Positions 1 to 64,000 of a stretch of DNA of 64,000 bases are shown one piece after another. The notes beneath the pieces were generated by a model. It was not told where the DNA came from, made no database searches, and saw only the letters and a list, made by a program, of their open reading frames with translations. The number at the start of each line of letters is the position of its first letter. The first letter of the stretch is position 1. Where the stretch lies: positions 100,204 to 164,203 of the forward strand of contig CAZXLF010000003.1 of NCBI GenBank assembly GCA_964642015.1. The letters are read 5' to 3'. The DNA is from an uncultured Planctomycetia bacterium (lineage in GTDB: Bacteria > Omnitrophota > Gorgyraeia > 2-02-FULL-51-18). Position numbers and translations under genes: made by a program.

Positions 1-1155
1 CGAACGCCATTCTATGCCGAATCAGGCGGACAGATCGGTGATACGGGACTTGTTTCTGGAAATGGGCTTTCGGCGAAGGTTTTGGACACACAATGGATAG
101 AAAAATGTGTCGCTCACAGGGTAAAAATTGAATCTGGGTACGCTGAGCCAGGTAAAGTTTATGAATTGGTTGTGGACGCAGAACGCCGTGCCGACATCAT
201 GAAAAATCATACAGCAACACACCTTTTGCACAGTGCTTTAAGAAAAGCATTGGGGGATCACGTAAAGCAGAGCGGCTCACTCGTCGCGCCTGACAGATTA
301 CGCTTTGATTTCACGCATTTCAGCGCATTGGACGCCAAAACGATATCCGCCGTCGAAGAACTCGTGAACACCGAGATCCGCAAGAATATCACGCTAGACA
401 AAAAGGTCATGTCGAAGGAAAAGGCGGTGGAATCCGGTGCGATTGCTTTTTTTGGTGAAAAATACGGTGACGAGGTTCGTGTCGTATCCGTCGGCGATTT
501 TTCAAAGGAATTATGCGGCGGCACCCATCTTCATTCGACCGGAGAAATTGAGACATTCAAGATCGTTTCAGAAAGTTCGATACAGGCCGGTGTCCGGCGT
601 ATTGAGGCGGTGACCGGTCGAGGCGCCAAAGTGCTTTTACAGAGTCAAGAAAACGAATTGAAATCCATGACCAAAGATTTTGGAATTCGCTCGGATGATA
701 TGATAAGCAGTCTTAAAGAGCGCCTATTACAAATTTCGGAACTCAAATCAAAAATGTCTAAGTCGCTCAACAGGAAAGTTAGGGAACGGCTTGATAAGGA
801 CCTTGAAAAAGCGCCCGTTGTTGCCGGAGCGAAGTTTGTGAAAGAAAAAATATCCGGCGCCGACACGGATACTTTGAAATTTGCCTGTGATTATTTAAGG
901 AGTTCAAAAATTTCTTTCACCGCTCTTTTTGTGTCCGACTCAGCGGATAAAATTTCTCTTGTTGTGGCAGGTAGTGACGATCTGGTGAAAAAAGGTTTTA
1001 ATTCAGGCAAGATCGTTAAAGAGATCTCGGCCACGGTGCAGGGAAATGGCGGTGGACGACCGGATTTCGCTGTCGGAGGAGGTAAAGATGTCCAAAAGGT
1101 TAACGAAGCGATAGCTCTGGGCGAAAAGATTATCAAAGAAAGTTTAGCCAAATGA
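1..1155 (+). CDS. alaS: Alanyl-tRNA synthetase, C-terminal part (5' end lies outside the window)
   Basis: Frame 1 is open from position 1 and reads ...FYAESGGQIGDTG..., then HTATHLLHSALRKALGDHV and the C-terminal DHHA1-like region GGGRPDFAVGGG. The stop overlaps the hisD start (ATGA). Confidence 0.9.
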   Translation, partial: RTPFYAESGGQIGDTGLVSGNGLSAKVLDTQWIEKCVAHRVKIESGYAEPGKVYELVVDAERRADIMKNHTATHLLHSALRKALGDHVKQSGSLVAPDRLRFDFTHFSALDAKTISAVEELVNTEIRKNITLDKKVMSKEKAVESGAIAFFGEKYGDEVRVVSVGDFSKELCGGTHLHSTGEIETFKIVSESSIQAGVRRIEAVTGRGAKVLLQSQENELKSMTKDFGIRSDDMISSLKERLLQISELKSKMSKSLNRKVRERLDKDLEKAPVVAGAKFVKEKISGADTDTLKFACDYLRSSKISFTALFVSDSADKISLVVAGSDDLVKKGFNSGKIVKEISATVQGNGGGRPDFAVGGGKDVQKVNEAIALGEKIIKESLAK

Positions 1156-2372
1156 AAGTTATTAAACCCTCGAGCCAAAAATTTCAAAAGCTTTTCCATC
1201 GATTTGCACGGCGTGACCGGCGCATTGAGGAAAAAGTCCGTAGGATCGTGGATGATGTGAAAAATAACGGTGACGAGGCGCTGGTGCGTTATACCAGGAA
1301 ATTTGACAAAGTAAAACTTTCGCCGAAGGAATTCCGTGTCAGTGAGAGCGAGATAAACGGCGCGTATCAGAACATCAATCCTGACTTTGTCTCGACGCTG
1401 AAAGTGGCTGTTGAAAATGTGAGTTGTTATTACAAGAAACAATTGAAGCGTTCTTGGAAGACGGTGAGCGAGGATGGTGTTGTGCTTGGCGAGAAGATCA
1501 GACCCTTGGAATCGGTAGGTATTTACGTTCCGTCGGGAACTGTGCCTCTTCCTTCAACGGTTTATATGACAGTGCTTCCGGCAAAGATAGCCGGTGTCGA
1601 AAAAATTTATCTCATCACACCGCCAAATAAATTCAAAAGCGTGGATCCGCATATTTTGGTTGTTGCAAATCTTCTGAAGGTGGACGGCGTCTACAAAGCC
1701 GGCGGCGCTCAGGCGATCGCGGCATTCGCATTTGGCACAAAAACGATCCCGCGTGTTGATAAGATCATAGGCCCTGGCAATGCTTATGTGGCTGAGGCCA
1801 AGCGTCAGGTGTTCGGTTATTGCGACATTGATATGATCGCGGGACCAACAGAAGTCGTGATCATTGCCAATGATTATTCAGAGCCGGATTTTGTGATAGC
1901 CGATCTTTTGGCGCAGAGCGAGCATCACATGGGCACTTCGATCCTTGTGACGACCTCTAAGCGTCTGGCCAAAGTGATCAAAAAGGTGCCGGCGCGCGGT
2001 CACATTGTGGTCGTCAAAAATTTAAAGCAAGCGGTTGATGTTGTGAACCAGATCGCTCCCGAACATCTTCAGATCATGGTGAAGAATCCGCAGCGCATCC
2101 TTAAAGACATTAAACATGCCGGCGCGATATTCGTAGGTTCTTATACTCCGACAGCAGTGGGTGATTATGTGGCCGGGCCAAGCCATGTGCTGCCGACGAA
2201 TGGGACTGCTAGATTTTTCTCAGGAATATCCATAACGGATTTTCTGAAAAGCTCCCATATTATTTCTTACAATCGAAAAGCGCTTGAGAAGGTCAAAGCG
2301 CCGATTGAGAATTTGGCGACACTAGAAGGTTTGCCAAAACATATGGAATCTGTCAAGGTTCGTTTTGAATGA
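1152..2372 (+). CDS. hisD: Histidinol dehydrogenase
   Basis: 406 aa with the HisD motifs GPGNAYVAEAKRQVFG and DIDMIAGPTEV...QSEHH. Confidence 0.93.
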   Translation: MKVIKPSSQKFQKLFHRFARRDRRIEEKVRRIVDDVKNNGDEALVRYTRKFDKVKLSPKEFRVSESEINGAYQNINPDFVSTLKVAVENVSCYYKKQLKRSWKTVSEDGVVLGEKIRPLESVGIYVPSGTVPLPSTVYMTVLPAKIAGVEKIYLITPPNKFKSVDPHILVVANLLKVDGVYKAGGAQAIAAFAFGTKTIPRVDKIIGPGNAYVAEAKRQVFGYCDIDMIAGPTEVVIIANDYSEPDFVIADLLAQSEHHMGTSILVTTSKRLAKVIKKVPARGHIVVVKNLKQAVDVVNQIAPEHLQIMVKNPQRILKDIKHAGAIFVGSYTPTAVGDYVAGPSHVLPTNGTARFFSGISITDFLKSSHIISYNRKALEKVKAPIENLATLEGLPKHMESVKVRFE

Positions 2373-2396
2373 CGGTGATCGTTTAAAAGGAGTGAC

Positions 2397-3026
2397 ATGA
2401 AAAAAAGAAAAGCTATTGTCAAAAGAAAAACCCGCGAAACGTCCATTACCGCCAGCGTGAATATCGACGGGAAAGGCAAAGCTGGTGTGAAAACGGGATT
2501 AAGGTTTTTGGACCATATGCTAGAAAGTCTGGCAAAACACGGGCATTTCGATATTCAGATAAAGGCTGTCGGAGATCTGGATGTCGACACCCATCACACC
2601 AATGAGGATGTCGCGATCACGCTTGGGGAAGCTTTTAAAAAAGCGCTTGGCGATAAAAAGGGCATCCGTCGTTTTGCCGATTTTAGAGCTCCGCTCGATG
2701 AAGCGCTGTCAGGGACGCGTGTCACGATCGATATCAGTGGAAGAGGCTCTTTTCATGCGCATACAAACGCAAAAACTAAATGGCTCGATCATCCAGCTTT
2801 GCGTGCGAAGCAGAACAGTATGAATTACACGGTTGCTGACACGAAACATTTTTTGGAATCTTTTGCCGATCATATGGGGATCACGTTGCATGTTGATTTT
2901 ATATCGGGCGATCAGCCGCATCATGTGATCGAAGCCACTTTTAAATCTCTGGCAAAGGCGCTGGATTGGGCCACACAGATCGATGAGCGGTCAAAGTCTG
3001 TTCCGTCCACAAAGGGAAAATTATGA
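2397..3026 (+). CDS. hisB: Imidazoleglycerol-phosphate dehydratase
   Basis: 209 aa with DTHHTNEDVAITLGEAF. There is an AAAGGAG ribosome-binding site upstream. Confidence 0.92.
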   Translation: MKKRKAIVKRKTRETSITASVNIDGKGKAGVKTGLRFLDHMLESLAKHGHFDIQIKAVGDLDVDTHHTNEDVAITLGEAFKKALGDKKGIRRFADFRAPLDEALSGTRVTIDISGRGSFHAHTNAKTKWLDHPALRAKQNSMNYTVADTKHFLESFADHMGITLHVDFISGDQPHHVIEATFKSLAKALDWATQIDERSKSVPSTKGKL

Positions 3027-3637
3027 TCGTGATCGTTGACTATGGGATGGGTAATTTGCGCAGCGTCGAGAAAGCATTCGAGGCGAACGGCGCTCACCCA
3101 AAGATAAGTTCATCCGCAAAGGACATTGAAAAAGCCGAGAAGCTTGTCGTGCCGGGTGTCGGCGCTTTTACTCATGCGATGAAGGAGCTTAAAAAACTGG
3201 GCCTGGTTGAACCGATCAAAGAAAAGATCAGAAGCGGTGCGCCGTACCTTGGTGTGTGTCTGGGGCTGCAACTTTTATTTTCCCGCAGCGAAGAAGGGGA
3301 ACGCATGAAAGGTTTGGATATTATCTCAGGCAGCGTGGTTCGGTTCAAAGGAAAGCTCAAGATCCCTCATATGGGTTGGAATACGCTTGAGACAAAAAAG
3401 CGCGGCTGCCCTGTTTTGAAGAAAATCAAGGATAAGGACTATTTTTACTTTGTCCATTCTTATTACGGTGTTCCTGAAGACAAGTCGTGGGTTTTGGCAA
3501 CCACCGGTTATGGGGCTCATTTTTGCTCTGCGATATGGAAAGAGAATATTTTCGCGACGCAGTTTCATCCGGAGAAAAGTCAAGCCGGCGGCCTTCAAAT
3601 CATACGCAATTTCATCGAATATCAGAGCCAAAATTGA
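3023..3637 (+). CDS. hisH: Imidazole glycerol phosphate synthase, glutamine amidotransferase subunit
   Basis: 204 aa class-I glutamine amidotransferase (GVCLGLQLL...FHPE). It overlaps hisB by ATGA. Confidence 0.92.
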   Translation: MIVIVDYGMGNLRSVEKAFEANGAHPKISSSAKDIEKAEKLVVPGVGAFTHAMKELKKLGLVEPIKEKIRSGAPYLGVCLGLQLLFSRSEEGERMKGLDIISGSVVRFKGKLKIPHMGWNTLETKKRGCPVLKKIKDKDYFYFVHSYYGVPEDKSWVLATTGYGAHFCSAIWKENIFATQFHPEKSQAGGLQIIRNFIEYQSQN

Positions 3638-3638
3638 A

Positions 3639-4382
3639 ATGATCCCGATACCTGCGATCGATCTGAAAAATGGGAAAGTGGTACGGCTTTTACAGGGGAA
3701 TTTCAAAGAAGAGAAGATCTACTCTGAGACTCCAGCTGCTGTCGCGAAACGCTTTGAAGAAGCAGGCGCTTCAAGGATCCACGTTGTGGATCTCGACGGA
3801 GCGCTTGAGGGCAAGCCTAAAAATTTGAGTTCGGTTGAATCGATCATCCGGAATGTAAAGATCCCTGTCGAAGCGGGCGGTGGTGTGCGAAATCTCAAGA
3901 TAGCTGAAGAATACATCAGGATGGGCGCTTCATGGGTCATCTTCGGCACTCAGGCGTGCCTTGATTCCGGATTCATGAAAGAATCGATAGCTGAATTCAA
4001 GGAGCGTGCAATTATCGGTATCGATGCCTTAAGCGGTTTTGTGGCCACTGACGGATGGACAAAAATTTCTAAGATCAAAGCGGTGGATTTGGCGAAAGAC
4101 GCTCAGTCACTTGGCGCGAAGACCATTATTTACACCGATATTTCGAAAGACGGCGCTTTAAAAGGAATAAATATGAAAGAGATAAAAACGCTGAGTCAAT
4201 CGGTTTCGACAGATGTGATCGCTTCCGGCGGCGTATCGTCTCTGCAAGATATTCAAATGCTTCTGGATTTGAAACAAAAAAATATCATAGGCGTGATCAT
4301 CGGCAAGGCGATCTATGAAAATAAGATCCAATTGAGAGATGCGGTCAAAACATGCTTGCAAAAAGAATCATTCCCTGTTTAG
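3639..4382 (+). CDS. hisA: ProFAR isomerase (1-(5-phosphoribosyl)-5-[(5-phosphoribosylamino)methylideneamino]imidazole-4-carboxamide isomerase)
   Basis: The ATG sits 1 nt after the hisH stop. The protein reads [20 protein letters not shown]...SGGVSS. The tabulated ORF runs further upstream in the same frame, but the HisA homology starts here. Confidence 0.88.
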
Positions 4383-5116
4383 ATGTGCGGGAAGGCCGCG
4401 TTGTCAAAGGAACGAAATTTTTAGGTTTGCGCGATGCCGGAGACCCGGTAGAATGCGCGGTTTTTTACGATAAAGCGGGCGCGGATGAGCTCGTTTTTTT
4501 GGATATCACTGCATCCCATGAAAAACGCGGGATATTGCTTGATGTGGTGAGGCGTACCGCAGAGAAAGTTTTCATGCCCCTCACAGTTGGAGGAGGCATC
4601 AATAGCGTCGAAGACATTCGGACACTGCTCAATGCCGGCGCCGATAAGGTTTCGATCAATACATCAGCGGTAAAACGCCCTGCGTTTGTCAAGGAAGCGG
4701 CTGAGCGGTTCGGCGCGCAGTGTATCGTTGTTGCGATCGACGCAAAAAGATCTTTAACAAAAAAGGGCTGCTGGGACGTTTATACGCACGGCGGAAGACA
4801 GAAAACTCCGCTTGAAGCGGTATCGTGGGCTAAGCGTGTCGAAAAACTCGGCGCCGGGGAGATCCTTTTAACCAGCATGGACCAGGACGGAACCAAAGAG
4901 GGTTATGATCTTAAGCTTCTACGTTCCGTGTCGGAAGCTGTTCGAATACCCGTGATCGCTTCCGGTGGAGCAGGAAATCTCGATCACTTAGTTCAGGGTT
5001 TTGTTCGCGGAAAAGCGGATGCTGTTTTGGCGGCCAGCATTTTTCATTTTAAGGAATTTACGATCCAAGAAGCAAAGAAATATCTAAAAAAGAAAGGGGT
5101 GTTAGTTCGTTTATGA
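4352..5116 (+). CDS. hisF: Imidazole glycerol phosphate synthase, cyclase subunit
   Basis: 254 aa, [20 protein letters not shown]...GGGI...ASGGAG. Confidence 0.93.
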
Positions 5117-5508
5117 CCGATGCAACATTTGAAAAAATAAAATCGCGGTTAAAATTTGATGCCCAAGGGCTTATTCCCGCGATCATCCAGGATAAAAAGA
5201 CGCAAAAAGTGCTGACACTTTGTTATATGAATGAGATCGCGCTTAGAGCGACGCTCGAAAAAGGTTTTATTTATCTTTTTCGTCGCTCTCAGAACAAGTT
5301 AATGATGAAAGGCGAAACATCGGGGCACACGCAGGCCGTGCAGGAATTCCGCATTGACTGTGAAGGCAAGTCACTGCTTTTTCTCATTGATCAAAAAGTG
5401 GCTGGCTGCCACAAAGGTTACTTCAGTTGTTATTTTGAAAAAATAAACAGTGACGGTGCCCAAGCGATCACAGATCCTTTGGTATTCAATCCGGAGAAAG
5501 TATACTAG
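5113..5508 (+). CDS. hisI: Phosphoribosyl-AMP cyclohydrolase (HisI domain only; no HisE fused)
   Basis: 131 aa with [25 protein letters not shown]. It overlaps hisF by ATGA. Confidence 0.88.
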
Positions 5509-7004
5509 TGAACGAGTATTTTCCGAATAAGAAAGAATTTCTTAAACTGGCAAAAAAGGGGAATCTGATCCCTGTTTATCGAGAGATCCTTGCGGACCTT
5601 GAGACGCCGGTATCATGTTTTATCAAGCTCGGTGACAAACCTTATTCTTATTTGCTCGAATCGGTCGAAGGCGGCGAGAAGATCGCAAGATATTCATTCA
5701 TCGGCGGCGCGCCGTCGCTCGTATTTAAAAGCAAAGAGAAGAAAATATCGATCTCCGAGCCCGGTAAACCCGAGGATCATTTTGTAACGGCCCACGATCC
5801 GCTTTATGAGCTTGAAAAGATCTTAAAACGTTACGAACAGGTCCCCGTTAAGGAATTACCGCCATTTTCAGGTGGAGCCGTCGGGTACCTGGGATATGAT
5901 ACAGTCCGTTTTATAGAGAGGATCCCCGATAAGAATAAAGACGTTTTGCAGATCCCCGATTCACTTTTTATTTTTACGAACACGATATTGATATTTGATC
6001 ACATTCAAAAAAAGATAAAAGTCGTTTCAAACGTGTTTGTGGATAATTTTAAAGATGCTGAAGAGGCCTATGATCACGCCATAGAAAAAATCGATTCCGA
6101 GATCCAGCGTTTGAGATCCCTTGATCATGGACACCACACTTCAAGTGCCTCCACGCACTCTACTAACGGCGTTGATTCTAATTTTACGGAATCAGCTTTT
6201 GAAAAAGCTGTTTTAAAGGCAAAGCGGTACATCAAAAAAGGCGACATCATTCAAGTGGTGCTTTCACAGGTTTTTAGCACGGCAGCACCTTCTAATGTGT
6301 TCGACATCTATCGAGCATTGCGGTCTATCAATCCTTCGCCTTACATGTTTTACCTGAATTGCGATGAATTTCAATTAGTTGGTTCTTCTCCCGAAGTTCA
6401 TGTGCGTTGCGACGACCACAAAGCGATCTTAAGGCCGATCGCGGGAACGCGCCGCCGCGGACACAATCCAAAAGAGGACGTGGCGCTTGAAAAGGAGCTT
6501 CTGAAGGACCCAAAGGAACGCGCGGAGCATTTGATGCTTGTGGATCTTGGCCGGAATGATCTCGGACGTGTTTGCGATTATCAATCGGTGAAAGTGTCAG
6601 AATTTATGACCATCGAACGCTATTCCCACGTGATGCATATCGTCAGCAACGTTGAGGGAAAACTTCGAGAGGATAAAACGATCTTTGACCTTTTGCGCGC
6701 GACTTTTCCGGCCGGGACGATCTCGGGCGCCCCTAAAGTCCGCGCAATGGAGATCATAGATGAGCTGGAGAATCAAAAAAGAGGTTTTTATTCGGGTGTT
6801 GTGGGTTATTTCAGCTATTCGGGAAATTTGGATTCCTGCATTGCGATCCGCACGATCTTGGTGAAAGGTGGAAGGGCTTTTGTGCAGGCAGGCGCCGGCA
6901 TTGTAGCGGATTCAGATCCTAAAAAGGAATATCAAGAAACAGTGAACAAAGCCAAAGCGCTTCTAAAAGCCATCGAATTATCTTCGGCGGGAGCTTTGCA
7001 ATGA
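5508..7004 (+). CDS. trpE: Anthranilate synthase component I
   Basis: 498 aa. The GTG start overlaps the hisI stop. Motifs: [18 protein letters not shown] and [11 protein letters not shown]. Confidence 0.93.
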
Positions 7005-7567
7005 TATTGATGATCGATAATTACGACTCCTTTACTTATAATCTTGTCCAATATTTAGGTGAAATGGGCCAAGAGCTCAAAGTTTATCGCAACGATGCGA
7101 TCACGGTTGAAGGGATTAAAAAGTTAAAACCCGCGCGCATCGTGATATCGCCGGGACCCGGAAGCCCAAAAGACGCTGGAGTTTCCAAGGAAGCTATTAA
7201 AAAGCTGGGCTCAAAGATACCGATCCTCGGCGTTTGCTTGGGACATCAATGTATTGGTGAGGTGTTCGGCGGAAACGTTGTCGGCGCCAAACGTCTGATG
7301 CATGGAAAAACATCCCAGATATTTCATAACGGTAAAGGAATATTTAAAAATATCGACAACCCATTCGTGGCGACACGGTATCATTCGCTTCTTGTAGATA
7401 GGAAAGGTTTTCCGAAAGATCTTGAGATCACCGCCGAGACTAAAGAAAAAGAGATCATGGGTTTGAGGCATAAAAAATATCCGATATACGGCGTTCAATT
7501 TCATCCCGAATCGATCTTGACTCAGTCGGGCAAAGAGATCCTAAGAAATTTTCTTAGTTTGAAATGA
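7001..7567 (+). CDS. trpG: Anthranilate synthase component II (glutamine amidotransferase)
   Basis: 188 aa, [12 protein letters not shown]...GVQFHPES. Confidence 0.93.
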
Positions 7568-8580
7568 AGGACGTTCTTTTGAAATTGCAGGAGCGCAAAG
7601 ATTTGGATCCCGCAGAAATGGCAAGCGCGATGGAATTCGTCATTTCCGGTCGCGCATCGGATGAGGAGATAGAGCGGTTTTTGATCCTTCTGAGGGAAAA
7701 AGGCGAAACAGCCGCTGAGATCGCGGCCGGTGCAAATGTGATGCGCAAGCACGCGCTCACATTATCCAAAAATTATCCGGATCTTCTTGATACCTGCGGC
7801 ACTGGAGGAGACGGTAGCCGAACGCTTAATGTTTCAACTTTAGCTGCTTTGACAGCTTGCGCGGCAGGGGTTAGGGTGGCTAAACACGGCAACCGTTCGT
7901 TGTCGGGCGTTTCAGGAAGCGCTGATCTTCTGGAATCGTTAGGAGTTCCGATAGACCTTCCGGTTAGCGCGGTTGAAAAAGCGATTGAAAATATCGGATT
8001 CGCGTTCTTATTCGCACCCATATTCCATCCCGCGACCCGTTTTGCAGGACCCGCCAGAAAAAAGATCAAAGGCAAAACGATTTTTAATATTTTAGGCCCT
8101 TTATCGAACCCAGCCGGCGTGCAGTATCAAGTGATCGGTGTTTACGATAAAAAACTCATCGAGATCGTAGCCCAGGCGCTTTTAGACCTTGGCACAAAAA
8201 GGGCTTTAGTAGTTCATGGCGCCGATGGGTTGGATGAAATAAGTGTCTCGGATAGAACTTTCGCAGTAGAGCTTACGAAGGGGCAACTGAAAAAATATGA
8301 AATATTGCCGGAGGAACACGGAATTCAAAAAAGTTCGCATAAAATCCCTGTATGCGACACAAAAGAAGATTCAAAAAAAATGGCGCTTGAAGTTTTAAAA
8401 GGCGGTCAAGGAGTCAATCATGATCTGGTTTCTTTAAACGCGGCAGCCGCACTTTATATATCAGGAAAGGCAAGCTCCATTAAAGAAGGTGTTCATGTAG
8501 CAAAAAAACTTTTGGCCGAAGGCGCGGTTCATAAGAAACTGGAAGAAATTATTTTATTTTCTAAAAAAGTGACGGTTTGA
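7564..8580 (+). CDS. trpD: Anthranilate phosphoribosyltransferase
   Basis: 338 aa, [17 protein letters not shown]...KHGNRS. Confidence 0.93.
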
Positions 8581-9365
8581 TGACGATCCTTGATCAGATA
8601 GTCAAAAATAAGACCCAAGAAATAGAGCTTTTGAAGCAAAAGAATCCAATCGAGAAATTGCTTCTTGCGATCAAAAAATTACCCAAAAAGAAAACTAGTT
8701 TTTATGACTCTTTGAAGAAAATCAGAGGCGTCGCTGTGATCGCCGAAATAAAGAAACGTTCGCCATCGAAAGGTATTTTAAGAAAAAATTTTCGGCCGGT
8801 AGCGATCGCGGAATCTTATGAGCGCGCAGGTGCAAGCGCTTTATCGGTATTGACGGATGAGAATTTTTTTGGAGGATCTGTAAAAGTTTTGAAAAAAGTG
8901 CGCGGTCGCACAAAACTTCCTATATTGAGAAAGGATTTTATCCTCGACCTTTATCAGATCTATGAAGCCAGGATCATTGGAGCGGATGCGATACTTCTGA
9001 TCGCTGACATTTTGTCGAAAGAGGAGCTTGAAGTTTTAAGCAAAAAAGCATTTGAGTTGGGGTTGGACGTGCTTTTTGAAGTGCATACACCGGAAGATGT
9101 TGATAAGATATTGCCGCTGAAGCCCAAGATGGTCGGCATCAATAACCGTGATCTGCACACGTTTAAAGTAGATCTGGGCGTGACTGAGCGTCTTCTCAAA
9201 CGTTTTCCAAAAAAAACGCTGATTGTTTCTGAAAGCGGTATCCAAAGTCCCGAAGACTTGTTATATTTAAAGCGATTGGGCGTTGACGCAGTGCTTATTG
9301 GTGAGAGTTTGATGCGGGAAAATGATCCTGGAAAAGCGCTGAAGAATTTGAAAGCTGTTCTGTGA
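8577..9365 (+). CDS. trpC: Indole-3-glycerol phosphate synthase
   Basis: 262 aa, IAEIKKRSPSKG...LRKDFIL...NNRDL. Confidence 0.92.
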   Translation: MMTILDQIVKNKTQEIELLKQKNPIEKLLLAIKKLPKKKTSFYDSLKKIRGVAVIAEIKKRSPSKGILRKNFRPVAIAESYERAGASALSVLTDENFFGGSVKVLKKVRGRTKLPILRKDFILDLYQIYEARIIGADAILLIADILSKEELEVLSKKAFELGLDVLFEVHTPEDVDKILPLKPKMVGINNRDLHTFKVDLGVTERLLKRFPKKTLIVSESGIQSPEDLLYLKRLGVDAVLIGESLMRENDPGKALKNLKAVL

Positions 9366-9970
9366 CGCGGGTCAAGATCTGCGGCATAACCAATCTTCGC
9401 GACGCGGAAGACGCTGTTGAATTCGGAGCCGATGCGATAGGGTTTGTGTTCGCTAAAAGCCCAAGACGGATATCGTTAAATGACGCCAAAAAAATATCGC
9501 TTCGCCTCGGCCCTTGGGTTACAACGGTGGGAGTGTTCGTTAACGAAACTAAAAAGAATATTTTACGGATCGCATCAGAATGCCGGTTTTCTGCAATACA
9601 GCTTCACGGGGATGAGTCAGCTTCCGAGCTTTCAGGTTTTGGAGTCTTAAAGATCATAAAAGCATTCAGGATTTCCAAAAAAGAAGATTTGAAAGTAGTG
9701 GAAACGTACAAAGCCGACGCTTATCTATTTGATACAAAAGCAGGCGGTATTTATGGAGGTAGCGGCAAGAGATTTGATTGGAATATTTTAAGAATGAAAA
9801 ATACTCCAAAACCTTATATCATTTCAGGTGGACTCGACCCCCGAAATGTGCAGACCGTGATCTGTAAGCTGTCCCCGTATGGTGTTGATGTGTCTTCGGG
9901 GGTTGAAAAATACCCGGGAAAAAAAGACCCTGTTTTGGTTAAACAGTTCATCAAAAATGCAAAAAAATAA
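9362..9970 (+). CDS. trpF: Phosphoribosylanthranilate isomerase
   Basis: 202 aa with a GTG start; VKICGIT...QLHG. Confidence 0.88.
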
Positions 9971-11162
9971 TTTTACTCATATGCCAGACAAAAAAGGACA
10001 TTTTGGACCTTATGGCGGCAAGTATGTGCCGGAGACGCTGATGTCCGCGCTTGACGAGCTTGAGGCGAGTTACCGCTTGGCAAAAAAAGATCCCGGATTT
10101 CAAAAAGAATTGAATGATTATCTTCAGAATTTCGCAGGAAGGCCTACAAAATTGACCGAAGCCAAGCGTCTGTCAAAAGTTTTAGGTGTAAGACGCGTTT
10201 TTTTAAAGCGCGAGGATCTTTTGCATACAGGCGCTCATAAAATAAATAATACCTTAGGTCAGGTGCTTTTGACGCTTCGGATGAAAAAAAAGCGGGTTAT
10301 TGCTGAGACAGGCGCTGGACAGCATGGGGTAGCGACGGCTACGGTCTGCGCACTTTTTGGTATTTCTTGTGACGTGTATATGGGTCAAGAGGATATCGAA
10401 AGGCAGGCACTCAATGTGTTCCGCATGAAACTTTTGGGTTCGCGGGTTATCCCGGTGAGAACAGGTTCGCAGACTCTGAAAGACGCTGTGAACGAAGCGA
10501 TACGCGATTGGGTCACGAATGTCAGAGATACTCATTATATTATTGGCTCTGTGATTGGACCGCACCCTTATCCAATGATGGTGCGTGATTTTCAGTCGGT
10601 CATAGGGAAAGAAGTTAAATCGCAATTAAAGAAAATGCGTTCACCTTGGCCGAATTATTTGGTCGCCTGTGTCGGCGGAGGTTCCAACAGCATTGGATTG
10701 TTCCACCCGTTTTTATCGACGAATTCCAAAATGATCGGTGTCGAGGCGGCGGGCTTGGGAACGCATACCTCTCAACATGCCGCGACTCTCACAAAAGGAA
10801 GTATCGGCGTTCTTCACGGATCCAAAAGCGAAGTTTTGCAAGACCGCGACGGCCAGATCAATCTGGCGCATTCGATATCGGCGGGGCTCGATTATCCCGG
10901 TGTGGGCCCGGAACACGCTTATTTGAAATCGACAAAACGCGTGAACTATGTCTCCGCTACCGATAAAGAAGCGCTGGCAGGCGTGAAAGCTTTAAGCGAA
11001 ACAGAAGGGATCATTCCGGCGCTGGAACCGGCCCACGCGATCGGTTACCTACTGAAGAATAGATCCAAATTCAAAAAAAGCGACACGATCGTCCTTTGCT
11101 TATCAGGGCGAGGTGATAAAGACGTCGTCCAGATCTCTAAAGCGATGGGTTATCATGAATAG
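9957..11162 (+). CDS. trpB: Tryptophan synthase beta chain
   Basis: [12 protein letters not shown], the [12 protein letters not shown]-lysine motif, and GGGSN. The start is placed at ATG 9957 (an alternative is 9981). The tabulated ORF extends upstream in the same frame into trpF. Confidence 0.92.
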
Positions 11163-11955
11163 AATCGATAAAAAGTTCGCCGAATTAAAGAAACAAAGAA
11201 AAAAAGCGCTGATCATTTATATGACAGCAGGGGATCCTGGTCTTCAAAAAAATGAAGCGCTTATTCATTCGTTTGAAAAAGACGGCGTAGACCTTATTGA
11301 GCTCGGTGTGCCATTTTCAGATCCGCTTGCTGACGGTCCGGTGATCCAGGCCGCTTCACAGCGTTCATTGAAGAGAGGAACAAATTTACCCAAGATCTTA
11401 AAACTTGTTCAGCGTGTCCGTAAAAGATCCCAGATCCCTATTCTCTTAATGAGTTATCTGAATCCAATCCTGCGCCACGGGTTAGAATCTTTCGCCAAAT
11501 CTGCCAGAAAATCAGGGCTTGATGGAGTGATCATTCCGGATCTTCCGCCCGACGAAGGACAAGACGTCGCTCCGATTATGCGCCGTCACAATATCGCGTT
11601 GGTGTATTTGCTCGCCCCTACAAGCACAGAAAAGAGGATCTGGCTTGTATCGAATTCTTCACGAGGTTTTATTTATTACGTATCATTAACAGGTATCACA
11701 GGCGCCAGAAAATCCGTGCCGGTCGATTTGGGCCGAAGGATCAAAGCTATTAAAAAGACATCTCGTCTTCCTGTCTGCGTGGGCTTTGGTGTCTCCACGC
11801 CAGAACAAGCCAAAAAAGTTGCTCGCTTTTCAGACGGAGTCATTATAGGAAGCGCTGTTGTTAAATCTTTGGCGGCGCATCCATCGGCTAACGCGGCGCA
11901 ATTCTCTAAAAAATTCATCCGGCCTATTGCAAAGGCCATGGGAAAAAAGGTCTGA
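11155..11955 (+). CDS. trpA: Tryptophan synthase alpha chain
   Basis: ATG at 11155 overlaps the trpB stop. The protein reads [12 protein letters not shown]...[15 protein letters not shown]. Confidence 0.9.
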
Positions 11956-11956
11956 T

Positions 11957-12976
11957 ATGGCAAAAGCGATCATCATGGCGGGAGGCCAGGGGGAGCGTTT
12001 TTGGCCGATGACCCATTCCAAATTTCCGAAATATAGGATCCAATTCAATGGAAAAGATTCGTTGCTTCAAAAGACATACAAGCGCCTTCTTAAGGTCTAC
12101 AAAAAAGATTCTATTTATGTTGTAACAACAAGGCCTCACTTTGCGCTTATCAGGAAGGAATTGCCCGCGCTCCGCGTCAGCAACATATTGATCGAGCCAT
12201 TCCGCAACAATACCGCCGCCGCCATATTTCTTTCTTGTGAAATGATACAGAAAAAATTCGGCAACGAAGAGATCATTTCATTCTTTCCGGCCGATCATTT
12301 GATCGAAAATGAGAAAGAATTCAAAAAAACTATTCTATCGGCTATTCATTTGGCTGAAAAAAAAGAGTTCTTGGTGACCGTAGGTATAAAACCGACGTTT
12401 CCCGCAACAGGTTATGGCTATATTCAAAAAGGTGACTCGATCCAAGGTTTTGCCGACGCATTTAGAGTCAAACGGTTCGTAGAAAAACCGGATCGAAAAA
12501 AAGCGCTTTTTTATATCAAGAAGAGGATTTTTCTTTGGAATGCGGGGATGTTTACTTGGCGAGCGAAAGTTTTTTTTAATGCCATGAAAAAATTTTCACC
12601 GGAGTTCTCAAAAAATTACGACCCCAAATATCTCTCATCAAGCTATAAAAAACTGCCTAATCTGTCGATAGATTACGCGCTTCTGGAGAAAGCCGATTGC
12701 ATCGCGATATGCGAAACTCGCATGGACTGGTGCGATATGGGCAATTGGGATATGTTTTCAGAAAAACTGCCGCGTCGAACCGATAGAAATTTTTCTTACG
12801 GAGCAGCACACATGGCTGAAAGTTTGAACACGTTCCTTTTGAACCACACCGACGCGCCGGTGGTAACGCTCGGGGTCAAAGATCTTGTCGTGGTAAAAAC
12901 ACCTCTAGGTACCTTGATATGCAAAAAAGGCCGCGCGGAGGAGGCGGCGCTTTTATTTAAAAAGATCCGAGCATGA
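11957..12976 (+). CDS. Mannose-1-phosphate guanylyltransferase / sugar-phosphate nucleotidyltransferase
   Basis: MAKAIIMAGGQGERFWPMT is the nucleotidyltransferase G-x-G-x-R motif. The start lies 2 nt after the trpA stop. Confidence 0.8.
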   Translation: MAKAIIMAGGQGERFWPMTHSKFPKYRIQFNGKDSLLQKTYKRLLKVYKKDSIYVVTTRPHFALIRKELPALRVSNILIEPFRNNTAAAIFLSCEMIQKKFGNEEIISFFPADHLIENEKEFKKTILSAIHLAEKKEFLVTVGIKPTFPATGYGYIQKGDSIQGFADAFRVKRFVEKPDRKKALFYIKKRIFLWNAGMFTWRAKVFFNAMKKFSPEFSKNYDPKYLSSSYKKLPNLSIDYALLEKADCIAICETRMDWCDMGNWDMFSEKLPRRTDRNFSYGAAHMAESLNTFLLNHTDAPVVTLGVKDLVVVKTPLGTLICKKGRAEEAALLFKKIRA

Positions 12977-13392
12977 GGATCCTCGCGATCGATTATGGTC
13001 AAAAAAGGATCGGGCTTGCAGTATCAGACCCTTTGGGTATTACAGCGCAAGGTATTGAGACGCTTCAAAACTTGGGCAAAAAAAATTTTATCGCCTCGCT
13101 CATTAAATTGTGCAAAGAATATAATATAAAGGAGGTGGTGATCGGTCTCCCGGTTAACATGGATGGTAGCCATGGTCCCAAAGCCGCTGAAATCACGACT
13201 TTGGTTCCTTTGATCGAGCAAGAACTACGGCTACCTGTAAAAACTTGGGATGAACGGCTTACCAGCCGCGAGGCTGGACGTCTGATGATCGAAGAAGGGC
13301 TTTCGCGTAAAAAACAAAAAGAAAACAGCGACCGTTTGGCGGCTACTATGATCCTCCAGATGTTCCTAGAGTCACGGCGCAAAAATAAATAG
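12973..13392 (+). CDS. ruvX: Putative pre-16S rRNA nuclease / Holliday-junction resolvase-like YqgF
   Basis: 139 aa, MRILAIDYGQKRIGLAVSD. Confidence 0.88.
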   Translation: MRILAIDYGQKRIGLAVSDPLGITAQGIETLQNLGKKNFIASLIKLCKEYNIKEVVIGLPVNMDGSHGPKAAEITTLVPLIEQELRLPVKTWDERLTSREAGRLMIEEGLSRKKQKENSDRLAATMILQMFLESRRKNK

Positions 13393-13401
13393 GGAATAAT
13401 A

Positions 13402-14682
13402 ATGAAGATTGAGCTATCCAAGCTTTCAAACGGCATCCGCGTCATATCTGTTCCGATGAAGGAAAGAGAGTCTGTATCGATAGGAATATGGGTTCATATC
13501 GGTGCGCGCGATGAAGAACAGAGGCTTAGCGGTGTATCCCATTTTTTAGAGCATCTTGTTTTTAAAGGCACTTCAAAGCTCACTGCCAATCAGATCAAAG
13601 AAGCGGTCGAAGGTGTCGGCGGCAGTCTGAACGCTTTTACTTCCGAAGAGTACACCTGTTTTTTGGCAAAATCCGCGAGCAGGCATTTGGACCAGGTGTT
13701 TGGAGTCCTGTCGGACATGGTGCTGAACGCTTCTCTGAGAGAAGAAGATATCAAAAAGGAACGCACGGTCATCATGGAAGAGATCAAGATGACGCAAGAC
13801 CAGCCCTCTCAGCTTGTTGATGAGCTTTTGACGGAACTCATGTGGCCCAAACATGCGCTTGGGCGGCCTATAGCTGGCTCAATAGAAACGGTGGGCGCGA
13901 TGACATTCAAAGACATCAAGGGCTATAGGGATAGGTATTACGAACCTTCGCTTATTACAATAGTCGTTGCCGGAGATATTAGGCATAGCAAGCTTTTGAA
14001 ACTGGCTAAAACCCATTTCAGTCTGACAAAGCCTGTCAAAAAAAAGGATGTACATTTATTTAGCGAGCATCAGGAAAAACCGCGTTTCAAAGTAATTTCA
14101 AAAGCTACCGAACAGACTCATCTTGCTTTGGGTGTACACGCGTTCCCAAAGCAGGATCCGGATGAATATCCGCTTGAAATCTTGAGCATCGTCTTGGGAG
14201 GGAACATGTCCTCCAGACTTTTTAATAAAGTAAGAGAGGATCGTGGACTGGCTTACGAGATTGGTTCTTATACGCGCAAATTCCATGAAACCGGCGCTTT
14301 CGGGATCTCAGCGGGTGTTGATAATAAAAAAGTTTCAGAGGCATTGAAAGTAATCGTTTCTGAGCTTGAGCTAATCGGCAAAGATCTGGTGAGACAGGAC
14401 GAACTTAAACGTGCCAAAGAATTTTACCTCGGCCAAATGTCTTTGGGACTCGAAAGTACTATGAATAATATGTTATGGGCCGGAGAATACATGGTTTGTT
14501 TGGGACGATACAAAACCCCTCAAGAAGTTGCGAAGAAAATAGAGAAGATCAGCGCAGAAGATCTGCAACGTGTGGCAAGAAAAATCTTTAAAGAATCGCG
14601 GTTTAGTCTGGCCATTGTGGGTCCTAATGCTAACGCATTGGAAAAAGACCATCGGAATCTCTTTCGGCCTCTAACTTCATAA
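13402..14682 (+). CDS. M16-family (insulinase/pitrilysin-like) zinc peptidase
   Basis: 426 aa with the inverted zinc motif HFLEHLVFKG. Confidence 0.85.
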   Translation: MKIELSKLSNGIRVISVPMKERESVSIGIWVHIGARDEEQRLSGVSHFLEHLVFKGTSKLTANQIKEAVEGVGGSLNAFTSEEYTCFLAKSASRHLDQVFGVLSDMVLNASLREEDIKKERTVIMEEIKMTQDQPSQLVDELLTELMWPKHALGRPIAGSIETVGAMTFKDIKGYRDRYYEPSLITIVVAGDIRHSKLLKLAKTHFSLTKPVKKKDVHLFSEHQEKPRFKVISKATEQTHLALGVHAFPKQDPDEYPLEILSIVLGGNMSSRLFNKVREDRGLAYEIGSYTRKFHETGAFGISAGVDNKKVSEALKVIVSELELIGKDLVRQDELKRAKEFYLGQMSLGLESTMNNMLWAGEYMVCLGRYKTPQEVAKKIEKISAEDLQRVARKIFKESRFSLAIVGPNANALEKDHRNLFRPLTS

Positions 14683-14688
14683 CCCACC

Positions 14689-15429
14689 ATGCTTCGTTCA
14701 TTCCGGATCTTCCGCATCATCGGGATCGATATTCGCGTTCACCCGAGCTTTGTCCTGCTACCCACTTTTTTAGGTATTTATTACGGCTGGCAGGGCGGCC
14801 TGTCTGTCGGTCTTCGCGCTTTTGTGCTGGTTCTGGCTGTTTTTGCATGCGTCTTAGCGCATGAACTATGTCACAGTCTGGTGGCCAGGTCTTTTGGGGT
14901 CAATGTGCCCGCCATTACGCTTTATATGATGGGGGGTGTCGCCGGTATGCAGTATATCCCAAGAGAGCCGAAAAAAGAGTTTTTGATCTCGATCGCAGGG
15001 CCTCTTTTTAACTTTTCATTTGCAGTTGTTCTCTTTTTTCCGCTTTACTGGATCCTAGGGAAGGACCTTTTATTTGCGCCGGGTCTGGAGTCGTGGCCAC
15101 AAATGATCTCGAACGTTTTTTGGATAAACCCGGTTCTCGGCGCGTTCAATCTTATCCCGGCGTTTCCGATGGATGGAGGTAGAATCTTAAGGTCCGCTCT
15201 CGCTTCACGCATGAATTATCTTAAAGCGACTAGAATTTCTGTTTCTATCGGTAGGATTTTTGCTATAATATTTGTCTTTTCAGGCATTTATTATAAAACA
15301 TGGATGCTTCTTCTGATCGCCGCTTTTATCTATTTCGCGGCCTCCAGAGAAGAAAAGCAGGTGATTTATGAGGATTTCCTCAGGTCACTTCGAGACAAAG
15401 ACCAAAAAGCCGATGAACCGAAAAATTAA
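14689..15429 (+). CDS. M50-family (site-2-protease-like) membrane metalloprotease
   Basis: 246 aa, multi-pass, with HELCHSLV (HExxH) in a transmembrane helix and a downstream PMDGGRIL motif. Confidence 0.75.
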   Translation: MLRSFRIFRIIGIDIRVHPSFVLLPTFLGIYYGWQGGLSVGLRAFVLVLAVFACVLAHELCHSLVARSFGVNVPAITLYMMGGVAGMQYIPREPKKEFLISIAGPLFNFSFAVVLFFPLYWILGKDLLFAPGLESWPQMISNVFWINPVLGAFNLIPAFPMDGGRILRSALASRMNYLKATRISVSIGRIFAIIFVFSGIYYKTWMLLLIAAFIYFAASREEKQVIYEDFLRSLRDKDQKADEPKN

Positions 15430-16060
15430 GATCGCCCCCTCACTTTTAGCGGCCGATTTTTCCAATCTTTCAGCGGAGATCGCCAAAGTCGAGAAAGCCG
15501 GCTGTGATATGCTTCACATCGATGTAATGGACGGGCATTTTGTGCCAAATTTGACCGTCGGCCCATTCATTGTTAAGGCGATCCGAAAAGTTACGGCGCT
15601 TCCGCTGGATGTGCACTTAATGATCGAGCGGCCTGAAAAATACATAGGCGACTTTGTTGACGCAGGAGCGGATCACATCACTTTTCACGCGGAAGCCTGC
15701 CACGGAAATCTTCATGAAGTGGTGGAGCTTGTGCATTCACACGCGATCACTTGCGGAGTTTCTCTCAAGCCCGCCACTCCCTTATCGCGGATCGAAGAAA
15801 GTCTTCCGAACGTCGATATGGTGCTTTTGATGACGGTGAATCCGGGTTTCGGCGGTCAGGCGTTCATGCCGGAAGTTCTTACCAAAATATCCGAACTTCG
15901 GGATCATTTTGACAGGGATATACAAGTAGACGGCGGAATCAATCAGGAAACATCCAAAAAGGCCGTATCTGCGGGAGCCAATGTGCTCGTCGCCGGCACG
16001 GCTATTTTCGGCAAATCAGACATCAAGCAGGCGATTGAGCTCTTAAGATGCCAACGATAA
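15413..16060 (+). CDS. rpe: Ribulose-phosphate 3-epimerase
   Basis: MNRKIKIAPSLLAADFSNL...HIDVMDGHFVPN...MTVNPGFGGQ. The ORF continues upstream in the same frame; the homology starts at M 15413. Confidence 0.88.
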   Translation: MNRKIKIAPSLLAADFSNLSAEIAKVEKAGCDMLHIDVMDGHFVPNLTVGPFIVKAIRKVTALPLDVHLMIERPEKYIGDFVDAGADHITFHAEACHGNLHEVVELVHSHAITCGVSLKPATPLSRIEESLPNVDMVLLMTVNPGFGGQAFMPEVLTKISELRDHFDRDIQVDGGINQETSKKAVSAGANVLVAGTAIFGKSDIKQAIELLRCQR

Positions 16061-17466
16061 AATTTGGTACAGATGGTTGGCGCGCCATCATGGGCAAAGA
16101 ATTTACTTTTCAAAATGTGGAGCTTGTCGCGCAAGCGTTTAGCGATTATTTGAAAACCGAATTTGCTAAAAAACCTTCGAATAAACCTCCTCGAGTGGCG
16201 GTGGGTTATGATTACAGAAAAGACTCCGAAAATTTCGCCAAAACGATAGCCGAAATTCTTATTGCAAACGGTATCCAAGTATCCTTGACCAGCGCGGCGT
16301 GCCCGACGCCGGCTGTAAGTTTTAAAATCGTGGATGAAAAATATGATTCGGGAATTGTAGTCACAGCAAGCCATAATCCGCCGGCATACAACGGCATAAA
16401 GATCAAAACGGATTTTGGAGGTTCGGCGGATAAGAATATCACCAATGGCGTCGAAAGTTTTATAGGGAAAAACCCTGTTCTCAAAAAACCATTCGAGCCG
16501 ATGAATCCGGAGCTTTCCGATTTTAACCAGAAATATTTGGAATTTTTAAAAAAATATGTGCGCTTGGACCTGATCCGAGAAGCGCCGTTCAAGATCCTTG
16601 TGGATTCCATGCATGGCGTTGGCGCCAAACGTATCGAAGATATGCTTACGGGCGGGAAGATCCGAGTAACGACGATCCGCAGCCAACGAGACATAACTTT
16701 CGCTGGTTTCAGTCCGGAACCGATACCGCACAACCTTGGGCCGTCCATTGAGCGGATGAAAAATAATGAATTTGATCTGGCCGTCGTGACGGATGGCGAC
16801 GCCGATCGAGTGGGCGCAGTCCGCCCGGGAGGAGAATTTATTTCCCCGGGCATTATCCTATCGCTGATCCTGATCCATTTTGTCGAAGATCTGAAAAAAA
16901 CAGGTAGCGTGGTAACGACAATATCTAATACAGCGCTTATCTACAAGGTCGCCAGAAAGTATGGACTGAAGGTGCATGAAACGCCGGTCGGCTTTAAATA
17001 TGTTTGCGAGATCATGCGCCGTGAGAATGTATTGATCGGCGGCGAGGAATCCGGAGGCATCGGATTTCAAAATTATCTTTATGAAAGGGACGGTCTCTTG
17101 TCCTCGCTTTTATTGGTCGAGATGATGGCCATGCGAAAGCAGACTTTCGAACAGATCCTCAGCGCTGTTGAAAAAGAATTCGGGAAACTTTATTATGTCC
17201 GAAATGATCTGAATTACCCCAACGAATTCAAAACGAAATTATTCGAAGTGCTGACGGATTACAATCCAAAAGAACTTTTAGGCCATGCCGTGAAAGAAAT
17301 TAAAAGAACCGATGGCGTCAAAATAATCTTGGATGATGAAAGCTGGCTTCTATTCCGTCTTTCAGGCACTGAGCCCATATTAAGAATATATTCCGAAGCA
17401 ACATCCCAAGCGTTGGCCGAAAATCTTGTCAGCCACGGCAAGGACTTCGCTTTCCAATTAACATGA
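16048..17466 (+). CDS. Phosphoglucomutase/phosphomannomutase family protein
   Basis: 472 aa with the active-site Ser loop [13 protein letters not shown] and DGDADR. Confidence 0.88.
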
Positions 17467-19259
17467 AGCAATTAAATATCCGTAATTTTTCCATCATCGC
17501 GCATATCGATCATGGAAAATCGACGCTTGCCGACCGAATTCTCGAATTTACCGGCGCCATTGACAGCCGCACTTTTCATAATCAACTTCTGGATGATATG
17601 GATCTCGAGCAAGAAAGGGGGATCACGATAAAGGCGAGCGCGGTCCGAATCCTTTATAAACAGAAAAGCGGCAAGCAATATACGCTGAATTTGATCGATA
17701 CGCCCGGTCACGTTGATTTTACTTATGAGGTTTCTAAAAGCTTGCGTGCATGCGAAGGGGCGCTTTTGCTTGTCGACGCGGGTCAGGGCGTTGAAGCTCA
17801 GACAGTGGCGAATCTTTACCTTGCCATTGAGCATAATCTCGAGATCATTCCGGTCATCAATAAGATAGATCTCAGTACTGCCGAGCCTGAGAAAGTAAAA
17901 AAGGAGATCCATAAGGTTCTAGGGATCAATGAAAAGGAGATTATTCTTGCCAGCGCCAAAATGGGCATAGGCATCGAAGAAATATTGGACCGCGTGGTCG
18001 AAAAAATTCCGCCGCCGGAAGGCGATCCGGACAAGCCGCTTCAGGCGCTGATATTTGACTCCAACTTTGACGTTTATCAAGGAGTGATCGTGTATGTTCG
18101 TATATTTAATGGCATGCTGCGCAAGGGCATGAAGATAAAAATGATGGGTAGCGGAAAGATGTTCGACATCTTAGAGGTCGGCTTTCTTGCTCCAAGACCC
18201 GTGCAGTGCGATTTTTTGTCAACAGGCGAAGTCGGCTACATCACTTGTAATATTCGTTCAGCCAAAGAAGTTGAAAATGGCGACACGATCACTGATGCGG
18301 ATAATCCTACGAATTCCGCACTTCCGGGATATAAGAAGGTCAGGCCTCTTGTTTTTGCCGGTATTTATCCTGTAAATTCCAAGGATTTTCAAGCATTGAA
18401 GGACGCAATGGAAAAGCTGCAGCTTAGCGATGCGTCGTTTATTTTTGAGGTCGAAAGCTCAGCATCCGTTGGTTTTGGTTTCCGGTGCGGTTTCCTAGGC
18501 TTGCTTCATATGGAAATCGTTCAGGAGCGTTTGGAGCGGGAATATGATCTCAATTTGGTGGTAACAACGCCAAGCGTTGTCTATAAGATCCGAAAAACCA
18601 ATGGGGAGCTTGTTGAAATAGAAAATCCATCGAAAATGCCGAACCCAAGTCATATCGCGGCCATTCTTGAGCCGTTTGTCGACGCGTCAGTTCTTACGCC
18701 TCCGTCGAGCATTGGCGCTATCCTTGATCTTTGTGAAACACGCCGAGGAGTTTATAAATCGACCGAATATATCAGTGATGATAGAGTAAAGATCATCTAT
18801 GAATTCCCTCTTTCGGAGATCATTGTTGATTTTTATGACCGAATCAAATCGATCACCAAAGGCTATGGCTCGCTGGACTATGAGCTAAAAGGTCACCGTG
18901 AAAGCGACCTTGTGAAGCTCGATATTTTGATCAACGGAGAAATATGCGATTCTTTCAGCTGTATCGTTCATCACGAAAAAGCGCAGCACAAAGGCCGCGT
19001 ACTTTGCGAAAAATTGAAAGAACTTATTCCGCGGCAGATGTTCGAAGTGGCCATTCAGGCTGCAATCGGAGGCAAGGTTATCGCTCGGGAAACAGTTAAA
19101 CCGCTGGGCAAGAACGTGACGAGTAAATGCTATGGTGGCGACATCACCAGAAAACGCAAGCTTTGGGAAAAGCAGAAAGAAGGTAAAAAAAGGATGAAGC
19201 AGTTTGGGAAGGTCGAGATCCCGCAAGAAGCGTTTTTGGCCGCACTAAAGGTTGAATGA
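17463..19259 (+). CDS. lepA: Elongation factor 4 (LepA)
   Basis: 598 aa, [27 protein letters not shown]. Confidence 0.95.
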
Positions 19260-19924
19260 TGATGACCCGCGAGGATTGGAAAAGAGAGATCAAGGAATGG
19301 ACGCAATCAATTATTGTAGCCTTTATTATTACGCTTATTATCAGGAGTTTTGTAATCCAAGCGTTCAAGATACCTTCCGGTTCGATGCGGCCTACGTTAA
19401 TGGAAGGAGACAAGCTTTTTGTAAGTAAACTCTTATATAAACCGAAACGCGGAGACATTGTTGTTTTTAAGTATCCGTATCCGGAACCTATCATTTTTGC
19501 GGGAGAGAATATCCAAATCAGAAATCATCAGATCATCGTGAACGACCAAGTTGAGAACGATATCCCGTTCTACAAAAAATATTACTATCTTGTGGTTTTT
19601 CACTTCTTGGGTGATAGGGATTTTATTAAAAGGTTGGTCGCTTTTGAGGATGAAGTAGTCGAAATAAAAAACGGCAAGATTTATGTAGACGGAAAGCCGT
19701 TGGCCGACTCTACCACATTCGGAAAATTTTATTATTATAATCACGATCCCTACGGCGGTCCGGATGAAAAGATTCGGGTCCCAAAAAATTCTTACTATGT
19801 GCTGGGTGACAACAGTGCCAATTCGACTGATAGCCGCTTCTGGGGTTTTGTGCCTAAAGCCAATATGATTGGTAAAGCTGTATTTCGTTGGTGGCCTCCC
19901 AAAAAAATCGGGACTTTGAAATAA
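19256..19924 (+). CDS. lepB: Signal peptidase I
   Basis: 222 aa, PSGSMRPTL...[17 protein letters not shown]. Confidence 0.9.
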
Positions 19925-19927
19925 TTA

Positions 19928-20485
19928 GTGAATCTAGCGAATCGATTAACAGTTTTAAGGCTGGTCCTTGTACCCGTTTTCATAGCATCATTGCTCTATT
20001 ACTCGCCGGAAAGAAATTATCTATACTTCGTCGGCCTTATCGTATTTCTTCTTGCATGCCTAACTGATGGACTTGATGGCTATATAGCCAGGAAATATCA
20101 TCTAAAAACCATTCTTGGAAGTTATATTGATCCCATAGCGGATAAGCTGCTTCTCACCAGCGGTTTTTTATCATTGTCATTCATGGTTCATTTGCCTGAT
20201 TCCATGAAGATTCCTGCCTGGTTGACGATCCTTGTCATGGCGCGTGACGGCATGATATTGATCGGAGCTATAACTATATTTTTGATCACAGGTAAATTAA
20301 AGGCCGAACCGCTTTATATAGGAAAAATAACCACGGTCTTTCAGATGTCCTCGCTGTTTTCGGCGCTTGTATCAGCTCCAGCGCAGATCAAGATATTCAT
20401 ATTTGTGTGCACCAGTTTTTTTACTTTGGCCTCAGGCGTCCAATATGTACGCATGGGAGGAAAAATGCTAGAGGCAACAACTTGA
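19928..20485 (+). CDS. pgsA: CDP-alcohol phosphatidyltransferase (CDP-diacylglycerol-glycerol-3-phosphate 3-phosphatidyltransferase-like)
   Basis: 185 aa with a GTG start, DGLDGYIARKY...DPIADK. Multi-pass membrane protein. Confidence 0.82.
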   Translation: MNLANRLTVLRLVLVPVFIASLLYYSPERNYLYFVGLIVFLLACLTDGLDGYIARKYHLKTILGSYIDPIADKLLLTSGFLSLSFMVHLPDSMKIPAWLTILVMARDGMILIGAITIFLITGKLKAEPLYIGKITTVFQMSSLFSALVSAPAQIKIFIFVCTSFFTLASGVQYVRMGGKMLEATT

Positions 20486-21111
20486 TGGCGGGACAGGTTT
20501 TTCAGATCGTTCTATTTTGGTTCGTTGCGTTCTTGTCCGGATCTATTCCGACGGCATATATTGCCGGAAAGCTCTCCAGAGGGATCGATATAAGATCTTT
20601 TGGCAGCGGAAATGTTGGCGCGACAAATGCTTTCCGGGTTTTCGGCAAAAAAGTCGGCGCAATTGTTTTTATTGTAGATTTCTTAAAAGGATTCCTGCCT
20701 GTATTTATCTTGCCTCTTTTTCTGCCGGCCAAGAACTTGGATGTTCATGAAGCGGGGTTGTGGGTAGGCACTGGGTGCATTCTAGGCCATGTGTTCTCAC
20801 CGTTTCTAGGTCTTAAAGGCGGAAAGGGGATTGCGACTGGCGGGGGAGTCTTGTGCGGTTCTTTTCCTTTTATTTTTCTTTTTGTGATCGGCTCCTGGGT
20901 TATTGTCTTCATCATAACCAGGATCGTCTCGATTAGTTCGTTAGTCGCTCTTTTGGTTCTAATTGTTACCAGTATTGTTTTTGGTTTAAAAACCCCCGTT
21001 ATTGTTCTCATATCCATCATAGTGCTCTTCCTTGTTTGGACTCACCGATCTAATATTTCGCGTTTAACCCAAGGTAAAGAAAGTAAGATAGTTAGTAAAC
21101 ATAATATTTAG
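20485..21111 (+). CDS. plsY: Glycerol-3-phosphate acyltransferase PlsY
   Basis: MAGQVFQIVLFWFVAFLSGSIPTAYIAGKL...GSGNVGATN. The ATG overlaps the pgsA stop by 1 nt. The tabulated ORF begins upstream in the same frame. Confidence 0.85.
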   Translation: MAGQVFQIVLFWFVAFLSGSIPTAYIAGKLSRGIDIRSFGSGNVGATNAFRVFGKKVGAIVFIVDFLKGFLPVFILPLFLPAKNLDVHEAGLWVGTGCILGHVFSPFLGLKGGKGIATGGGVLCGSFPFIFLFVIGSWVIVFIITRIVSISSLVALLVLIVTSIVFGLKTPVIVLISIIVLFLVWTHRSNISRLTQGKESKIVSKHNI

Positions 21112-21222
21112 TTATACCTTGTATAACTGCTAAATTTAGGTATACTTTAAATATAGATTGTTATTTTTTTAGACCCCTTATTTAAATTATTTAATATGTA
21201 ATATTGGAATAGAGGATAGCTA

Positions 21223-21876
21223 ATGTTACAAAGGCGCGTGTCTGATTATAGACAGATGTACTTAAGAGAGAGGAATACGCTGGAAAACTCCTATCTAGCC
21301 ACCATAAACTCTCTCGCATATGCCATAGAATCCAGGGATGCTTACACAAGGGGTCATTCAGAAAGAGTCGCCATGTATTCAGTTTGGCTTGGAGAAAAAT
21401 TAGGGTTAACCAAAAGACGTCTCCGCATGATGCAGCATTGTTGCAGGTTGCACGATGTCGGAAAAATTGGCATTCCGGATAGAATCTTGTTAAAACCGGG
21501 TCGTCTTACTCTGGAAGAAAGGGCGCAAGTCGAATTTCACCCTGTTTACGGAGTTGAAATATTAGCTGGACTCAAATTTATCGTGAAAGGATTACCACAG
21601 ATACTGCATCACCATGAACGCTATGACGGCAAAGGATATCCTTACGGCTTGAAAAAAGATCGCATTCCATTGGATGTGAGAATCATCAGCGTGGCCGATG
21701 CGTTCGATGCGATGACTTCAGATCGGCCTTATCGAAAAGCCTTGAAAACACCCGAAGTGATAGCGGAATTTAAACGTAATTCAGGGACTCAATTCGACCC
21801 ATTGATCGTGAAACTTTTGATCAAGCTGATCGATATGTCCAATCCTAGGATAACACCTATCGCAAAGGCAGCTTGA
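21223..21876 (+). CDS. HD-GYP domain protein (probable c-di-GMP phosphodiesterase), stand-alone with no receiver domain
   Basis: 217 aa, HSERVAMYSVWL...HDVGKIGIPD...HHERYDGKGYPYGL. Preceded by an AT-rich 110-nt intergenic region. Confidence 0.85.
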   Translation: MLQRRVSDYRQMYLRERNTLENSYLATINSLAYAIESRDAYTRGHSERVAMYSVWLGEKLGLTKRRLRMMQHCCRLHDVGKIGIPDRILLKPGRLTLEERAQVEFHPVYGVEILAGLKFIVKGLPQILHHHERYDGKGYPYGLKKDRIPLDVRIISVADAFDAMTSDRPYRKALKTPEVIAEFKRNSGTQFDPLIVKLLIKLIDMSNPRITPIAKAA

Positions 21877-21879
21877 TCC

Positions 21880-22260
21880 ATGAGAGAAATATTCATTAAG
21901 ACCAAAACATCCGAAAACCATAAACGAAAAAATCTTTCGATTATCGAAGTGATCAACCAAGAAGGGTTTGTTGCCAGAGCAGAGAAAAAATACTCTTACT
22001 ATGTTTCTGAGCAAAATCCTGCCAGTGATAAAGAGCAGCTGAAGGACTGGGTCAGCCTGCACTCTCAGGAATATCAAAAAAAAGACCGTCACGTATCTAT
22101 TCGAAAAACTTTTGACCAGAAAACCGGACTCGGACAAATGGTTTACCGGGTGATAGGGAGCTTTTATGTGGTGCAGAACCTGCATATTTTTGCGGTTGTA
22201 TTCATGCACAGCATTAAATTCGATATGCTGACAAGCCAATTGCCCAATAAGAAGTTCTAA
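21880..22260 (+). CDS. Hypothetical protein (126 aa) immediately downstream of the HD-GYP gene
   Basis: The ORF starts 4 nt after the HD-GYP stop, with no recognisable motifs. An antisense ORF (21781-22239) is the alternative. The plus strand is preferred on operon context only. Confidence 0.35.
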   Translation: MREIFIKTKTSENHKRKNLSIIEVINQEGFVARAEKKYSYYVSEQNPASDKEQLKDWVSLHSQEYQKKDRHVSIRKTFDQKTGLGQMVYRVIGSFYVVQNLHIFAVVFMHSIKFDMLTSQLPNKKF

Positions 22261-22357
22261 TTTCTACCCCCAATATCATAATTTAATTGACCATTCCTAA
22301 GCACTTTGCTATACTTCCTGTTCTAAATTCAATTGACAAATAAATTCTTAACTCCAT

Positions 22358-23365
22358 ATGTTACATAAAGATACAAAAATTAGTATCTTAGGCGACGGCG
22401 GTTGGGGAACGACGCTTGCGATACTGCTTGCTGGCAAATCTTACGCAATAACACTATGGGGCGCTTTTCCTTCTTATGTCAAAGAAGTCCAGAAGCTTAG
22501 AGAAAATCGAAAATTTTTGCCAGGCTTCAAGATCCCTGAAAATGTAATTCTTGTTAGCGACATTCATGAAGCCTGCTCTGCATCCGAATGGATCGTTTTA
22601 GCGATCCCGTCGCAATTCATGAGAAGTGTGCTGCACGGAATAAGAAAAGACAAAGTCCATCATAAAAATTTTGTGACTGTTGCAAAAGGGATCGATACAC
22701 AAAGCTTAAAGGTGATGTCGCAAGTCATTCATGATGAATTGGGCAAGGTTCGACTGGCTGTGATCTCAGGGCCGACGATCGCGCGCGATGTAGCTTTAAA
22801 AATGCCGTCCGCCGCTTCGGTGGCTTCTTCAAACCCGAAACTTGCTTCAGAAGTAAGAAGCATGTTCACTACCGAATATTTCAGTTTATTCGAAAGCACC
22901 GATGTGTTGGGTGTAGAACTTGGTGGATCTATAAAAAATGTGATCGCGATCGGCGCGGGGATCGTTGAAGGGTTGGGTTTTGGTTCAAATACACGGGCAG
23001 TTTTATTTTCTCGAGGCGTCGCTGAAATGGCGCGTCTCGGTGAAGCGATGGGCGCTGATCGGCAAACCTTTACAGGTTTAAGCGGATTGGGGGATCTTGC
23101 CACGACTTGTCTGAGTCCTCATAGCCGAAACCGCTGGCTTGGAGAGGAGATCGGCAAGGGAAAACCACTGAACAAGATCTTAAAAGAAACAGAAATGGTA
23201 GTGGAAGGTGTTGAAACGGCCAAGGCCGTTTACAAACTCTCCAACAAGTGCGATGTTGCGATGCCTATTAGCCGAGCTGTTTACGAAATTTTATTCAACG
23301 GGCACGAACCAAAAGAAGTGCTTCGGGCATTGATGAAGCGAGGACCACACAAGGAATCGGAGTAG
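22358..23365 (+). CDS. gpsA: NAD(P)H-dependent glycerol-3-phosphate dehydrogenase
   Basis: 335 aa, ISILGDGGWGTTLAILLA...GSIKNVIAIGAGI. An upstream TTGACC-17-TATACT promoter-like sequence is present. Confidence 0.92.
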   Translation: MLHKDTKISILGDGGWGTTLAILLAGKSYAITLWGAFPSYVKEVQKLRENRKFLPGFKIPENVILVSDIHEACSASEWIVLAIPSQFMRSVLHGIRKDKVHHKNFVTVAKGIDTQSLKVMSQVIHDELGKVRLAVISGPTIARDVALKMPSAASVASSNPKLASEVRSMFTTEYFSLFESTDVLGVELGGSIKNVIAIGAGIVEGLGFGSNTRAVLFSRGVAEMARLGEAMGADRQTFTGLSGLGDLATTCLSPHSRNRWLGEEIGKGKPLNKILKETEMVVEGVETAKAVYKLSNKCDVAMPISRAVYEILFNGHEPKEVLRALMKRGPHKESE

Positions 23366-23397
23366 CGGTCTTTAGCTTTTAAAAAATTATAGTTTTA

Positions 23398-23473
23398 CGG
23401 GGTGTGGCTCAGCTTGGTCTAGAGCGCTTGCTTGGGGTGCAAGAGATCGGTGGTTCGAATCCACTCACCCCGA
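23398..23473 (+). tRNA. tRNA-Pro (anticodon GGG)
   Basis: Hand-folded. Acceptor stem CGGGGTG/CACCCCG, anticodon stem CTTGC/GCAAG with loop TTGGGGT (anticodon GGG), T-loop GGTTCGAATCC, discriminator A. Confidence 0.85.
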
Positions 23474-23495
23474 AAATAATTCAAAAGAGCTATTT

Positions 23496-24797
23496 ATGAA
23501 AAAAAATGCAGCAACGATCAATATCGGGTTGGTTGGCTTAGGGACTGTCGGGACCGGTGTTGTGAAAGTCTTGCGTTCTGAGGCTAAAGCGATCGAGGCA
23601 AGGACCGGACTCCGCTTGGTTCTAAAAAAGATCTGTGTGAAGAGCGTTTCAAAAAAGCGGGCAGTTCAGGTTCACCGTCATTTGCTGACAACAAATCCGA
23701 ACGATTTGATCAACGATCCGCATATCCATATTTTGGTCGAATTAATCGGCGGCATCCATCCGGCCAAAGATATTATTTTCAAAGCGCTGTCAAACGGCAA
23801 ACAGGTAGTGACGGCAAATAAAGCCCTTTTGGCTGAAAAAGGCGAGGAGATCTTTTCTTATGCCGCTAAGCGTTCGCGTTATATTGGCTTTGAAGCAAGC
23901 GTTTGTGGCGGCATTCCGGTCATACAGTCCATCAAAGACGGTTTAGTTTCCAATAACATTTCAAATATTTTAGGCATTGTGAATGGTACCTGCAATTTCA
24001 TATTGTCCTCGATGTCAGAAGGTTCTCAGGATTTCAAAGAAGCGCTAAAGAAAGCTCAAACCAAAGGTTTTGCTGAAAAAAATCCCGCTCTCGATGTTGA
24101 TGGGACAGACTCCGCACACAAACTGGCTATATTGTCTCGATTGGCTTTCGGTAGCCGCGTCAATTTTAAGTCTATCTCGATCGAAGGGATCAGGAATATT
24201 TCAGAAACAGACATTATCTACGCCAAAGAACTTGGTTATGTGATAAAACTCTTGGCGGTGGCTAAAAAATTAAAGAACGGGATCGAATTGCGCGTTCACC
24301 CAACGCTATTACCCTTTAACCATCCTTTGTCAAATGTCCGGGGAGTTTATAATGCCGTTTTCATTCAAGGTGATCAAGTAGGCGACCTTCTTTTATACGG
24401 AAGAGGTGCCGGGATGTTTCCGACGGCATCCGCGGTTTTAAGCGATTTGGTTGATATCGCAAAAAAAATATCAGATCACGATAATCTGAAGGCCAAAGCT
24501 ACCGTTTCTTTGCGCGAAACAAAGATCCTTCCGATCGATGATATTGTCTCAAGATATTATTTGAGATTCCAGGTTGCTGATAAACCCGGCGTATTGGGGC
24601 GGATCGCATCGGCTTTAGGCAAAAACAATATCTCGATCTTGAGTGTCCACCAAAAAGAATCGCATAGCGCAAAATTGGTCCCGGTGATCATTTTGACATA
24701 TGAAGCACGGGAGTCGGATCTCAAAAAAGCTCTTAAAGTGATCGACTCGAGCCGCGATATTAGCAGAAAAACCATCGTGTTCAGGGTGGAAAAATGA
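23496..24797 (+). CDS. hom: Homoserine dehydrogenase (with C-terminal ACT domain)
   Basis: 433 aa, [11 protein letters not shown]...a C-terminal ACT-like region. Confidence 0.92.
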
Positions 24798-25861
24798 TCT
24801 GGAAAGGGGTGATCGACCGATATAGAGAGTATTTGCCGGTTACAAATTCTACACCGATCGTGACGCTGAACGAAGGGAACACGCCTCTCATCTATTCCCG
24901 TTCTTTATCAGACCTTTTGTCCGCGTCGGTTTTTCTGAAATACGAAGGCCTTAATCCGACGGGATCTTTCAAAGACCGCGGAATGACTTTAGCGCTGTCA
25001 AAAGCGGTGGAGGCGGGTTCCAAGATGGTTGTTTGCGCATCAACAGGGAACACCTCGGCATCTGCGGCTGCTTATGCGGCAAGAGCCGGTATCAAAAGCG
25101 TGGTGCTGATCCCGAAGGGTGCGATCGCGCTGGGAAAATTAAGCCAGGCGCTGATCCACAATGCTCAAGTGATCCCGATTGACGGAAATTTTGACAAAGC
25201 GCTTCAAATGGTGAAGGAGTTAGTAGAGAAGAAACCGGTAACGCTTGTTAATTCTTTGAATCCATTCCGGCTTGAAGGACAAAAAACGGGCGCTTTTGAG
25301 ATTTGCGATCAGTTGGGTGGACAAGCTCCGGATTTTCACGCGATCCCGGTGGGCAATGCCGGAAACATCACGGCTTATTGGAAAGGTTACAAAGAATATT
25401 TTGACAAAAAAATCGTCAATTCAAAACCTATCATGCTCGGTTTTCAGGCAGAGGGCGCTGCGCCGATCGTCAAAAACAAGGTCATAGCAAATCCAAAAAC
25501 TGTGGCGACGGCGATCAGAATAGGTAATCCGGCAAGCTGGAAAATGGCCGTGGCGGCCAGAGACGAGTCTAGAGGCGTTATTGATACAGTGACGGACAAG
25601 GAAATACTTGCCGCGTACAAATTGTTAGCGGCCAAAGAAGGTGTATTTGTCGAACCGGCGAGTGCTGCCAGCGTGGCGGGTATATTGAAACTGAACAAAA
25701 ATAAATATTTTGAGAAAAATAAACGCAATAAAAAAGCGGTGGTCGTGTGCGTGCTTACCGGACACGGCTTAAAAGATCCTGATTGCGCGCTGCGGGAGAT
25801 AAAAAAACCAAAAACAGTTCCGGCTCGCTTTGAATCATTGTCGAGGGTTATTAAAATATGA
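24794..25861 (+). CDS. thrC: Threonine synthase
   Basis: 355 aa, [13 protein letters not shown]-lysine motif. It overlaps hom by ATGA. Confidence 0.92.
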
Positions 25862-26997
25862 AATACGTGCTGTTGGTTTGCGAAGGGATCTCTGATGAGC
25901 CGTTGGAAGAGCTGACGGGGCGGACACCGCTTGAAGTTGCCAAAACGCCGAATATGGATTTGCTGGCGAAACAGGGCGCTTCAGCTCAAGCATTATTTAC
26001 GCCGGGAGCATTGCCCCCGAGCGGCGATGTAGCGGCGATGTCTTTATTGGGATTCGATCCAGAGGAATTCTATACGGGCATTGCCCCTTTGGAAGCGATC
26101 GCGATGGGAATACCGCAATTAGACCATGCGATCGCGTTTAGATGCAATCTCGTAAGCGTGCTTGACGAGACCTTGATCGATGCGTACTCAGGGAACATTT
26201 CATTGACCGAATCTGTGATTCTAATAAAAGCGCTTAACCAAAAGCTTTCCGATAACCGGATTAAATTTTATACGGGAGCTGGATTTAGAAACCTTTTACT
26301 TTTCAATGATGCCGAACTTTCGGAAAGCTTGGACGAGCTAGAATGTGCGTCTCCGCGAACCGCGATCGGGCAGAGGGTCTCAAAAAGTTTTCCTAAAGGC
26401 CATGGCGCATCGGCTGTGATAGACCTGATGAATGCATCCAAGGAAATATTGGATAATCACGAGATCAATAAAGTGCGGATCGATCTTGGCGAGAATCCGG
26501 CAAATATGATCTGGTTATGGGGGCAAGGCAAAAAACCCAAAATATCCAGTTTCAAACAACGCTACAATCTGGACGGTTCTGCATGGTCCAAGACAACGGC
26601 GATCCAAGGTCTTGCGCAGGCCTTAGGTTTTCATAAAGCAGAAAATGCGGTATTAGCTGTCAAAGAAGAGGATTTTGTTTTTGTCTATCACGGATTAGCG
26701 GAAGAAAAAAAGATCGATCTGACATCAAAGATCAAACACATAGAAGAATTTGACGCATCGGTGCTGGGCCCAGTCTTAGATCAACTGAAGAGCGGCACTT
26801 TTCGCATTTGTGTCGCCGGAGATTATCCGATGCTATTATCAAAAAAGATTCCCATGCACGGCCAAGTCCCGGTTTTATTCTCCGGAAACGGCATTGCATC
26901 TGACGGTTCTGCGGTTTTTAATGAAAAAACTTGTCTCGAAAGCAAGCTTATTTTCAATCACGGTCATAAACTGATGGAATATTTTTTGAAATCATAA
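25858..26997 (+). CDS. Cofactor-independent phosphoglycerate mutase family protein (archaeal ApgM type); candidate non-orthologous homoserine kinase
   Basis: 379 aa, [15 protein letters not shown]...TPNMD, metalloenzyme (alkaline-phosphatase-like) superfamily. It is translationally coupled (ATGA) to thrC in a hom-thrC-X-lysC operon that lacks a GHMP-type thrB. Confidence 0.8.
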
Positions 26998-27028
26998 TCA
27001 TTTTTATCCCAAGCAGGAAAAATAGATC

Positions 27029-28246
27029 ATGAGTCTTATCGTTCAGAAGTATGGCGGTTCAAGCGTTGCAAATCCCGATCGCATCAAGAAGGTGGCTGAC
27101 AGGGTCTTTCGATATAAAAAAAAAGGTCATTCATTAGTGGTGGTCGTCAGCGCGCTGGGAGACACCACGGACGAGCTTCTGACGCTTTCCGATCAGATCA
27201 CAAAGAACCCTTCAAGGCGCGAGCTGGACATGCTGATGTCCACAGGCGAACAGATATCGGTAGCGCTGCTTGCGATGGCGCTTCATGAATTAAAGTGCCC
27301 GGCGATCTCGTTCACCGGAGGGCAAGTCGGCATTAAAACGGATTCGGCTTATACGCGCGCCAGGATTTTAGATATCAGCACCCAAAAGATCCAAAAAGAA
27401 CTTAAGGAAAAAAAAGTAGTGATCGTTGCCGGATTTCAGGGAATAAACCTTGAACAGGAGATCACGACGCTCGGAAGAGGCGGGAGTGACCTAACCGCCG
27501 TGGCTTTGGCAAAAGCGTTGTCGGCGGATGCTTGTGAAATTTATACGGACGTCGAAGGAATATTTACGACGGATCCAAGACTTGTTTCTGACGCAAAAAA
27601 GATCGCTAGGATCAGTTATGAGGAGATGTTGGAGCTCGCAGCTTCAGGCGCTCAAGTCATGCAATCGCGTTCGATCGAGGTGGCCGGAAAATACGACATA
27701 CCCATTCATGTGAGAAGCAGTTTTTCAAATAACGAAGGTACGTGGATCGTGAAGGAGGATCGTTCGATGGAAGATGTTTTGATTCGAGGAGTATCATTGA
27801 GCAAGAATGAGGCCAAATTAACACTGAGCGGCGTCCCAAATCGCCCGGGCATCGCGGCCGGGATCTTCAGGACGCTTGCCGATAAAGGTATCAATGTTGA
27901 TATGATCATTCAGAATATCGGTAAGTCAACCGATACGGATATCACATTCACAGTGCCCAAACAAGATATCGATCACGCCGTCAACTCTCTAAAAGCATTA
28001 GCTAAAAAAGTGGGCATCAAGGGAATATCACAGGATACCAAAATAGCCAAGATATCCGTTGTAGGCATCGGAATGAGGAGTCATGCTGGTGTCGCGGCGG
28101 CCATGTTCGAAGCATTGGGGAAAAACAAGATCAATATCGAAATGATCTCAACGAGCGAGATCAAGATCTCATGCGTGGTAAAAAAAACTTTTGCTGAAAA
28201 AGCAGTGAAGGTCTTGCATGATCATTTCAAACTCGGAAAAAAGTAA
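27029..28246 (+). CDS. lysC: Aspartate kinase
   Basis: 405 aa, LIVQKYGGSSV...KVVIVAGFQG, two C-terminal ACT domains. Confidence 0.93.
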   Translation: MSLIVQKYGGSSVANPDRIKKVADRVFRYKKKGHSLVVVVSALGDTTDELLTLSDQITKNPSRRELDMLMSTGEQISVALLAMALHELKCPAISFTGGQVGIKTDSAYTRARILDISTQKIQKELKEKKVVIVAGFQGINLEQEITTLGRGGSDLTAVALAKALSADACEIYTDVEGIFTTDPRLVSDAKKIARISYEEMLELAASGAQVMQSRSIEVAGKYDIPIHVRSSFSNNEGTWIVKEDRSMEDVLIRGVSLSKNEAKLTLSGVPNRPGIAAGIFRTLADKGINVDMIIQNIGKSTDTDITFTVPKQDIDHAVNSLKALAKKVGIKGISQDTKIAKISVVGIGMRSHAGVAAAMFEALGKNKINIEMISTSEIKISCVVKKTFAEKAVKVLHDHFKLGKK

Positions 28247-29830
28247 ATGTCACTAAGAAAAATAGAATTATACGACACGACACTGAGAGATGGTTCTCAG
28301 GGAGAGGGAATTTCATTTTCTGTTCAAGACAAGCTCTTGATCGCGAAAAAGATCGATGAGATCGGATTTCACTACATTGAAGGTGGTTGGCCCGGGGCTA
28401 ATCCGAAAGATATTGCTTTTTTTGAAGAAATAAAAAAGGTCAGACTCAAGAATTCTCAGGTTGTTGCCTTCGGTTCTACCCGCAAAGCCCATTCAAAAGC
28501 CGCAGAAGATGAAAATTTGAGAGGGCTTCTTGCGGCCGAAACAGAGGTCATTACCATCTTCGGAAAAAGCTGGGATCTTCATGTAAAAGAAGTCTTTAAA
28601 ACCGATCTTGAAGAAAATATCCAGATGATCCACGATTCTGTGAAATATCTCAAATCTAAAGGTAAAAAAGTGGTGTATGATGCCGAGCATTTTTTTGACG
28701 GATACATTCACAACCCTTCTTATGCTTTAAAAACGCTGCGTACGGCTTTGGAAGCCGGCGCTTCGGTGCTTGTACTTTGCGACACGAACGGCGGGAGTTT
28801 ACCTTCTAAAGTATCTAAGATCGTATCGGAGGTCCATTCACAGATCCAATTTCCTCTTGGGATCCATACGCACAATGATTCAGGTGTTGCCGTTGCAAAC
28901 GCTATCGCCGCCGTTGAAGCCGGCTGCCAGCACGTGCAGGGAACAATTAATGGTTATGGCGAACGCTGCGGAAACCCGGATCTCACGACGATTACCGCCG
29001 ATCTCCAGTTGAAACTCGGTTTTTCTTGTCTGCCTGCGGCAAAATTAAAAGAATTGACCGAATTGACCCGCTTCGTTGCGGAGATCAGCAACATGGTTCA
29101 GGCAAAAAATCAGCCGTATTTTGGCCAAAGCGCCTTTGCTCATAAAGGCGGGGTCCATATCAATGCGGTCATGAAAAACCCGGAAACTTACGAACACATC
29201 GATCCGGCACTCGTGGGTAATCACCGGCGCTTTCTTGTTTCGGAACTCGGAGGCAAAACCAACGTGATGCTGAAAGCCAAGGAGCTTGATATTGAATTAA
29301 AAAAAGAATCTCCTGAAACAAGAAAGATTCTGCAAAAAGTCCAGGAAAGAGAAAATGAAGGCTATCAATACGAAGCTGCGGAGGCTAGCTTTGAGCTTCT
29401 GATCCGCGAGGTGACCGGCAAACGTAAAAAATTCTTTGAGTTCAAAAAAGTTGAAGTTCTGGCGGAAAACATCGGTGATAAGGACACAACCTCTACAGCG
29501 AAGGTGGTGCTATCCGTTAATTCCAAAGAAGGTCGGCGGGAAGAGGGCAAAGGGGAGGCTAAAGGCGATGGCCCTGTGAATGCGCTCGATAATGCATTAA
29601 AAAAAGCTTTGGCTCCTTTTTTCCCACAGGTGTTGGAAATCCATTTGGATGATTATAAGGTACGCGTGGTCAATTCAGAAGCCGGTACGGCGGCCAAGGT
29701 GCGCGTTTTCATCGAAACGCGCGACGAAAAGAACATCTGGACAACCGTCGGAGTTTCTACCAATATTATCGACGCCAGCTGGAAAGCGTTGGTTGACGCG
29801 ATCGAATACAAATTGTTGAAATCCAAATGA
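28247..29830 (+). CDS. cimA: Citramalate synthase / 2-isopropylmalate synthase family (CimA-like, with LeuA-dimer regulatory domain)
   Basis: 527 aa, LYDTTLRDGSQGEGISF, HTHNDSGVAVAN. Its position in an Asp/Thr operon suggests the pyruvate route to 2-oxobutanoate. Confidence 0.78.
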   Translation: MSLRKIELYDTTLRDGSQGEGISFSVQDKLLIAKKIDEIGFHYIEGGWPGANPKDIAFFEEIKKVRLKNSQVVAFGSTRKAHSKAAEDENLRGLLAAETEVITIFGKSWDLHVKEVFKTDLEENIQMIHDSVKYLKSKGKKVVYDAEHFFDGYIHNPSYALKTLRTALEAGASVLVLCDTNGGSLPSKVSKIVSEVHSQIQFPLGIHTHNDSGVAVANAIAAVEAGCQHVQGTINGYGERCGNPDLTTITADLQLKLGFSCLPAAKLKELTELTRFVAEISNMVQAKNQPYFGQSAFAHKGGVHINAVMKNPETYEHIDPALVGNHRRFLVSELGGKTNVMLKAKELDIELKKESPETRKILQKVQERENEGYQYEAAEASFELLIREVTGKRKKFFEFKKVEVLAENIGDKDTTSTAKVVLSVNSKEGRREEGKGEAKGDGPVNALDNALKKALAPFFPQVLEIHLDDYKVRVVNSEAGTAAKVRVFIETRDEKNIWTTVGVSTNIIDASWKALVDAIEYKLLKSK

Positions 29831-32535
29831 CAACCCCAAAAGAAGAGCTCTCAAAAGTATACAATCCCAAACTTGTGGAAAAGTCATGGTACCAGACGTG
29901 GCTCAAAAAAGGCTATTTCAAGGCCTCTTCCAAATCCAAAAAGAAGCCCTACACGATCATGATTCCTCCGCCGAACGTGACCGGCATTCTGCACATGGGC
30001 CACGCACTCAACAACACTTTGCAAGATATCCTGATCCGGTACAAAAGAATGAGCGGTTTTGAAACGCTCTGGATGCCCGGGACAGATCATGCGGGTATCG
30101 CGACACAGAACGTTGTCGAAAAATCTTTAAGAGAAGAGGGAATTTCGCGTCACGCTCTTGGACGAGAAAAATTTTTGGAGCGCGTCTGGAAGTGGCGTGA
30201 AAAATACGGTAACACGATCATTAATCAGCTTAAACGGCTTGGCGCTTCTTGCGATTGGGACAGGACCCGCTTCACGATGGACGAAGGACTCTCGACGGCT
30301 GTTAGGGAAGTCTTTGTTAGACTACATGAAAAAGGGCTCATTTACCGGGGTAAATACATCATTAACTGGTGTCCACGCTGCCAAACCGCGTTGTCCGATG
30401 AAGAGGTCCAGCACAAAGATATTACAGGGCATCTTTATTATTTAAAATACTCGATCGAAGGAAGCGATCAGCATTTTGTGATCGCGACCACGCGTCCCGA
30501 GACGATGTTGGGGGATACCGCTGTTGGTTATAATCCTACGGATGAACGTTATCAGCATCTCGAAGGAAAAACGGCGGTCCTTCCGCTTTTGAATCGGCGT
30601 CTTAAGATCATCAAAGATAGTTCTATTGACCCCAAGTTCGGAACAGGTGCTCTCAAAATAACCCCCGCTCACGATCCTGTCGATTTTAATCTTGCGCAGA
30701 AACATAATCTCGAATTCATCAACATCTTAAATCCTGACGGATCGCTGAACGCGCAAGCAGGCCCTTATCAAGGCCTTGATCGTTTTGAGGCCAGAAGAAA
30801 AATAATTGCCGAACTCGAAGATCGTCGTATCCTTTTAGAGACCAAAGAGCATGTTCACGCGGTCGGGCATTGTTACCGCTGCCAGACCATTATCGAGCCC
30901 TATTTTTCTTCACAGTGGTTCGTGCATATGAAACCCATTGCGCGTCCGGCAATCGCTGTGGTCAAAGACGGTAAAACAGCGTTTACTCCAAAGCGATGGA
31001 CAAAGGTTTATCTGGATTGGATGACTAACATTAAAGATTGGTGCGTTTCGCGCCAGATCTGGTGGGGCCATCGGATCCCTGTGTGGTATTGTTCACAATG
31101 CCGTGCGAACGTAAATTCAAATGATGAGGTCTATAAAAAATTCGAATACACAGGAGAAATTTACCGCGAACCCGGCATGATCGTCTCGCGGCAGGCGCCG
31201 AGGAAATGCGATGTCTGTGGGAACGCCGACCTGATACAGGACCCTGATGTTCTGGATACCTGGTTTTCTTCTTGGCTCTGGCCTTTTTCCACGTTGGGTT
31301 GGCCGGAAAAGAACAAAGACCTCAATTTCTTTTATCCGACATCCTGCTTGGTCACCGGTTACGAGATCATCTTTTTCTGGGTAGCGCGAATGATCATGTC
31401 CGGTCTTGAGTTCATGGGCAAAGAACCATTCAAGCAGATTTATATCCATGGTATTGTGCGTGATGAAACCGGCGCCAAGATGTCCAAATCTTTGGGTAAC
31501 GCTATGGATCCAATCCACATCATCGACGAATTCGGAGCTGATGCGCTGAGATTCGCGATGATCTCGATAACCTCAGAAGGACAGGATGTTTTTGCTTCTA
31601 AGGAAAAACTCGAAGTTGGACGAAATTTTTCTAATAAGATATGGAATGCCGCCCGATTTGCGTTGATGAATATCGATCTTAAACCCGCAGATCTTAAAAA
31701 AGTACCCAAACTCTCATCGCTTAATCCTATTGACCGATGGATATTAAGCCGGCTCCACCAAACGGTTATCCAAGTCACAAATAGCCTGGATGGATTGCGC
31801 TTCAATGAAGCAGCGACGACTTTGTATGATTTTTTCTGGCATCAATTTTGTGATTGGTATCTTGAATTGGCAAAACCCAATATTAAATCCAAAGAAACGC
31901 AGTGGACCTTGTCGATCGTATTGGATGTATCACTTAAACTCCTTCATCCTTTTATGCCTTTTATTACGGAAGAGATCTGGCAAAAGATCCCGCACACGGG
32001 CGAATCGATCATGATCAGCCCATGGCCTAAGAGCAATTCCAAGTGGATAGACAAAAAGACTGAAGCGGAAGTCGGACTCATTATCAGCGAGATTCAGGCG
32101 ATCCGCAATGTCAGGTCAGCATGGCAGATCAATCCCAAAGAATCCGTGACAGTGGCTGTAAAAACTGCGCGGGATAAAGAGATGCAGATTTTAAAAAAAT
32201 ATTCGTCCTATATTGCTCAAATGGCAAAGATATCTTCATTGCAAATCGGTAAAAATATCACTCGCCCGAAAGAATCTGCGGTTGCGAACATCGGCCGTGT
32301 AGAAACATATGTTGTTCTCACCGGGCTCATCGATATTCAAATGGAACGCCAACGCATTGAATCCGCTTTAAGTGATGTAGAGAAAATGATGCGGGGCCTC
32401 GAAGGACGCCTGCAAAATGCCGATTTCATCAACAAAGCCCCAAAAGACATCGTTGAAAAAGAAAAGCGAAAAGCCGAAGAATTGGAGAACCGTAAAAAGC
32501 GTTTGGAAGAGAATCTGAAAACGCTTAGCGAGTGA
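29827..32535 (+). CDS. valS: Valyl-tRNA synthetase
   Basis: 902 aa, PPPNVTGILHMGHA (HIGH), KMSKS, C-terminal coiled coil. Confidence 0.95.
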   Translation: MTTPKEELSKVYNPKLVEKSWYQTWLKKGYFKASSKSKKKPYTIMIPPPNVTGILHMGHALNNTLQDILIRYKRMSGFETLWMPGTDHAGIATQNVVEKSLREEGISRHALGREKFLERVWKWREKYGNTIINQLKRLGASCDWDRTRFTMDEGLSTAVREVFVRLHEKGLIYRGKYIINWCPRCQTALSDEEVQHKDITGHLYYLKYSIEGSDQHFVIATTRPETMLGDTAVGYNPTDERYQHLEGKTAVLPLLNRRLKIIKDSSIDPKFGTGALKITPAHDPVDFNLAQKHNLEFINILNPDGSLNAQAGPYQGLDRFEARRKIIAELEDRRILLETKEHVHAVGHCYRCQTIIEPYFSSQWFVHMKPIARPAIAVVKDGKTAFTPKRWTKVYLDWMTNIKDWCVSRQIWWGHRIPVWYCSQCRANVNSNDEVYKKFEYTGEIYREPGMIVSRQAPRKCDVCGNADLIQDPDVLDTWFSSWLWPFSTLGWPEKNKDLNFFYPTSCLVTGYEIIFFWVARMIMSGLEFMGKEPFKQIYIHGIVRDETGAKMSKSLGNAMDPIHIIDEFGADALRFAMISITSEGQDVFASKEKLEVGRNFSNKIWNAARFALMNIDLKPADLKKVPKLSSLNPIDRWILSRLHQTVIQVTNSLDGLRFNEAATTLYDFFWHQFCDWYLELAKPNIKSKETQWTLSIVLDVSLKLLHPFMPFITEEIWQKIPHTGESIMISPWPKSNSKWIDKKTEAEVGLIISEIQAIRNVRSAWQINPKESVTVAVKTARDKEMQILKKYSSYIAQMAKISSLQIGKNITRPKESAVANIGRVETYVVLTGLIDIQMERQRIESALSDVEKMMRGLEGRLQNADFINKAPKDIVEKEKRKAEELENRKKRLEENLKTLSE

Positions 32536-32557
32536 TCGCTTCTAAGATCTTTCCACC

Positions 32558-33412
32558 ATGCTGAAAACATCCCTCATTGATCCATTGGTCAAAATAGCCC
32601 TTAAGGAAGATGTCGGATCAAAGGACATCACGACTTCAGCGCTTATACCGCGAAATCTGCACATAAAAGCCGATATAGAATTCAAGCAAAGCGGCGTTGT
32701 TTGCGGCATTGAACTCGCCGAAAGAGTGTTCCGACTGGTCGATGAAAATTTGCGTTTTCTGCCCGTCGCAAAAGATGGGGAATGGGCTGAAAAAGGCCGC
32801 GAAGTAGCCTATATCGAGGGTCTGGGATCTTCTATTTTGATCGCAGAACGGACAGCCCTTAATTTCATCAGCCACCTTTCGGGTATTGCGACGAAAACAA
32901 AAGAATTTGTCGATAAAGTCAAAGGTATCGAAACGAGGATCATGGATACAAGAAAAACCACACCGGGGCTTAGGATCTTCGAAAAATATGCGGTAGCCAC
33001 CGGCGGAGGAGTCAATCATCGATTCGGGCTTTATGACCAAGTGTTGATCAAGGATAACCATTTGAGGATATTGAGAGATGAGCCTTTGATCAATATCGTC
33101 ACGCGAGCCAAACAGTCCGTCCTAAAAAAAACGGTCATTGGCATCGAGGTTAAAAATTTGATGGAGCTTAAAGAAGCGCTCAAAAGCAAAACCGATTATG
33201 TTTTGCTCGATAATATGAGCGTTGATATGGTCCGCGAAGCCGTCGCACACAAAAAAAAGATCGGCAGTAAAATAGAGCTTGAGGTATCCGGTGGAATCAA
33301 TCTCAATAATGTGCGCGAGTATGCCGAGACGGGCGTGGAGCGCATCTCGATCGGCGCGCTAACACACGCAGCGCCATCCATCGATGTTGCGCTCGATATC
33401 GTAGGAACATGA
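32558..33412 (+). CDS. nadC: Nicotinate-nucleotide pyrophosphorylase (quinolinate phosphoribosyltransferase)
   Basis: 284 aa, ALKEDVGSKDITT...LLDNM. Confidence 0.9.
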   Translation: MLKTSLIDPLVKIALKEDVGSKDITTSALIPRNLHIKADIEFKQSGVVCGIELAERVFRLVDENLRFLPVAKDGEWAEKGREVAYIEGLGSSILIAERTALNFISHLSGIATKTKEFVDKVKGIETRIMDTRKTTPGLRIFEKYAVATGGGVNHRFGLYDQVLIKDNHLRILRDEPLINIVTRAKQSVLKKTVIGIEVKNLMELKEALKSKTDYVLLDNMSVDMVREAVAHKKKIGSKIELEVSGGINLNNVREYAETGVERISIGALTHAAPSIDVALDIVGT

Positions 33413-35440
33413 ATGAATTTCAAAATCAAAAGCGCCTTCTCTCCGAAAGGGGACCAGCCTCAGGCGATTGAAAAACTGGTTTCCGGTATACGTCAAAACC
33501 AACGCTATCAAACGCTGCTCGGCGTGACCGGAAGCGGAAAAACTTTTACGATCGCGAATGTCATCGCGGCACTCAACCGGCCTACGCTCGTTATATCACA
33601 CAACAAAACGCTCGCCGCCCAGCTCTACAGTGAATTTAAAGAATTTCTTCCTGACAACGCGGTCGAATATTTCGTCAGTTATTATGATTACTACCAGCCC
33701 GAAGCTTACGTCCCTCAAACGGACACCTATATTGAAAAGGATTCCTCGATTAATGAAGACATTGACCGTTTGCGCCTGCGGGCAACGAGCTCGTTATTAT
33801 CCAGGCGCGATTGTGTAATTGTTTCCTCCGTTTCCGCGATCTATGGCTTGGGATCTCCAGCCGAGTATTCCGAACTTTTAGTTTTTTTGAAATTGGGTGA
33901 TACGCTTTCACGCGAAGAGCTTCTGAAAAAACTGGTCGACATCCAATATCAGCGTAATGACATTGACTTTAAACGGACTACATTCCGCGTCAGAGGCGAT
34001 ATTGTTGAGGTGTTCCTTGCTTACGAGGAGACGGCTATCCGCATTGAATACGAATGGGATTCGATAAAGAAATTATCCAGGATCAATCCGTTGACCGGAG
34101 ACACGATCCACACGCTTGACTCGATCGCTATTTATCCAGCCAAACATTTTGTGACGACCCAACCGCGGCTGGAACGTGCTTTGATCGATATTGAAAATGA
34201 ACTGAACCAGAGGTTCAGGGAACTTAATTCCCAAAATAAGCTTGTGGAGGCCCAGCGTCTTGAGCAGCGCACACGCTATGATATGGAGATGATGCGAGAG
34301 CTTGGATTTTGTTCGGGAATAGAGAATTATTCAAGGATAATTACCGGCCGCGCGCCTGGCTCGAGACCCTATTGTCTTATCGATTATTTTCCGAAAGATT
34401 TTCTTACGGTTATCGATGAATCCCATATTTCAGTCCCTCAAATCCGAGGGATGTACTTCGGGGACCGCGCAAGAAAGGAAACACTTGTGGAGTACGGCTT
34501 CAGACTGCCTTCGGCGCTGGATAACCGGCCTTTGCGTTTCGAGGAGTTTGAAGAGATCACAGGCCAAACAGTATTTGTTTCAGCCACGCCTGCAGAGCAT
34601 GAAATAAAAAAATCGAGTCGCATCGTCGAGCAGATCATCCGCCCTACAGGGCTTTTGGACCCTTCGATTGAAATAAAGCCGACCAAAGGGCAAGTGGATG
34701 ATCTTTTGGAAGAGATCGAAAAGCGCGCTAAATTAAAACAAAGAATATTAGTATCAACGCTTACAAAGAAAATGGCCGAGGAATTGGCCAAATACTTGCA
34801 AGATATCGGCGTGCGTGTCAAATACATTCATTCCGAGATCGATGCGATCGAACGCGTGGAAATCTTAAGGGATCTGCGTTTAAACCAATTCGACTGTCTT
34901 GTAGGCATCAACCTCTTGAGAGAGGGCATTGATCTGCCGGAAGTATCGCTTGTAGCGGTGCTCGACGCCGATAAAGAAGGGTTTTTAAGAAGCCAGACCT
35001 CCCTGATCCAGATTGCGGGCCGCGCAGCGCGACATGTGGACGGTCATGTGATCCTTTATGCGGACACGGTAACTGAATCTATGAGAAAAATGATCATGGA
35101 GACCGAAAGACGTCGCAAAAAACAGAACGAATATAATTTAAAAAATAATATTACTCCCACTTCGATCAAAAAAGAGATCCGCGAAGGCATTGAAGCAATA
35201 AAGAAAGCGCGGGAGATCGTAAAAGAAGCCGCCGGACTTCCTGACGATGTCGGAGATGTATTCCAGGTCTTGAATGACCTTGAAGCCGAAATGGAAGAAG
35301 CGGCGAAGAATCTGCAGTTTGAACGCGCGATCGAACTGCGTGATCAGATAAAGGCGATACAAAAAAAGCTCGAGAAAGAGAAAATGCAAAAACCCGATAT
35401 TATTGAGAAGAAACAAAAAATAAAGAAAATGGCCAAATGA
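33413..35440 (+). CDS. uvrB: Excinuclease ABC subunit B
   Basis: 675 aa, [21 protein letters not shown]-terminal UVR domain [22 protein letters not shown]. Confidence 0.95.
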
Positions 35441-36411
35441 AAGAGTCTGATATCTTGAACTTCTTGAGGCAAAAGAAAGAATACTACATTTCAGGAGAAG
35501 AGATATCTAAAAAATTGGGCGTCTCACGCTCGGCGATATGGAAAGAAATGCAGACGCTCCGTAAACTGGGCTATGAGATCGAAGCGCAGCCGCACCTCGG
35601 TTACCGTCTTGCAACGATCCCGGATAAAATGTTCGCCGATGAATTAAAAGCGGGACTTGGCACCCAATTCATAGGCGCTGAGATCCACTCTTACGATCAA
35701 CTCGACTCCACTAACGACGCGGCGTTTATTTTAGGAGAAAAGGGCGCACGCGAAGGTGTTTGCGTATTTGCGGAATATCAAAAAAGGGGACGGGGTAGAC
35801 TGGGTCGAAGCTGGGTTTCTCCTAAAGGAAAAAATCTCATTCTCTCTGTTCTGCTGCGGCCCATCATCTTACCGCAAGAAATATCAAAGCTGACACTGGC
35901 ATGTGCCGTTTCGCTGATCAAAACGATCAAAAAGACCACCCAAATGCAATTAGGGATCAAGTGGCCAAATGATATCTATTACAAAGACCTTAAAGTTGGT
36001 GGCATTCTGACTGAGATGAGCGCAGAGTCTGACCGGATCAATTTTATTGTTGTAGGAATAGGTCTTAATCTAAATACGGGCACTGATGAGCTTCCACCAA
36101 AAGCCACTTCGTTAAAAGCGATAACTCATAGAAAGATCAACAGGATCGAATTTGCGCAAGAGCTTCTGAGAATGCTCGAGTTCGATTACCTGCGCCTGAA
36201 AAATGGGCTATTCGAAGAACTTGGGAAAGATTGGGAGGAGTTTTCGATCACTTCGGGAAAACGTGTCGTCGCCACATTGCTGGGCCAAAAAATAGAAGGT
36301 CAAGCAACGGGCATTGATCAGAATGGTATTCTCTGGATAAGGCAAGATAATGGAATTCATCAAAGAATCGTCGCCGGCGATATAGAACATTTAATGACTA
36401 AAACAAAATAA
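35437..36411 (+). CDS. birA: Biotin-[acetyl-CoA-carboxylase] ligase with N-terminal HTH (bifunctional BirA)
   Basis: 324 aa, an N-terminal wHTH followed by [12 protein letters not shown] (GRGRxGR). Confidence 0.88.
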
Positions 36412-37178
36412 TGAAAATTTTAGCGGTTGATATAGGCAACACCAGCACCTTGGCAGCAATAGTCGCGGACGGCCGCATAGGTAAAACCTATCGTTGCACC
36501 ACAAATGATTTATCTGATAACGCTATTAAAAAACTGGCAAAAAAAGTTTCTGTTAAAAACATAGAAGCCGCTGTCATCGCGAGCGTCGTCCCTTCGAGAG
36601 GATCTTTTTTTAAGGAAAGCTTAACCAAAACGTTCGGCGTCAAAACTTATCTGATTGGCAAAGATTTTTTGGCGCCCATCAAGAACCGATACGTAAACCC
36701 GAAGCAAGTCGGTATTGACCGGCTCATGAATGCCATTGCGGCGTTTGAACGTTATCACAGAGAGGTTATTGTTATTGATTTTGGAACAGCGATCACGTTC
36801 GATGTTGTATCAAAAAAAGGAGAATATCTGGGGGGCGTTATCGCTCCAGGTATCGAGATCAGTCTAGAGGCGCTTTACGAGCGCACAGCGCTTTTGCCAA
36901 AAATAAAATTAGCTCATCCAAAGAACATTATCGGCAAAGATACTGTCGAAAGCATCCGTGTTGGTTGTGCAGTGGGCATTGGCGGCTTATGCGACAGGGT
37001 AATTACAAGCATTAAATCCCGTTATCATATGAGACCTATTATTATTGCCACCGGGGGATATGCGGCTTTTATGAGGAAATACTGCAATTCCATTGATCTG
37101 ATAGATCCGAATTTGACGATCAAAGGAATTTATCTTAGTTATAAAAATATCTTGACAAAGAAAAGCCACCAAATATAA
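36411..37178 (+). CDS. coaX: Type III pantothenate kinase
   Basis: 255 aa, [13 protein letters not shown]...IDFGTAITFD. Confidence 0.9.
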   Translation: MKILAVDIGNTSTLAAIVADGRIGKTYRCTTNDLSDNAIKKLAKKVSVKNIEAAVIASVVPSRGSFFKESLTKTFGVKTYLIGKDFLAPIKNRYVNPKQVGIDRLMNAIAAFERYHREVIVIDFGTAITFDVVSKKGEYLGGVIAPGIEISLEALYERTALLPKIKLAHPKNIIGKDTVESIRVGCAVGIGGLCDRVITSIKSRYHMRPIIIATGGYAAFMRKYCNSIDLIDPNLTIKGIYLSYKNILTKKSHQI

Positions 37179-37179
37179 T
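37152..37179 (+). promoter_or_regulatory. Near-consensus sigma-70 promoter for groESL (TTGACA-16-TATAAT)
   Basis: TTGACA at 37152-37157 and TATAAT at 37174-37179, overlapping the 3' end of coaX. Confidence 0.7.
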
Positions 37180-37185
37180 GTGCTG

Positions 37186-37212
37186 TTAGCACTCATATTA
37201 AACGAGTGCTAA
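37186..37212 (+). promoter_or_regulatory. CIRCE operator (HrcA binding site)
   Basis: Perfect TTAGCACTC-N9-GAGTGCTAA inverted repeat between the promoter and the groES ribosome-binding site. Confidence 0.9.
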
Positions 37213-37273
37213 ATACCAAGTTTGATAGTCAAAAAAATCAAATTTTACAAAAATCAAACAGGAGGAATCACGA

Positions 37274-37570
37274 ATGGAAAAGCAAAATATTCAGCCTTTA
37301 GGGGACAGGGTCCTTGTGGAGCCCTTGGAAGCTGAGGAAAAAACCACCGGCGGAATTGTTATTCCCGATACCGCCAAGGAAAAACAGCAAAAGGGTAAAG
37401 TCATTGCTGTAGGCAAAGGTAAGATTTCTGATGACGGGAAAGTCACCCCGTTGGAAGTTAAAGTGAATGATCGGGTTTTGTTCGGCCGCTATACCGGTAC
37501 TGAAGTCAAGATCGGGACCTCCGATTATTTAATTATTAAAGAAGACGATATTCTAGCGATTCTTCGCTAA
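37274..37570 (+). CDS. groES: Co-chaperonin GroES
   Basis: 98 aa, [36 protein letters not shown] ribosome-binding site precedes it. Confidence 0.95.
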
Positions 37571-39238
<1,668 letters not shown>

Positions 39239-39263
39239 TAGCTGCTTAAAACGTCTTAAGAAA

Positions 39264-39296
39264 ACCCGGGCTTCCACAAAGAAGTCCGGGTTTTTT
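39264..39296 (+). terminator. Rho-independent terminator after groEL
   Basis: 10-bp stem CCCGGGCTTC/GAAGTCCGGG (one G-U pair) with loop CACAAA, followed by TTTTTTGTTG. Confidence 0.8.
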
Positions 39297-39365
39297 GTTG
39301 TCACAAATCCGCCTATTTGATAGAATTAGCCCCTTATTGAAGTCCTGCGATTTGACGGAGACACC

Positions 39366-39860
39366 ATGAAAACAGCAACTATAGCCCTACTCACTTTTGC
39401 TTTTCTTCCATCCATCGTCTTGGCTGCTCCGACCGAAAAACATTATCAAGGCTCAGGCGAAGTGACCAGCGTTGACCCGCTTTACAGCCGCATCACTATC
39501 AAGCACGGACCGATAAAAAATTTTGTAGGTGATGAAGAAACTGAATTTTTCGTCAGCTCGACCGATATCTTAAAAGGAATTGCCAAACGCGACCTTGTTG
39601 ATTTCAGTTTGGTCGATGTGAAAGGCGACGTTCGAGTCGAAAAGATCACTAAAACAGGTGAAGCGCCGATCAAAGAGGAAGGTTTGCCTCTGGGTCAAGC
39701 TGTGCAAGGAGCTCTAGTGGCCACCGGTGAGGCGGCAAAGACGGTTACTAGTCCGATCACTCCGGCACACGAAGTTGTCAGCGGAACTGTCGGCGCTACA
39801 ACCGGAGCGACGGATGAGGTTCTGCGTGACGCGAATCCGGATGTCAAAAAAAAGTTTTAG
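39366..39860 (+). CDS. Exported protein with CusF-like OB-fold domain (metal-binding Met/Trp ligands not conserved)
   Basis: 164 aa. Signal peptide MKTATIALLTFAFLPSIVLA, then GEVTSVDPLYSRITIKHGPIKNFV...GDVRVEKI, matching the CusF pattern G-V-ID----ITI-H-PI but with no Met/Trp ligands. Confidence 0.5.
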   Translation: MKTATIALLTFAFLPSIVLAAPTEKHYQGSGEVTSVDPLYSRITIKHGPIKNFVGDEETEFFVSSTDILKGIAKRDLVDFSLVDVKGDVRVEKITKTGEAPIKEEGLPLGQAVQGALVATGEAAKTVTSPITPAHEVVSGTVGATTGATDEVLRDANPDVKKKF

Positions 39861-39906
39861 ATCAACGGACTATTTATCCATCAAATATTTTTAAGGAGAT
39901 AGGTTT

Positions 39907-41067
39907 ATGGGAATGTGGTTAGGCCGGGGAAGAAAAGCGAGGCGGTGTTATGGGTTCGATGAAATAGCTTTGGTACCAGGTTCTATCACGATCAATCCCA
40001 ATGAAGTCGACACTTCATGGCAGATAGGAAATAAAAAGTTCAAGGTTCCCATCATCGCTTCGGCGATGGACGGTGTGGTGGATGTCAATTTTGCCATACG
40101 CATGTCTAAAATGGGAGGCATTGCGGCTCTGAATCTCGAAGGCGTGCAGACCCGCTACGAAAATCCAGAAGAAGTCTTGAGCAAAATATCAAATGTCAGC
40201 CTTGAAGAGTCCACCCATCTTTTACAAGGTATCTATAGACAGCCGATCAAGGAAAAATTGATCGCCAAACGGATCAAAGAAATAAAGAAAAAGGGTGGAG
40301 TTGCTTGTGTTTCCAGCATCCCGCAAAGAGCAGAAGCTTTTGGCAAGATCGCTCAAGATGCCGGATGCGATATTTTCATTGTTCAGTCCACGGTCACGAC
40401 CGTAAGACATATCTCGGCTGAATATAAAACGCTGGATTTCCATAAATTTTGCAAAAGCATGAAGATCCCCGTGATCATCGGCAACTGCGTGACTTATCAA
40501 ACGACGCTGGAACTCATGGAAACCGGGGTCAAGGCGCTTTTGATCGGTATTGGGCCAGGAGCGGCATGCACCACGCGTGGAGTTTTGGGCATCGGCGTTC
40601 CTCAGGTAACTGCGATTTGCGATGCAGCGGCAGCGCGTGATTTTTATTTCAAGAAAAATTCAGTTTACGTCCCGATCATCGCGGATGGCGGAATGACCAC
40701 TGGCGGCGATATCTGCAAGGCGTTTGCTTGCGGAGCAGACGCTGTAATGGTCGGTTCTGCGTTCGCCAGAGCCAAAGAAGCTCCCGGAAAAGGTTTCCAC
40801 TGGGGCATGGCTACACCTCACGCAAATCTGCCCCGCGGCACAAGAATAAGAGTGGGTACCACCGGAAGTTTGGAGGAGATCCTTTTTGGACCTGCTAATC
40901 TGGACGACGGCACTCAGAATCTTGTCGGCGCACTTCAAACCTGCATGGGCAATGTCGGAGCGCAGAACATACACGAGCTCCAACTCACCGAGCTTATCAT
41001 CGCGCCATCCATCAAGACTGAAGGAAAAGTTTTTCAGCAGGCCCAACGCGTCGGCATGGGAAAATAG
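39907..41067 (+). CDS. IMP dehydrogenase/GMP reductase family protein without CBS subdomain (GuaB3-like)
   Basis: 386 aa TIM barrel, ...IGIGPGAACTTRGVLGIGVPQ...ADGGM. There is no CBS pair insertion. Confidence 0.75.
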   Translation: MGMWLGRGRKARRCYGFDEIALVPGSITINPNEVDTSWQIGNKKFKVPIIASAMDGVVDVNFAIRMSKMGGIAALNLEGVQTRYENPEEVLSKISNVSLEESTHLLQGIYRQPIKEKLIAKRIKEIKKKGGVACVSSIPQRAEAFGKIAQDAGCDIFIVQSTVTTVRHISAEYKTLDFHKFCKSMKIPVIIGNCVTYQTTLELMETGVKALLIGIGPGAACTTRGVLGIGVPQVTAICDAAAARDFYFKKNSVYVPIIADGGMTTGGDICKAFACGADAVMVGSAFARAKEAPGKGFHWGMATPHANLPRGTRIRVGTTGSLEEILFGPANLDDGTQNLVGALQTCMGNVGAQNIHELQLTELIIAPSIKTEGKVFQQAQRVGMGK

Positions 41068-41068
41068 T

Positions 41069-41701
41069 TTGACCAAGAAGCTTTCTGTACAGCGCGATTT
41101 TTTCAAGTCATCAATTACCGATTTTCTGAATAAACTGGGTTCGGCATCTCCGTATCCCGGTGGAGGATCCGCAGCCGCTTTGATCGCCGCGACTGGCGTT
41201 TCGTTGATCGAAATGGTCACAAGGATCAATGAGCAACGGGACATGAAAAGATCGAATCGGAAATCTCCTTCCACACCTTCAAAGAACCGTGTGCTTAAAT
41301 TGGTCAATCTACGCGCGAACTTCGGAAAATTGATGATGCGCGACATTGCAGCGTTTTCAAAGCTTTCAAGTTTTCCAAAAGAAAAAAGACAAGCACCTGC
41401 TTATGAAAAAGCGCTTCAAGGGGCTGCCACAATTCCTTTGATCATGGCCCGATTAATTGCTGAAGCAATGGCGTTGGGAGAGATTGAGGTTAGGCGCACT
41501 AGCCGCTGGCTGGCTAGTGATCTGGCCGAAGCGGCAATATTACTTGAAGCGGCATTTGGTTCCGCTCGGCTAAATGTTGAAATAAATCTAGTTTCGTTGA
41601 GACCTGGTAAATTCCGCAATCAATGCGAAGGAGAACTTGACTGGATCGAAAAAAGTGTTTTACGCTCCAAAAAAGCTCTTTTAAAGGTAATGCCCGTATG
41701 A
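41069..41701 (+). CDS. Methenyltetrahydrofolate cyclohydrolase / formiminotetrahydrofolate cyclodeaminase domain protein (FchA-like)
   Basis: The FTCD_C signature SPYPGGGSAAALIAATGVSLIEMV sits directly upstream of folD. The start is uncertain: no in-frame ATG between the upstream stop and the domain, so a TTG at 41069 is assumed. Confidence 0.6.
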   Translation: MTKKLSVQRDFFKSSITDFLNKLGSASPYPGGGSAAALIAATGVSLIEMVTRINEQRDMKRSNRKSPSTPSKNRVLKLVNLRANFGKLMMRDIAAFSKLSSFPKEKRQAPAYEKALQGAATIPLIMARLIAEAMALGEIEVRRTSRWLASDLAEAAILLEAAFGSARLNVEINLVSLRPGKFRNQCEGELDWIEKSVLRSKKALLKVMPV

Positions 41702-42549
41702 TTAAAACAGGTAATATATTGAACGGCAAGGAAATTGCCGCTAAACATTTGGAAATGATCTCCAAAGAGCTCTCTGAAATACAAAAATCGGGAGCTGTTT
41801 TGACTTTGGCGACCGTGCAGGTAGGCGATGAGCATGACACAGAACTTTATGCCAAATCTATCGCTAACCTTATGCAAAAACTGGGAATCCGGCATACACA
41901 CTTACGCTTTCCAAAAACGATACAGGAAAACTTGCTTCGCCAGGAGCTGGCAAAGCTGGGAAAAGATCCGCAAATCACCGGCGTTCTGATCTTTGCACCG
42001 CTGCCGAGCCAATTTGCATTAGGTAGTCTCTTAAGAACTGTGGGCGGTCTAAAAGATGTTGAGGGCAGACTAGCGCCTCTTTCGTCACGTTCAAAGATTA
42101 TGCCTCCAACTGCGATGGCGGCCGTTGCTTTATTTGACGAAACAGGCGTGCAGGCTGAAAGCAAAGAGACTTTGATCATTGGCCGCAGTGATGTTGTAGG
42201 AAAACCGGCTGCGATGATGATGATGGATAAGAATGCAACTGTAACCATCGCCCATTCAAAAACAAATGATCTGAAAGGCCATGTTCAGCGCGCTGATATC
42301 GTAATCGTTTCCGTCGGCAAACCTGAGATCGTGAAAGGTGATTGGATCAAACCCGGAGCTGTTGTAATAGACGTCGGGGAAAATGTTGTGAATGGGAAAC
42401 TAGTTGGTGATGTGGAATTTGAGAAAGCAAAAGATAAGGCAGCGTTCATTAGTCCCGTTCCAGGCGGTGTGGGACCGGTAACCAATGTGATGCTCGTTAG
42501 AAATTTAATTTCACTTTATGAGCTTCAAAAATTGCATGGAAATCATTGA
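41698..42549 (+). CDS. folD: Bifunctional 5,10-methylene-THF dehydrogenase / 5,10-methenyl-THF cyclohydrolase
   Basis: 283 aa, ILNGKEIAAK...GRSDVVGKPAAMMM...PVPGGVGPVT. Confidence 0.92.
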   Translation: MIKTGNILNGKEIAAKHLEMISKELSEIQKSGAVLTLATVQVGDEHDTELYAKSIANLMQKLGIRHTHLRFPKTIQENLLRQELAKLGKDPQITGVLIFAPLPSQFALGSLLRTVGGLKDVEGRLAPLSSRSKIMPPTAMAAVALFDETGVQAESKETLIIGRSDVVGKPAAMMMMDKNATVTIAHSKTNDLKGHVQRADIVIVSVGKPEIVKGDWIKPGAVVIDVGENVVNGKLVGDVEFEKAKDKAAFISPVPGGVGPVTNVMLVRNLISLYELQKLHGNH

Positions 42550-43405
42550 TATTTTAAAAAAGAAAAATTTTCTTGTCACCGCCGAGCTCGGGCCACCCAA
42601 AGGCACGAATATGGAACCTTTCTTTAAACAAGCAGCCTATCTCAAAGGCAAAGTAGACGCTGCTAATGTAACAGACCAGCAGGCAGGATTAATGAAATTG
42701 GGCTCGTTGGCAAGCTGTCATTTATTAAAAGATTTTGGGATCGAGCCGATCATGCAGATGACCTGCCGGGATAAGAACCGCATCGCGCTCCAATCCGAGC
42801 TTTTGTCTGCCGCTGTTTTAGGCATCCATAATGTGCTAGTCCTCACAGGCGATCCTATTTCAATCGGCGACCATCCTGAGGCGAAAGCGGTTTTTGATGT
42901 AGACGCAGCCCAACTTATGTCTGTTATCAAAAAACTTGAAAACGGCATTGATATGACCGATCACAAGCTTGATGGGACGCCTCAATTTTCGATAGGTGCA
43001 GCGCTGAACCCCTGCGTTGACGATCTGGATACGGAGATCTCCAAAACAAGAAAAAAGATCGAGAACGGTGCCGAGTTTTTCCAAACACAGGGGGTTTTTG
43101 ATGCCGAGCGGTTCAAAAAATTCATGGATCGTTATCGGCGTGAAGGATTTCGCGTCCCGATCCTGGCGGGGATTATTCTGATCAAATCCGTTAAAATGGC
43201 CAATTTTATGAATGAAAAGATCCCCGGGATTTTTATCCCAAAAAATATGATCGCACGCTTTGAGAATGCAAAAGACCCCAAAGCGGAAAGTATTGCCGTT
43301 GCTGTTGAAACCATCAAAAACATTAGACCTCACGTCCAAGGTGTCCATCTCATGGCGATCGGCTGGGAAGAATTGATCCCAGAGATCGCATCTAAAATCT
43401 CGTAA
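42536..43405 (+). CDS. metF: 5,10-methylenetetrahydrofolate reductase
   Basis: MEIIDILKKKNFLVTAELGPPKG...TCRDKNR, the MetF fold. It overlaps the folD 3' end. The ORF also allows a start at 42518. Confidence 0.85.
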   Translation: MEIIDILKKKNFLVTAELGPPKGTNMEPFFKQAAYLKGKVDAANVTDQQAGLMKLGSLASCHLLKDFGIEPIMQMTCRDKNRIALQSELLSAAVLGIHNVLVLTGDPISIGDHPEAKAVFDVDAAQLMSVIKKLENGIDMTDHKLDGTPQFSIGAALNPCVDDLDTEISKTRKKIENGAEFFQTQGVFDAERFKKFMDRYRREGFRVPILAGIILIKSVKMANFMNEKIPGIFIPKNMIARFENAKDPKAESIAVAVETIKNIRPHVQGVHLMAIGWEELIPEIASKIS

Positions 43406-43451
43406 TTTATCCCTATTTTGCGCTATAATATAAGGTTACAAAAGGACTTAT

Positions 43452-44279
43452 ATGGGTCTTCGCGAACAGTTTTTTAAAGCCAAAAAACACAAAAAAAAGT
43501 GGACAATGCTCACAGCGTATGATGCTCCGACCGCGGAGCTTCTGGAAAACGCCGGCATTGACCTTATCTTAGTCGGAGATTCTTTGGGAATGGTGCTTTT
43601 GGGTTATTCGTCTACCCAGCAAGTGACCATGGATGAGATGATCCACCATGCCAAAGCAGTCAGGCGTGGAGCAAAAAATTCTATAGTTATAGGCGATCTG
43701 CCTCTTAAAGGGGTCGAGAACGGGCCGAGGCACGCATTGGAATCTGCACGTCGGTTTATTGAAGAAGCGGGATTGGATGCGGTAAAACTTGAATGGGGGA
43801 AAGATGCTATTCGCGCCACAGAGCTTCTGAGGAAAAACAACATACCAATAATGGGTCACGTAGGATTGACCCCGCAAACTAAAACAGGTTTTTTGGTCCA
43901 GGGCCGGCAGGCGAAAAGCGCTTTAGATATTTTCAAAGCGGCCGAGGCATTTGAGGCAAATGGTGCATTTTCCGTTCTTCTAGAATGCATCCCAAGCTCT
44001 ATTGCCCAGGCGATCACAAAAAAATTAAGCATTCCTACGATCGGTATAGGCGCAGGGCCTTATTGTGACGGCCAAGTGCTCGTATTCCATGACTTGGTGG
44101 GGATCTTCAAAAAATTCAAGCCAAGGTTCGTCAAGCGTTATGCAGACCTGGACAATTCCATGCGCCGCGCGGTGAATATGTATAAAAAAGAAGTCAACGA
44201 CGGAAAATTTCCTAAAAAAGAGCACAGCTTTTTGATCAAGAAAAGTGAACTTGAGACATTCTTGGAAAATGTAAAATGA
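43452..44279 (+). CDS. panB: 3-methyl-2-oxobutanoate hydroxymethyltransferase
   Basis: 275 aa, MLTAYDAPTAELLENAGIDLILVGDSLGMV. Confidence 0.92.
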   Translation: MGLREQFFKAKKHKKKWTMLTAYDAPTAELLENAGIDLILVGDSLGMVLLGYSSTQQVTMDEMIHHAKAVRRGAKNSIVIGDLPLKGVENGPRHALESARRFIEEAGLDAVKLEWGKDAIRATELLRKNNIPIMGHVGLTPQTKTGFLVQGRQAKSALDIFKAAEAFEANGAFSVLLECIPSSIAQAITKKLSIPTIGIGAGPYCDGQVLVFHDLVGIFKKFKPRFVKRYADLDNSMRRAVNMYKKEVNDGKFPKKEHSFLIKKSELETFLENVK

Positions 44280-45094
44280 GCTCCCATATTTTCTTATTCA
44301 TTTTCTCAGGCTATTTCATCAGTTTTATTCTATATTTCATGAACTTCGAATCTCACAAAGAATCTTTGTACGCGTGGGCAAAACGCGTGACGCTGGTTAG
44401 TCTTATGGCGCATTTTGCTTTTATCGCGTCAGCCATCCTGAGAAATCCTTCGTTTGTTGTGGCCAATTTATCGCAGTACATTGAAATGGTGTCCTTCTTC
44501 ATTCTGCTCGTTTCATTCATTGTGGAATCCAGGAACAAAGCCAGATCCCTCATGCTTTTCTCATTGCCAATCGTGCTTGTATTCTGCCTATTCGCGATCA
44601 TGCTGAATGAACGCAAGGAAATCTCAAGCGTTGCCCAGTCTTCGCCATGGCTTTGGGTGCATATAAGCCTTATTTTAGCCGGCTTTTCAGGTCTGATCAT
44701 CGCCGTTTCAAGCGCTTTGATGTACCTTTTACAGTCCTCTCAGCTTAAATCAAAACACCTTGGAAAGATCTTTTTCAAACTCCCTTCACTAAACACTTTG
44801 GACCGTTTGCATTTCATCTTTCTGGCGTGGGGCGTGATCTTGTTTTCACTCGGTATACTGATGGGATTCTTATGGGCCAAGAATGCGAATCAAGTAAGAC
44901 AGATTCTAAAAGATCCGACGGTGATCCTGTCTTTTCTAACGAGTTTCATGTATTGGGTCATTTTGAGTTTCAGATTAAGCGCTTTGCGCCGCGGACAAAA
45001 GATCGCAATAGGAACTTTGCTTGTGTTCGTACTGCTTTTCTTGACATTGCTGACATCTAACATCGCTCCCACCGGCTTTCATCGAGGCTTTTAA
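44276..45094 (+). CDS. Cytochrome c assembly (CcsA/ResC/HemX-like) family membrane protein
   Basis: 272 aa with 8 predicted TM helices. It overlaps panB by ATGA and sits immediately upstream of hemA, a conserved arrangement. Confidence 0.6.
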   Translation: MSSHIFLFIFSGYFISFILYFMNFESHKESLYAWAKRVTLVSLMAHFAFIASAILRNPSFVVANLSQYIEMVSFFILLVSFIVESRNKARSLMLFSLPIVLVFCLFAIMLNERKEISSVAQSSPWLWVHISLILAGFSGLIIAVSSALMYLLQSSQLKSKHLGKIFFKLPSLNTLDRLHFIFLAWGVILFSLGILMGFLWAKNANQVRQILKDPTVILSFLTSFMYWVILSFRLSALRRGQKIAIGTLLVFVLLFLTLLTSNIAPTGFHRGF

Positions 45095-46134
45095 TGGAAA
45101 TCCTGGTACTTGGTCTCAATCATAAAACAGCGCCCATCGAGCTTCGCGAACGTTTAAGCATTCCCAAGTCCAAGACGTCGCATCTCATGAAAACTCTCAA
45201 AGAAAGGAATATTTTCGAAGAGAGACTTCTTCTGTCAACCTGCAATCGTACGGAAATATATGGCGTCAGCACAGATATCGAGAGCTCGGTGCGAATGACA
45301 AAAGATTTTTTGAGTGAATATTCAAGTCTTAATCTCGCAGATTTTGAGAATAATCTATATGTTCTCAAACAGCCTGATTCTGTTAAGCATTTATTTTCTG
45401 TTGCTTCAGGCCTTGATTCAATGGTACTCGGTGAAACCGAGATTATTGGTCAAGTCAAAGATGCTTATTTGACAGCTCACAAAGACCGGCAGACCGGAAA
45501 AGTGTTGAATAATCTATTTCAACGCTCGTTAAAAGTGGCAAAAAACCTCCGTACAAACACCGACATCGGCGCGGGCAGGGTCAGCATTGCCTCCGTTGCC
45601 GTGGATCTGGCCGAAAAAATATTCGATGATCTTAAAAATATCCGCGTCATGGTAATCGGGACCGGTGATGTATCGACGCAGGTTTCAAAGGCCATGATCT
45701 CGAAAGGGGCTTTTCCGATGATCGTTTCAAGCTGCCACCATGAGCGCGCTGAAGCCATGGCTAAAGAGCTGGGAGGGGAGGCCGTTGTTTATGAAAATTT
45801 TGATGCCAGAGCCGCTGAATCCGATATTTTGATAGCATCTACGCTGGCTCCGCATGCGCTGATCACTCAAAAACAGGTAAAAAACTGGATGCGCATGCGC
45901 CACGAAAAACCTCTTTTTCTTATCGACATCGCCGTCCCCAGAAATATAGAAGCAACCGTAGAAAATATCGACAATGTCTATTTATACAACATTGATGATT
46001 TGAAGGATATTGCCGACAAAAATATGAACGACCGCCAGGGCCAGCTTGATCAATGCTTCAATATCATTCAAGGCCAAACCCATCACTTCATGAATTGGCT
46101 TTTCAAAGAATTTGGCCGCCAAGTCTTGTCATGA
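45094..46134 (+). CDS. hemA: Glutamyl-tRNA reductase
   Basis: 346 aa, LSTCNRTEIY...GETEIIGQVK. Confidence 0.9.
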   Translation: MEILVLGLNHKTAPIELRERLSIPKSKTSHLMKTLKERNIFEERLLLSTCNRTEIYGVSTDIESSVRMTKDFLSEYSSLNLADFENNLYVLKQPDSVKHLFSVASGLDSMVLGETEIIGQVKDAYLTAHKDRQTGKVLNNLFQRSLKVAKNLRTNTDIGAGRVSIASVAVDLAEKIFDDLKNIRVMVIGTGDVSTQVSKAMISKGAFPMIVSSCHHERAEAMAKELGGEAVVYENFDARAAESDILIASTLAPHALITQKQVKNWMRMRHEKPLFLIDIAVPRNIEATVENIDNVYLYNIDDLKDIADKNMNDRQGQLDQCFNIIQGQTHHFMNWLFKEFGRQVLS

Positions 46135-47060
46135 ACAGGATTTTCCGTATCGGCACTCGCGGCAGCCGGCTTGCTCTCGCGCAAGCCAAAGAAATTTCTA
46201 GACTTCTAAAAAAGAAATTCCCGAAACATAGATTTCGTTTAGTTATTGTCAAAACTGCCGGAGATGAATTTCAAACCGTTGAATTGTTCAAAAAGAACAA
46301 TACGGGTGTTTTCACAAATGCAATAGAACAAAAACTTCTTAACAACGAAATCGATATTGCCGTTCATAGCTTAAAGGATCTTCCAACGGAAATCCCCGAA
46401 AAACTTTTATTAGCAGCTTATCCAAAAAGATTGGACACATCGGATGTGCTGATATCGAGAAAACGTTATTCACTATCAACGCTGCCAAAAGGCGCTTTAG
46501 TCGGCACCGGAAGTCCCAGAAGAAAAAGACAGCTTAATCTTTTAAGGCCTGATCTTAAGGTCACGGATCTCCGAGGCAATTTAGACACAAGGATCAAAAA
46601 AGTAATCCGCGAAAAAAAATATGACGCGGTCGTTGTGGCTTGTGCCGGACTCCTTCGCTTGAAAAAATATTTAAAATATTCTCGCGTCATTTCAAACAAA
46701 AAACTGTTGCCGGCCGTTGGACAGGCAGCTTTGGGACTTGAAATCAGGAAAAATGACAGCGAAACCTGCAAATTAGTGAGCAAACTGAATCACAAGCCAA
46801 CGGAACAGAGAGTGGTCCTTGAAAGAGTTTTTTTGTCCGCGCTCGGCGGCGGTTGTCGGGTCCCGGTGGGAGTTTCTAGCTGGTTTAGCCAAAATAAGAT
46901 CCATCTCAAAGCAACGGTATTTTCAACCACTTCATCTTCATCGCTAAGCGGCGATATCTCAAGCTCTTTGAATAATTCGCGGCAGGCGGGAAGGAGTTTG
47001 GCTAAGAAATTACTTAAAATGGGTGCCAAAAAATTTCTCAAGGAAGCCAGAAATGCATGA
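46131..47060 (+). CDS. hemC: Porphobilinogen deaminase (hydroxymethylbilane synthase)
   Basis: MNRIFRIGTRGSRLALAQ... with the ATG overlapping the hemA stop. The tabulated ORF extends upstream in frame. Confidence 0.9.
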   Translation: MNRIFRIGTRGSRLALAQAKEISRLLKKKFPKHRFRLVIVKTAGDEFQTVELFKKNNTGVFTNAIEQKLLNNEIDIAVHSLKDLPTEIPEKLLLAAYPKRLDTSDVLISRKRYSLSTLPKGALVGTGSPRRKRQLNLLRPDLKVTDLRGNLDTRIKKVIREKKYDAVVVACAGLLRLKKYLKYSRVISNKKLLPAVGQAALGLEIRKNDSETCKLVSKLNHKPTEQRVVLERVFLSALGGGCRVPVGVSSWFSQNKIHLKATVFSTTSSSSLSGDISSSLNNSRQAGRSLAKKLLKMGAKKFLKEARNA

Positions 47061-48600
47061 ACAAAAAAAACCTGCACACGGATTGGTCTCTCTGGTCGGT
47101 GCTGGACCAGGAGATCCTGGCCTTTTAACCGTAAAAGCCCTTGATCGCATCCAAAATGCGGATTTGATCATCTACGATTATCTGGTGAATCCCGATCATT
47201 TAAGGCACGCTAAAAATTCGGCAACGAAGATCTGCGTCGGAAAAGGTTTCCGGCATCATCGCCTGAGCCAGAACAAGATCAATCGTCTGATTATCCATTC
47301 TGCCAAAAAAGGGCAAACGGTTGTTCGTCTAAAAGGCGGGGATCCATACCTTTTCGGCAGAGGCGGCGAAGAGGCGCTTTATCTTCGTGAACATCGTATT
47401 CCGTTTGAAGTAGTGCCTGGCGTCACAAGCGCGACCGCATGCGCAGCTTATTCGGGGATCCCGTTGACTCACAGGGAACACAATTCATCCGTGACTTTTC
47501 TGACAGGCCACCGCGCGCATGACGAAAATCTTGATTCAATCGATTGGCGGCAGATCGTAGCTCTGAACGGGACGATCGTCATCTACATGGGCTTTTATAA
47601 TCTCGGAAAAATAGCAAAACGCTTAATGGAACATGGTTTACCTGCTAAAACAAAAATATCCGTGATCCAATGGGGGACGCTTCCATGGCAAAAATCCTGT
47701 GAAGGCACTTTACAGAATATTGAAAAAATTGTGTTAAAAAAGAAGATGGGTGCGCCATCAATTATTATCATTGGCGATGTCGTTGGGCTAAAAAGCGAAC
47801 TTAATTGGTTTGAGAAGCTTCCTTTGTTCGGAAAAAAAATATTGGTCACACGCGCTCAGGATAAAGCAAGCTCATTAAAACAAAAACTGGCCAGCCTTGG
47901 AGCTTGGGCGGTTGAGATGCCTGTAATCTCGATCAAACCCACGAATAATTATTCGTCGCTCGATAATGCTATACAAAACATCGGCACTTTTGACTGGCTA
48001 GTTTTCACCAGCGCCTATGGGGCAGATTTCTTCTTTGATCGATTGGTCAATTACCATAAAAAAGATGCAAGAAATCTTGCTCAAACAAAAATCGCTTCGG
48101 TAGGGGTCGAGACCAGCCGTTCCCTTAGAAAATTCGGGGTTTTAACGGACCTTGAGCCAAAACGATTTGAAACAGCAGCTATTGCGGAGGAATTTAAAAA
48201 ACGCTTTGGGAACCTTTCGGGACAAAAAATTTTATTGGCCCGTACCGATATCGCGCCGCCGGGACTTGAACGAGATCTGAAGAAGCTCGGCGCCGATGTG
48301 CATTGCGTAAAAACCTATCGAACGCTGACGCCAAAAAAAATGCCGAGCGAGATAAAAAAAGAACTGCTTGTCGGGACATTTGATTACATCACATTCACTA
48401 GCTCTTCGACGGTTTCTAATTTTGTAAAACTTCTAGGTCGCGGTAGTTTACAAAAATTATCGAAGACCAAATGCGCGAGCATTGGACCGATCACTTCAAA
48501 AACACTAAGAACTTACAGTTTAAAACCCGCTTGCCAGGCAAAAAATTTCACAACAGACGGACTTGTCCATGCGATAATAGCCCATGCAAAAACTAAATAA
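47053..48600 (+). CDS. Fused uroporphyrinogen-III C-methyltransferase / uroporphyrinogen-III synthase (CobA-HemD)
   Basis: N-terminal SAM methyltransferase VSLVGAGPGDPGLLT...GGDPYLFGRGGEE; the C-terminal half is HEM4-like. Confidence 0.85.
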   Translation: MHEQKKPAHGLVSLVGAGPGDPGLLTVKALDRIQNADLIIYDYLVNPDHLRHAKNSATKICVGKGFRHHRLSQNKINRLIIHSAKKGQTVVRLKGGDPYLFGRGGEEALYLREHRIPFEVVPGVTSATACAAYSGIPLTHREHNSSVTFLTGHRAHDENLDSIDWRQIVALNGTIVIYMGFYNLGKIAKRLMEHGLPAKTKISVIQWGTLPWQKSCEGTLQNIEKIVLKKKMGAPSIIIIGDVVGLKSELNWFEKLPLFGKKILVTRAQDKASSLKQKLASLGAWAVEMPVISIKPTNNYSSLDNAIQNIGTFDWLVFTSAYGADFFFDRLVNYHKKDARNLAQTKIASVGVETSRSLRKFGVLTDLEPKRFETAAIAEEFKKRFGNLSGQKILLARTDIAPPGLERDLKKLGADVHCVKTYRTLTPKKMPSEIKKELLVGTFDYITFTSSSTVSNFVKLLGRGSLQKLSKTKCASIGPITSKTLRTYSLKPACQAKNFTTDGLVHAIIAHAKTK

Positions 48601-49591
48601 ACACGATACAAAACCCTTGAAAATACGCTTAAGACGCCTTAGAGAAAATTCTATTCTAAGAAACATGCTGTCCGAGACAACTCTCGACATCAAAGAGATC
48701 GTTCAGCCGCTTTTTGTCAAGGAAGTCATCTCTAAACCCATAGAAATATCTTCCATGCCGGGACAATTTCAATTTGATCGGCGTTCGATAATTGATGAGG
48801 CAAAAAAGATCGAATCCTTAGGCATTCAAGCCGTGATCTTATTTGGAATTCCAGACAAAAAAGACATAAGCGGCCGGTCGGCATTTGCCAAGAACGGTAT
48901 CATCCAAAAGACCGTTTCCGGTATCAAAAAAAATTGCAAAAAACTTCTAGTGATCACCGATGTCTGTCTTTGCGAATACCTGAGCCACGGTCACTGTGGA
49001 CACATTCATAACGGGCGGATCATCAATGATGCTTCTGTGAAAACGTTGGCTCAAGTCGCCTTGTCGCATGCCCAAGCAGGAGCGGATATTGTTGCGCCTT
49101 CCGACATGATGGATGGGCGAGTGGAAGCTATAAGAAGTTTGTTGGATAAAAATCATTTTACACATACTCCGATCATTTCTTACGCCGTCAAATACGCCTC
49201 GAGTCTTTATTCGCCTTTTCGTGAAGCAGCGCAGAGCGCGCCATCGTTCGGCGACCGTTCCAGTTACCAGATGAATCCGGCCAATATTAAAGAAGCGCTG
49301 CGTGAAGCTGAGACTGATCTTAGAGAAGGGGCCGACATTATTCTGGTAAAGCCCGGCATGGGTTATTTGGACATCGTGAATAGCATCAAGAATAAATTTG
49401 CATGTCCTGTGGGCTGCTATAGCGTTAGCGGCGAATATTCTATGATCAAGGCCGCTTCACAAAAGGGCTGGCTCGATGAAAAACGGGTGGTACTTGAAAC
49501 CCATCTTTCCATGAAAAGGGCCGGAGCCAACCTGATCATTACTTACTGGGCAAAAGAATTGGCACGCTGGCTTAAAGGATCGATCGCATGA
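48584..49591 (+). CDS. hemB: Porphobilinogen synthase (delta-aminolevulinate dehydratase)
   Basis: 335 aa, RLRRLR...PLFV..., active-site lysines in the VKPGMGYLD context, Cys-rich Zn site DVCLCEYLSHGHCG. Confidence 0.9.
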   Translation: MQKLNKHDTKPLKIRLRRLRENSILRNMLSETTLDIKEIVQPLFVKEVISKPIEISSMPGQFQFDRRSIIDEAKKIESLGIQAVILFGIPDKKDISGRSAFAKNGIIQKTVSGIKKNCKKLLVITDVCLCEYLSHGHCGHIHNGRIINDASVKTLAQVALSHAQAGADIVAPSDMMDGRVEAIRSLLDKNHFTHTPIISYAVKYASSLYSPFREAAQSAPSFGDRSSYQMNPANIKEALREAETDLREGADIILVKPGMGYLDIVNSIKNKFACPVGCYSVSGEYSMIKAASQKGWLDEKRVVLETHLSMKRAGANLIITYWAKELARWLKGSIA

Positions 49592-50841
49592 AAAATAAAG
49601 CTTGGGCGGAAGCCCAAAAACATTTGGCAGGTGGCGTCAATAGCCCTGTGCGTTCTTTTAAATCAGTAAAAGGTGACCCTATTTTTATGGAAAAGGGAAG
49701 CGGGCCGTACCTCTATGATAATCAAGGCAGAAAGTATATAGACTTCTGCATGTCCTGGGGTGCCATGCTGCTTGGACACGCTGACAAAACCACCATCCGA
49801 TCCATTCAAACCCAAGCTGCTAAAGGAACAAGTTTTGGTACAGTCACTGAATATGAGACAGCTTTAGCTATAGAAATCAAAAAAGCTTTTCCGGGAATGG
49901 AGAGGATCCGTTTCACAAGCTCGGGCACCGAGGCCGTCATGAGCGCTGTCCGCCTAGCAAGAGGTTATACCGGAAAGGGTAGGATCTTGAAATTTGAAGG
50001 GTGCTACCATGGGCACGGGGACAGTCTTCTTGTTAAAGCCGGCAGCGGCCTGGCAACTTTTGGCTCACCCGACTCGGAAGGCGTTCCAAAAGAGTTGGCA
50101 AAATTAACAAGTGTGCTTTCTTACAACGATTCGATCGCTGTAAAAATTTTTTTTAAAAAACAAAGGGATATCGCCTGCGTTATCGTCGAGCCTGTTGCCG
50201 GAAATATGGGGCTTGTTCCAGCCAAAAAAGAATTTTTGGAAACTTTAAGAGCGGAAACCAAAAAACACGGTTCATTGCTGATCTTTGATGAGGTCATCAG
50301 CGGTTTTCGTATTTGTTTAGGAGGCGCTCAACATTTATACAGGATCAGCCCCGACATTACCATCTTGGGAAAGATCATCGGCGGCGGAATGCCTGTGGGT
50401 GCGTTTGGCGCAAAAAAGGAGATCATGGAGCTTCTTTCGCCGACAGGAAAGGTTTATCAGGCGGGGACTTTGTCGGGCAACCCGATCTCCATGGTTGCTG
50501 GCAAAAGCGTGCTTTCGAGACTTTCCAAAAATTCATACGACAAACTCGAACATAAAACATTGGAATTCATCGAAAAGGCCAAAGCTATTTTTAAAGCAAA
50601 GCGTATACCGGCATCGATCCAAAGCATTGGCTCAATGTTTACCGTGTTTTTTACGCAAAAACCTGTACAAAATTTTAAGGACGCAATGACATCAGATCAA
50701 AAAGCTTTTGGAAGATTTTTCCATCATATGCTGAAAGAGGGGGTATACCTGCCTCCATCCGCATTTGAAACGTCGTTCATATCATTCAGCCACGAAAACC
50801 TGGAGCTTGAGCGTACTTTACAAGCGTTGAAAAAAATATGA
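49588..50841 (+). CDS. hemL: Glutamate-1-semialdehyde 2,1-aminomutase
   Basis: 417 aa, class-III aminotransferase, LIFDEVISGFR. Confidence 0.92.
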   Translation: MKNKAWAEAQKHLAGGVNSPVRSFKSVKGDPIFMEKGSGPYLYDNQGRKYIDFCMSWGAMLLGHADKTTIRSIQTQAAKGTSFGTVTEYETALAIEIKKAFPGMERIRFTSSGTEAVMSAVRLARGYTGKGRILKFEGCYHGHGDSLLVKAGSGLATFGSPDSEGVPKELAKLTSVLSYNDSIAVKIFFKKQRDIACVIVEPVAGNMGLVPAKKEFLETLRAETKKHGSLLIFDEVISGFRICLGGAQHLYRISPDITILGKIIGGGMPVGAFGAKKEIMELLSPTGKVYQAGTLSGNPISMVAGKSVLSRLSKNSYDKLEHKTLEFIEKAKAIFKAKRIPASIQSIGSMFTVFFTQKPVQNFKDAMTSDQKAFGRFFHHMLKEGVYLPPSAFETSFISFSHENLELERTLQALKKI

Positions 50842-50898
50842 TAAAAAACAGCTCATCGCATGTTAAAATCTTTTGCTTCTAATGATTAAAGGTATTTT

Positions 50899-51876
50899 AT
50901 GCCATTACTAAACACCGGTCTAAATGAGATTTATGCGCCAATCGAGAAAGAGCTTAAAGCCTTCTCGGAACAGCTCAGATCGGAATTGAAATCCAACGAT
51001 CAGCTGATCAGTCAGATCCACGAACATCTTTTAAGGATGGCCGGAAAGTTTTTAAGGCCCGCGCTGACGATCCTTTCTTCGAAAATCGAGGATCGCGATA
51101 ACCCTGACGCGATAAAATTAGCCGCTGCTATTGAACTGATCCACACAGCGACTTTGGTCCATGATGATGTAATAGACGATTCCGATTTGCGCCGAAATAT
51201 GCCGTCGATCTACTCAAAATGGGGCGCGGAGATCTCGATCGTTTCCGGTGATTATTTGTATGCAAAAGCATTCTTGCTTCTGGCAAGCTTTGGCGACCCT
51301 TGGATCAGCCAGGCATTCGCGGCTTGCGCCCACGTTATCTGTGAAGGAGAGATGAAGCAGATCGAGAAACGCAAGGCATTCTTAATGAGCGAGGAGCAGT
51401 ATCTCAAGATCATTCATCAGAAAACAGCCGCGCTTTTTCAGGCCGCTTGCATGGGCGGCGCTTACTTGTCGGGGACTAGCAAAGAAAATATTGCCAGTCT
51501 CGGAAATTACGGTTTTAATCTTGGTATGGCCTTTCAGATCGTCGATGATTGTCTGGACCTTATCGGGGATACTGAAAGTTTGGGGAAAACTACAGGATTG
51601 GATATTTATAAAAATGATGTCACGTTACCGCTCCTTTATTTATTCCGCAGCTTGACTGATGCGGAACGCACTGCGTTAGACGGCCAAAATAACGGCCATG
51701 AGACATTCCAAAAGATCAAAAATCTCGCCGTGCAAAAAAAATCCGTAGAAAAAGCGATGCTGAAAGCAAGAAATTACACCGAACTGGCCATCGAAAGCTT
51801 GAAACCACTCAAAGATTCTGCCTGCAAAGAAAGTCTTTACTCGCTGGCGAATTACTGTGTTGATCGGGTGCGGTAA
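50899..51876 (+). CDS. Polyprenyl diphosphate synthase (trans-isoprenyl diphosphate synthase family)
   Basis: 325 aa with first DDxxD LVHDDVIDD and second DD motif QIVDDCLD. Confidence 0.85.
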   Translation: MPLLNTGLNEIYAPIEKELKAFSEQLRSELKSNDQLISQIHEHLLRMAGKFLRPALTILSSKIEDRDNPDAIKLAAAIELIHTATLVHDDVIDDSDLRRNMPSIYSKWGAEISIVSGDYLYAKAFLLLASFGDPWISQAFAACAHVICEGEMKQIEKRKAFLMSEEQYLKIIHQKTAALFQAACMGGAYLSGTSKENIASLGNYGFNLGMAFQIVDDCLDLIGDTESLGKTTGLDIYKNDVTLPLLYLFRSLTDAERTALDGQNNGHETFQKIKNLAVQKKSVEKAMLKARNYTELAIESLKPLKDSACKESLYSLANYCVDRVR

Positions 51877-52940
51877 TGAAAAATCGCGTAGTTGTCGCAA
51901 TGTCCGGGGGAGTAGATAGCTCTGTTTGCGCATATCTCTTGAAACAGGAAGGTTATGACGTAATTGGGGTCACGATCAAGACCTGGTCTAATGATGACTG
52001 TCGCGACGAAAAATCCAAGGGCTGCTGTTCGATACGCGATATCGATGACGCCAGACAAGTCGCCAGAAAGATAGATATTCCTTATTACGTGATGGACCTA
52101 TCGGCTGATTTTCGCGAGAAAGTCATTGATTATTTTGTGGACGATTACCTCAACGGCCGCACACCGAATCCGTGCATTGAGTGTAATCGAAGCATCAAAT
52201 TCGGTATCCTTCTTAAAAAAGCCGAGGAATTGCAGGCGGATTTTGTGGCAACAGGCCATTACGCGCGGCTAGGCTATGATGAGACCGAGCAGCGCTATTT
52301 CATATGTGAGGGAGCTGATCTTTCAAAAGATCAAAGCTATGTTCTTTTTGGGCTGACCCAAGAACAATTATCAAAAACCCTTTTACCAGTGGGCGCACTC
52401 GAAAAAAAGAAAGTGCGCGAAATCGCCGAAAAACTTGGGTTGCGTGTATTTGACAAGCCTGATAGCCAAGAAATATGTTTTGTGAAATCTACCTATGGAG
52501 AATTTGTCCGAAATTATGCGCCTGACAGACTGCCCGGCGAAGGTTCGTTCATCAATGACAAAGGACAATTAGTTGGATCGCATAGTGGAAGCCATCTTTA
52601 CACGATCGGTCAGCGTAAAAGAATTCAGATCACGGATGAGGACCCTTATTATGTGACAGCGATTAACGCAACGACCAATGAGGTGACGATTGGCAGGGAA
52701 TATGACCTGTTTAAAGATAACATGGTCGTTGACCGGATTAATTGGATATGCAAACCGCGCCTCGGAGAGATCAAGGTCAAGATACGCTCAAAAAGCCCAA
52801 AAACACCGGCAAGGATCATTTCCATCAAAGCCGATACAGCATCCGTTCAATTTCAGGAATCTCAAAAAGCTGTCACCCCAGGCCAGGCGGCCGTTTTCTA
52901 TGATGGCGAGCGCGTTTTGGGAGGCGGATGGATCAGTTAG
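51876..52940 (+). CDS. mnmA: tRNA-specific 2-thiouridylase
   Basis: 354 aa, VAMSGGVDSSV (PP-loop). Confidence 0.9.
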   Translation: MKNRVVVAMSGGVDSSVCAYLLKQEGYDVIGVTIKTWSNDDCRDEKSKGCCSIRDIDDARQVARKIDIPYYVMDLSADFREKVIDYFVDDYLNGRTPNPCIECNRSIKFGILLKKAEELQADFVATGHYARLGYDETEQRYFICEGADLSKDQSYVLFGLTQEQLSKTLLPVGALEKKKVREIAEKLGLRVFDKPDSQEICFVKSTYGEFVRNYAPDRLPGEGSFINDKGQLVGSHSGSHLYTIGQRKRIQITDEDPYYVTAINATTNEVTIGREYDLFKDNMVVDRINWICKPRLGEIKVKIRSKSPKTPARIISIKADTASVQFQESQKAVTPGQAAVFYDGERVLGGGWIS

Positions 52941-52944
52941 TTTC

Positions 52945-53019
52945 GGCGGTGTAGCTCAGCCTGGTTAGAGCAGCAGCTTCATAAGTTGCGTGTCAGTGGT
53001 TCAAATCCACTCACCGCCA
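52945..53019 (+). tRNA. tRNA with CAT anticodon (elongator tRNA-Met or lysidine-dependent tRNA-Ile2; not initiator)
   Basis: Hand-folded. Acceptor GGCGGTG/CACCGCC with a G1:C72 pair (so not an initiator), anticodon stem GCAGC/GTTGC, loop TTCATAA, T-loop GGTTCAAATCC. Confidence 0.8.
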
Positions 53020-53050
53020 TTATATTTTGCCAAACGGCACTTCAATCTAT

Positions 53051-53200
53051 TTATTTACTGGATTTGACGTTAAGGTCGGGGCCGGCAACAAACGTGGTCG
53101 TTACGATCACATCGTCAGATTTCTTGCTTTCGGTAGCATTCAACGAATAGACATGCAGTGCTAAAAGCAGCAAAGATATCAACATTATCAATTTTTTCAT
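53051..53200 (-). CDS. Small exported peptide (49 aa; signal peptide plus ~30-aa mature part)
   Basis: MKKLIMLISLLLLALHVYSLNATESKK..., with GAGGAAG 6 nt upstream of the ATG. Lies in an AT-rich intergenic stretch. Speculative. Confidence 0.3.
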   Translation of the reverse strand: MKKLIMLISLLLLALHVYSLNATESKKSDDVIVTTTFVAGPDLNVKSSK

Positions 53201-53421
53201 AAACTTCCTCAATAAATTTAACGCGTAGACGCGCATTATGCCTGATTTTTCTTTCGATAACAATAGGGTGAATAAATATGCTGTGCAAAATAAGAATATC
53301 CTTAAATACATATAGATTTAATGAAACTTAGTAATAAAAGTATAGGGGCTTCTTTTTATGTCCCGATGTTTTACCGTTAATCCGTTGACAAACAGATAGG
53401 ACATATGCAAAATTAAATTTT

Positions 53422-53790
53422 ATGAGAATGCCTCTACCTTTGATTGCGCTCATGCTTTTCTTAACGCCCGCATCTTCGTATTGCGAGATAAGTGGGCGAA
53501 ATGATGCGGTCAAAGTTTATCAAGAAGTTCAGGGGCTTGAATGGATGGAAATGTCAGCCGGCGAAAGGATGGACCATCTGATGGCGGCGATGTACCTTTT
53601 AAATAAAAACGGGGTCGAGCTGAGCTACACACCCGATTATTACTATGATGCGATTTACCAAAAAATCCAAAGGCATCCGGAACTTTACTCTTCGGAGATT
53701 GCCAGTATTTTAGCCAATTTTATTTATGAAAAAGAAGAGAAAGCAAGGCCGGCGCTTGATAATTTAAAACGCCATCCAACAAACCCATGA
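53422..53790 (+). CDS. Exported hypothetical protein (122 aa)
   Basis: Signal peptide MRMPLPLIALMLFLTPASS. It overlaps the next gene by 4 nt. Confidence 0.5.
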   Translation: MRMPLPLIALMLFLTPASSYCEISGRNDAVKVYQEVQGLEWMEMSAGERMDHLMAAMYLLNKNGVELSYTPDYYYDAIYQKIQRHPELYSSEIASILANFIYEKEEKARPALDNLKRHPTNP

Positions 53791-54395
53791 TGAAAAACGT
53801 TCTCCGATCCGCACTAGTCATATTTTTCTCTTTAAACCTTGCTTCGCTTACATCGGCAGAAACAATCGATCAAAAACCTGATCTGGAAACCTTAAAGAGA
53901 TCCCTTTCGGCAAATCAATATCTGATTAACCGTTTTAATCTTGAATATGCGAATTTGATCAAGGAGCAGGGACAGTCTGCGAATGAAAAATTGGCCCTAA
54001 AAATAGCGGATGTTAAAAATAAGATAGCCGTTCTCAAGAACGGAAATGAACGGATCGTGAATCAACTGTCGCAATCATCCAAACCCAATTCCATAGAAGA
54101 CGTAAGCCCGCAATATTTGACCGGGAGAGACTGGCTGAGCATGGACCCCAAAGGGAAGGAGATGTATATTTTTTCAACAATGGGAGCATTGGTAAAAAAA
54201 GAGGTGCTAACGATCAAACCCTCGGATTATTACATATCATCGCTGGATAAACTGATCGCTCATAACTCTTCTTATCAAGCAAGAAACCTTGACGATATGC
54301 TGCTTCTGATCATTTATAAGAATGAGCCTGCTTCCAGAAGCGCGATCAGCGGTTTTCACAGGATCAACGAATCAGAACTTGAAAGAGTGGAATAA
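53787..54395 (+). CDS. Exported hypothetical protein (202 aa)
   Basis: Signal peptide MMKNVLRSALVIFFSLNLASLTSA. Translationally coupled to the upstream gene. Confidence 0.5.
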   Translation: MMKNVLRSALVIFFSLNLASLTSAETIDQKPDLETLKRSLSANQYLINRFNLEYANLIKEQGQSANEKLALKIADVKNKIAVLKNGNERIVNQLSQSSKPNSIEDVSPQYLTGRDWLSMDPKGKEMYIFSTMGALVKKEVLTIKPSDYYISSLDKLIAHNSSYQARNLDDMLLLIIYKNEPASRSAISGFHRINESELERVE

Positions 54396-54414
54396 TTGCA
54401 AGTCCAGGTGTTTT

Positions 54415-54442
54415 TTGACATTGCTGTCAGAACTGGTATAAT
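54415..54442 (+). promoter_or_regulatory. Sigma-70-like promoter (TTGACA-16-TATAAT)
   Basis: TTGACA at 54415-54420 and TATAAT at 54437-54442, about 40 nt upstream of the 54482 start. Confidence 0.6.
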
Positions 54443-54481
54443 AACGGCTTCAAGAAATCATAATTATCTTACGGAGCAAAC

Positions 54482-55084
54482 ATGAAAAAAACTTTGTTGA
54501 CGGCTTTGATTCTTGGGTCAGTATTTCACGCTTACTTATCTCACGCCGAAGATTCTCCAAACGCAACTGAATCTGCAGCTCCGGCGGCTGTAACAGATGC
54601 CGATCAGAAAGCCGCTACGATGAATGAGCCGGCACCAGCCATAGTTCCTGCAGCGACAACCGAAACAGCACCTCCTCCGCCAGCGGTTATTCCGCCGGTT
54701 CCAGTTAACGCACCCGATGATACTCAGGCGGCCCCGGCTCCAGCAGCAGCAAACGTATCATCAACCGCCACCGCGGCTGTTACGACAACTGCTCAGACAG
54801 CACCGGTTACGACAGGGCAGACGACAACGCCTGCAGAGAATCTCGAATTTGTTTCCGGAGAGATCACCTCATCGGATGAGGCGGCAAAGACTGTAACAGT
54901 AAAACTGTACGGCGAGACGGAAAATGCCACGAATGATAAAATTTTGACCATCAAACTGGACGAAAGCACAGATATAACTGATGGCGAAAAAGACCGTGAT
55001 ATCAAATCCCTGACCAACGGCACCGAAGTGGATGTCGAATACGATCCCGCAACGAATAAAGCGACTTATATATTCGTTTATTGA
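54482..55084 (+). CDS. Exported protein with long Ala/Pro/Thr-rich linker and small C-terminal OB-like domain
   Basis: Signal peptide [22 protein letters not shown], ~100 aa of low-complexity A/P/T, then VSGEITSSDEAAKTVTVKL...VDVEYDPATNKATYIFVY, which resembles the domain in 39366-39860. Confidence 0.55.
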   Translation: MKKTLLTALILGSVFHAYLSHAEDSPNATESAAPAAVTDADQKAATMNEPAPAIVPAATTETAPPPPAVIPPVPVNAPDDTQAAPAPAAANVSSTATAAVTTTAQTAPVTTGQTTTPAENLEFVSGEITSSDEAAKTVTVKLYGETENATNDKILTIKLDESTDITDGEKDRDIKSLTNGTEVDVEYDPATNKATYIFVY

Positions 55085-55113
55085 TCTAAAACCTGATAGA
55101 TTTTCTTCTTTAA

Positions 55114-55157
55114 CACGGATAAAACAAAAAATAGCGTTTTATCCGTGTTTTGTTTTT
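55114..55157 (+). terminator. Rho-independent terminator
   Basis: Perfect 12-bp stem CACGGATAAAAC/GTTTTATCCGTG with a 10-nt loop, followed by TTTTGTTTTT. Confidence 0.8.
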
Positions 55158-55170
55158 AAACCTCAATACG

Positions 55171-56190
55171 ATGCATAGATTAAAAGAATTACTTCAACAG
55201 GTAGAGGCCGCCAATCAACGGTATGGTCTCCTTCAGAAGAATGACGCGTTAGTAGCCGGCGTTTCCGGGGGGCCGGATTCTGTGGCGCTTTTGTATCTGC
55301 TCGTAAAATTAAAGAAAAAGTATAACCTTAAGATCTGCGTCGCCCACCTAAATCATGGTTTACTGAAAAATGAGAGCAGGAAATATCAGAGTCTGGTAAA
55401 AAAAATGGCAGATGGGTTCGACATCCCTTTTTATTGCAAAGCAATCGATCTGAGAACTCTTTCAAAAAAAAATAAACGCTCCATCGAGGAAATGGGCAGG
55501 ATTGAACGTTATCATTTCTTTGAAGAAGTCGCCGCGAAAACACGCTCCAATAAAATAGTCACCGCACACACTCTTGATGATCAGGCGGAAACAGTACTTT
55601 TAAGGTTCTTGCGCGGGTCGGGATTGAAAGGCCTTGCCGGCATTCCTTATAAAAGAATACAGGGAAAACTTGAAGTTGTTCGGCCAGTTCTTTCCATTGA
55701 AAAGAAAAAACTACTGTCATTTTTGAAAGCGAATAGAATCCCATATTTGAACGACAGGACAAACGCCGACACCTTTTTCACGAGAAATAGGATCAGGCAC
55801 CATTTGCTCCCAGCGCTCGAAAAGTCTTATAATCCCCAAATCAAAAACTCTCTTTCAAGTTTGGGATCGATCTGCGAAAATATCCAGCTCTATCTTGACA
55901 AAATCTCGAGCCGCGCTACAAAAACATGCCTCAAGAAGCAAAAACGCTATGGTTCGTTAGTATTAGACTTAAAAAAACTGAATAGATTGGACTCCGCCAT
56001 CAAAAGAGAGGTTTTGTTCAAAACTCTCTCCGAATTGCAAGGCGATTCAAAGAGATTTTCTTTCGACCATATCTCCGCTGTTATTGAACTCACAAACTCC
56101 AGCAAAAACAACCTTGAGCGCCATTTACCAAATTCGATCATTGCCATAAAAAAAGAAAGGGAGTTGGAACTTCGTTTTAAGCGGCGGTGA
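55171..56190 (+). CDS. tilS: tRNA(Ile)-lysidine synthetase
   Basis: PP-loop LVAGVSGGPDSVALL. An in-frame TTG at 55150 is possible, but it lies inside the terminator T-tract. ATG 55171 is preferred. Confidence 0.85.
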   Translation: MHRLKELLQQVEAANQRYGLLQKNDALVAGVSGGPDSVALLYLLVKLKKKYNLKICVAHLNHGLLKNESRKYQSLVKKMADGFDIPFYCKAIDLRTLSKKNKRSIEEMGRIERYHFFEEVAAKTRSNKIVTAHTLDDQAETVLLRFLRGSGLKGLAGIPYKRIQGKLEVVRPVLSIEKKKLLSFLKANRIPYLNDRTNADTFFTRNRIRHHLLPALEKSYNPQIKNSLSSLGSICENIQLYLDKISSRATKTCLKKQKRYGSLVLDLKKLNRLDSAIKREVLFKTLSELQGDSKRFSFDHISAVIELTNSSKNNLERHLPNSIIAIKKERELELRFKRR

Positions 56191-56271
56191 TTGACACCCC
56201 GTAAAAATATAGCTATAATCCGTTTCGTTGTCATAAATCTATGTCACTACACCAGAAAGGGAATTTGATAC

Positions 56272-56454
56272 ATGTCAAAGGTTGAGCTTGGCCCCAATGA
56301 GCCTCTCGAAAAGGCTCTTAGGCGTTTCAAGAAAAAGATCGAGCGCGAGGGTATTCTAAAAGCATTAAAAGCCAGAAAACATTACGAAAAACCCAGCGAG
56401 ATCAAAAGACGCAAGGCCCGCAGCAGTAAAAATAGAAAAAACTTCAAATTTTAA
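56272..56454 (+). CDS. rpsU: 30S ribosomal protein S21
   Basis: 60 aa, ...LKRFKK...REGILKALKARKHYEKPSE.KRRKARS. Confidence 0.9.
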   Translation: MSKVELGPNEPLEKALRRFKKKIEREGILKALKARKHYEKPSEIKRRKARSSKNRKNFKF

Positions 56455-56466
56455 AAGAGGTGACTC

Positions 56467-56844
56467 TTGGCCGACGAGCACGGAGAGCCTTCGGGATTCA
56501 GCATCAAAAAAAAAGTTGATGAGTCTTGGAAGGATAATGTAGAAAAAGAAAAAGAAACGGTCGAGCCAGGTTCTGATGAAGCTTCAAACTTCCAGCCGAA
56601 TTTTTCCTCTTTCATTACCACGCTTGGTGTTCAAGCGTTCATTGCTTTGGGCGAATTTCCATCTTCGCCTAACGGAGAAACTCCTCCGCCAGCGGACCTG
56701 GTGCAAGCCAAGTCACTCATCGATATTTTAGAGATCTTGTCCGAAAAAACCAAAGGTAACCTCACTGAAGACGAGGCCAACATGCTCCAGGAAATCCTAT
56801 ATGGCCTCAAAATGAAGTTCGTCGAAAAAAGCAGCAAGCCTTAA
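56467..56844 (+). CDS. DUF1844-like protein (conserved rpsU-adjacent small acidic protein)
   Basis: 125 aa with a TTG start, FITTLGVQAFIALGE...LVQAKSLIDILEIL. Confidence 0.55.
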   Translation: MADEHGEPSGFSIKKKVDESWKDNVEKEKETVEPGSDEASNFQPNFSSFITTLGVQAFIALGEFPSSPNGETPPPADLVQAKSLIDILEILSEKTKGNLTEDEANMLQEILYGLKMKFVEKSSKP

Positions 56845-56866
56845 TGATTAGTTCTGAGGAAAAAGC

Positions 56867-58048
56867 ATGAAAAAATATGAGAAGGTCGACCAGTTTTTCG
56901 AGCAAATAAAGACGCTGGGTTTCTGGCAGCGTATATTTAACTGGAGACCATTCCAAAAGTTAAGCTACGAGGCTTTTGAGGAATATAAAAGCCTTTTGGC
57001 CTCAGCTAACGCCTGCGAGGAACAATTAATTGCATCGAATAATAAAATTGGTTTGCTAACGAATGATAACGCTCATATTGAGAAGAAGTCATCGGAACAA
57101 CAAATAGAAATAAAGTCCATTAAAGATAGTTTTCAAAGCCTGCAAATAGAATTAAATCGAATAAAAGAAGAAAATGCTGTTTATAAGCGAACCGAAGCCG
57201 ATCGCGCCCAAGACCATGAGTCTAAGATAGACACGCTCACCACTATTACTTCCCGTGTTCAAAACGAGAGGGAAGATGAGAAGAGGCAGGCCACTGAAAG
57301 AGAGTTGCGGCGGTTGCATGATATGAAAGAAACGTGGTCTAGACATGAAGGTAGTGTAAAAGAAACAATAAAAATGATCTGTCAAAAACATACCATAACG
57401 TATGTCGATCAAGTTCCTTTCAAGGGAAAACCGGATAATACGATTCAAATATGCGAAGACTTCATCATTTTTGATGCAAAAAGTCCTATGTCTGATGATC
57501 TTGGAAATTTCCCGCAATACATCAAAAATCAGACCGAGCAAGTTAAAAAATATATTAAGGAGCAAAACGTCCGGAAAGATATATTTCTTGTAATTCCTTC
57601 GAATGCGGTACATGTCATCGATAATTTCAGCTATAACATGGCTGATTACAATGTGTATGTGGTAACCATTGATGTTCTGGAACCGCTCATTCTGGCTCTT
57701 CGAAAGATTGAAGATTATGAATTTGTTGAACAACTAACTCCCGAAGATCGGGAAAGTATCTGTCGGGTTATCGGTAAATTCGCGCATGTGACAAAAAGAA
57801 AGATTCAAATAGATCAATTTTTTACGAGAGAATTTATTAGCGTGCTTAAAAAATCTGAAGCAAATCTTCCTTCCGATATATTTGAGAAGGTATTGGAATT
57901 TGAAAAGTCAGAAAAGATCAACCCGCCTGTTGAAAAACGCGCAAAGCAAATTCTGATAAAGGATTTAGAAATCGAGGATGAGCACGTGCGGGAAGAGGTT
58001 AAGAAGCTCCCGCTCTATGAAGACAACGAAAACTTGCTCCCTTCTTAA
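56867..58048 (+). CDS. RmuC-like protein: N-terminal coiled coil plus PD-(D/E)xK nuclease-like domain
   Basis: 393 aa with a long heptad-rich region (residues ~50-150), then KPDNTIQICEDFIIFDAKSP, which resembles the RmuC PD...(D/E)xK core. Confidence 0.5.
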   Translation: MKKYEKVDQFFEQIKTLGFWQRIFNWRPFQKLSYEAFEEYKSLLASANACEEQLIASNNKIGLLTNDNAHIEKKSSEQQIEIKSIKDSFQSLQIELNRIKEENAVYKRTEADRAQDHESKIDTLTTITSRVQNEREDEKRQATERELRRLHDMKETWSRHEGSVKETIKMICQKHTITYVDQVPFKGKPDNTIQICEDFIIFDAKSPMSDDLGNFPQYIKNQTEQVKKYIKEQNVRKDIFLVIPSNAVHVIDNFSYNMADYNVYVVTIDVLEPLILALRKIEDYEFVEQLTPEDRESICRVIGKFAHVTKRKIQIDQFFTREFISVLKKSEANLPSDIFEKVLEFEKSEKINPPVEKRAKQILIKDLEIEDEHVREEVKKLPLYEDNENLLPS

Positions 58049-58211
58049 AAATCGCGAAGAACTTCCGCATCGATCATTGTTTAGATAAAATTTTTATAAA
58101 TTTATTTTGCAGTATTTCAAACTCGTTGATATACTAGCGATTGTAAGAATAATCGGCCAAGACTATTAAAAGCACTATATACTGTATATTCACAAGGGGC
58201 TTAAGCGTTTT

Positions 58212-58451
58212 ATGGACAAACTTATCGCAAGCTTCCAGAAGAACAAGTTTGAAGAAGTCCGTGTTCAAATAAAAGAGTTTAAGGGATACGACCTTCTCGA
58301 TATACGAGTATACACCACTCTTAAAGACACCGAAGACAAGATCCCGACCGGTAAAGGCCTATCGATCAATGTATCTCATTTCCAAGATCTAAAAAAAGCA
58401 ATCTTGGAGGCGGAGACGGTTTTAAGAGAAAATAATCTGCTAAATGAATAA
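58212..58451 (+). CDS. PC4/Sub1-like ssDNA-binding protein (bacterial YdbC-type)
   Basis: 79 aa. EVRVQIKEFKGYDLLDIRVY...IPTGKGLSINVSHFQDLKKAI aligns motif-for-motif with the eukaryotic PC4 C-terminal domain (FKGKxLIDIREY...KPGRKGISL...QWSQLKEQI). Confidence 0.7.
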   Translation: MDKLIASFQKNKFEEVRVQIKEFKGYDLLDIRVYTTLKDTEDKIPTGKGLSINVSHFQDLKKAILEAETVLRENNLLNE

Positions 58452-59265
58452 TATTTTTGAGTCGCTGAAAGCCGGGGTTATGGAACATCGAAAAAAAGAG
58501 GGGGAGCTGGAGAGCAGTTCTCAGAAAAAAACCCAGCACGAACTAACCCAAGAACAGCTTGCCGATATTTATTTTCCGGGTCAGGGAAAAATCAAGAAAT
58601 CAGAATATCCTACTGTCATAAAAGTCACGGAAAAATCCCGCTCCTCTTTTCTGATCCCTTGGCTCATCACTTTAGTTGCCGTAGTGATCGCGGCGTTTTG
58701 CCTTTTTTCGACTAAACGAATATTCGTGGATATCAAAGTCATCAACAACCGGGCCACATCACTTGTCTCGGAAGATAATAGCGCTGATCGGTCATCTTCT
58801 AATAGTCTATTAACGGCTCTAAGTTTGGGCGATAAACTTCCAATGCAGAATTTTGAGTTTGACGGCGCTTCTAAACTCAAAAGTTCCAAAGACCGTTCTA
58901 CCTTGACGCTGATCAATAGTTCTGTGGCGCCTTTTGCACGCGCTGTCCTCCATCTAGGAACTCCCGTGAATTTATCAGGGACCAAGATCGTTTTCTATGC
59001 AAAAGGGATGCGCGGCGGAGAGAACATAGCTTTTGCGCTGAAAGATAAAAACAATATACCCGCATTCAGCAAAAATAAGATCTACCCGTTTCCCAATGCC
59101 TTGACAACCGATTGGCAAAGGGCCGAGATCCCTTTATTCAATGCCACCAAAGAATTTGATGTAAAGAATGTGATCTGTTTACGTTTTGAATTTGGGTCAA
59201 AAGATACTGACAACAAGCCTGGGGACACGATCATGGTCAAAGATCTCCAGGTGGTGCCGCTTTAA
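58444..59265 (+). CDS. Single-pass membrane protein with ~190-aa extracytoplasmic beta-rich domain (possible carbohydrate-binding-like fold)
   Basis: 273 aa. Cytoplasmic N-terminus, TM helix LIPWLITLVAVVIAAFCLF, and an external domain with alternating hydrophobic beta-strand patterns. It overlaps the PC4-like gene by 8 nt. Confidence 0.5.
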   Translation: MNNIFESLKAGVMEHRKKEGELESSSQKKTQHELTQEQLADIYFPGQGKIKKSEYPTVIKVTEKSRSSFLIPWLITLVAVVIAAFCLFSTKRIFVDIKVINNRATSLVSEDNSADRSSSNSLLTALSLGDKLPMQNFEFDGASKLKSSKDRSTLTLINSSVAPFARAVLHLGTPVNLSGTKIVFYAKGMRGGENIAFALKDKNNIPAFSKNKIYPFPNALTTDWQRAEIPLFNATKEFDVKNVICLRFEFGSKDTDNKPGDTIMVKDLQVVPL

Positions 59266-59296
59266 TTCGAACAAGCAAAACGGAGGATATTAGAAG

Positions 59297-60379
59297 ATGC
59301 ATATTATCGCTTTGTCCAATCAAAAAGGGGGTTGCGGAAAAACGACCTCGGCCATCAATGTTGCTGCGTCTCTGGCGTCTCTTGGTAAAAGGACTTTGCT
59401 GATCGATCTAGATCCTCAAGCACACGCATCTTTCGGGTTAGGCGCGCGCAATGATAAACTTGAAAATTCGATTTATAATGTTTTGACCGAACAGACCGGT
59501 AAAAAGAAATATTTTATCGAGGATGTGATCATGCCGGTCGATACGCATCTGGATCTGGTACCTTCACATATTCTTTTGAGCACCATCGAACAGGAATACT
59601 CAAATAAAGATGAATCTGTTTCCAAGCTTTACGAAGCGCTTGCATCCCTTTCTTTTCCGTATGAGTTCGTCATCATTGATTGCCCGCCAAGCTTGGGTTT
59701 CCTTACCTTCAACGCGCTCAGGGTCGCTCAAACGGTAGTGGTACCCGTTGAGCTCAGTTCATTTTCCCTAATGGGTGTCAGCAAACTTCTGAGCATGATC
59801 GAGTTGATCCGCGTCAAGCTTCAACATACGCCGAAAGTATACGCGCTCCCGACGATGGTTGACATGAGGACCAATTTTGCCAAACACATGATCGAAGAGA
59901 TCCGCAGCGCTTTTGGCGAGAGTATTTTCAATAGCGTGATCCGTCAAACAGTTTCGGTGAAAGAATCTCAGGCGAAAGGAATCCCGGTCGTAAAATATGA
60001 CCCTAGATCGAGGGGCGCCGCCGACTATCTTATTTTAACTCAGGAAATTCTGAACAAACTGCCGAGCACTGAAGAACTGCCCGATATCAGCGGTAACGGT
60101 ACCAAAAATGGCTACCACAACCGTCTTTGCGATTTCAACCTTAAAAAAGAAGGCGTTAGGGAAGTCTATGTGGTCGGTGATTTCAATAACTGGGACGTCT
60201 CTAACAAATCTCTGCTTTGGCAGAAAGAGGACGGTGTTTGGCAGAAAAAAATAGCGCTTGAGCCGGGCCGTTACCGATACAAATTTGTCATTGATGGTGA
60301 ATGGGTGACGGACCCGACCAATCATATCCAAGAACCCAATCCGTTCGGCGGCTTAGATTCCGTTTTAGAGATCGAATAA
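59297..60379 (+). CDS. ParA/Soj-family P-loop ATPase fused to a C-terminal AMPK-beta-like glycogen-binding domain (CBM48)
   Basis: Deviant Walker A SNQKGGCGKTTSAINVA, ParA-like body to ~residue 255. The C-terminus EVYVVGDFNNWDVS...PGRYRYKFVIDGEWVTDPTN...GGLDSVLEI matches AMPK beta1 GBD (EVYLSGSFNNW...EGEHQYKFFVDGQWTHDP...NNIIQV). Confidence 0.8.
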   Translation: MHIIALSNQKGGCGKTTSAINVAASLASLGKRTLLIDLDPQAHASFGLGARNDKLENSIYNVLTEQTGKKKYFIEDVIMPVDTHLDLVPSHILLSTIEQEYSNKDESVSKLYEALASLSFPYEFVIIDCPPSLGFLTFNALRVAQTVVVPVELSSFSLMGVSKLLSMIELIRVKLQHTPKVYALPTMVDMRTNFAKHMIEEIRSAFGESIFNSVIRQTVSVKESQAKGIPVVKYDPRSRGAADYLILTQEILNKLPSTEELPDISGNGTKNGYHNRLCDFNLKKEGVREVYVVGDFNNWDVSNKSLLWQKEDGVWQKKIALEPGRYRYKFVIDGEWVTDPTNHIQEPNPFGGLDSVLEIE

Positions 60380-60391
60380 CCATTATTTTTA

Positions 60392-60937
60392 ATGTCTAAA
60401 TCAGCGAAGCTGCCTTACCGCATCATTGAGTCCCGCAGCCTTTATGCCGGTCATATTATTGAACTCGTCAAAGACCGTTTCGTATTAGGCGTTGCCCCCA
60501 ACAAAGTTGTCACACGCGAACTAGTTAAACATCCCGGCGCCGTTGTGATAGTCCCGTTCATAAAAAAAGACCGAATCCTTCTGTTAAGACAATTTCGATA
60601 CGCCGCTCAAGGAAACTTGTGGGAAATACCCGCGGGAACACTGGAAGAGGGGGAGCGTCCGATTGACTGCGCCAAAAGAGAAATAGAGGAAGAAACTGGT
60701 TTCAGAGCGAAAAGGTGGCAGCGGCTCACAAGCTTTTATCCGGCACCCGGCATAAGCAATGAAATTATGACACTTTTCAAAGCTGACCAACTTGTTGAAG
60801 GGCGAAAAAACCTTGATCATGATGAATGGATCGACCATTGTGAAGTTTCTCTGAAAACCGCAAGGCAGATGATCAAAAAAGGCCTGATACGCGACGGCAA
60901 AACGATCGCGGGCATATTATGGGTTTCAAGTTTTTGA
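60392..60937 (+). CDS. Nudix hydrolase (ADP-ribose pyrophosphatase-like)
   Basis: 181 aa, Nudix box GTLEEGERPIDCAKREIEEETG. Confidence 0.85.
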   Translation: MSKSAKLPYRIIESRSLYAGHIIELVKDRFVLGVAPNKVVTRELVKHPGAVVIVPFIKKDRILLLRQFRYAAQGNLWEIPAGTLEEGERPIDCAKREIEEETGFRAKRWQRLTSFYPAPGISNEIMTLFKADQLVEGRKNLDHDEWIDHCEVSLKTARQMIKKGLIRDGKTIAGILWVSSF

Positions 60938-61024
60938 TCAGATTTTATAATTTAGTTTAAAACCTTTTAGACAGTCCTTGATAATTCAGAGTGTAGAGCA
61001 TAAAATAAAGGTGTATGAGAGCCC

Positions 61025-61609
61025 ATGCTTAAAGAAGCCAAAATATCTTCGGTGATGTCGCTTTTCCCGCTGCCTCAATACGTTGTAGTTCTGGAGGATA
61101 TCGAAAAAACACGCCTCGTCCCGATCTGGATCGGCGTCAACGAAGGCAATGCGATAGCATTGGAGATACAAGGCGAGAAATTCCCGCGACCTCTGACACA
61201 TGATCTGATGGCAAATATCATAAAAGAAATGGGCGCTCAAATCGAGAAAGTTGTCGTCAGCGACCTGAAAGATAACAGCTATTACGCTTTGATCTATATC
61301 AAACAGAATGGAAAGACTTGGGAAATAGATGCGCGTCCTTCGGATTCGCTGGCTTTGGCCGTGCGCGTTCAATGTCCCATATATATTGATGAAAAGGTTT
61401 TGGACAAATGTCCTCAGATCGACCGCCCGATCACACAGGAAGAGATAGAAAAATTCAAGGAGGATCTGAAAAAAATGTCCCCTGAGGAATTTTTTAAATC
61501 ATTGGAAGAAGCGCCTTCCGCCGAAGAACCGCATCTAGGGACCGAATTCGGAGAAGATCCCGACGAAGAAGACAATGAAGAGGATGATGATCAAGAAGAA
61601 AATCAGTGA
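61025..61609 (+). CDS. DUF151 'bifunctional nuclease' (BFN) domain protein with polyacidic C-terminal tail
   Basis: 194 aa, LVPIWIGVNEGNAIALEIQG...RPLTHDL...IDARPSDSLALAVR. The C-terminal 40 aa are D/E-rich (EDPDEEDNEEDDDQEENQ). Confidence 0.75.
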   Translation: MLKEAKISSVMSLFPLPQYVVVLEDIEKTRLVPIWIGVNEGNAIALEIQGEKFPRPLTHDLMANIIKEMGAQIEKVVVSDLKDNSYYALIYIKQNGKTWEIDARPSDSLALAVRVQCPIYIDEKVLDKCPQIDRPITQEEIEKFKEDLKKMSPEEFFKSLEEAPSAEEPHLGTEFGEDPDEEDNEEDDDQEENQ

Positions 61610-61647
61610 ATAACGATTTAATCATATCAACTACACGGAGGCGCCTG

Positions 61648-62028
61648 ATGCAAAGCACTTGGATTAAGTTTCTGATCGTAGGAAGTTTCATAATGTTTCT
61701 TGCGGGTTTCAAATCAGCCTGGGCGTCTGACGCTCCGGTAGCCCCAACAGATAATGTAGATTATGGCACTGGTGTAGGCAAGAAATTGGGTCGGGGCATA
61801 TCCAACGTGGCATTCGGATGGCTTGAAATTCCGAAAGGCGTCGAAGATGTCGGGGATAAAAATAATTTTATAGCCGCAGCGACTTGGGGGCCGATTTATG
61901 GCGCAGGAAAAGCCGCCGTAAGAACTTTGGCGGGCGCTTATGAAATCGCGACTTTTCCAGTTCCGTGGCCTAAAAATTTTGAACCACTGGTACAACCCGA
62001 GTTTATGCTCGGAGATAGCTGGCAATAA
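61648..62028 (+). CDS. Small membrane/exported protein (126 aa); possibly TIGR04073-like 'exosortase-associated' family
   Basis: GGAGG ribosome-binding site 7 nt upstream. N-terminal TM/signal IKFLIVGSFIMFLAGF, then KKLGRGISNVAFGWLEIPKG. The family assignment is from memory only. Confidence 0.45.
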   Translation: MQSTWIKFLIVGSFIMFLAGFKSAWASDAPVAPTDNVDYGTGVGKKLGRGISNVAFGWLEIPKGVEDVGDKNNFIAAATWGPIYGAGKAAVRTLAGAYEIATFPVPWPKNFEPLVQPEFMLGDSWQ

Positions 62029-62079
62029 GCATCCTATCCCTCCTTTTGAAGAAACGTATAATATAATTAAGGGTGCTTT

Positions 62080-63744
62080 ATGAAGGATCGTACGGGCATC
62101 ACTAAATACGAAATCAGTCAAACGTCAGCCCCTGAGAATAGTCTTACGCCTTTGAACGAAATTCTGAGCGAAGAAGCAAGGTTGCTGTCTCCTTTAACAG
62201 AAAATCTGGCTATCAACTGGGCCGAACTTTATCTCAACACGTTTGGCCGAAGCGCTTTCTTCTCCTCGCAGCGTGTCCATAAAATCTTTAAAGAACTGGT
62301 CGAACTTTTTGTGGCTTGTCTTCAGGAAAAACGTCATGATCTATACATGGCGAATCTAGAGGAAAAAGGCCTCGCTTTTTCTCGGTTAGGAGTTCCATTC
62401 GATGAGATCATTATTTCTTTGCATCTTTTTGAACAAGTCTGCGCCGACTCTTTGTTTAATTCGCAGATACCTCATACAAAATCTGCAAAAATGATGCTGG
62501 CTATGCGGGAGATCCACAATCAAGGTCTGGCAGCGCTTGCGGTCAGTTATTTCGAAAACACCAAAAATGAGATGCAATCCATCACAGATGGCTTACTCGA
62601 AGAAAATGCTTCTTTAAAAAAGGAGCTAGCCGAAGCTAAGGATTTTTTGCTTGCGCAGACCATGAAAGAATTAGATTCCATGCAGTTGGTGATCAGCGGC
62701 ATCAATCACAAACTCCGCCGCCGCGTTTATCAGCTGGGGCGGCTGCAGAAAATCAGCGAGGTCTTGGACGGAGAAGCTCATCTGCCAAAACTCATGAAGA
62801 TGGCCTCCCATCAAATGTTGGCGCTTTGTCCGGAAAATTCCAATCTTTTTTTTGCGTTCTTTGACGAAGAGAGAAAAAAGGTCAATGTCTATCATCAGGA
62901 ATCAAGGTCCAGCTCCCAATGCGATCTCATCAAAACCTTTTTTTTCTCTGAACTGCCTAAAGCGTTCCAAGACGCATTGTACGACGAAAACAAAAAACAC
63001 GGGCATTTTAACAACTATGAAAACATGCCTGCGGAGCTCTTGGATGTTTTTGCTGTAAAAAATCAGAGGGATTTCCTGCTTACACCGATCCGCCAGTACA
63101 GGGATGTGGTCGGATTTCTGCTGCTTGGGGTGCCGGTGGAAAACCTTTTCTCAAAGAATAATTACAAATTTTTCCAACGTGTCGGACAAGCGCTATCCAA
63201 AGCCATTGCAAACGCGCTTATTTTTACGAAGTCTAAACAACGGGATGATTTTGAACTGATCCTTGACCAGCTCAACAGAAAGAAAATCGGCGGCGGCTCT
63301 GTGGAAACAGTTCTTGATTTCTGTCTGGGCTCTCTGATAGATCTTTTAGGCGTCGAGCGTTCATCGCTGATGCGCTATCATGAAGACCAAAAAGAATTGC
63401 GCGTATGCGCAGCCAAAGGTTACAAAGTCTATCCCATCTCAGGGGCTCAGATCAAATGGGGAGAAGGGATCGCGGGGACAGCGCTCAGGGACGGCAAGAT
63501 CATTTCGATCGCAAAAATGAAAGACGCCAAAACTTACAAACAGCCCGAAGTCAAAGTTAAATCGCTTCTATGCGTACCGCTTATTGACCAGAATAAGCCC
63601 CTAGGCGTTGTGAACATGTCAACGATCAATTACTACAAAAATTTTGAGAAATCTGATATCGAAATGGCCCATCATGTCATCAACCGCATGGCGGATATCC
63701 TGAAAGAGCTCACCGGCAACCCATCAAGCCCGCCTAATCTGTGA
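62080..63744 (+). CDS. Multi-domain sensor protein: N-terminal helical sensor-like domain, coiled coil, two GAF-like domains, no recognisable output domain
   Basis: 554 aa. The C-terminal region LLGVERSSLMRY...IKWGEGIAGTA...LCVPLIDQNKPLGVVN is a typical GAF. An earlier GAF-like segment spans ~300-380. Confidence 0.6.
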   Translation: MKDRTGITKYEISQTSAPENSLTPLNEILSEEARLLSPLTENLAINWAELYLNTFGRSAFFSSQRVHKIFKELVELFVACLQEKRHDLYMANLEEKGLAFSRLGVPFDEIIISLHLFEQVCADSLFNSQIPHTKSAKMMLAMREIHNQGLAALAVSYFENTKNEMQSITDGLLEENASLKKELAEAKDFLLAQTMKELDSMQLVISGINHKLRRRVYQLGRLQKISEVLDGEAHLPKLMKMASHQMLALCPENSNLFFAFFDEERKKVNVYHQESRSSSQCDLIKTFFFSELPKAFQDALYDENKKHGHFNNYENMPAELLDVFAVKNQRDFLLTPIRQYRDVVGFLLLGVPVENLFSKNNYKFFQRVGQALSKAIANALIFTKSKQRDDFELILDQLNRKKIGGGSVETVLDFCLGSLIDLLGVERSSLMRYHEDQKELRVCAAKGYKVYPISGAQIKWGEGIAGTALRDGKIISIAKMKDAKTYKQPEVKVKSLLCVPLIDQNKPLGVVNMSTINYYKNFEKSDIEMAHHVINRMADILKELTGNPSSPPNL

Positions 63745-63756
63745 GCTCGTAACACC

Positions 63757-64000
63757 ATGACCAAAAAATATGTCTTAAAAGACGTTCCGGCCGCGCACAC
63801 TTTCAGTATCGATTATAAGAACGCGCTGAATGATTCTCAGCTTGAGGTCGTCACAAAAGCGGATGGGCCGTGCCTGGTGCTTGCGGGCGCCGGCAGCGGT
63901 AAAACAAGGACATTGATCTACCGCGTGGCCTACCTTTTGGAAAAAGGAGTGAGACCTGAAGAAATCTTGTTCGTTACTTTCACCAATAAAGCAGCCGACG
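63757..64000 (+). CDS. UvrD/PcrA/Rep-family DNA helicase, N-terminal 81 aa (3' end outside window)
   Basis: [33 protein letters not shown]...[22 protein letters not shown]...[11 protein letters not shown] (motif Q/I/Ia). The frame is open to the window end. Confidence 0.85.

Follow-up and report, generated by a model that had tools for sequence, protein, structure and literature searches.

The threonine operon of the window (the whole stretch of DNA analysed here, 64 kb in length) carries, directly after thrC, a gene called X in the following, and raises the question whether X supplies the homoserine kinase reaction expected at this position. This reaction is supplied by ThrB, a GHMP protein, or by ThrH, a HAD phosphoserine:homoserine phosphotransferase, whose folds are unrelated to that of X. 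The first-pass annotation had presented X as a very clean example of a non-orthologous homoserine kinase of the ApgM-like family. All features described here lie on the + strand. A tRNA-Pro(GGG) gene (23398..23473), detected with ARAGORN, precedes the operon as a conserved neighbour on its 5' side and ends 22 nt before hom. The hom gene (23496..24797) encodes a homoserine dehydrogenase of 433 aa with a C-terminal ACT domain (Pfam PF03447, PF00742 and PF01842; NF004976, 539.2 bits against a cutoff of 205). It is followed by thrC (24794..25861), encoding a threonine synthase of 355 aa that uses O-phosphohomoserine (TIGR00260, 328.6 against 167.1), X (25858..26997, 379 aa), lysC (27029..28246), encoding a monofunctional aspartate kinase with two ACT domains according to Pfam (NF005155, 597.2 against 346), the citramalate synthase gene cimA (28247..29830; TIGR00977, 755.9 against 450) and, as conserved 3' neighbour, valS (29827..32535; NF004349, 1235.6 against 704). 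In the window sequence, the hom stop and the thrC start share an ATGA overlap, as do thrC and X. A gap of 31 nt separates X from lysC, and cimA and valS overlap by 4 nt. The gene order and the ATGA coupling at hom/thrC and thrC/X that had been noted earlier are thus seen in the ORFs, and the co-location of lysC and a citramalate synthase gene holds as well, since both products pass the curated NCBIfam cutoffs.

The ApgM-like alternative homoserine kinase is known as HomK or ThrB2, and corresponds to the 'proposed homoserine kinase' model TIGR02535 (HomK paper). The earlier claim that this family supplies a non-orthologous homoserine kinase is borne out by the rescue of E. coli thrB::kan with BT2402 of Bacteroides thetaiotaomicron and DET_RS08350 of Dehalococcoides mccartyi (HomK paper). 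Complementation is available only for these two proteins, and biochemical work in vitro has not been reported (HomK paper). That HomK is the homoserine kinase formerly missing from many bacteria has been accepted only recently, and neither its mechanism nor its phosphate donor is known. According to its authors, a protein must have the catalytic Ser and the metal ligands to be annotated as HomK (HomK paper). The specificity Glu, E299 in BT2402 and Lys in phosphoglycerate mutases (PGMs), is proposed to bind the amino group of the homoserine substrate (HomK paper).

The arrangement in the window is not due to chance. Within the reach of the contigs, 80 related loci of other genomes, nearly all with Omnitrophota titles, show the gene order gpsA-tRNA-Pro-hom-thrC-X-lysC-cimA-valS-nadC-uvrB; 60 of them carry a canonical form of X and 20 a short form, the window being counted separately. 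Of 24 related loci, 23 have the tRNA-Pro gene placed between gpsA and hom. Because this gene order is common to the 80 loci, whether X is canonical or short, X is the positional ortholog of canonical HomK. It is also encoded together with hom and thrC on the same strand, as is expected of a TIGR02535 HomK. As the operons differ only in having a canonical or a degenerate ortholog, they constitute a natural experiment that can separate the catalytic function of HomK from any non-catalytic one.

The X protein has Pfam PhosphMutase (PF10143, 1.8e-35) and Metalloenzyme (PF01676) domains, and its closest solved structures are the archaeal cofactor-independent PGMs 2zkt, 3kd8 and 3idd. An AF2 model of X (pLDDT 96.3, pTM 0.93) was matched by Foldseek to 2zkt_B with a TM of 0.82 and an E of 5e-31. 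X is therefore confidently predicted to adopt the ApgM-like two-domain fold of the alkaline-phosphatase superfamily, with a core alpha/beta phosphatase domain and an inserted cap domain, and homology and fold agree with its earlier placement in the ApgM-like branch. No other HomK/ApgM-like ORF is present in the 64-kb window. X shares this fold with ApgM (2zkt, 3kd8, 3idd; TIGR00306) and differs from it in several respects: the fold alignment shows 23% identity, the genes around X are those of threonine synthesis and not of glycolysis, and X has neither the nucleophile, the metal site, the PGM-type Lys nor the Arg cluster (ERRRKEG, replaced by KVRIDLG). With HomK, X shares the fold, the operon slot after thrC near hom and a HomK-specific block starting with HE(I/V). 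The best NCBIfam matches of X are HomK and ApgM models, and each remains under its cutoff. For TIGR02535 the score was 331.9 bits, in two stretches, against a cutoff of 446.3; five other short-form members scored 274-367 and five canonical-form homologs 533-563. For the apgM models, X scored 312.6 with TIGR00306 (cutoff 320) and 333.2 with NF003242 (cutoff 426). Its identity to the canonical-form HomK of related loci is 42-46%, and it is about 20 residues shorter.

Comparison of the active sites showed that X has lost most of the residues on which HomK depends. In residues 8-13 (CEGISD, 25879..25896), E9 takes the place of the Asp that is the first metal ligand in the canonical motif (G/C)DGMAD. 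In residues 53-57 (PPSGD, 26014..26028; canonical xP(G/A)SD), G56 occupies the position of the phosphoserine nucleophile, S56 of BT2402. At the K260/A261 junction (26635..26640), the alignment reveals a deletion of 17 residues, the canonical loop VxVPGATGYYDTNYxGK (GATG loop). Residues 276-287 (26683..26718), whose canonical counterpart is VHVEAPDEAGHNGD, bear G279 in place of the specificity Glu, and E282 and K284 in place of a metal-binding Asp and His, respectively. In residues 320-324 (AGDYP, 26815..26829; canonical LPDHP), D322 is retained and the following His is Y323. The ligands of the two-metal site in HomK are an N-terminal Asp, the Asp and His of DEAGH, the Asp and His of PDH and the His of THT. 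These ligands, D9/D/H/D/H/H, read E9/E282/K284/D322/Y323/P332 in X, D322 alone being identical; six of seven metal-site residues are lost. The specificity column, which probably corresponds to E299 of BT2402, is E in 36/36 canonical proteins and K in 2zkt. Other invariant canonical positions, namely R75, H113 and H167/D168, are also gone from X. Canonical HomK proteins in the same operon slot of other loci keep all the residues that X lost. The description of X as a very clean example of the kinase could therefore not be sustained, as X departs from HomK in every residue feature used by the HomK authors (nucleophile, metal ligands and specificity Glu) and scores 332 bits against a cutoff of 446.3.

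These losses are shared by the whole short-form ('S') clade to which X belongs. About 100 ORFs, all intact, make up this clade (83 proteins from databases and 21 loci from genomes, two sets that overlap), and nearly all its proteins are 367-387 aa long. Column 9, which is D in 36/36 canonical proteins, is E in 60, G in 7, Q in 6, S in 3, R in 2 and A in 1 of the 83 S-clade proteins, and never D. The nucleophile column, S in 36/36 canonical proteins, is P in 22, S in 18, G in 16, A in 11 and R in 8 of them. The specificity column contains P, E, G, A and other residues in the clade, and position 282 is E in 24/83. D322 is retained in 75/83, with His at 323 in 3/83. The GATG loop is present in all canonical members and in none of the S clade. 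At the related loci, 13 key positions (D R S H Y E D H D H H G T) are identical in 60/60 canonical forms, apart from the first one, which is missing in two N-terminally truncated canonical ORFs, and they are variable or deleted in the window and the 20 short-form loci. No intermediate between a canonical and a degenerate site was found among the window and the 80 related loci. As the key positions vary within the S clade, they are not under catalytic constraint. A conserved residual site was not found in the clade either, E/D9, S55/56, D322 and a nearby His occurring together in only 29/83 proteins. A register-shifted nucleophile, with S55 replacing S56, was considered and rejected: Ser is found at 55 or 56 in only 53/83, and the remaining site is not co-conserved. 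The window protein itself retains E9 and E282, which are conservative substitutes, together with D322, H334 and S55 beside the nucleophile position, and it could for this reason possess a crippled or altered metal site.

The gene has nevertheless been maintained. Neighbour-joining (NJ) trees of X, thrC, lysC, valS, cimA and hom all recover the split between the short form and the rest, which indicates that the short-form clade is one organismal lineage. On the NJ stem branch leading to the short form, X has a length of 0.32, versus 0.04-0.18 for its neighbours. Relative to the operon neighbours, X diverges about 1.3-3 times more within the short-form lineage than canonical X does within its own lineages, the figure depending on the neighbour and the measure chosen. 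Among columns conserved in at least 95% of canonical forms, the window lineage keeps 48/103 in X, compared to 154/166 in ThrC, 118/125 in LysC and 77/87 in Hom; more than half of the columns in X are not kept, 29 of them outright. An alignment of 73 S-clade sequences still contains 29 invariant and 43 nearly invariant columns, and the X ORF is intact everywhere in a lineage across which ValS differs by 0.27 substitutions per site. Operationally, X is a probable pseudoenzyme: its catalytic residues are lost clade-wide, and its ORF is intact, conserved and predicted to be foldable.

A second degenerate clade, of long form, contains 118 proteins with a mean pairwise identity of 0.65, and is as conserved as canonical HomK. 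Its members occupy the same operon slot with the same thrC overlap. Both clades have kept the place of the gene and the fold (predicted in the case of X) and not the active site, which they have lost with different replacements; a new polar constellation common to the two was not found in the alignments. The canonical, short-form and long-form groups are roughly equidistant in housekeeping genes, so that one or two origins of the degenerate clades are both possible. Among the degenerate proteins in Omnitrophota-type synteny whose upstream gene is visible, X directly follows thrC in 5/5, with a 4-nt overlap in four and a distance of 5 nt in one. Other degenerate relatives adjoin valS, dnaA, a GATase or MTHFR, without thr genes. 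The clade profile ranks degenerate members preferentially; its best 150 matches include 131 full-length cluster representatives that could be assessed, and 48 of these retain no more than three of seven catalytic residues. The long-form clade exceeds the TIGR00306 cutoff and is labelled phosphoglycerate mutase by PGAP. Annotation pipelines and pathway tools are concerned more generally, as they will assign to a HomK/ApgM-like gene beside thrC either the missing thrB function or that of a phosphoglycerate mutase.

Another source of O-phosphohomoserine was sought around X. With E. coli ThrB as the single query, no GHMP homolog was detected in the six-frame ORFs of the 64-kb window (phmmer --max, best E = 1.6), in line with the earlier statement that the block contains no GHMP homoserine kinase, nor was there any match in 82 long loci, covered to at most 10 kb from X in either direction. 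Clustering of all ORFs of the related loci did not reveal a lineage-specific kinase neighbour, and only ordinary synteny differences (BirA, CoaX, PlsY, LepA and an unknown protein of 126 aa) were observed. DFP/CoaB-like and CstA genes of the canonical loci were considered as a clue to the phosphate donor and showed no obvious link. A changed ThrC substrate was considered and rejected, as 0 of the 166 invariant ThrC columns have switched and 1 is lost. Because ThrC is unchanged, O-phosphohomoserine is still needed, which argues for some retained role of X in making it. A search of the literature on threonine or homoserine metabolism in Omnitrophota returned nothing relevant.

Taken together, these features suggest, with a probability of roughly 0.55 as judged from the sequences, that X is a conserved, probably non-catalytic HomK derivative and that O-phosphohomoserine is made elsewhere. 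HomK would have been inherited vertically in the same slot of an Omnitrophota-type operon, tRNA-Pro-hom-thrC-X-lysC-cimA-valS. The window lineage has lost the nucleophile, the two-metal site, the specificity Glu, four further invariant His/Arg positions and the 17-residue GATG loop, leaving X presumably incapable of a phosphoserine/metal phosphotransfer cycle. X may have been retained because it serves threonine synthesis in some non-catalytic way, and the O-phosphohomoserine used by ThrC would come from an enzyme encoded outside the window. Likely roles by analogy are the binding of a homoserine-like amino acid or partnership with ThrC, Hom or LysC, as HisZ serves HisG. HisZ is a catalytically dead HisRS paralog that acts as the regulatory subunit of the short-form ATP-PRT HisG. 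The likeness is one of function only: HisZ is, and X would be, a homolog of an active enzyme that has lost catalysis, and both are conserved and have their genes among those of the amino-acid pathway served. HisZ is, however, a paralog coexisting with active HisRS, whereas X stands in the place of the enzyme proper as its ortholog, so that its degeneration leaves one step of the pathway with no assigned enzyme. Where these Omnitrophota are called threonine prototrophs, the call depends on a probably inactive X, and the pathway gap consequently reopens. By extension of the HisZ analogy, it may tentatively be proposed that HomK gave rise to conserved, dead, thrC-coupled derivatives, probably twice in Omnitrophota, which became HisZ-like non-catalytic partners of the threonine pathway, either sensing a ligand or binding ThrC, Hom or LysC, while homoserine came to be phosphorylated by an unrecognised enzyme or by a kinase recruited from elsewhere in the genome.

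This interpretation has to be weighed against a working HomK, in which X would phosphorylate homoserine through a remodelled site (E9, S55, E282, D322, H334) or by a mechanism free of phosphoserine and the two metals. The perfect operon position with ATGA coupling to thrC, the positional orthology to canonical HomK, the continued need for O-phosphohomoserine by an unchanged ThrC, the lack of another kinase in the window and related loci, and the retained HomK-specific block are all consistent with such an activity, and Glu in place of Asp at two ligand positions of the window protein could still bind metal. We nevertheless consider it unlikely, since the residues left for such a site vary within the clade (29/83 for the full set), R75, H113, H167, D168, E279 and the GATG loop, which are invariant and substrate-side in canonical HomK, have disappeared too, the score lies well under the family cutoff, and the HomK authors demand the Ser and metal ligands; moreover, the two degenerate clades have lost the site with different replacements and have no new polar set in common. 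That X has become another enzyme or binding protein, unrelated to homoserine phosphorylation and still in the old slot, would fit the strong constraint on the long-form clade, the relatives located away from thr genes and the frequency of depleted catalytic sites (48/131, in a ranking that favours them). It appears rather unlikely, as no new conserved catalytic constellation was seen and thrC lies directly upstream in all five assessable degenerate proteins of Omnitrophota-type synteny.

The faster evolution of X in the short-form lineage and the loss of more than half of its canonical invariant columns could also reflect a functionless relic on its way to becoming a pseudogene. This possibility is largely refuted by the intact ORFs of near-constant length in spite of the ValS divergence, the invariant and nearly invariant columns, the confident fold prediction, the retained translational coupling and a second degenerate clade as conserved as canonical HomK. 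Finally, a genuine cofactor-independent phosphoglycerate mutase, which is the IMG label for X and the PGAP label for the long-form clade, is hardly credible: the PhosphMutase domain, the TIGR00306 score of X just below its cutoff and the passing scores of the long-form clade speak for it, but X has no nucleophile Ser, metal ligands or PGM-type Lys, and it lies in a thr operon and groups with HomK, not with PGMs.

Residues 201-224 of X (26458..26529) form the HomK-specific block, which has the consensus HEINxVRxDLxENPANxIWxWGQG and which canonical HomK and the two degenerate clades all conserve; in the PGM 2zkt the corresponding position differs and reads HPINERRRKEGKPIANYLLIRGAG. The segment E202-G224 is included in the 53 positions conserved alike in the canonical, short and long forms. 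The survival of this 24-residue block in all forms suggests that its importance in HomK goes further than phosphotransfer, perhaps as a site for binding an amino acid or a partner, and it could also help to identify the phosphate donor of active HomK.

The gene order described in the first-pass annotation was present in the window sequence, together with the 4-nt ATGA overlaps at hom/thrC and thrC/X. On the + strand, gpsA (22358-23365) is followed by a tRNA-Pro(GGG) gene (23398-23473), which ends 22 nt before hom begins, and then by hom (23496-24797), thrC (24794-25861), X (25858-26997), lysC (27029-28246), cimA (28247-29830) and valS (29827-32535), with nadC and uvrB coming after valS. The products of hom, thrC, lysC, cimA and valS pass their curated NCBIfam cutoffs, and a 31-nt gap separates X from lysC. 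The tRNA gene may be co-transcribed with the thr operon, or the operon may start just past it. X encodes a 379-aa protein with Pfam PhosphMutase and Metalloenzyme domains. Among solved structures it is nearest to 2zkt, 3kd8 and 3idd, all archaeal cofactor-independent phosphoglycerate mutases, in agreement with its earlier description as an ApgM-type protein. It is the sole HomK/ApgM-like ORF of the window. The absence of a GHMP kinase nearby was also confirmed: an E. coli ThrB query matched no ORF of the 64-kb window, and Pfam assignments of the large + strand ORFs elsewhere in the window, among which his, trp, haem, folate and CoA genes were seen, gave no candidate kinase.

HomK is the current name of the ApgM-like "proposed homoserine kinase" (TIGR02535, ThrB2); like BT2402, the diverged DET_RS08350 rescues E. 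coli thrB::kan, and the phosphate donor is probably not ATP (bioRxiv 10.1101/2024.10.14.618325). The premise that this family supplies a non-orthologous homoserine kinase was thus correct and is now partly validated, by genetic rescue. According to the same authors, a functional HomK has the catalytic Ser S56, metal-coordinating Asp and His residues and the specificity Glu E299, which is Lys in phosphoglycerate mutases; by their account, diverged homologs were annotated after a check of these residues (bioRxiv 10.1101/2024.10.14.618325). Degenerate HomK-type proteins are not mentioned in that paper, where the residues they miss are an explicit requirement.

The reading of X as a clean example of a working HomK is not supported, since it falls below all curated cutoffs (331.9 against 446.3 bits for TIGR02535, 333.2 against 426 bits for NF003242 and 312.6 against 320 bits for TIGR00306) and nearly all of its catalytic residues are gone. 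The metal Asp of canonical (G/C)DGMAD is E9 in CEGISD, the nucleophile Ser of P(G/A)SD is G56 in PPSGD, and the Arg of YTGRGPLEAAN is lost. His is missing from SAGHIS (YSGNIS in X), PDH (GDY) and THT, and both His and Asp from PPHD (SPRT). All 17 residues of the VxVPGATGYYDTNYxGK loop are absent through a deletion at K260/A261, while in the segment reading VHVEAPDEAGHNGD in canonical proteins the specificity Glu is replaced by G279, Asp by E282 and His by K284. By an inferred mapping of BT2402 numbering, E299 was placed at the sole column in the vicinity where every canonical protein has Glu and 2zkt has Lys.

The best 120 database homologs of X split in two, with 36 canonical proteins (about 400 aa, full catalytic signature) and 83 X-like proteins, nearly all of 367-387 aa, the few named ones being "hypothetical protein" of Omnitrophota. 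Five canonical proteins pass TIGR02535 with 533-563 bits, whereas five X-like proteins fail with 274-367 bits. When one genome per species was scanned, 80 related loci were recovered, with titles nearly all Omnitrophota or generic PVC labels. The order gpsA-hom-thrC-X-lysC-cimA-valS-nadC-uvrB is common to all 80, as far as contigs reach, and in 23 of the 24 loci checked (L004-L082) gpsA and hom are separated by tRNA-Pro(GGG). The 13 diagnostic positions spell D R S H Y E D H D H H G T in 60 of 60 canonical loci, apart from 2 N-terminally truncated ORFs in which the first is missing. These positions, the PDH Asp excepted, are variable or deleted in the 20 short-form loci as well as in the window, and no intermediates at them were seen in the window and 80 loci. 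Residues at the former ligand columns are diverse across the 83 members of the clade, and the weak set of E/D9, S55/56, D322 and a nearby His is kept together in only 29 members. As a control, the columns with conservation of 95% or more among canonical-lineage proteins were counted, together with how many of them the short-form lineage keeps: 154 of 166 for ThrC, 118 of 125 for LysC and 77 of 87 for Hom, against 48 of 103 for X (29 lost outright). A substrate change of ThrC is therefore not indicated.

NJ trees of X, thrC, lysC, valS, cimA and hom all recovered the short-form versus rest bipartition, with a stem branch of 0.32 for X and 0.04-0.18 for its neighbours. Inside the short-form lineage X has evolved faster than the genes beside it. 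Kimura distances for X and ValS are 0.90 and 0.27 inside the short-form lineage, versus 0.59 and 0.49 inside canonical lineages, and the X/ThrC divergence ratio is 1.9 versus 1.4. Every short-form member has an intact X ORF whose length is nearly constant, an alignment of 73 clade sequences contains 29 invariant columns, and AlphaFold2 gave the window protein a mean pLDDT of 96.3 and a pTM of 0.93 (TM 0.82 to 2zkt). A decaying pseudogene was rejected on the basis of the intact ORFs, invariant columns and confident predicted fold. Judged from these sequence comparisons, the short-form clade is one lineage, inherited vertically and still constrained. Short-form and canonical groups share 69 conserved positions. 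The most striking retained stretch, residues 201-224 (24 aa), contains acidic residues beside one retained Arg and is HomK-specific, 2zkt reading HPINERRRKEGKPIANYLLIRGAG there. This block may contribute to amino-acid ligand binding or partner binding, a capacity that, if true, would be the reason X is kept.

Degenerate relatives also occur beyond the short form. A profile built from the short-form clade was searched against 1.84 billion cluster representatives, which gives a ranking that favours degenerate members, and the best 150 matches include many full-length relatives with degenerate sites. Among 131 assessable full-length representatives in these 150, the seven catalytic residues are complete in 67, whereas at most three remain in 48, 33 of the latter being of canonical length. 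A long-form degenerate clade comprises P0140 and 117 relatives of 398-401 aa (mean pairwise identity 0.65), the named ones nearly all Omnitrophota. Here the first Asp is replaced by A, S or P, the DEAGH His by R and the PDH Asp by G, C or A; PGAP names these proteins phosphoglycerate mutase because only the loose apgM subfamily model TIGR00306 passed. Their genes (proteins P0140 and P0261-P0379) include those at L088 (10001-11200), L089 (10001-11212) and L090 (3153-4358), L088 and L089 showing hom-thrC-X-lysC-cimA-valS with the 4-nt thrC/X overlap. This context is identical for P0134, P0140 and P0142. The two degenerate clades lie at distances of 1.15 and 1.09 from canonical HomK and 1.31 from each other; being each nearer to the canonical form, and having different replacements, they suggest two independent degenerations. 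In housekeeping genes the three groups lie at about equal distances from one another, favouring neither one nor two events.

X is the ortholog of HomK and does not have the residues that a phosphoserine/two-metal phosphotransfer cycle requires, yet it is still maintained, and its translation is coupled to that of ThrC. Most probably (about 0.8), it is inactive for the ancestral reaction. The preferred reading gives it, by analogy with HisZ and HisG, a non-catalytic role tied to the threonine pathway, O-phosphohomoserine then presumably being supplied by another enzyme. Alternatively, X may still form O-phosphohomoserine via a remodelled or unrecognised mechanism. We consider this unlikely and keep it in view because no other homoserine-phosphorylating enzyme was found in the window, the locus flanks (up to 10 kb each side of X) or lineage-specific neighbours. 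Canonical, short-form and long-form proteins have 53 conserved positions in common. No new polar constellation is common to both degenerate clades, their shared changes being only L126, D151, K289 and F354, which counts against a replacement active site. HomK was already known; X belongs to an undescribed, conserved, degenerate-site derivative keeping the enzyme's operon slot. Loss of function in X would reopen a pathway gap across a whole bacterial lineage; recognition of the clade corrects a likely systematic mis-annotation, and canonical and degenerate forms offer a natural contrast for dissecting the HomK mechanism.

Other degenerate relatives were located outside thr operons, adjoining valS, dnaA, a GATase or MTHFR. 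Degenerate-site proteins outside these operons include P0197 (L092 7058-8242), P0160 (L086 116-1303), P0159 (L091 1136-2323) and P0215 (L093 7514-8707). At L092 the gene is directly upstream of valS, and hom, thrC, lysC and cimA are absent nearby. P0162, P0182, P0183, P0189, P0199 and P0223 join a canonical HomK domain (about 400 aa, catalytic residues complete) to a 600-700 aa C-terminal part with a charged linker, a transmembrane helix and repeat-rich sequence; these fusions may be real or gene-calling artefacts. In many canonical loci (e.g. L023 9351-10001, L021 11207-12793) a DFP/CoaB-like gene separates thrC from homK, and a CstA transporter gene separates homK from lysC, an arrangement never present in short-form loci. 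Two canonical hom-thrC-homK loci from one MAG (L049 and L069; JBDRBZ010000067.1 and JBDRBZ010000097.1) suggest that the bin is mixed or that a region is duplicated.

All window ORFs with a family assignment (1-64000) are on the + strand, and cumulative GC skew climbs nearly monotonically. The organism looks broadly prototrophic because the window holds his (1152-5508), trp (5508-11955), C1-folate (40886-43405) and haem (45094-50841) clusters. At 59297-60379, a ParA/MinD-type ATPase is combined, unusually, with an AMPK1_CBM glycogen-binding module at its C terminus. Five + strand ORFs had no Pfam match (21880-22260, 53787-54395, 54482-55084, 56867-58048 and 58444-59265); the first, of 126 aa, is a neighbour at 64% of short-form loci versus 5% of canonical loci.

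Follow-up and report, generated by a model that had tools for sequence, protein, structure and literature searches.

A widespread family of ParA-type ATPases with a C-terminal CBM48 module and its possible connection with bacterial alpha-glucan

The DNA analysed here (a stretch of 64,000 nucleotides, or 64 kb, referred to below as the window) carries four consecutive open reading frames on the + strand, at 58212-58451, 58444-59265, 59297-60379 and 60392-60937. The first two overlap by 8 nt (ATGAATAA), and gaps of 31 nt and 12 nt follow; coordinates and spacing agree with a first-pass annotation of the same DNA. The third frame encodes a 360-aa fusion of a ParA-type ATPase with a CBM48 domain (ParA-CBM48), which is the subject of this report. 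The features are as follows.

58106..58153, + strand: promoter-like sigma-70 sites (consensus matches only) in the 163-nt gap 5' of the PC4-like gene
58212..58451, + strand: PC4-like ssDNA-binding protein, 79 aa (PF02229, E 5.5e-11)
58444..59265, + strand: single-pass membrane protein, 273 aa, directly upstream of ParA-CBM48
59297..60061, + strand: ParA/Soj-type deviant Walker A ATPase domain, residues 1-255 of the 360-aa fusion
60062..60121, + strand: flexible linker of ParA-CBM48, residues 256-275, low pLDDT
60122..60379, + strand: CBM48/AMPK-beta-type glycogen-binding domain, residues 276-360 (C-terminal), with the stop codon
60392..60937, + strand: ADP-sugar/ADP-ribose-type Nudix hydrolase, 181 aa (NUDIX, E 6.6e-20)

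The sigma-70-like pairs before the PC4-like gene are TTTGCA-18-TATACT (with TG) and TTGATA-16-AATAAT, and they possibly mark the start of the transcription unit. Promoter-like matches upstream of this gene are not enriched (18 against 14.2 expected from shuffles); since neither the promoter nor the terminator scans gave counts above the shuffled expectation, the operon boundaries are only suggestive. Rfam and tRNA scans detected no RNA element in or near the block, and two tRNAs lie elsewhere in the window.

The block had been described as a four-gene operon. What stands of this description is a two-gene core: the membrane protein lies directly upstream of ParA-CBM48 in 9/9 loci of its Omnitrophota subfamily, and this pair is the conserved unit. 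The PC4-like and Nudix genes are not fixed members but frequent, dispensable neighbours, each present in five of the seven close loci. The former occupies position -2 (it is missing from L001 and L011) and the latter +1, where an M48 peptidase is found instead in L003 and L013. The PC4-like match exceeds the gathering score (42 bits, cutoff 25, Pfam PF02229); the nearest NCBIfam models of the Nudix protein are YffH/AdpP (75.7 bits, under the 79.55 cutoff), NudE, NudK and ADP-ribose diphosphatase.

The assignment of residues 1-255 to the ParA/Soj-type ATPases is borne out by Pfam (AAA_31 at 1-176, E 1e-50; CbiA at 4-231). Walker A reads NQKGGCGKTT (N8-Q-K10-G-G-C-G-K15-T-T) and keeps both lysines, K10 and K15. 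The signature lysine, the Walker A lysine, the Walker A' aspartates and the Walker B aspartate do not vary in sets of 144 and 52 diverse sequences; the deviant Walker A with its signature lysine, the Walker A'/B aspartates and the overall fold place the protein in the ParA/MinD superfamily. The closest solved structures are chromosomal Soj/ParA proteins (~38-40% identity), and the AlphaFold model of the fusion (mean pLDDT 87.5) is confident over the ParA domain. At the sequence level, the N-terminal domain is thereby confirmed as a Soj-like ParA ATPase with all catalytic residues. The residues required for ATP-dependent dimerisation and partner-stimulated hydrolysis are present, and both activities may be expected. 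The family has a P-loop signature of its own, KGGCGKT, which is invariant including the Cys.

Non-specific DNA binding involves a patch formed by K199/K227/K230/K247 in H. pylori Soj and by R189/R215/R218 in B. subtilis Soj (PMC6393308). R191 of the fusion, corresponding to B. subtilis R189, varies little or not at all across the family, and the equivalents of H. pylori K199, K230 and K247 are K/R in ~40-75% of the sequences. No sequence of the family has a basic residue at the K227 equivalent (Q in the 360-aa fusion), and a near-invariant, family-specific K/R is found at position 222. DNA binding by ParA-CBM48 may have been retained; nucleoid binding is uncertain because K227 is at the core of the Soj patch. 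The conserved G47-L48 corresponds to L50-G51, which lies in the loop with which H. pylori ParA binds the N-terminal peptide of ParB.

The C-terminal module had been proposed to be of the CBM48/AMPK-beta type, and several lines of evidence agree. AMPK1_CBM (PF16561) matches residues 285-359 with E 2.5e-13 (50.4 bits, cutoff 26.8), and CBM_48 (PF02922) is also above threshold (23.6, cutoff 22.4). The segments FNNW and YKFxxDGxWxxDP and the terminal strand align with the glycogen-binding domains (GBDs) of AMPK beta2/beta1 (phmmer against PDB, E 1e-8 to 3e-7). In the AlphaFold model, residues 276-360 are all-beta with pLDDT ~90 and form the beta-sandwich fold of the CBM48 family. The residues of AMPK beta1 which we take to contact the sugar in the beta1 GBD-cyclodextrin structure, W100, K126, W133, L146 and N150, correspond to W299, K329, W336, F350 and D354 of the fusion. 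The glucan-binding aromatic and lysine residues are thus present, and they are conserved across the family: W299 in 100%, K/R at 329 in 100%, W336 in 94-100%, and F/Y at position 350 in most sequences. Position 354 is N or D in 90-99% (47/52 and 143/144 family sequences). The best sequence and fold matches of the domain are the glycan-binding CBM48s of pullulanase, amylase and SEX4. The CBM48 models match, and the sugar-binding residues and Walker A lysines, the loss of which the first-pass annotation had named as fatal to its proposal, are all in place. We presume that residues 276-360 bind glycogen or another alpha-glucan.

At the AMPK N150 position, the 360-aa fusion itself has Asp in place of Asn, which counts against the glycan-binding reading.

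Between the two domains, pLDDT falls below 50 at 259-263 and 265-274, within a disordered stretch of ~20 residues. The linkers of the family, in which A, E, P and S are abundant, have a median length of 45 residues (range 0 to 356); CBM48 is always at the extreme C-terminus, with a median of 1 residue after the domain. Such a position behind a disordered linker of very variable length is what one would expect of a tether and not of a docked domain.

The architecture is not an unusual one among known sequences. It is found in 139 of the best 150 cluster representatives, PF16561 is found in 119 of the best 120 homologues, and all of the best 80 of 393 genome matches (species level) are full-length ParA-CBM48 fusions from >12 phylum-level lineages. 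ParA-CBM48 is a large, widespread and uncharacterised family, not a rare one. Its named members are MAG proteins with the generic labels "AAA family ATPase" or "chromosome partitioning protein"; cluster look-ups for 20 diverse representatives returned MAG entries with generic names only and no characterised or cultured member. The remark of the first-pass annotation that it knew of no characterised case agrees with the open-access full text, in which we found no paper on the ParA/MinD family together with glycogen or CBM48.

The upstream protein was correctly recognised as a single-pass protein with a beta-rich outer domain: the AlphaFold model has a helix at 70-88 and pLDDT >90 over ~130-273. 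It consists of an N-tail (1-68), a transmembrane helix (~69-89), a disordered spacer and an extracytoplasmic jelly roll (~130-273). What was missed is the kind of outer domain, which, judged from the model, is a CBM30/CBM4/CBM11-like jelly roll: Foldseek against PDB gives CBM30 as the best match (1wzx, E 9e-8), along with CBM4-2, CBM11 and CBM16. The Pfam CBM30 match is weak (E 8e-5, below the cutoff). An external CBM-like jelly roll complicates a purely cytoplasmic granule story, and a model of this kind leaves unexplained the external domain of the Omnitrophota partner, which resembles a beta-glucan-type CBM.

The N-tail contains the conserved motifs MSK[IL]IE[AS]L[KR], TQEQLADIYFS and K.KKSE.P.VIKV.EK; in the second of these, Q36, L39, Y43 and F44 are invariant in 118 sequences. 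A second Omnitrophota subfamily has a homologous membrane protein at -1 in 20/21 loci, and the beta-domains of the -1 proteins of the two subfamilies are related with an hhalign probability of 85% (E 6e-6). The membrane protein is most likely the cognate ParA partner in this Omnitrophota lineage, with the cytoplasmic N-tail as the candidate contact; it is gene adjacency and tail conservation that point to this role.

In the other phyla, the partners are cytoplasmic proteins, and a conserved membrane protein is absent. At least 25 loci have a +1 protein with an N-terminal LGRGL-type, ParB-like peptide (LGRGLEDVSHLFLS); the partner proteins are otherwise diverse and include CbiA/ParA-like P-loop proteins, RodZ_C plus HTH, AAA_22 and unknowns. 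An N-terminal Lys/Arg of ParB has a role in ParA activation (PMC11229316). The partner proteins may act as activators of the ATPase.

It was tempting to consider "LADIYF" of the membrane protein as a variant of the "LEDVSHLFLS" peptide; we rejected this, as an HMM built from 23 of the partner peptides (LGRGLEDVSHLFLS) scores the tails of the membrane protein no higher than shuffled ones.

Concerning alpha-glucan metabolism, GH57, GlgB or DUF4912 genes lie <=6 kb from the fusion in 15/87 loci, in four different arrangements: GH57 at -2 in 11 Omnitrophota loci; DUF4912 and a GH57 branching enzyme downstream in L007 and L018; a GH57 branching enzyme and DUF4912 near L029; and GlgB near L051. These genes occur in specific lineages only. 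The window around the 59297-60379 fusion contains no glycogen genes, apart from two lineages, most loci lack them over a distance of 6 kb, and a Pfam scan of 253 proteins encoded beside the fusion in loci that belong to neither Omnitrophota subfamily shows no broad glycogen-gene enrichment. Genes for glycogen synthesis are common in Omnitrophota MAGs (PMC8542988). An alpha-glucan as the substance held by ParA-CBM48 has indirect support, because the glycan-site residues are conserved across phyla and because GH57/GlgB/DUF4912 genes adjoin family members in four arrangements; we consider it a plausible assignment.

We therefore favour, tentatively and at somewhat less than an even chance, an orphan ParA system whose own CBM serves to tether or position granules of alpha-glucan. 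In this proposal, the N-terminal domain would be a Soj-like ATP-dependent dimerisation switch, probably still nucleoid-binding, and the CBM48 trailing each subunit on its flexible linker would bind alpha-1,4/1,6-glucan (glycogen). The ATP-bound dimer would then present two glycan-binding modules and one DNA-binding face, and could anchor glycogen particles on the nucleoid and distribute them along its length. ATP hydrolysis and release would be triggered by a partner; in this Omnitrophota lineage it would most likely be the upstream membrane protein, acting through its cytoplasmic N-tail, and in other phyla the downstream LGRGLEDVSHLFLS-peptide protein. Granule positioning would be the presumed outcome. 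Among the points against it is the placing of the activator: in classic ParA systems, the activator sits on the cargo and not on the ATPase, and a ParA which is itself fixed to the cargo would make a regulated tether more than a ratchet motor. The most general form of the proposal, in which ParA-CBM48 is an unrecognised, widespread system actively organising glycogen granules and is wired in Omnitrophota to a membrane protein whose external domain resembles a glycan-binding one, we consider doubtful at present.

The membrane partner also allows for a different reading, to which we assign a low probability: an envelope polysaccharide machine instead of a storage granule. The ParA would be recruited to, or would position, the membrane protein together with its ligand beyond the cell membrane, and CBM48 would hold a cytoplasmic alpha-glucan, as substrate or product, nearby, by analogy with BcsQ organising cellulose secretion or with the membrane modulators paired with BY-kinases. 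The one neighbour that is invariant in Omnitrophota is indeed this membrane protein with its CBM30/CBM4/CBM11-like external jelly roll; in the second subfamily, 14 loci have an AlgE-like "Alginate_exp" outer-membrane barrel at -3, beside GH57; the ATPase weakly matches BcsQ and BY-kinase models, and BcsQ is among its structural neighbours. However, the block in the window has no synthase or export gene, the 360-aa protein has no C-terminal tyrosine cluster, and the cytoplasmic partners with ParB-like peptides in other phyla, where no membrane protein is conserved, do not fit. It is also conceivable, although improbable, that the CBM48-fold domain is a protein-interaction or regulatory module and that the variable partner proteins define the cargo, cytoplasmic or membrane. 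The AMPK beta CBM also acts in protein interaction, docking on the kinase domain, and CBM48-like domains occur in non-glycan contexts (e.g., a weak match to a T9SS plug model); the great diversity of the partners and the absence of a glycogen gene near most loci would be natural under this explanation. Against it, the residues kept across >12 phyla are precisely the AMPK beta sugar contacts (two Trp, Lys/Arg, Asn/Asp), the best matches are glycan-binding CBM48s, and the domain recurs beside branching-enzyme genes in four arrangements.

The annotation used by JGI, which names many members "chromosome partitioning protein", amounts to a plain Soj whose accessory domain has no effect on its job. 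The identity to chromosomal Soj/ParA structures and the retained B. subtilis R189 equivalent are in its favour; we nevertheless consider it very improbable. A tblastn search with B. subtilis Spo0J found no ParB in the window or in 90 loci, no GERRxRA box was found, and the window contains no parS at <=2 mismatches; the chromosomal ParABS reading was rejected on these grounds. Conserved beside the fusion are either a membrane protein or proteins other than ParB that have only a short ParB-like peptide, and the invariant KGGCGKT signature is the family's own. Myxococcota, Planctomycetota and Desulfobacterota have canonical ParABS; ParA-CBM48 occurs in all three, and would be an extra paralogue there.

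ParA/MinD ATPases are a general bacterial means of placing chromosomes, plasmids, carboxysomes, chemoreceptor arrays, flagella and division sites, and glycogen is among the commonest bacterial storage polymers. To our knowledge, nothing has been reported on the active positioning or inheritance of bacterial glycogen granules. If the tethering proposal is true, the family would provide the first known case of a ParA/MinD ATPase whose cargo is held directly by a carbohydrate-binding module fused to it, and polysaccharide stores would gain their first described partitioning system; in Omnitrophota, the membrane protein would couple the placing or mobilising of the glycogen store to the envelope. 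Occurring in hundreds of species of many phyla, the family is a concrete, testable candidate for glycogen positioning, and the invariant Trp residues, the LGRGLEDVSHLFLS partner peptide (other phyla) and the membrane-protein tail (Omnitrophota) offer experimental handles. Should glycan binding fail, the family would still be a large, unassigned branch of orphan ParA systems.

Among known systems, BcsQ and the BY-kinase/modulator pairs resemble the Omnitrophota locus in that a ParA/MinD-fold P-loop protein works with a component in the membrane and polysaccharide is involved; in Gram-positive bacteria, the gene for the membrane modulator immediately precedes that for the cytoplasmic P-loop protein of the BY-kinase system. 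The similarity is weak (BcsQ E 2e-10; eps_fam E 5e-7), with both NCBIfam scores sub-threshold (BcsQ 72.5 bits, cutoff 157.9; eps_fam 29.5, cutoff 108), and the locus has no bcs or cps genes, no PilZ and, as mentioned above, no synthase, export gene or Tyr cluster. With Soj/ParA (T. thermophilus Soj 1WCV/2BEK, H. pylori Soj 6IUB/8JMJ, ParA 8RAY), the family has in common the deviant Walker A, the signature lysine, the Walker A'/B aspartates, the R189 equivalent and the G47-L48 ParB-peptide loop. It differs from them in the lack of nearby ParB/parS, the additional linker and C-terminal CBM48, the invariant P-loop Cys, the non-basic K227 equivalent and the near-invariant K/R222. The CBM48 shares its fold and the Trp, Lys, Trp and Asn positions with the AMPK beta GBD and the CBM48s of SEX4, pullulanases and branching enzymes; here it is joined to a ParA ATPase and not to a kinase scaffold, phosphatase or glycoside hydrolase.

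MinD likewise has a surface-binding element at the extreme C-terminus of a ParA/MinD-fold ATPase, and the architecture suggests that ATP-driven dimerisation, by doubling the CBM48 valency, could act as an avidity switch. The element of MinD is a short amphipathic helix, whereas that of ParA-CBM48 is an 85-residue folded CBM on a long linker; the sequence is much closer to Soj (MinD models are far below the cutoffs), the protein has no C-terminal membrane-targeting helix, and the locus has no min genes (MinC/MinE). Every ParA/MinD positioning system that we know of or could find uses an adaptor on the cargo. In McdA/McdB (carboxysome), ParC/ParP and PpfA, the cargo adaptor both recruits and activates the ATPase; in ParA-CBM48, the putative cargo module is fused and the partner is separate, so that the design would follow a different logic, in which the cargo is bound in cis and activation is left to another protein.

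The four open reading frames of the first-pass annotation stand on the forward strand where it had placed them, with the spacing it described (an 8-nt overlap, ATGAATAA, then gaps of 31 and 12 nt); they are listed here with two neighbours.

56867-58048: 393-aa coiled-coil protein, in the place of RmuC (PF02646) in relatives
58212-58451, + strand: 79 aa, PC4-like protein (Pfam PC4, E 5.5e-11)
58444-59265, + strand: 273 aa, single-pass membrane protein
59297-60379, + strand: 360 aa, ParA-CBM48
60392-60937, + strand: 181 aa, Nudix hydrolase (Pfam NUDIX, E 6.6e-20)
61606-62028: TIGR04073 exosortase-system-associated protein (86.6 bits vs a cutoff of 50)

The fusion itself is borne out: the 360-aa protein matches Pfam AAA_31 (residues 1-176, E 1e-50) and CbiA, followed by AMPK1_CBM at 285-359 (50.4 bits vs a gathering score of 26.8) and CBM_48 (23.6 vs 22.4). 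The CBM match, the sugar-binding aromatic residues and the Walker A lysine, whose loss had been named as counting against this reading, are all present. The sugar-contacting positions of AMPK beta1, which we take to be W100, K126, W133, L146 and N150, correspond to W299, K329, W336, F350 and D354 of the query; family-wide, these are W (100%), K or R (100%), W (94-100%), mostly F or Y, and N or D. Surface aromatics conserved in different phyla speak for a ligand site that the CBM48 domain has kept. The domain lies at the extreme C-terminus in all members (a median of 1 residue beyond it), and the linker before it is disordered in the structural model (pLDDT below 50), rich in A, E, P and S, and of 0 to about 356 residues across the family (median 45), which is what a flexible tether would look like. 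A stand-alone 106-aa AMPK1_CBM protein, with 34% identity to the query CBM, is encoded divergently upstream of the ParA-CBM48 gene at one locus (L009:6093-6413, - strand).

The first-pass annotation knew of no characterised example of this architecture, which is not rare among sequences. Of the 150 best matches among representatives of clusters at 50% identity, 139 combine a ParA domain with a single C-terminal CBM, and the remainder are 8 plain ParAs and 3 giant proteins made solely of tandem CBM48 repeats; PF16561 is present in 119 of the 120 best homologues. The giants (P0121, 1812 aa; P0157, 1409 aa; P0214, 1436 aa) carry 7 to 17 CBM48-like repeats and have no ParA domain. An identical protein sits on a 294.6-kb contig of an NCBI assembly, and close relatives (64-84% identity) carry the label Candidatus Omnitrophica/Omnitrophota. 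A species-level scan, with one genome per species, found at least 393 relatives, the best 80 of which match at full or near-full length, a few being shortened by contig ends. By depositors' MAG labels, whose reliability is limited by binning, these best 80 are drawn from Omnitrophota, Planctomycetota (Phycisphaerae, Pirellulales, Tepidisphaerales, Sedimentisphaerales), Myxococcota, Desulfobacterota/Thermodesulfobacteriota, Rokubacteria, Gemmatimonadales, Eisenbacteria, Krumholzibacteriia, Auribacter, Margulisiibacteriota, Acidobacteriota, Gammaproteobacteria (Thiogranum) and Spirochaetaceae. Further members come from Nitrospirota/Leptospirillia and Schekmanbacteria; a "Methanobacteriota" contig of 3 kb was probably misbinned. 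All named members are MAG proteins titled "AAA family ATPase" or "chromosome partitioning protein", and no open-access full text was found that connects glycogen or CBM48 with an ATPase of the ParA/MinD type (subscription papers may be missed). The architecture is therefore common yet, as far as we could find, unstudied.

The P-loop sequence is KGGCGKT (window 59321-59344, residues 9-16), with Cys in 144/144 and 50/52 sequences at the position where canonical ParA and MinD carry Val (KGGVGKT); KGGCGKT is a family signature. Residues that bind DNA in H. pylori and B. subtilis Soj, as described in PMC6393308, were transferred onto the family by HMMER alignment. R191, the equivalent of B. subtilis Soj R189, is invariant or nearly so, and a new K/R at position 222 almost invariant; the equivalents of H. 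pylori Soj K199, K230 and K247 are basic in about 40-75% of members, and that of K227 in none (Gln in the query). Given this mixed conservation, nucleoid binding seems plausible but not secure.

The window locus lies in a co-directional housekeeping region (his, trp, heme biosynthesis, GroEL, tRNA synthetases and two tRNAs); throughout window 1-64000 the + strand carries all credible genes and GC skew stays positive. In six non-redundant close relatives the genes run in one common order, TilS - S21 - (DUF1844) - RmuC - (PC4) - membrane protein - ParA-CBM48 - (Nudix) - (M48 peptidase) - SNase - BFN nuclease - ... - GAF - UvrD. The proposed four-gene operon is not conserved as a whole: with the window included, PC4 and Nudix each occur in 5/7 close loci, and the membrane protein, directly upstream of ParA-CBM48 in 7/7 (3-31 nt, where measured), is the sole invariant neighbour. 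The functional core is therefore this gene pair rather than the block of four. The same upstream membrane protein is found in two remoter loci (49-51% ParA identity). Promoter-like sites occur on both sides of the block, in a region no richer in them than its shuffles.

The synteny around the pair (window 56467-63744; relatives L001, L003 and L005) has a DNA-metabolism flavour in relatives (RmuC, the PC4-like ssDNA binder, SNase, the BFN bifunctional nuclease, UvrD helicase), which may be plain conserved synteny and not a functional link. The 393-aa coiled-coil protein gave no Pfam match and no tblastn match to relatives at 1e-5; it contains "IIFDAKSP", resembling a PD-(D/E)xK nuclease motif, and may be a very divergent RmuC. 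Relatives have conserved the TIGR04073 gene, downstream of that for the BFN nuclease.

The membrane protein has only 166 detectable homologues; nearly all of those with taxon labels come from MAGs of Omnitrophota type, one bearing the label Eisenbacteria, and those annotated are all named hypothetical. It is modelled with a cytoplasmic N-terminal tail, one TM helix (70-88), a disordered spacer and a jelly-roll at about 130-273 (pLDDT above 90) that by structure comes closest to carbohydrate-binding modules, namely CBM30, CBM4-2, CBM11 and CBM16 (Foldseek E 1e-7 to 1e-5). Three motifs are conserved in the tail: MSK[IL]IE[AS]L[KR]; [HY]E[LM]TQEQLADIYFS, with four residues invariant in 118 sequences; and K.KKSE.P.VIKV.EK. 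Conservation this strong in a short tail implies a cytoplasmic binding partner, for which the co-conserved ParA-CBM48 is the obvious candidate.

In a second Omnitrophota subfamily (38-44% ParA identity), 20/21 loci have a protein of about 190 aa directly upstream, built to the same plan: an N-terminal EIYEHLAKIYLD motif, a Lys-rich segment ahead of the TM helix, which places the N-terminus inside, and a beta domain homologous to that of the first family (profile-profile probability 85%, E 6e-6). These loci also show a Lys-rich histone-H1-like protein (about 130-220 aa) 1-2 genes downstream of ParA-CBM48 in 16 loci (L020:7103-7507, L021, L027, L044:2766-3422 and about 12 more), a DUF4870 membrane protein directly downstream in 12, and an AlgE-like "Alginate_exp" outer-membrane barrel three genes upstream in 14.

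For other phyla, it is the protein encoded directly downstream that carries an N-terminal peptide, of consensus K-x-LGRGLEDVSHLFLS; a strict pattern finds it in at least 25 loci, in that position each time. Its LGRGL core resembles the N-terminal ParB peptide, such as GLGRGLEALL in T. thermophilus Spo0J. The Lys/Arg of the ParB peptide stimulates the ParA ATPase (PMC11229316). Beyond the peptide these partners differ widely, with CbiA/ParA-like P-loop domains, RodZ_C plus HTH, AAA_22, or no domain that could be recognised. A ParA is followed by a ParA-like partner with the peptide at L007:8101-9030, L029:4476-5462 and L049:3339-4277, some of these partners being apparently degenerate. A third arrangement has a prepilin-type (N_methyl) pilin-like gene directly upstream of ParA-CBM48 (L007:6444-6854, a PVC-group MAG; L010:6295-6699, a metagenome contig). 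We dropped the idea of a peptide shared with the Omnitrophota membrane tails: the partner-peptide profile scores the tails no better than shuffled controls, so at most an analogy links the two partner types.

Alpha-glucan genes lie near ParA-CBM48 in 15/87 non-redundant loci, in four distinct arrangements; we estimate a chance expectation of about 1-2% of loci, given a handful of such genes per genome. A GH57 enzyme is encoded two genes upstream in 11 second-subfamily Omnitrophota loci, which are a single evolutionary event; L007 and L018 have a DUF4912 protein and a GH57 branching enzyme downstream, L029 has both nearby, and L051 has GlgB two genes off. Pfam scans of 253 other neighbour proteins revealed no broad alpha-glucan enrichment, and no alpha-glucan gene was found in the window. 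Glycogen synthesis is commonly encoded by Omnitrophota MAGs (PMC8542988). The adjoining Nudix protein is of the ADP-sugar/ADP-ribose type, and overexpression of E. coli AspP, of the same type, lowers glycogen (PMC2853380); by this analogy a tie to glycogen is a lead only.

We tentatively favour, as a reading that may well hold though we would not call it probable, that the ATP-bound dimer would hold the nucleoid and grip glycogen particles through its two tethered CBM48 modules, and that a partner tail or peptide would set off hydrolysis and so release, leaving the glycogen store tethered and distributed under regulation. The CBM48 takes the place of the membrane helix of MinD, so that by analogy dimerisation could be an avidity switch for glucan binding. 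The external, CBM-like part of the Omnitrophota partner has no explanation in this granule-tethering model. A role in envelope polysaccharides, with that membrane partner at its centre, seems unlikely, if worth keeping in mind; we consider it improbable that the CBM fold serves protein interaction and not glycan binding. That we deal with an ordinary chromosome-partitioning ParA is hardly credible: a ParB homologue was found neither in the window nor in any of 90 loci, and no parS in the 64-kb window.

Classic ParA systems have the activator on the cargo, and the design of the proposed glycogen-tethering dimer differs from this. We rate ParA-CBM48 as a recognisable ParA system in which putative cargo binding is fused in cis and the partner types are new.
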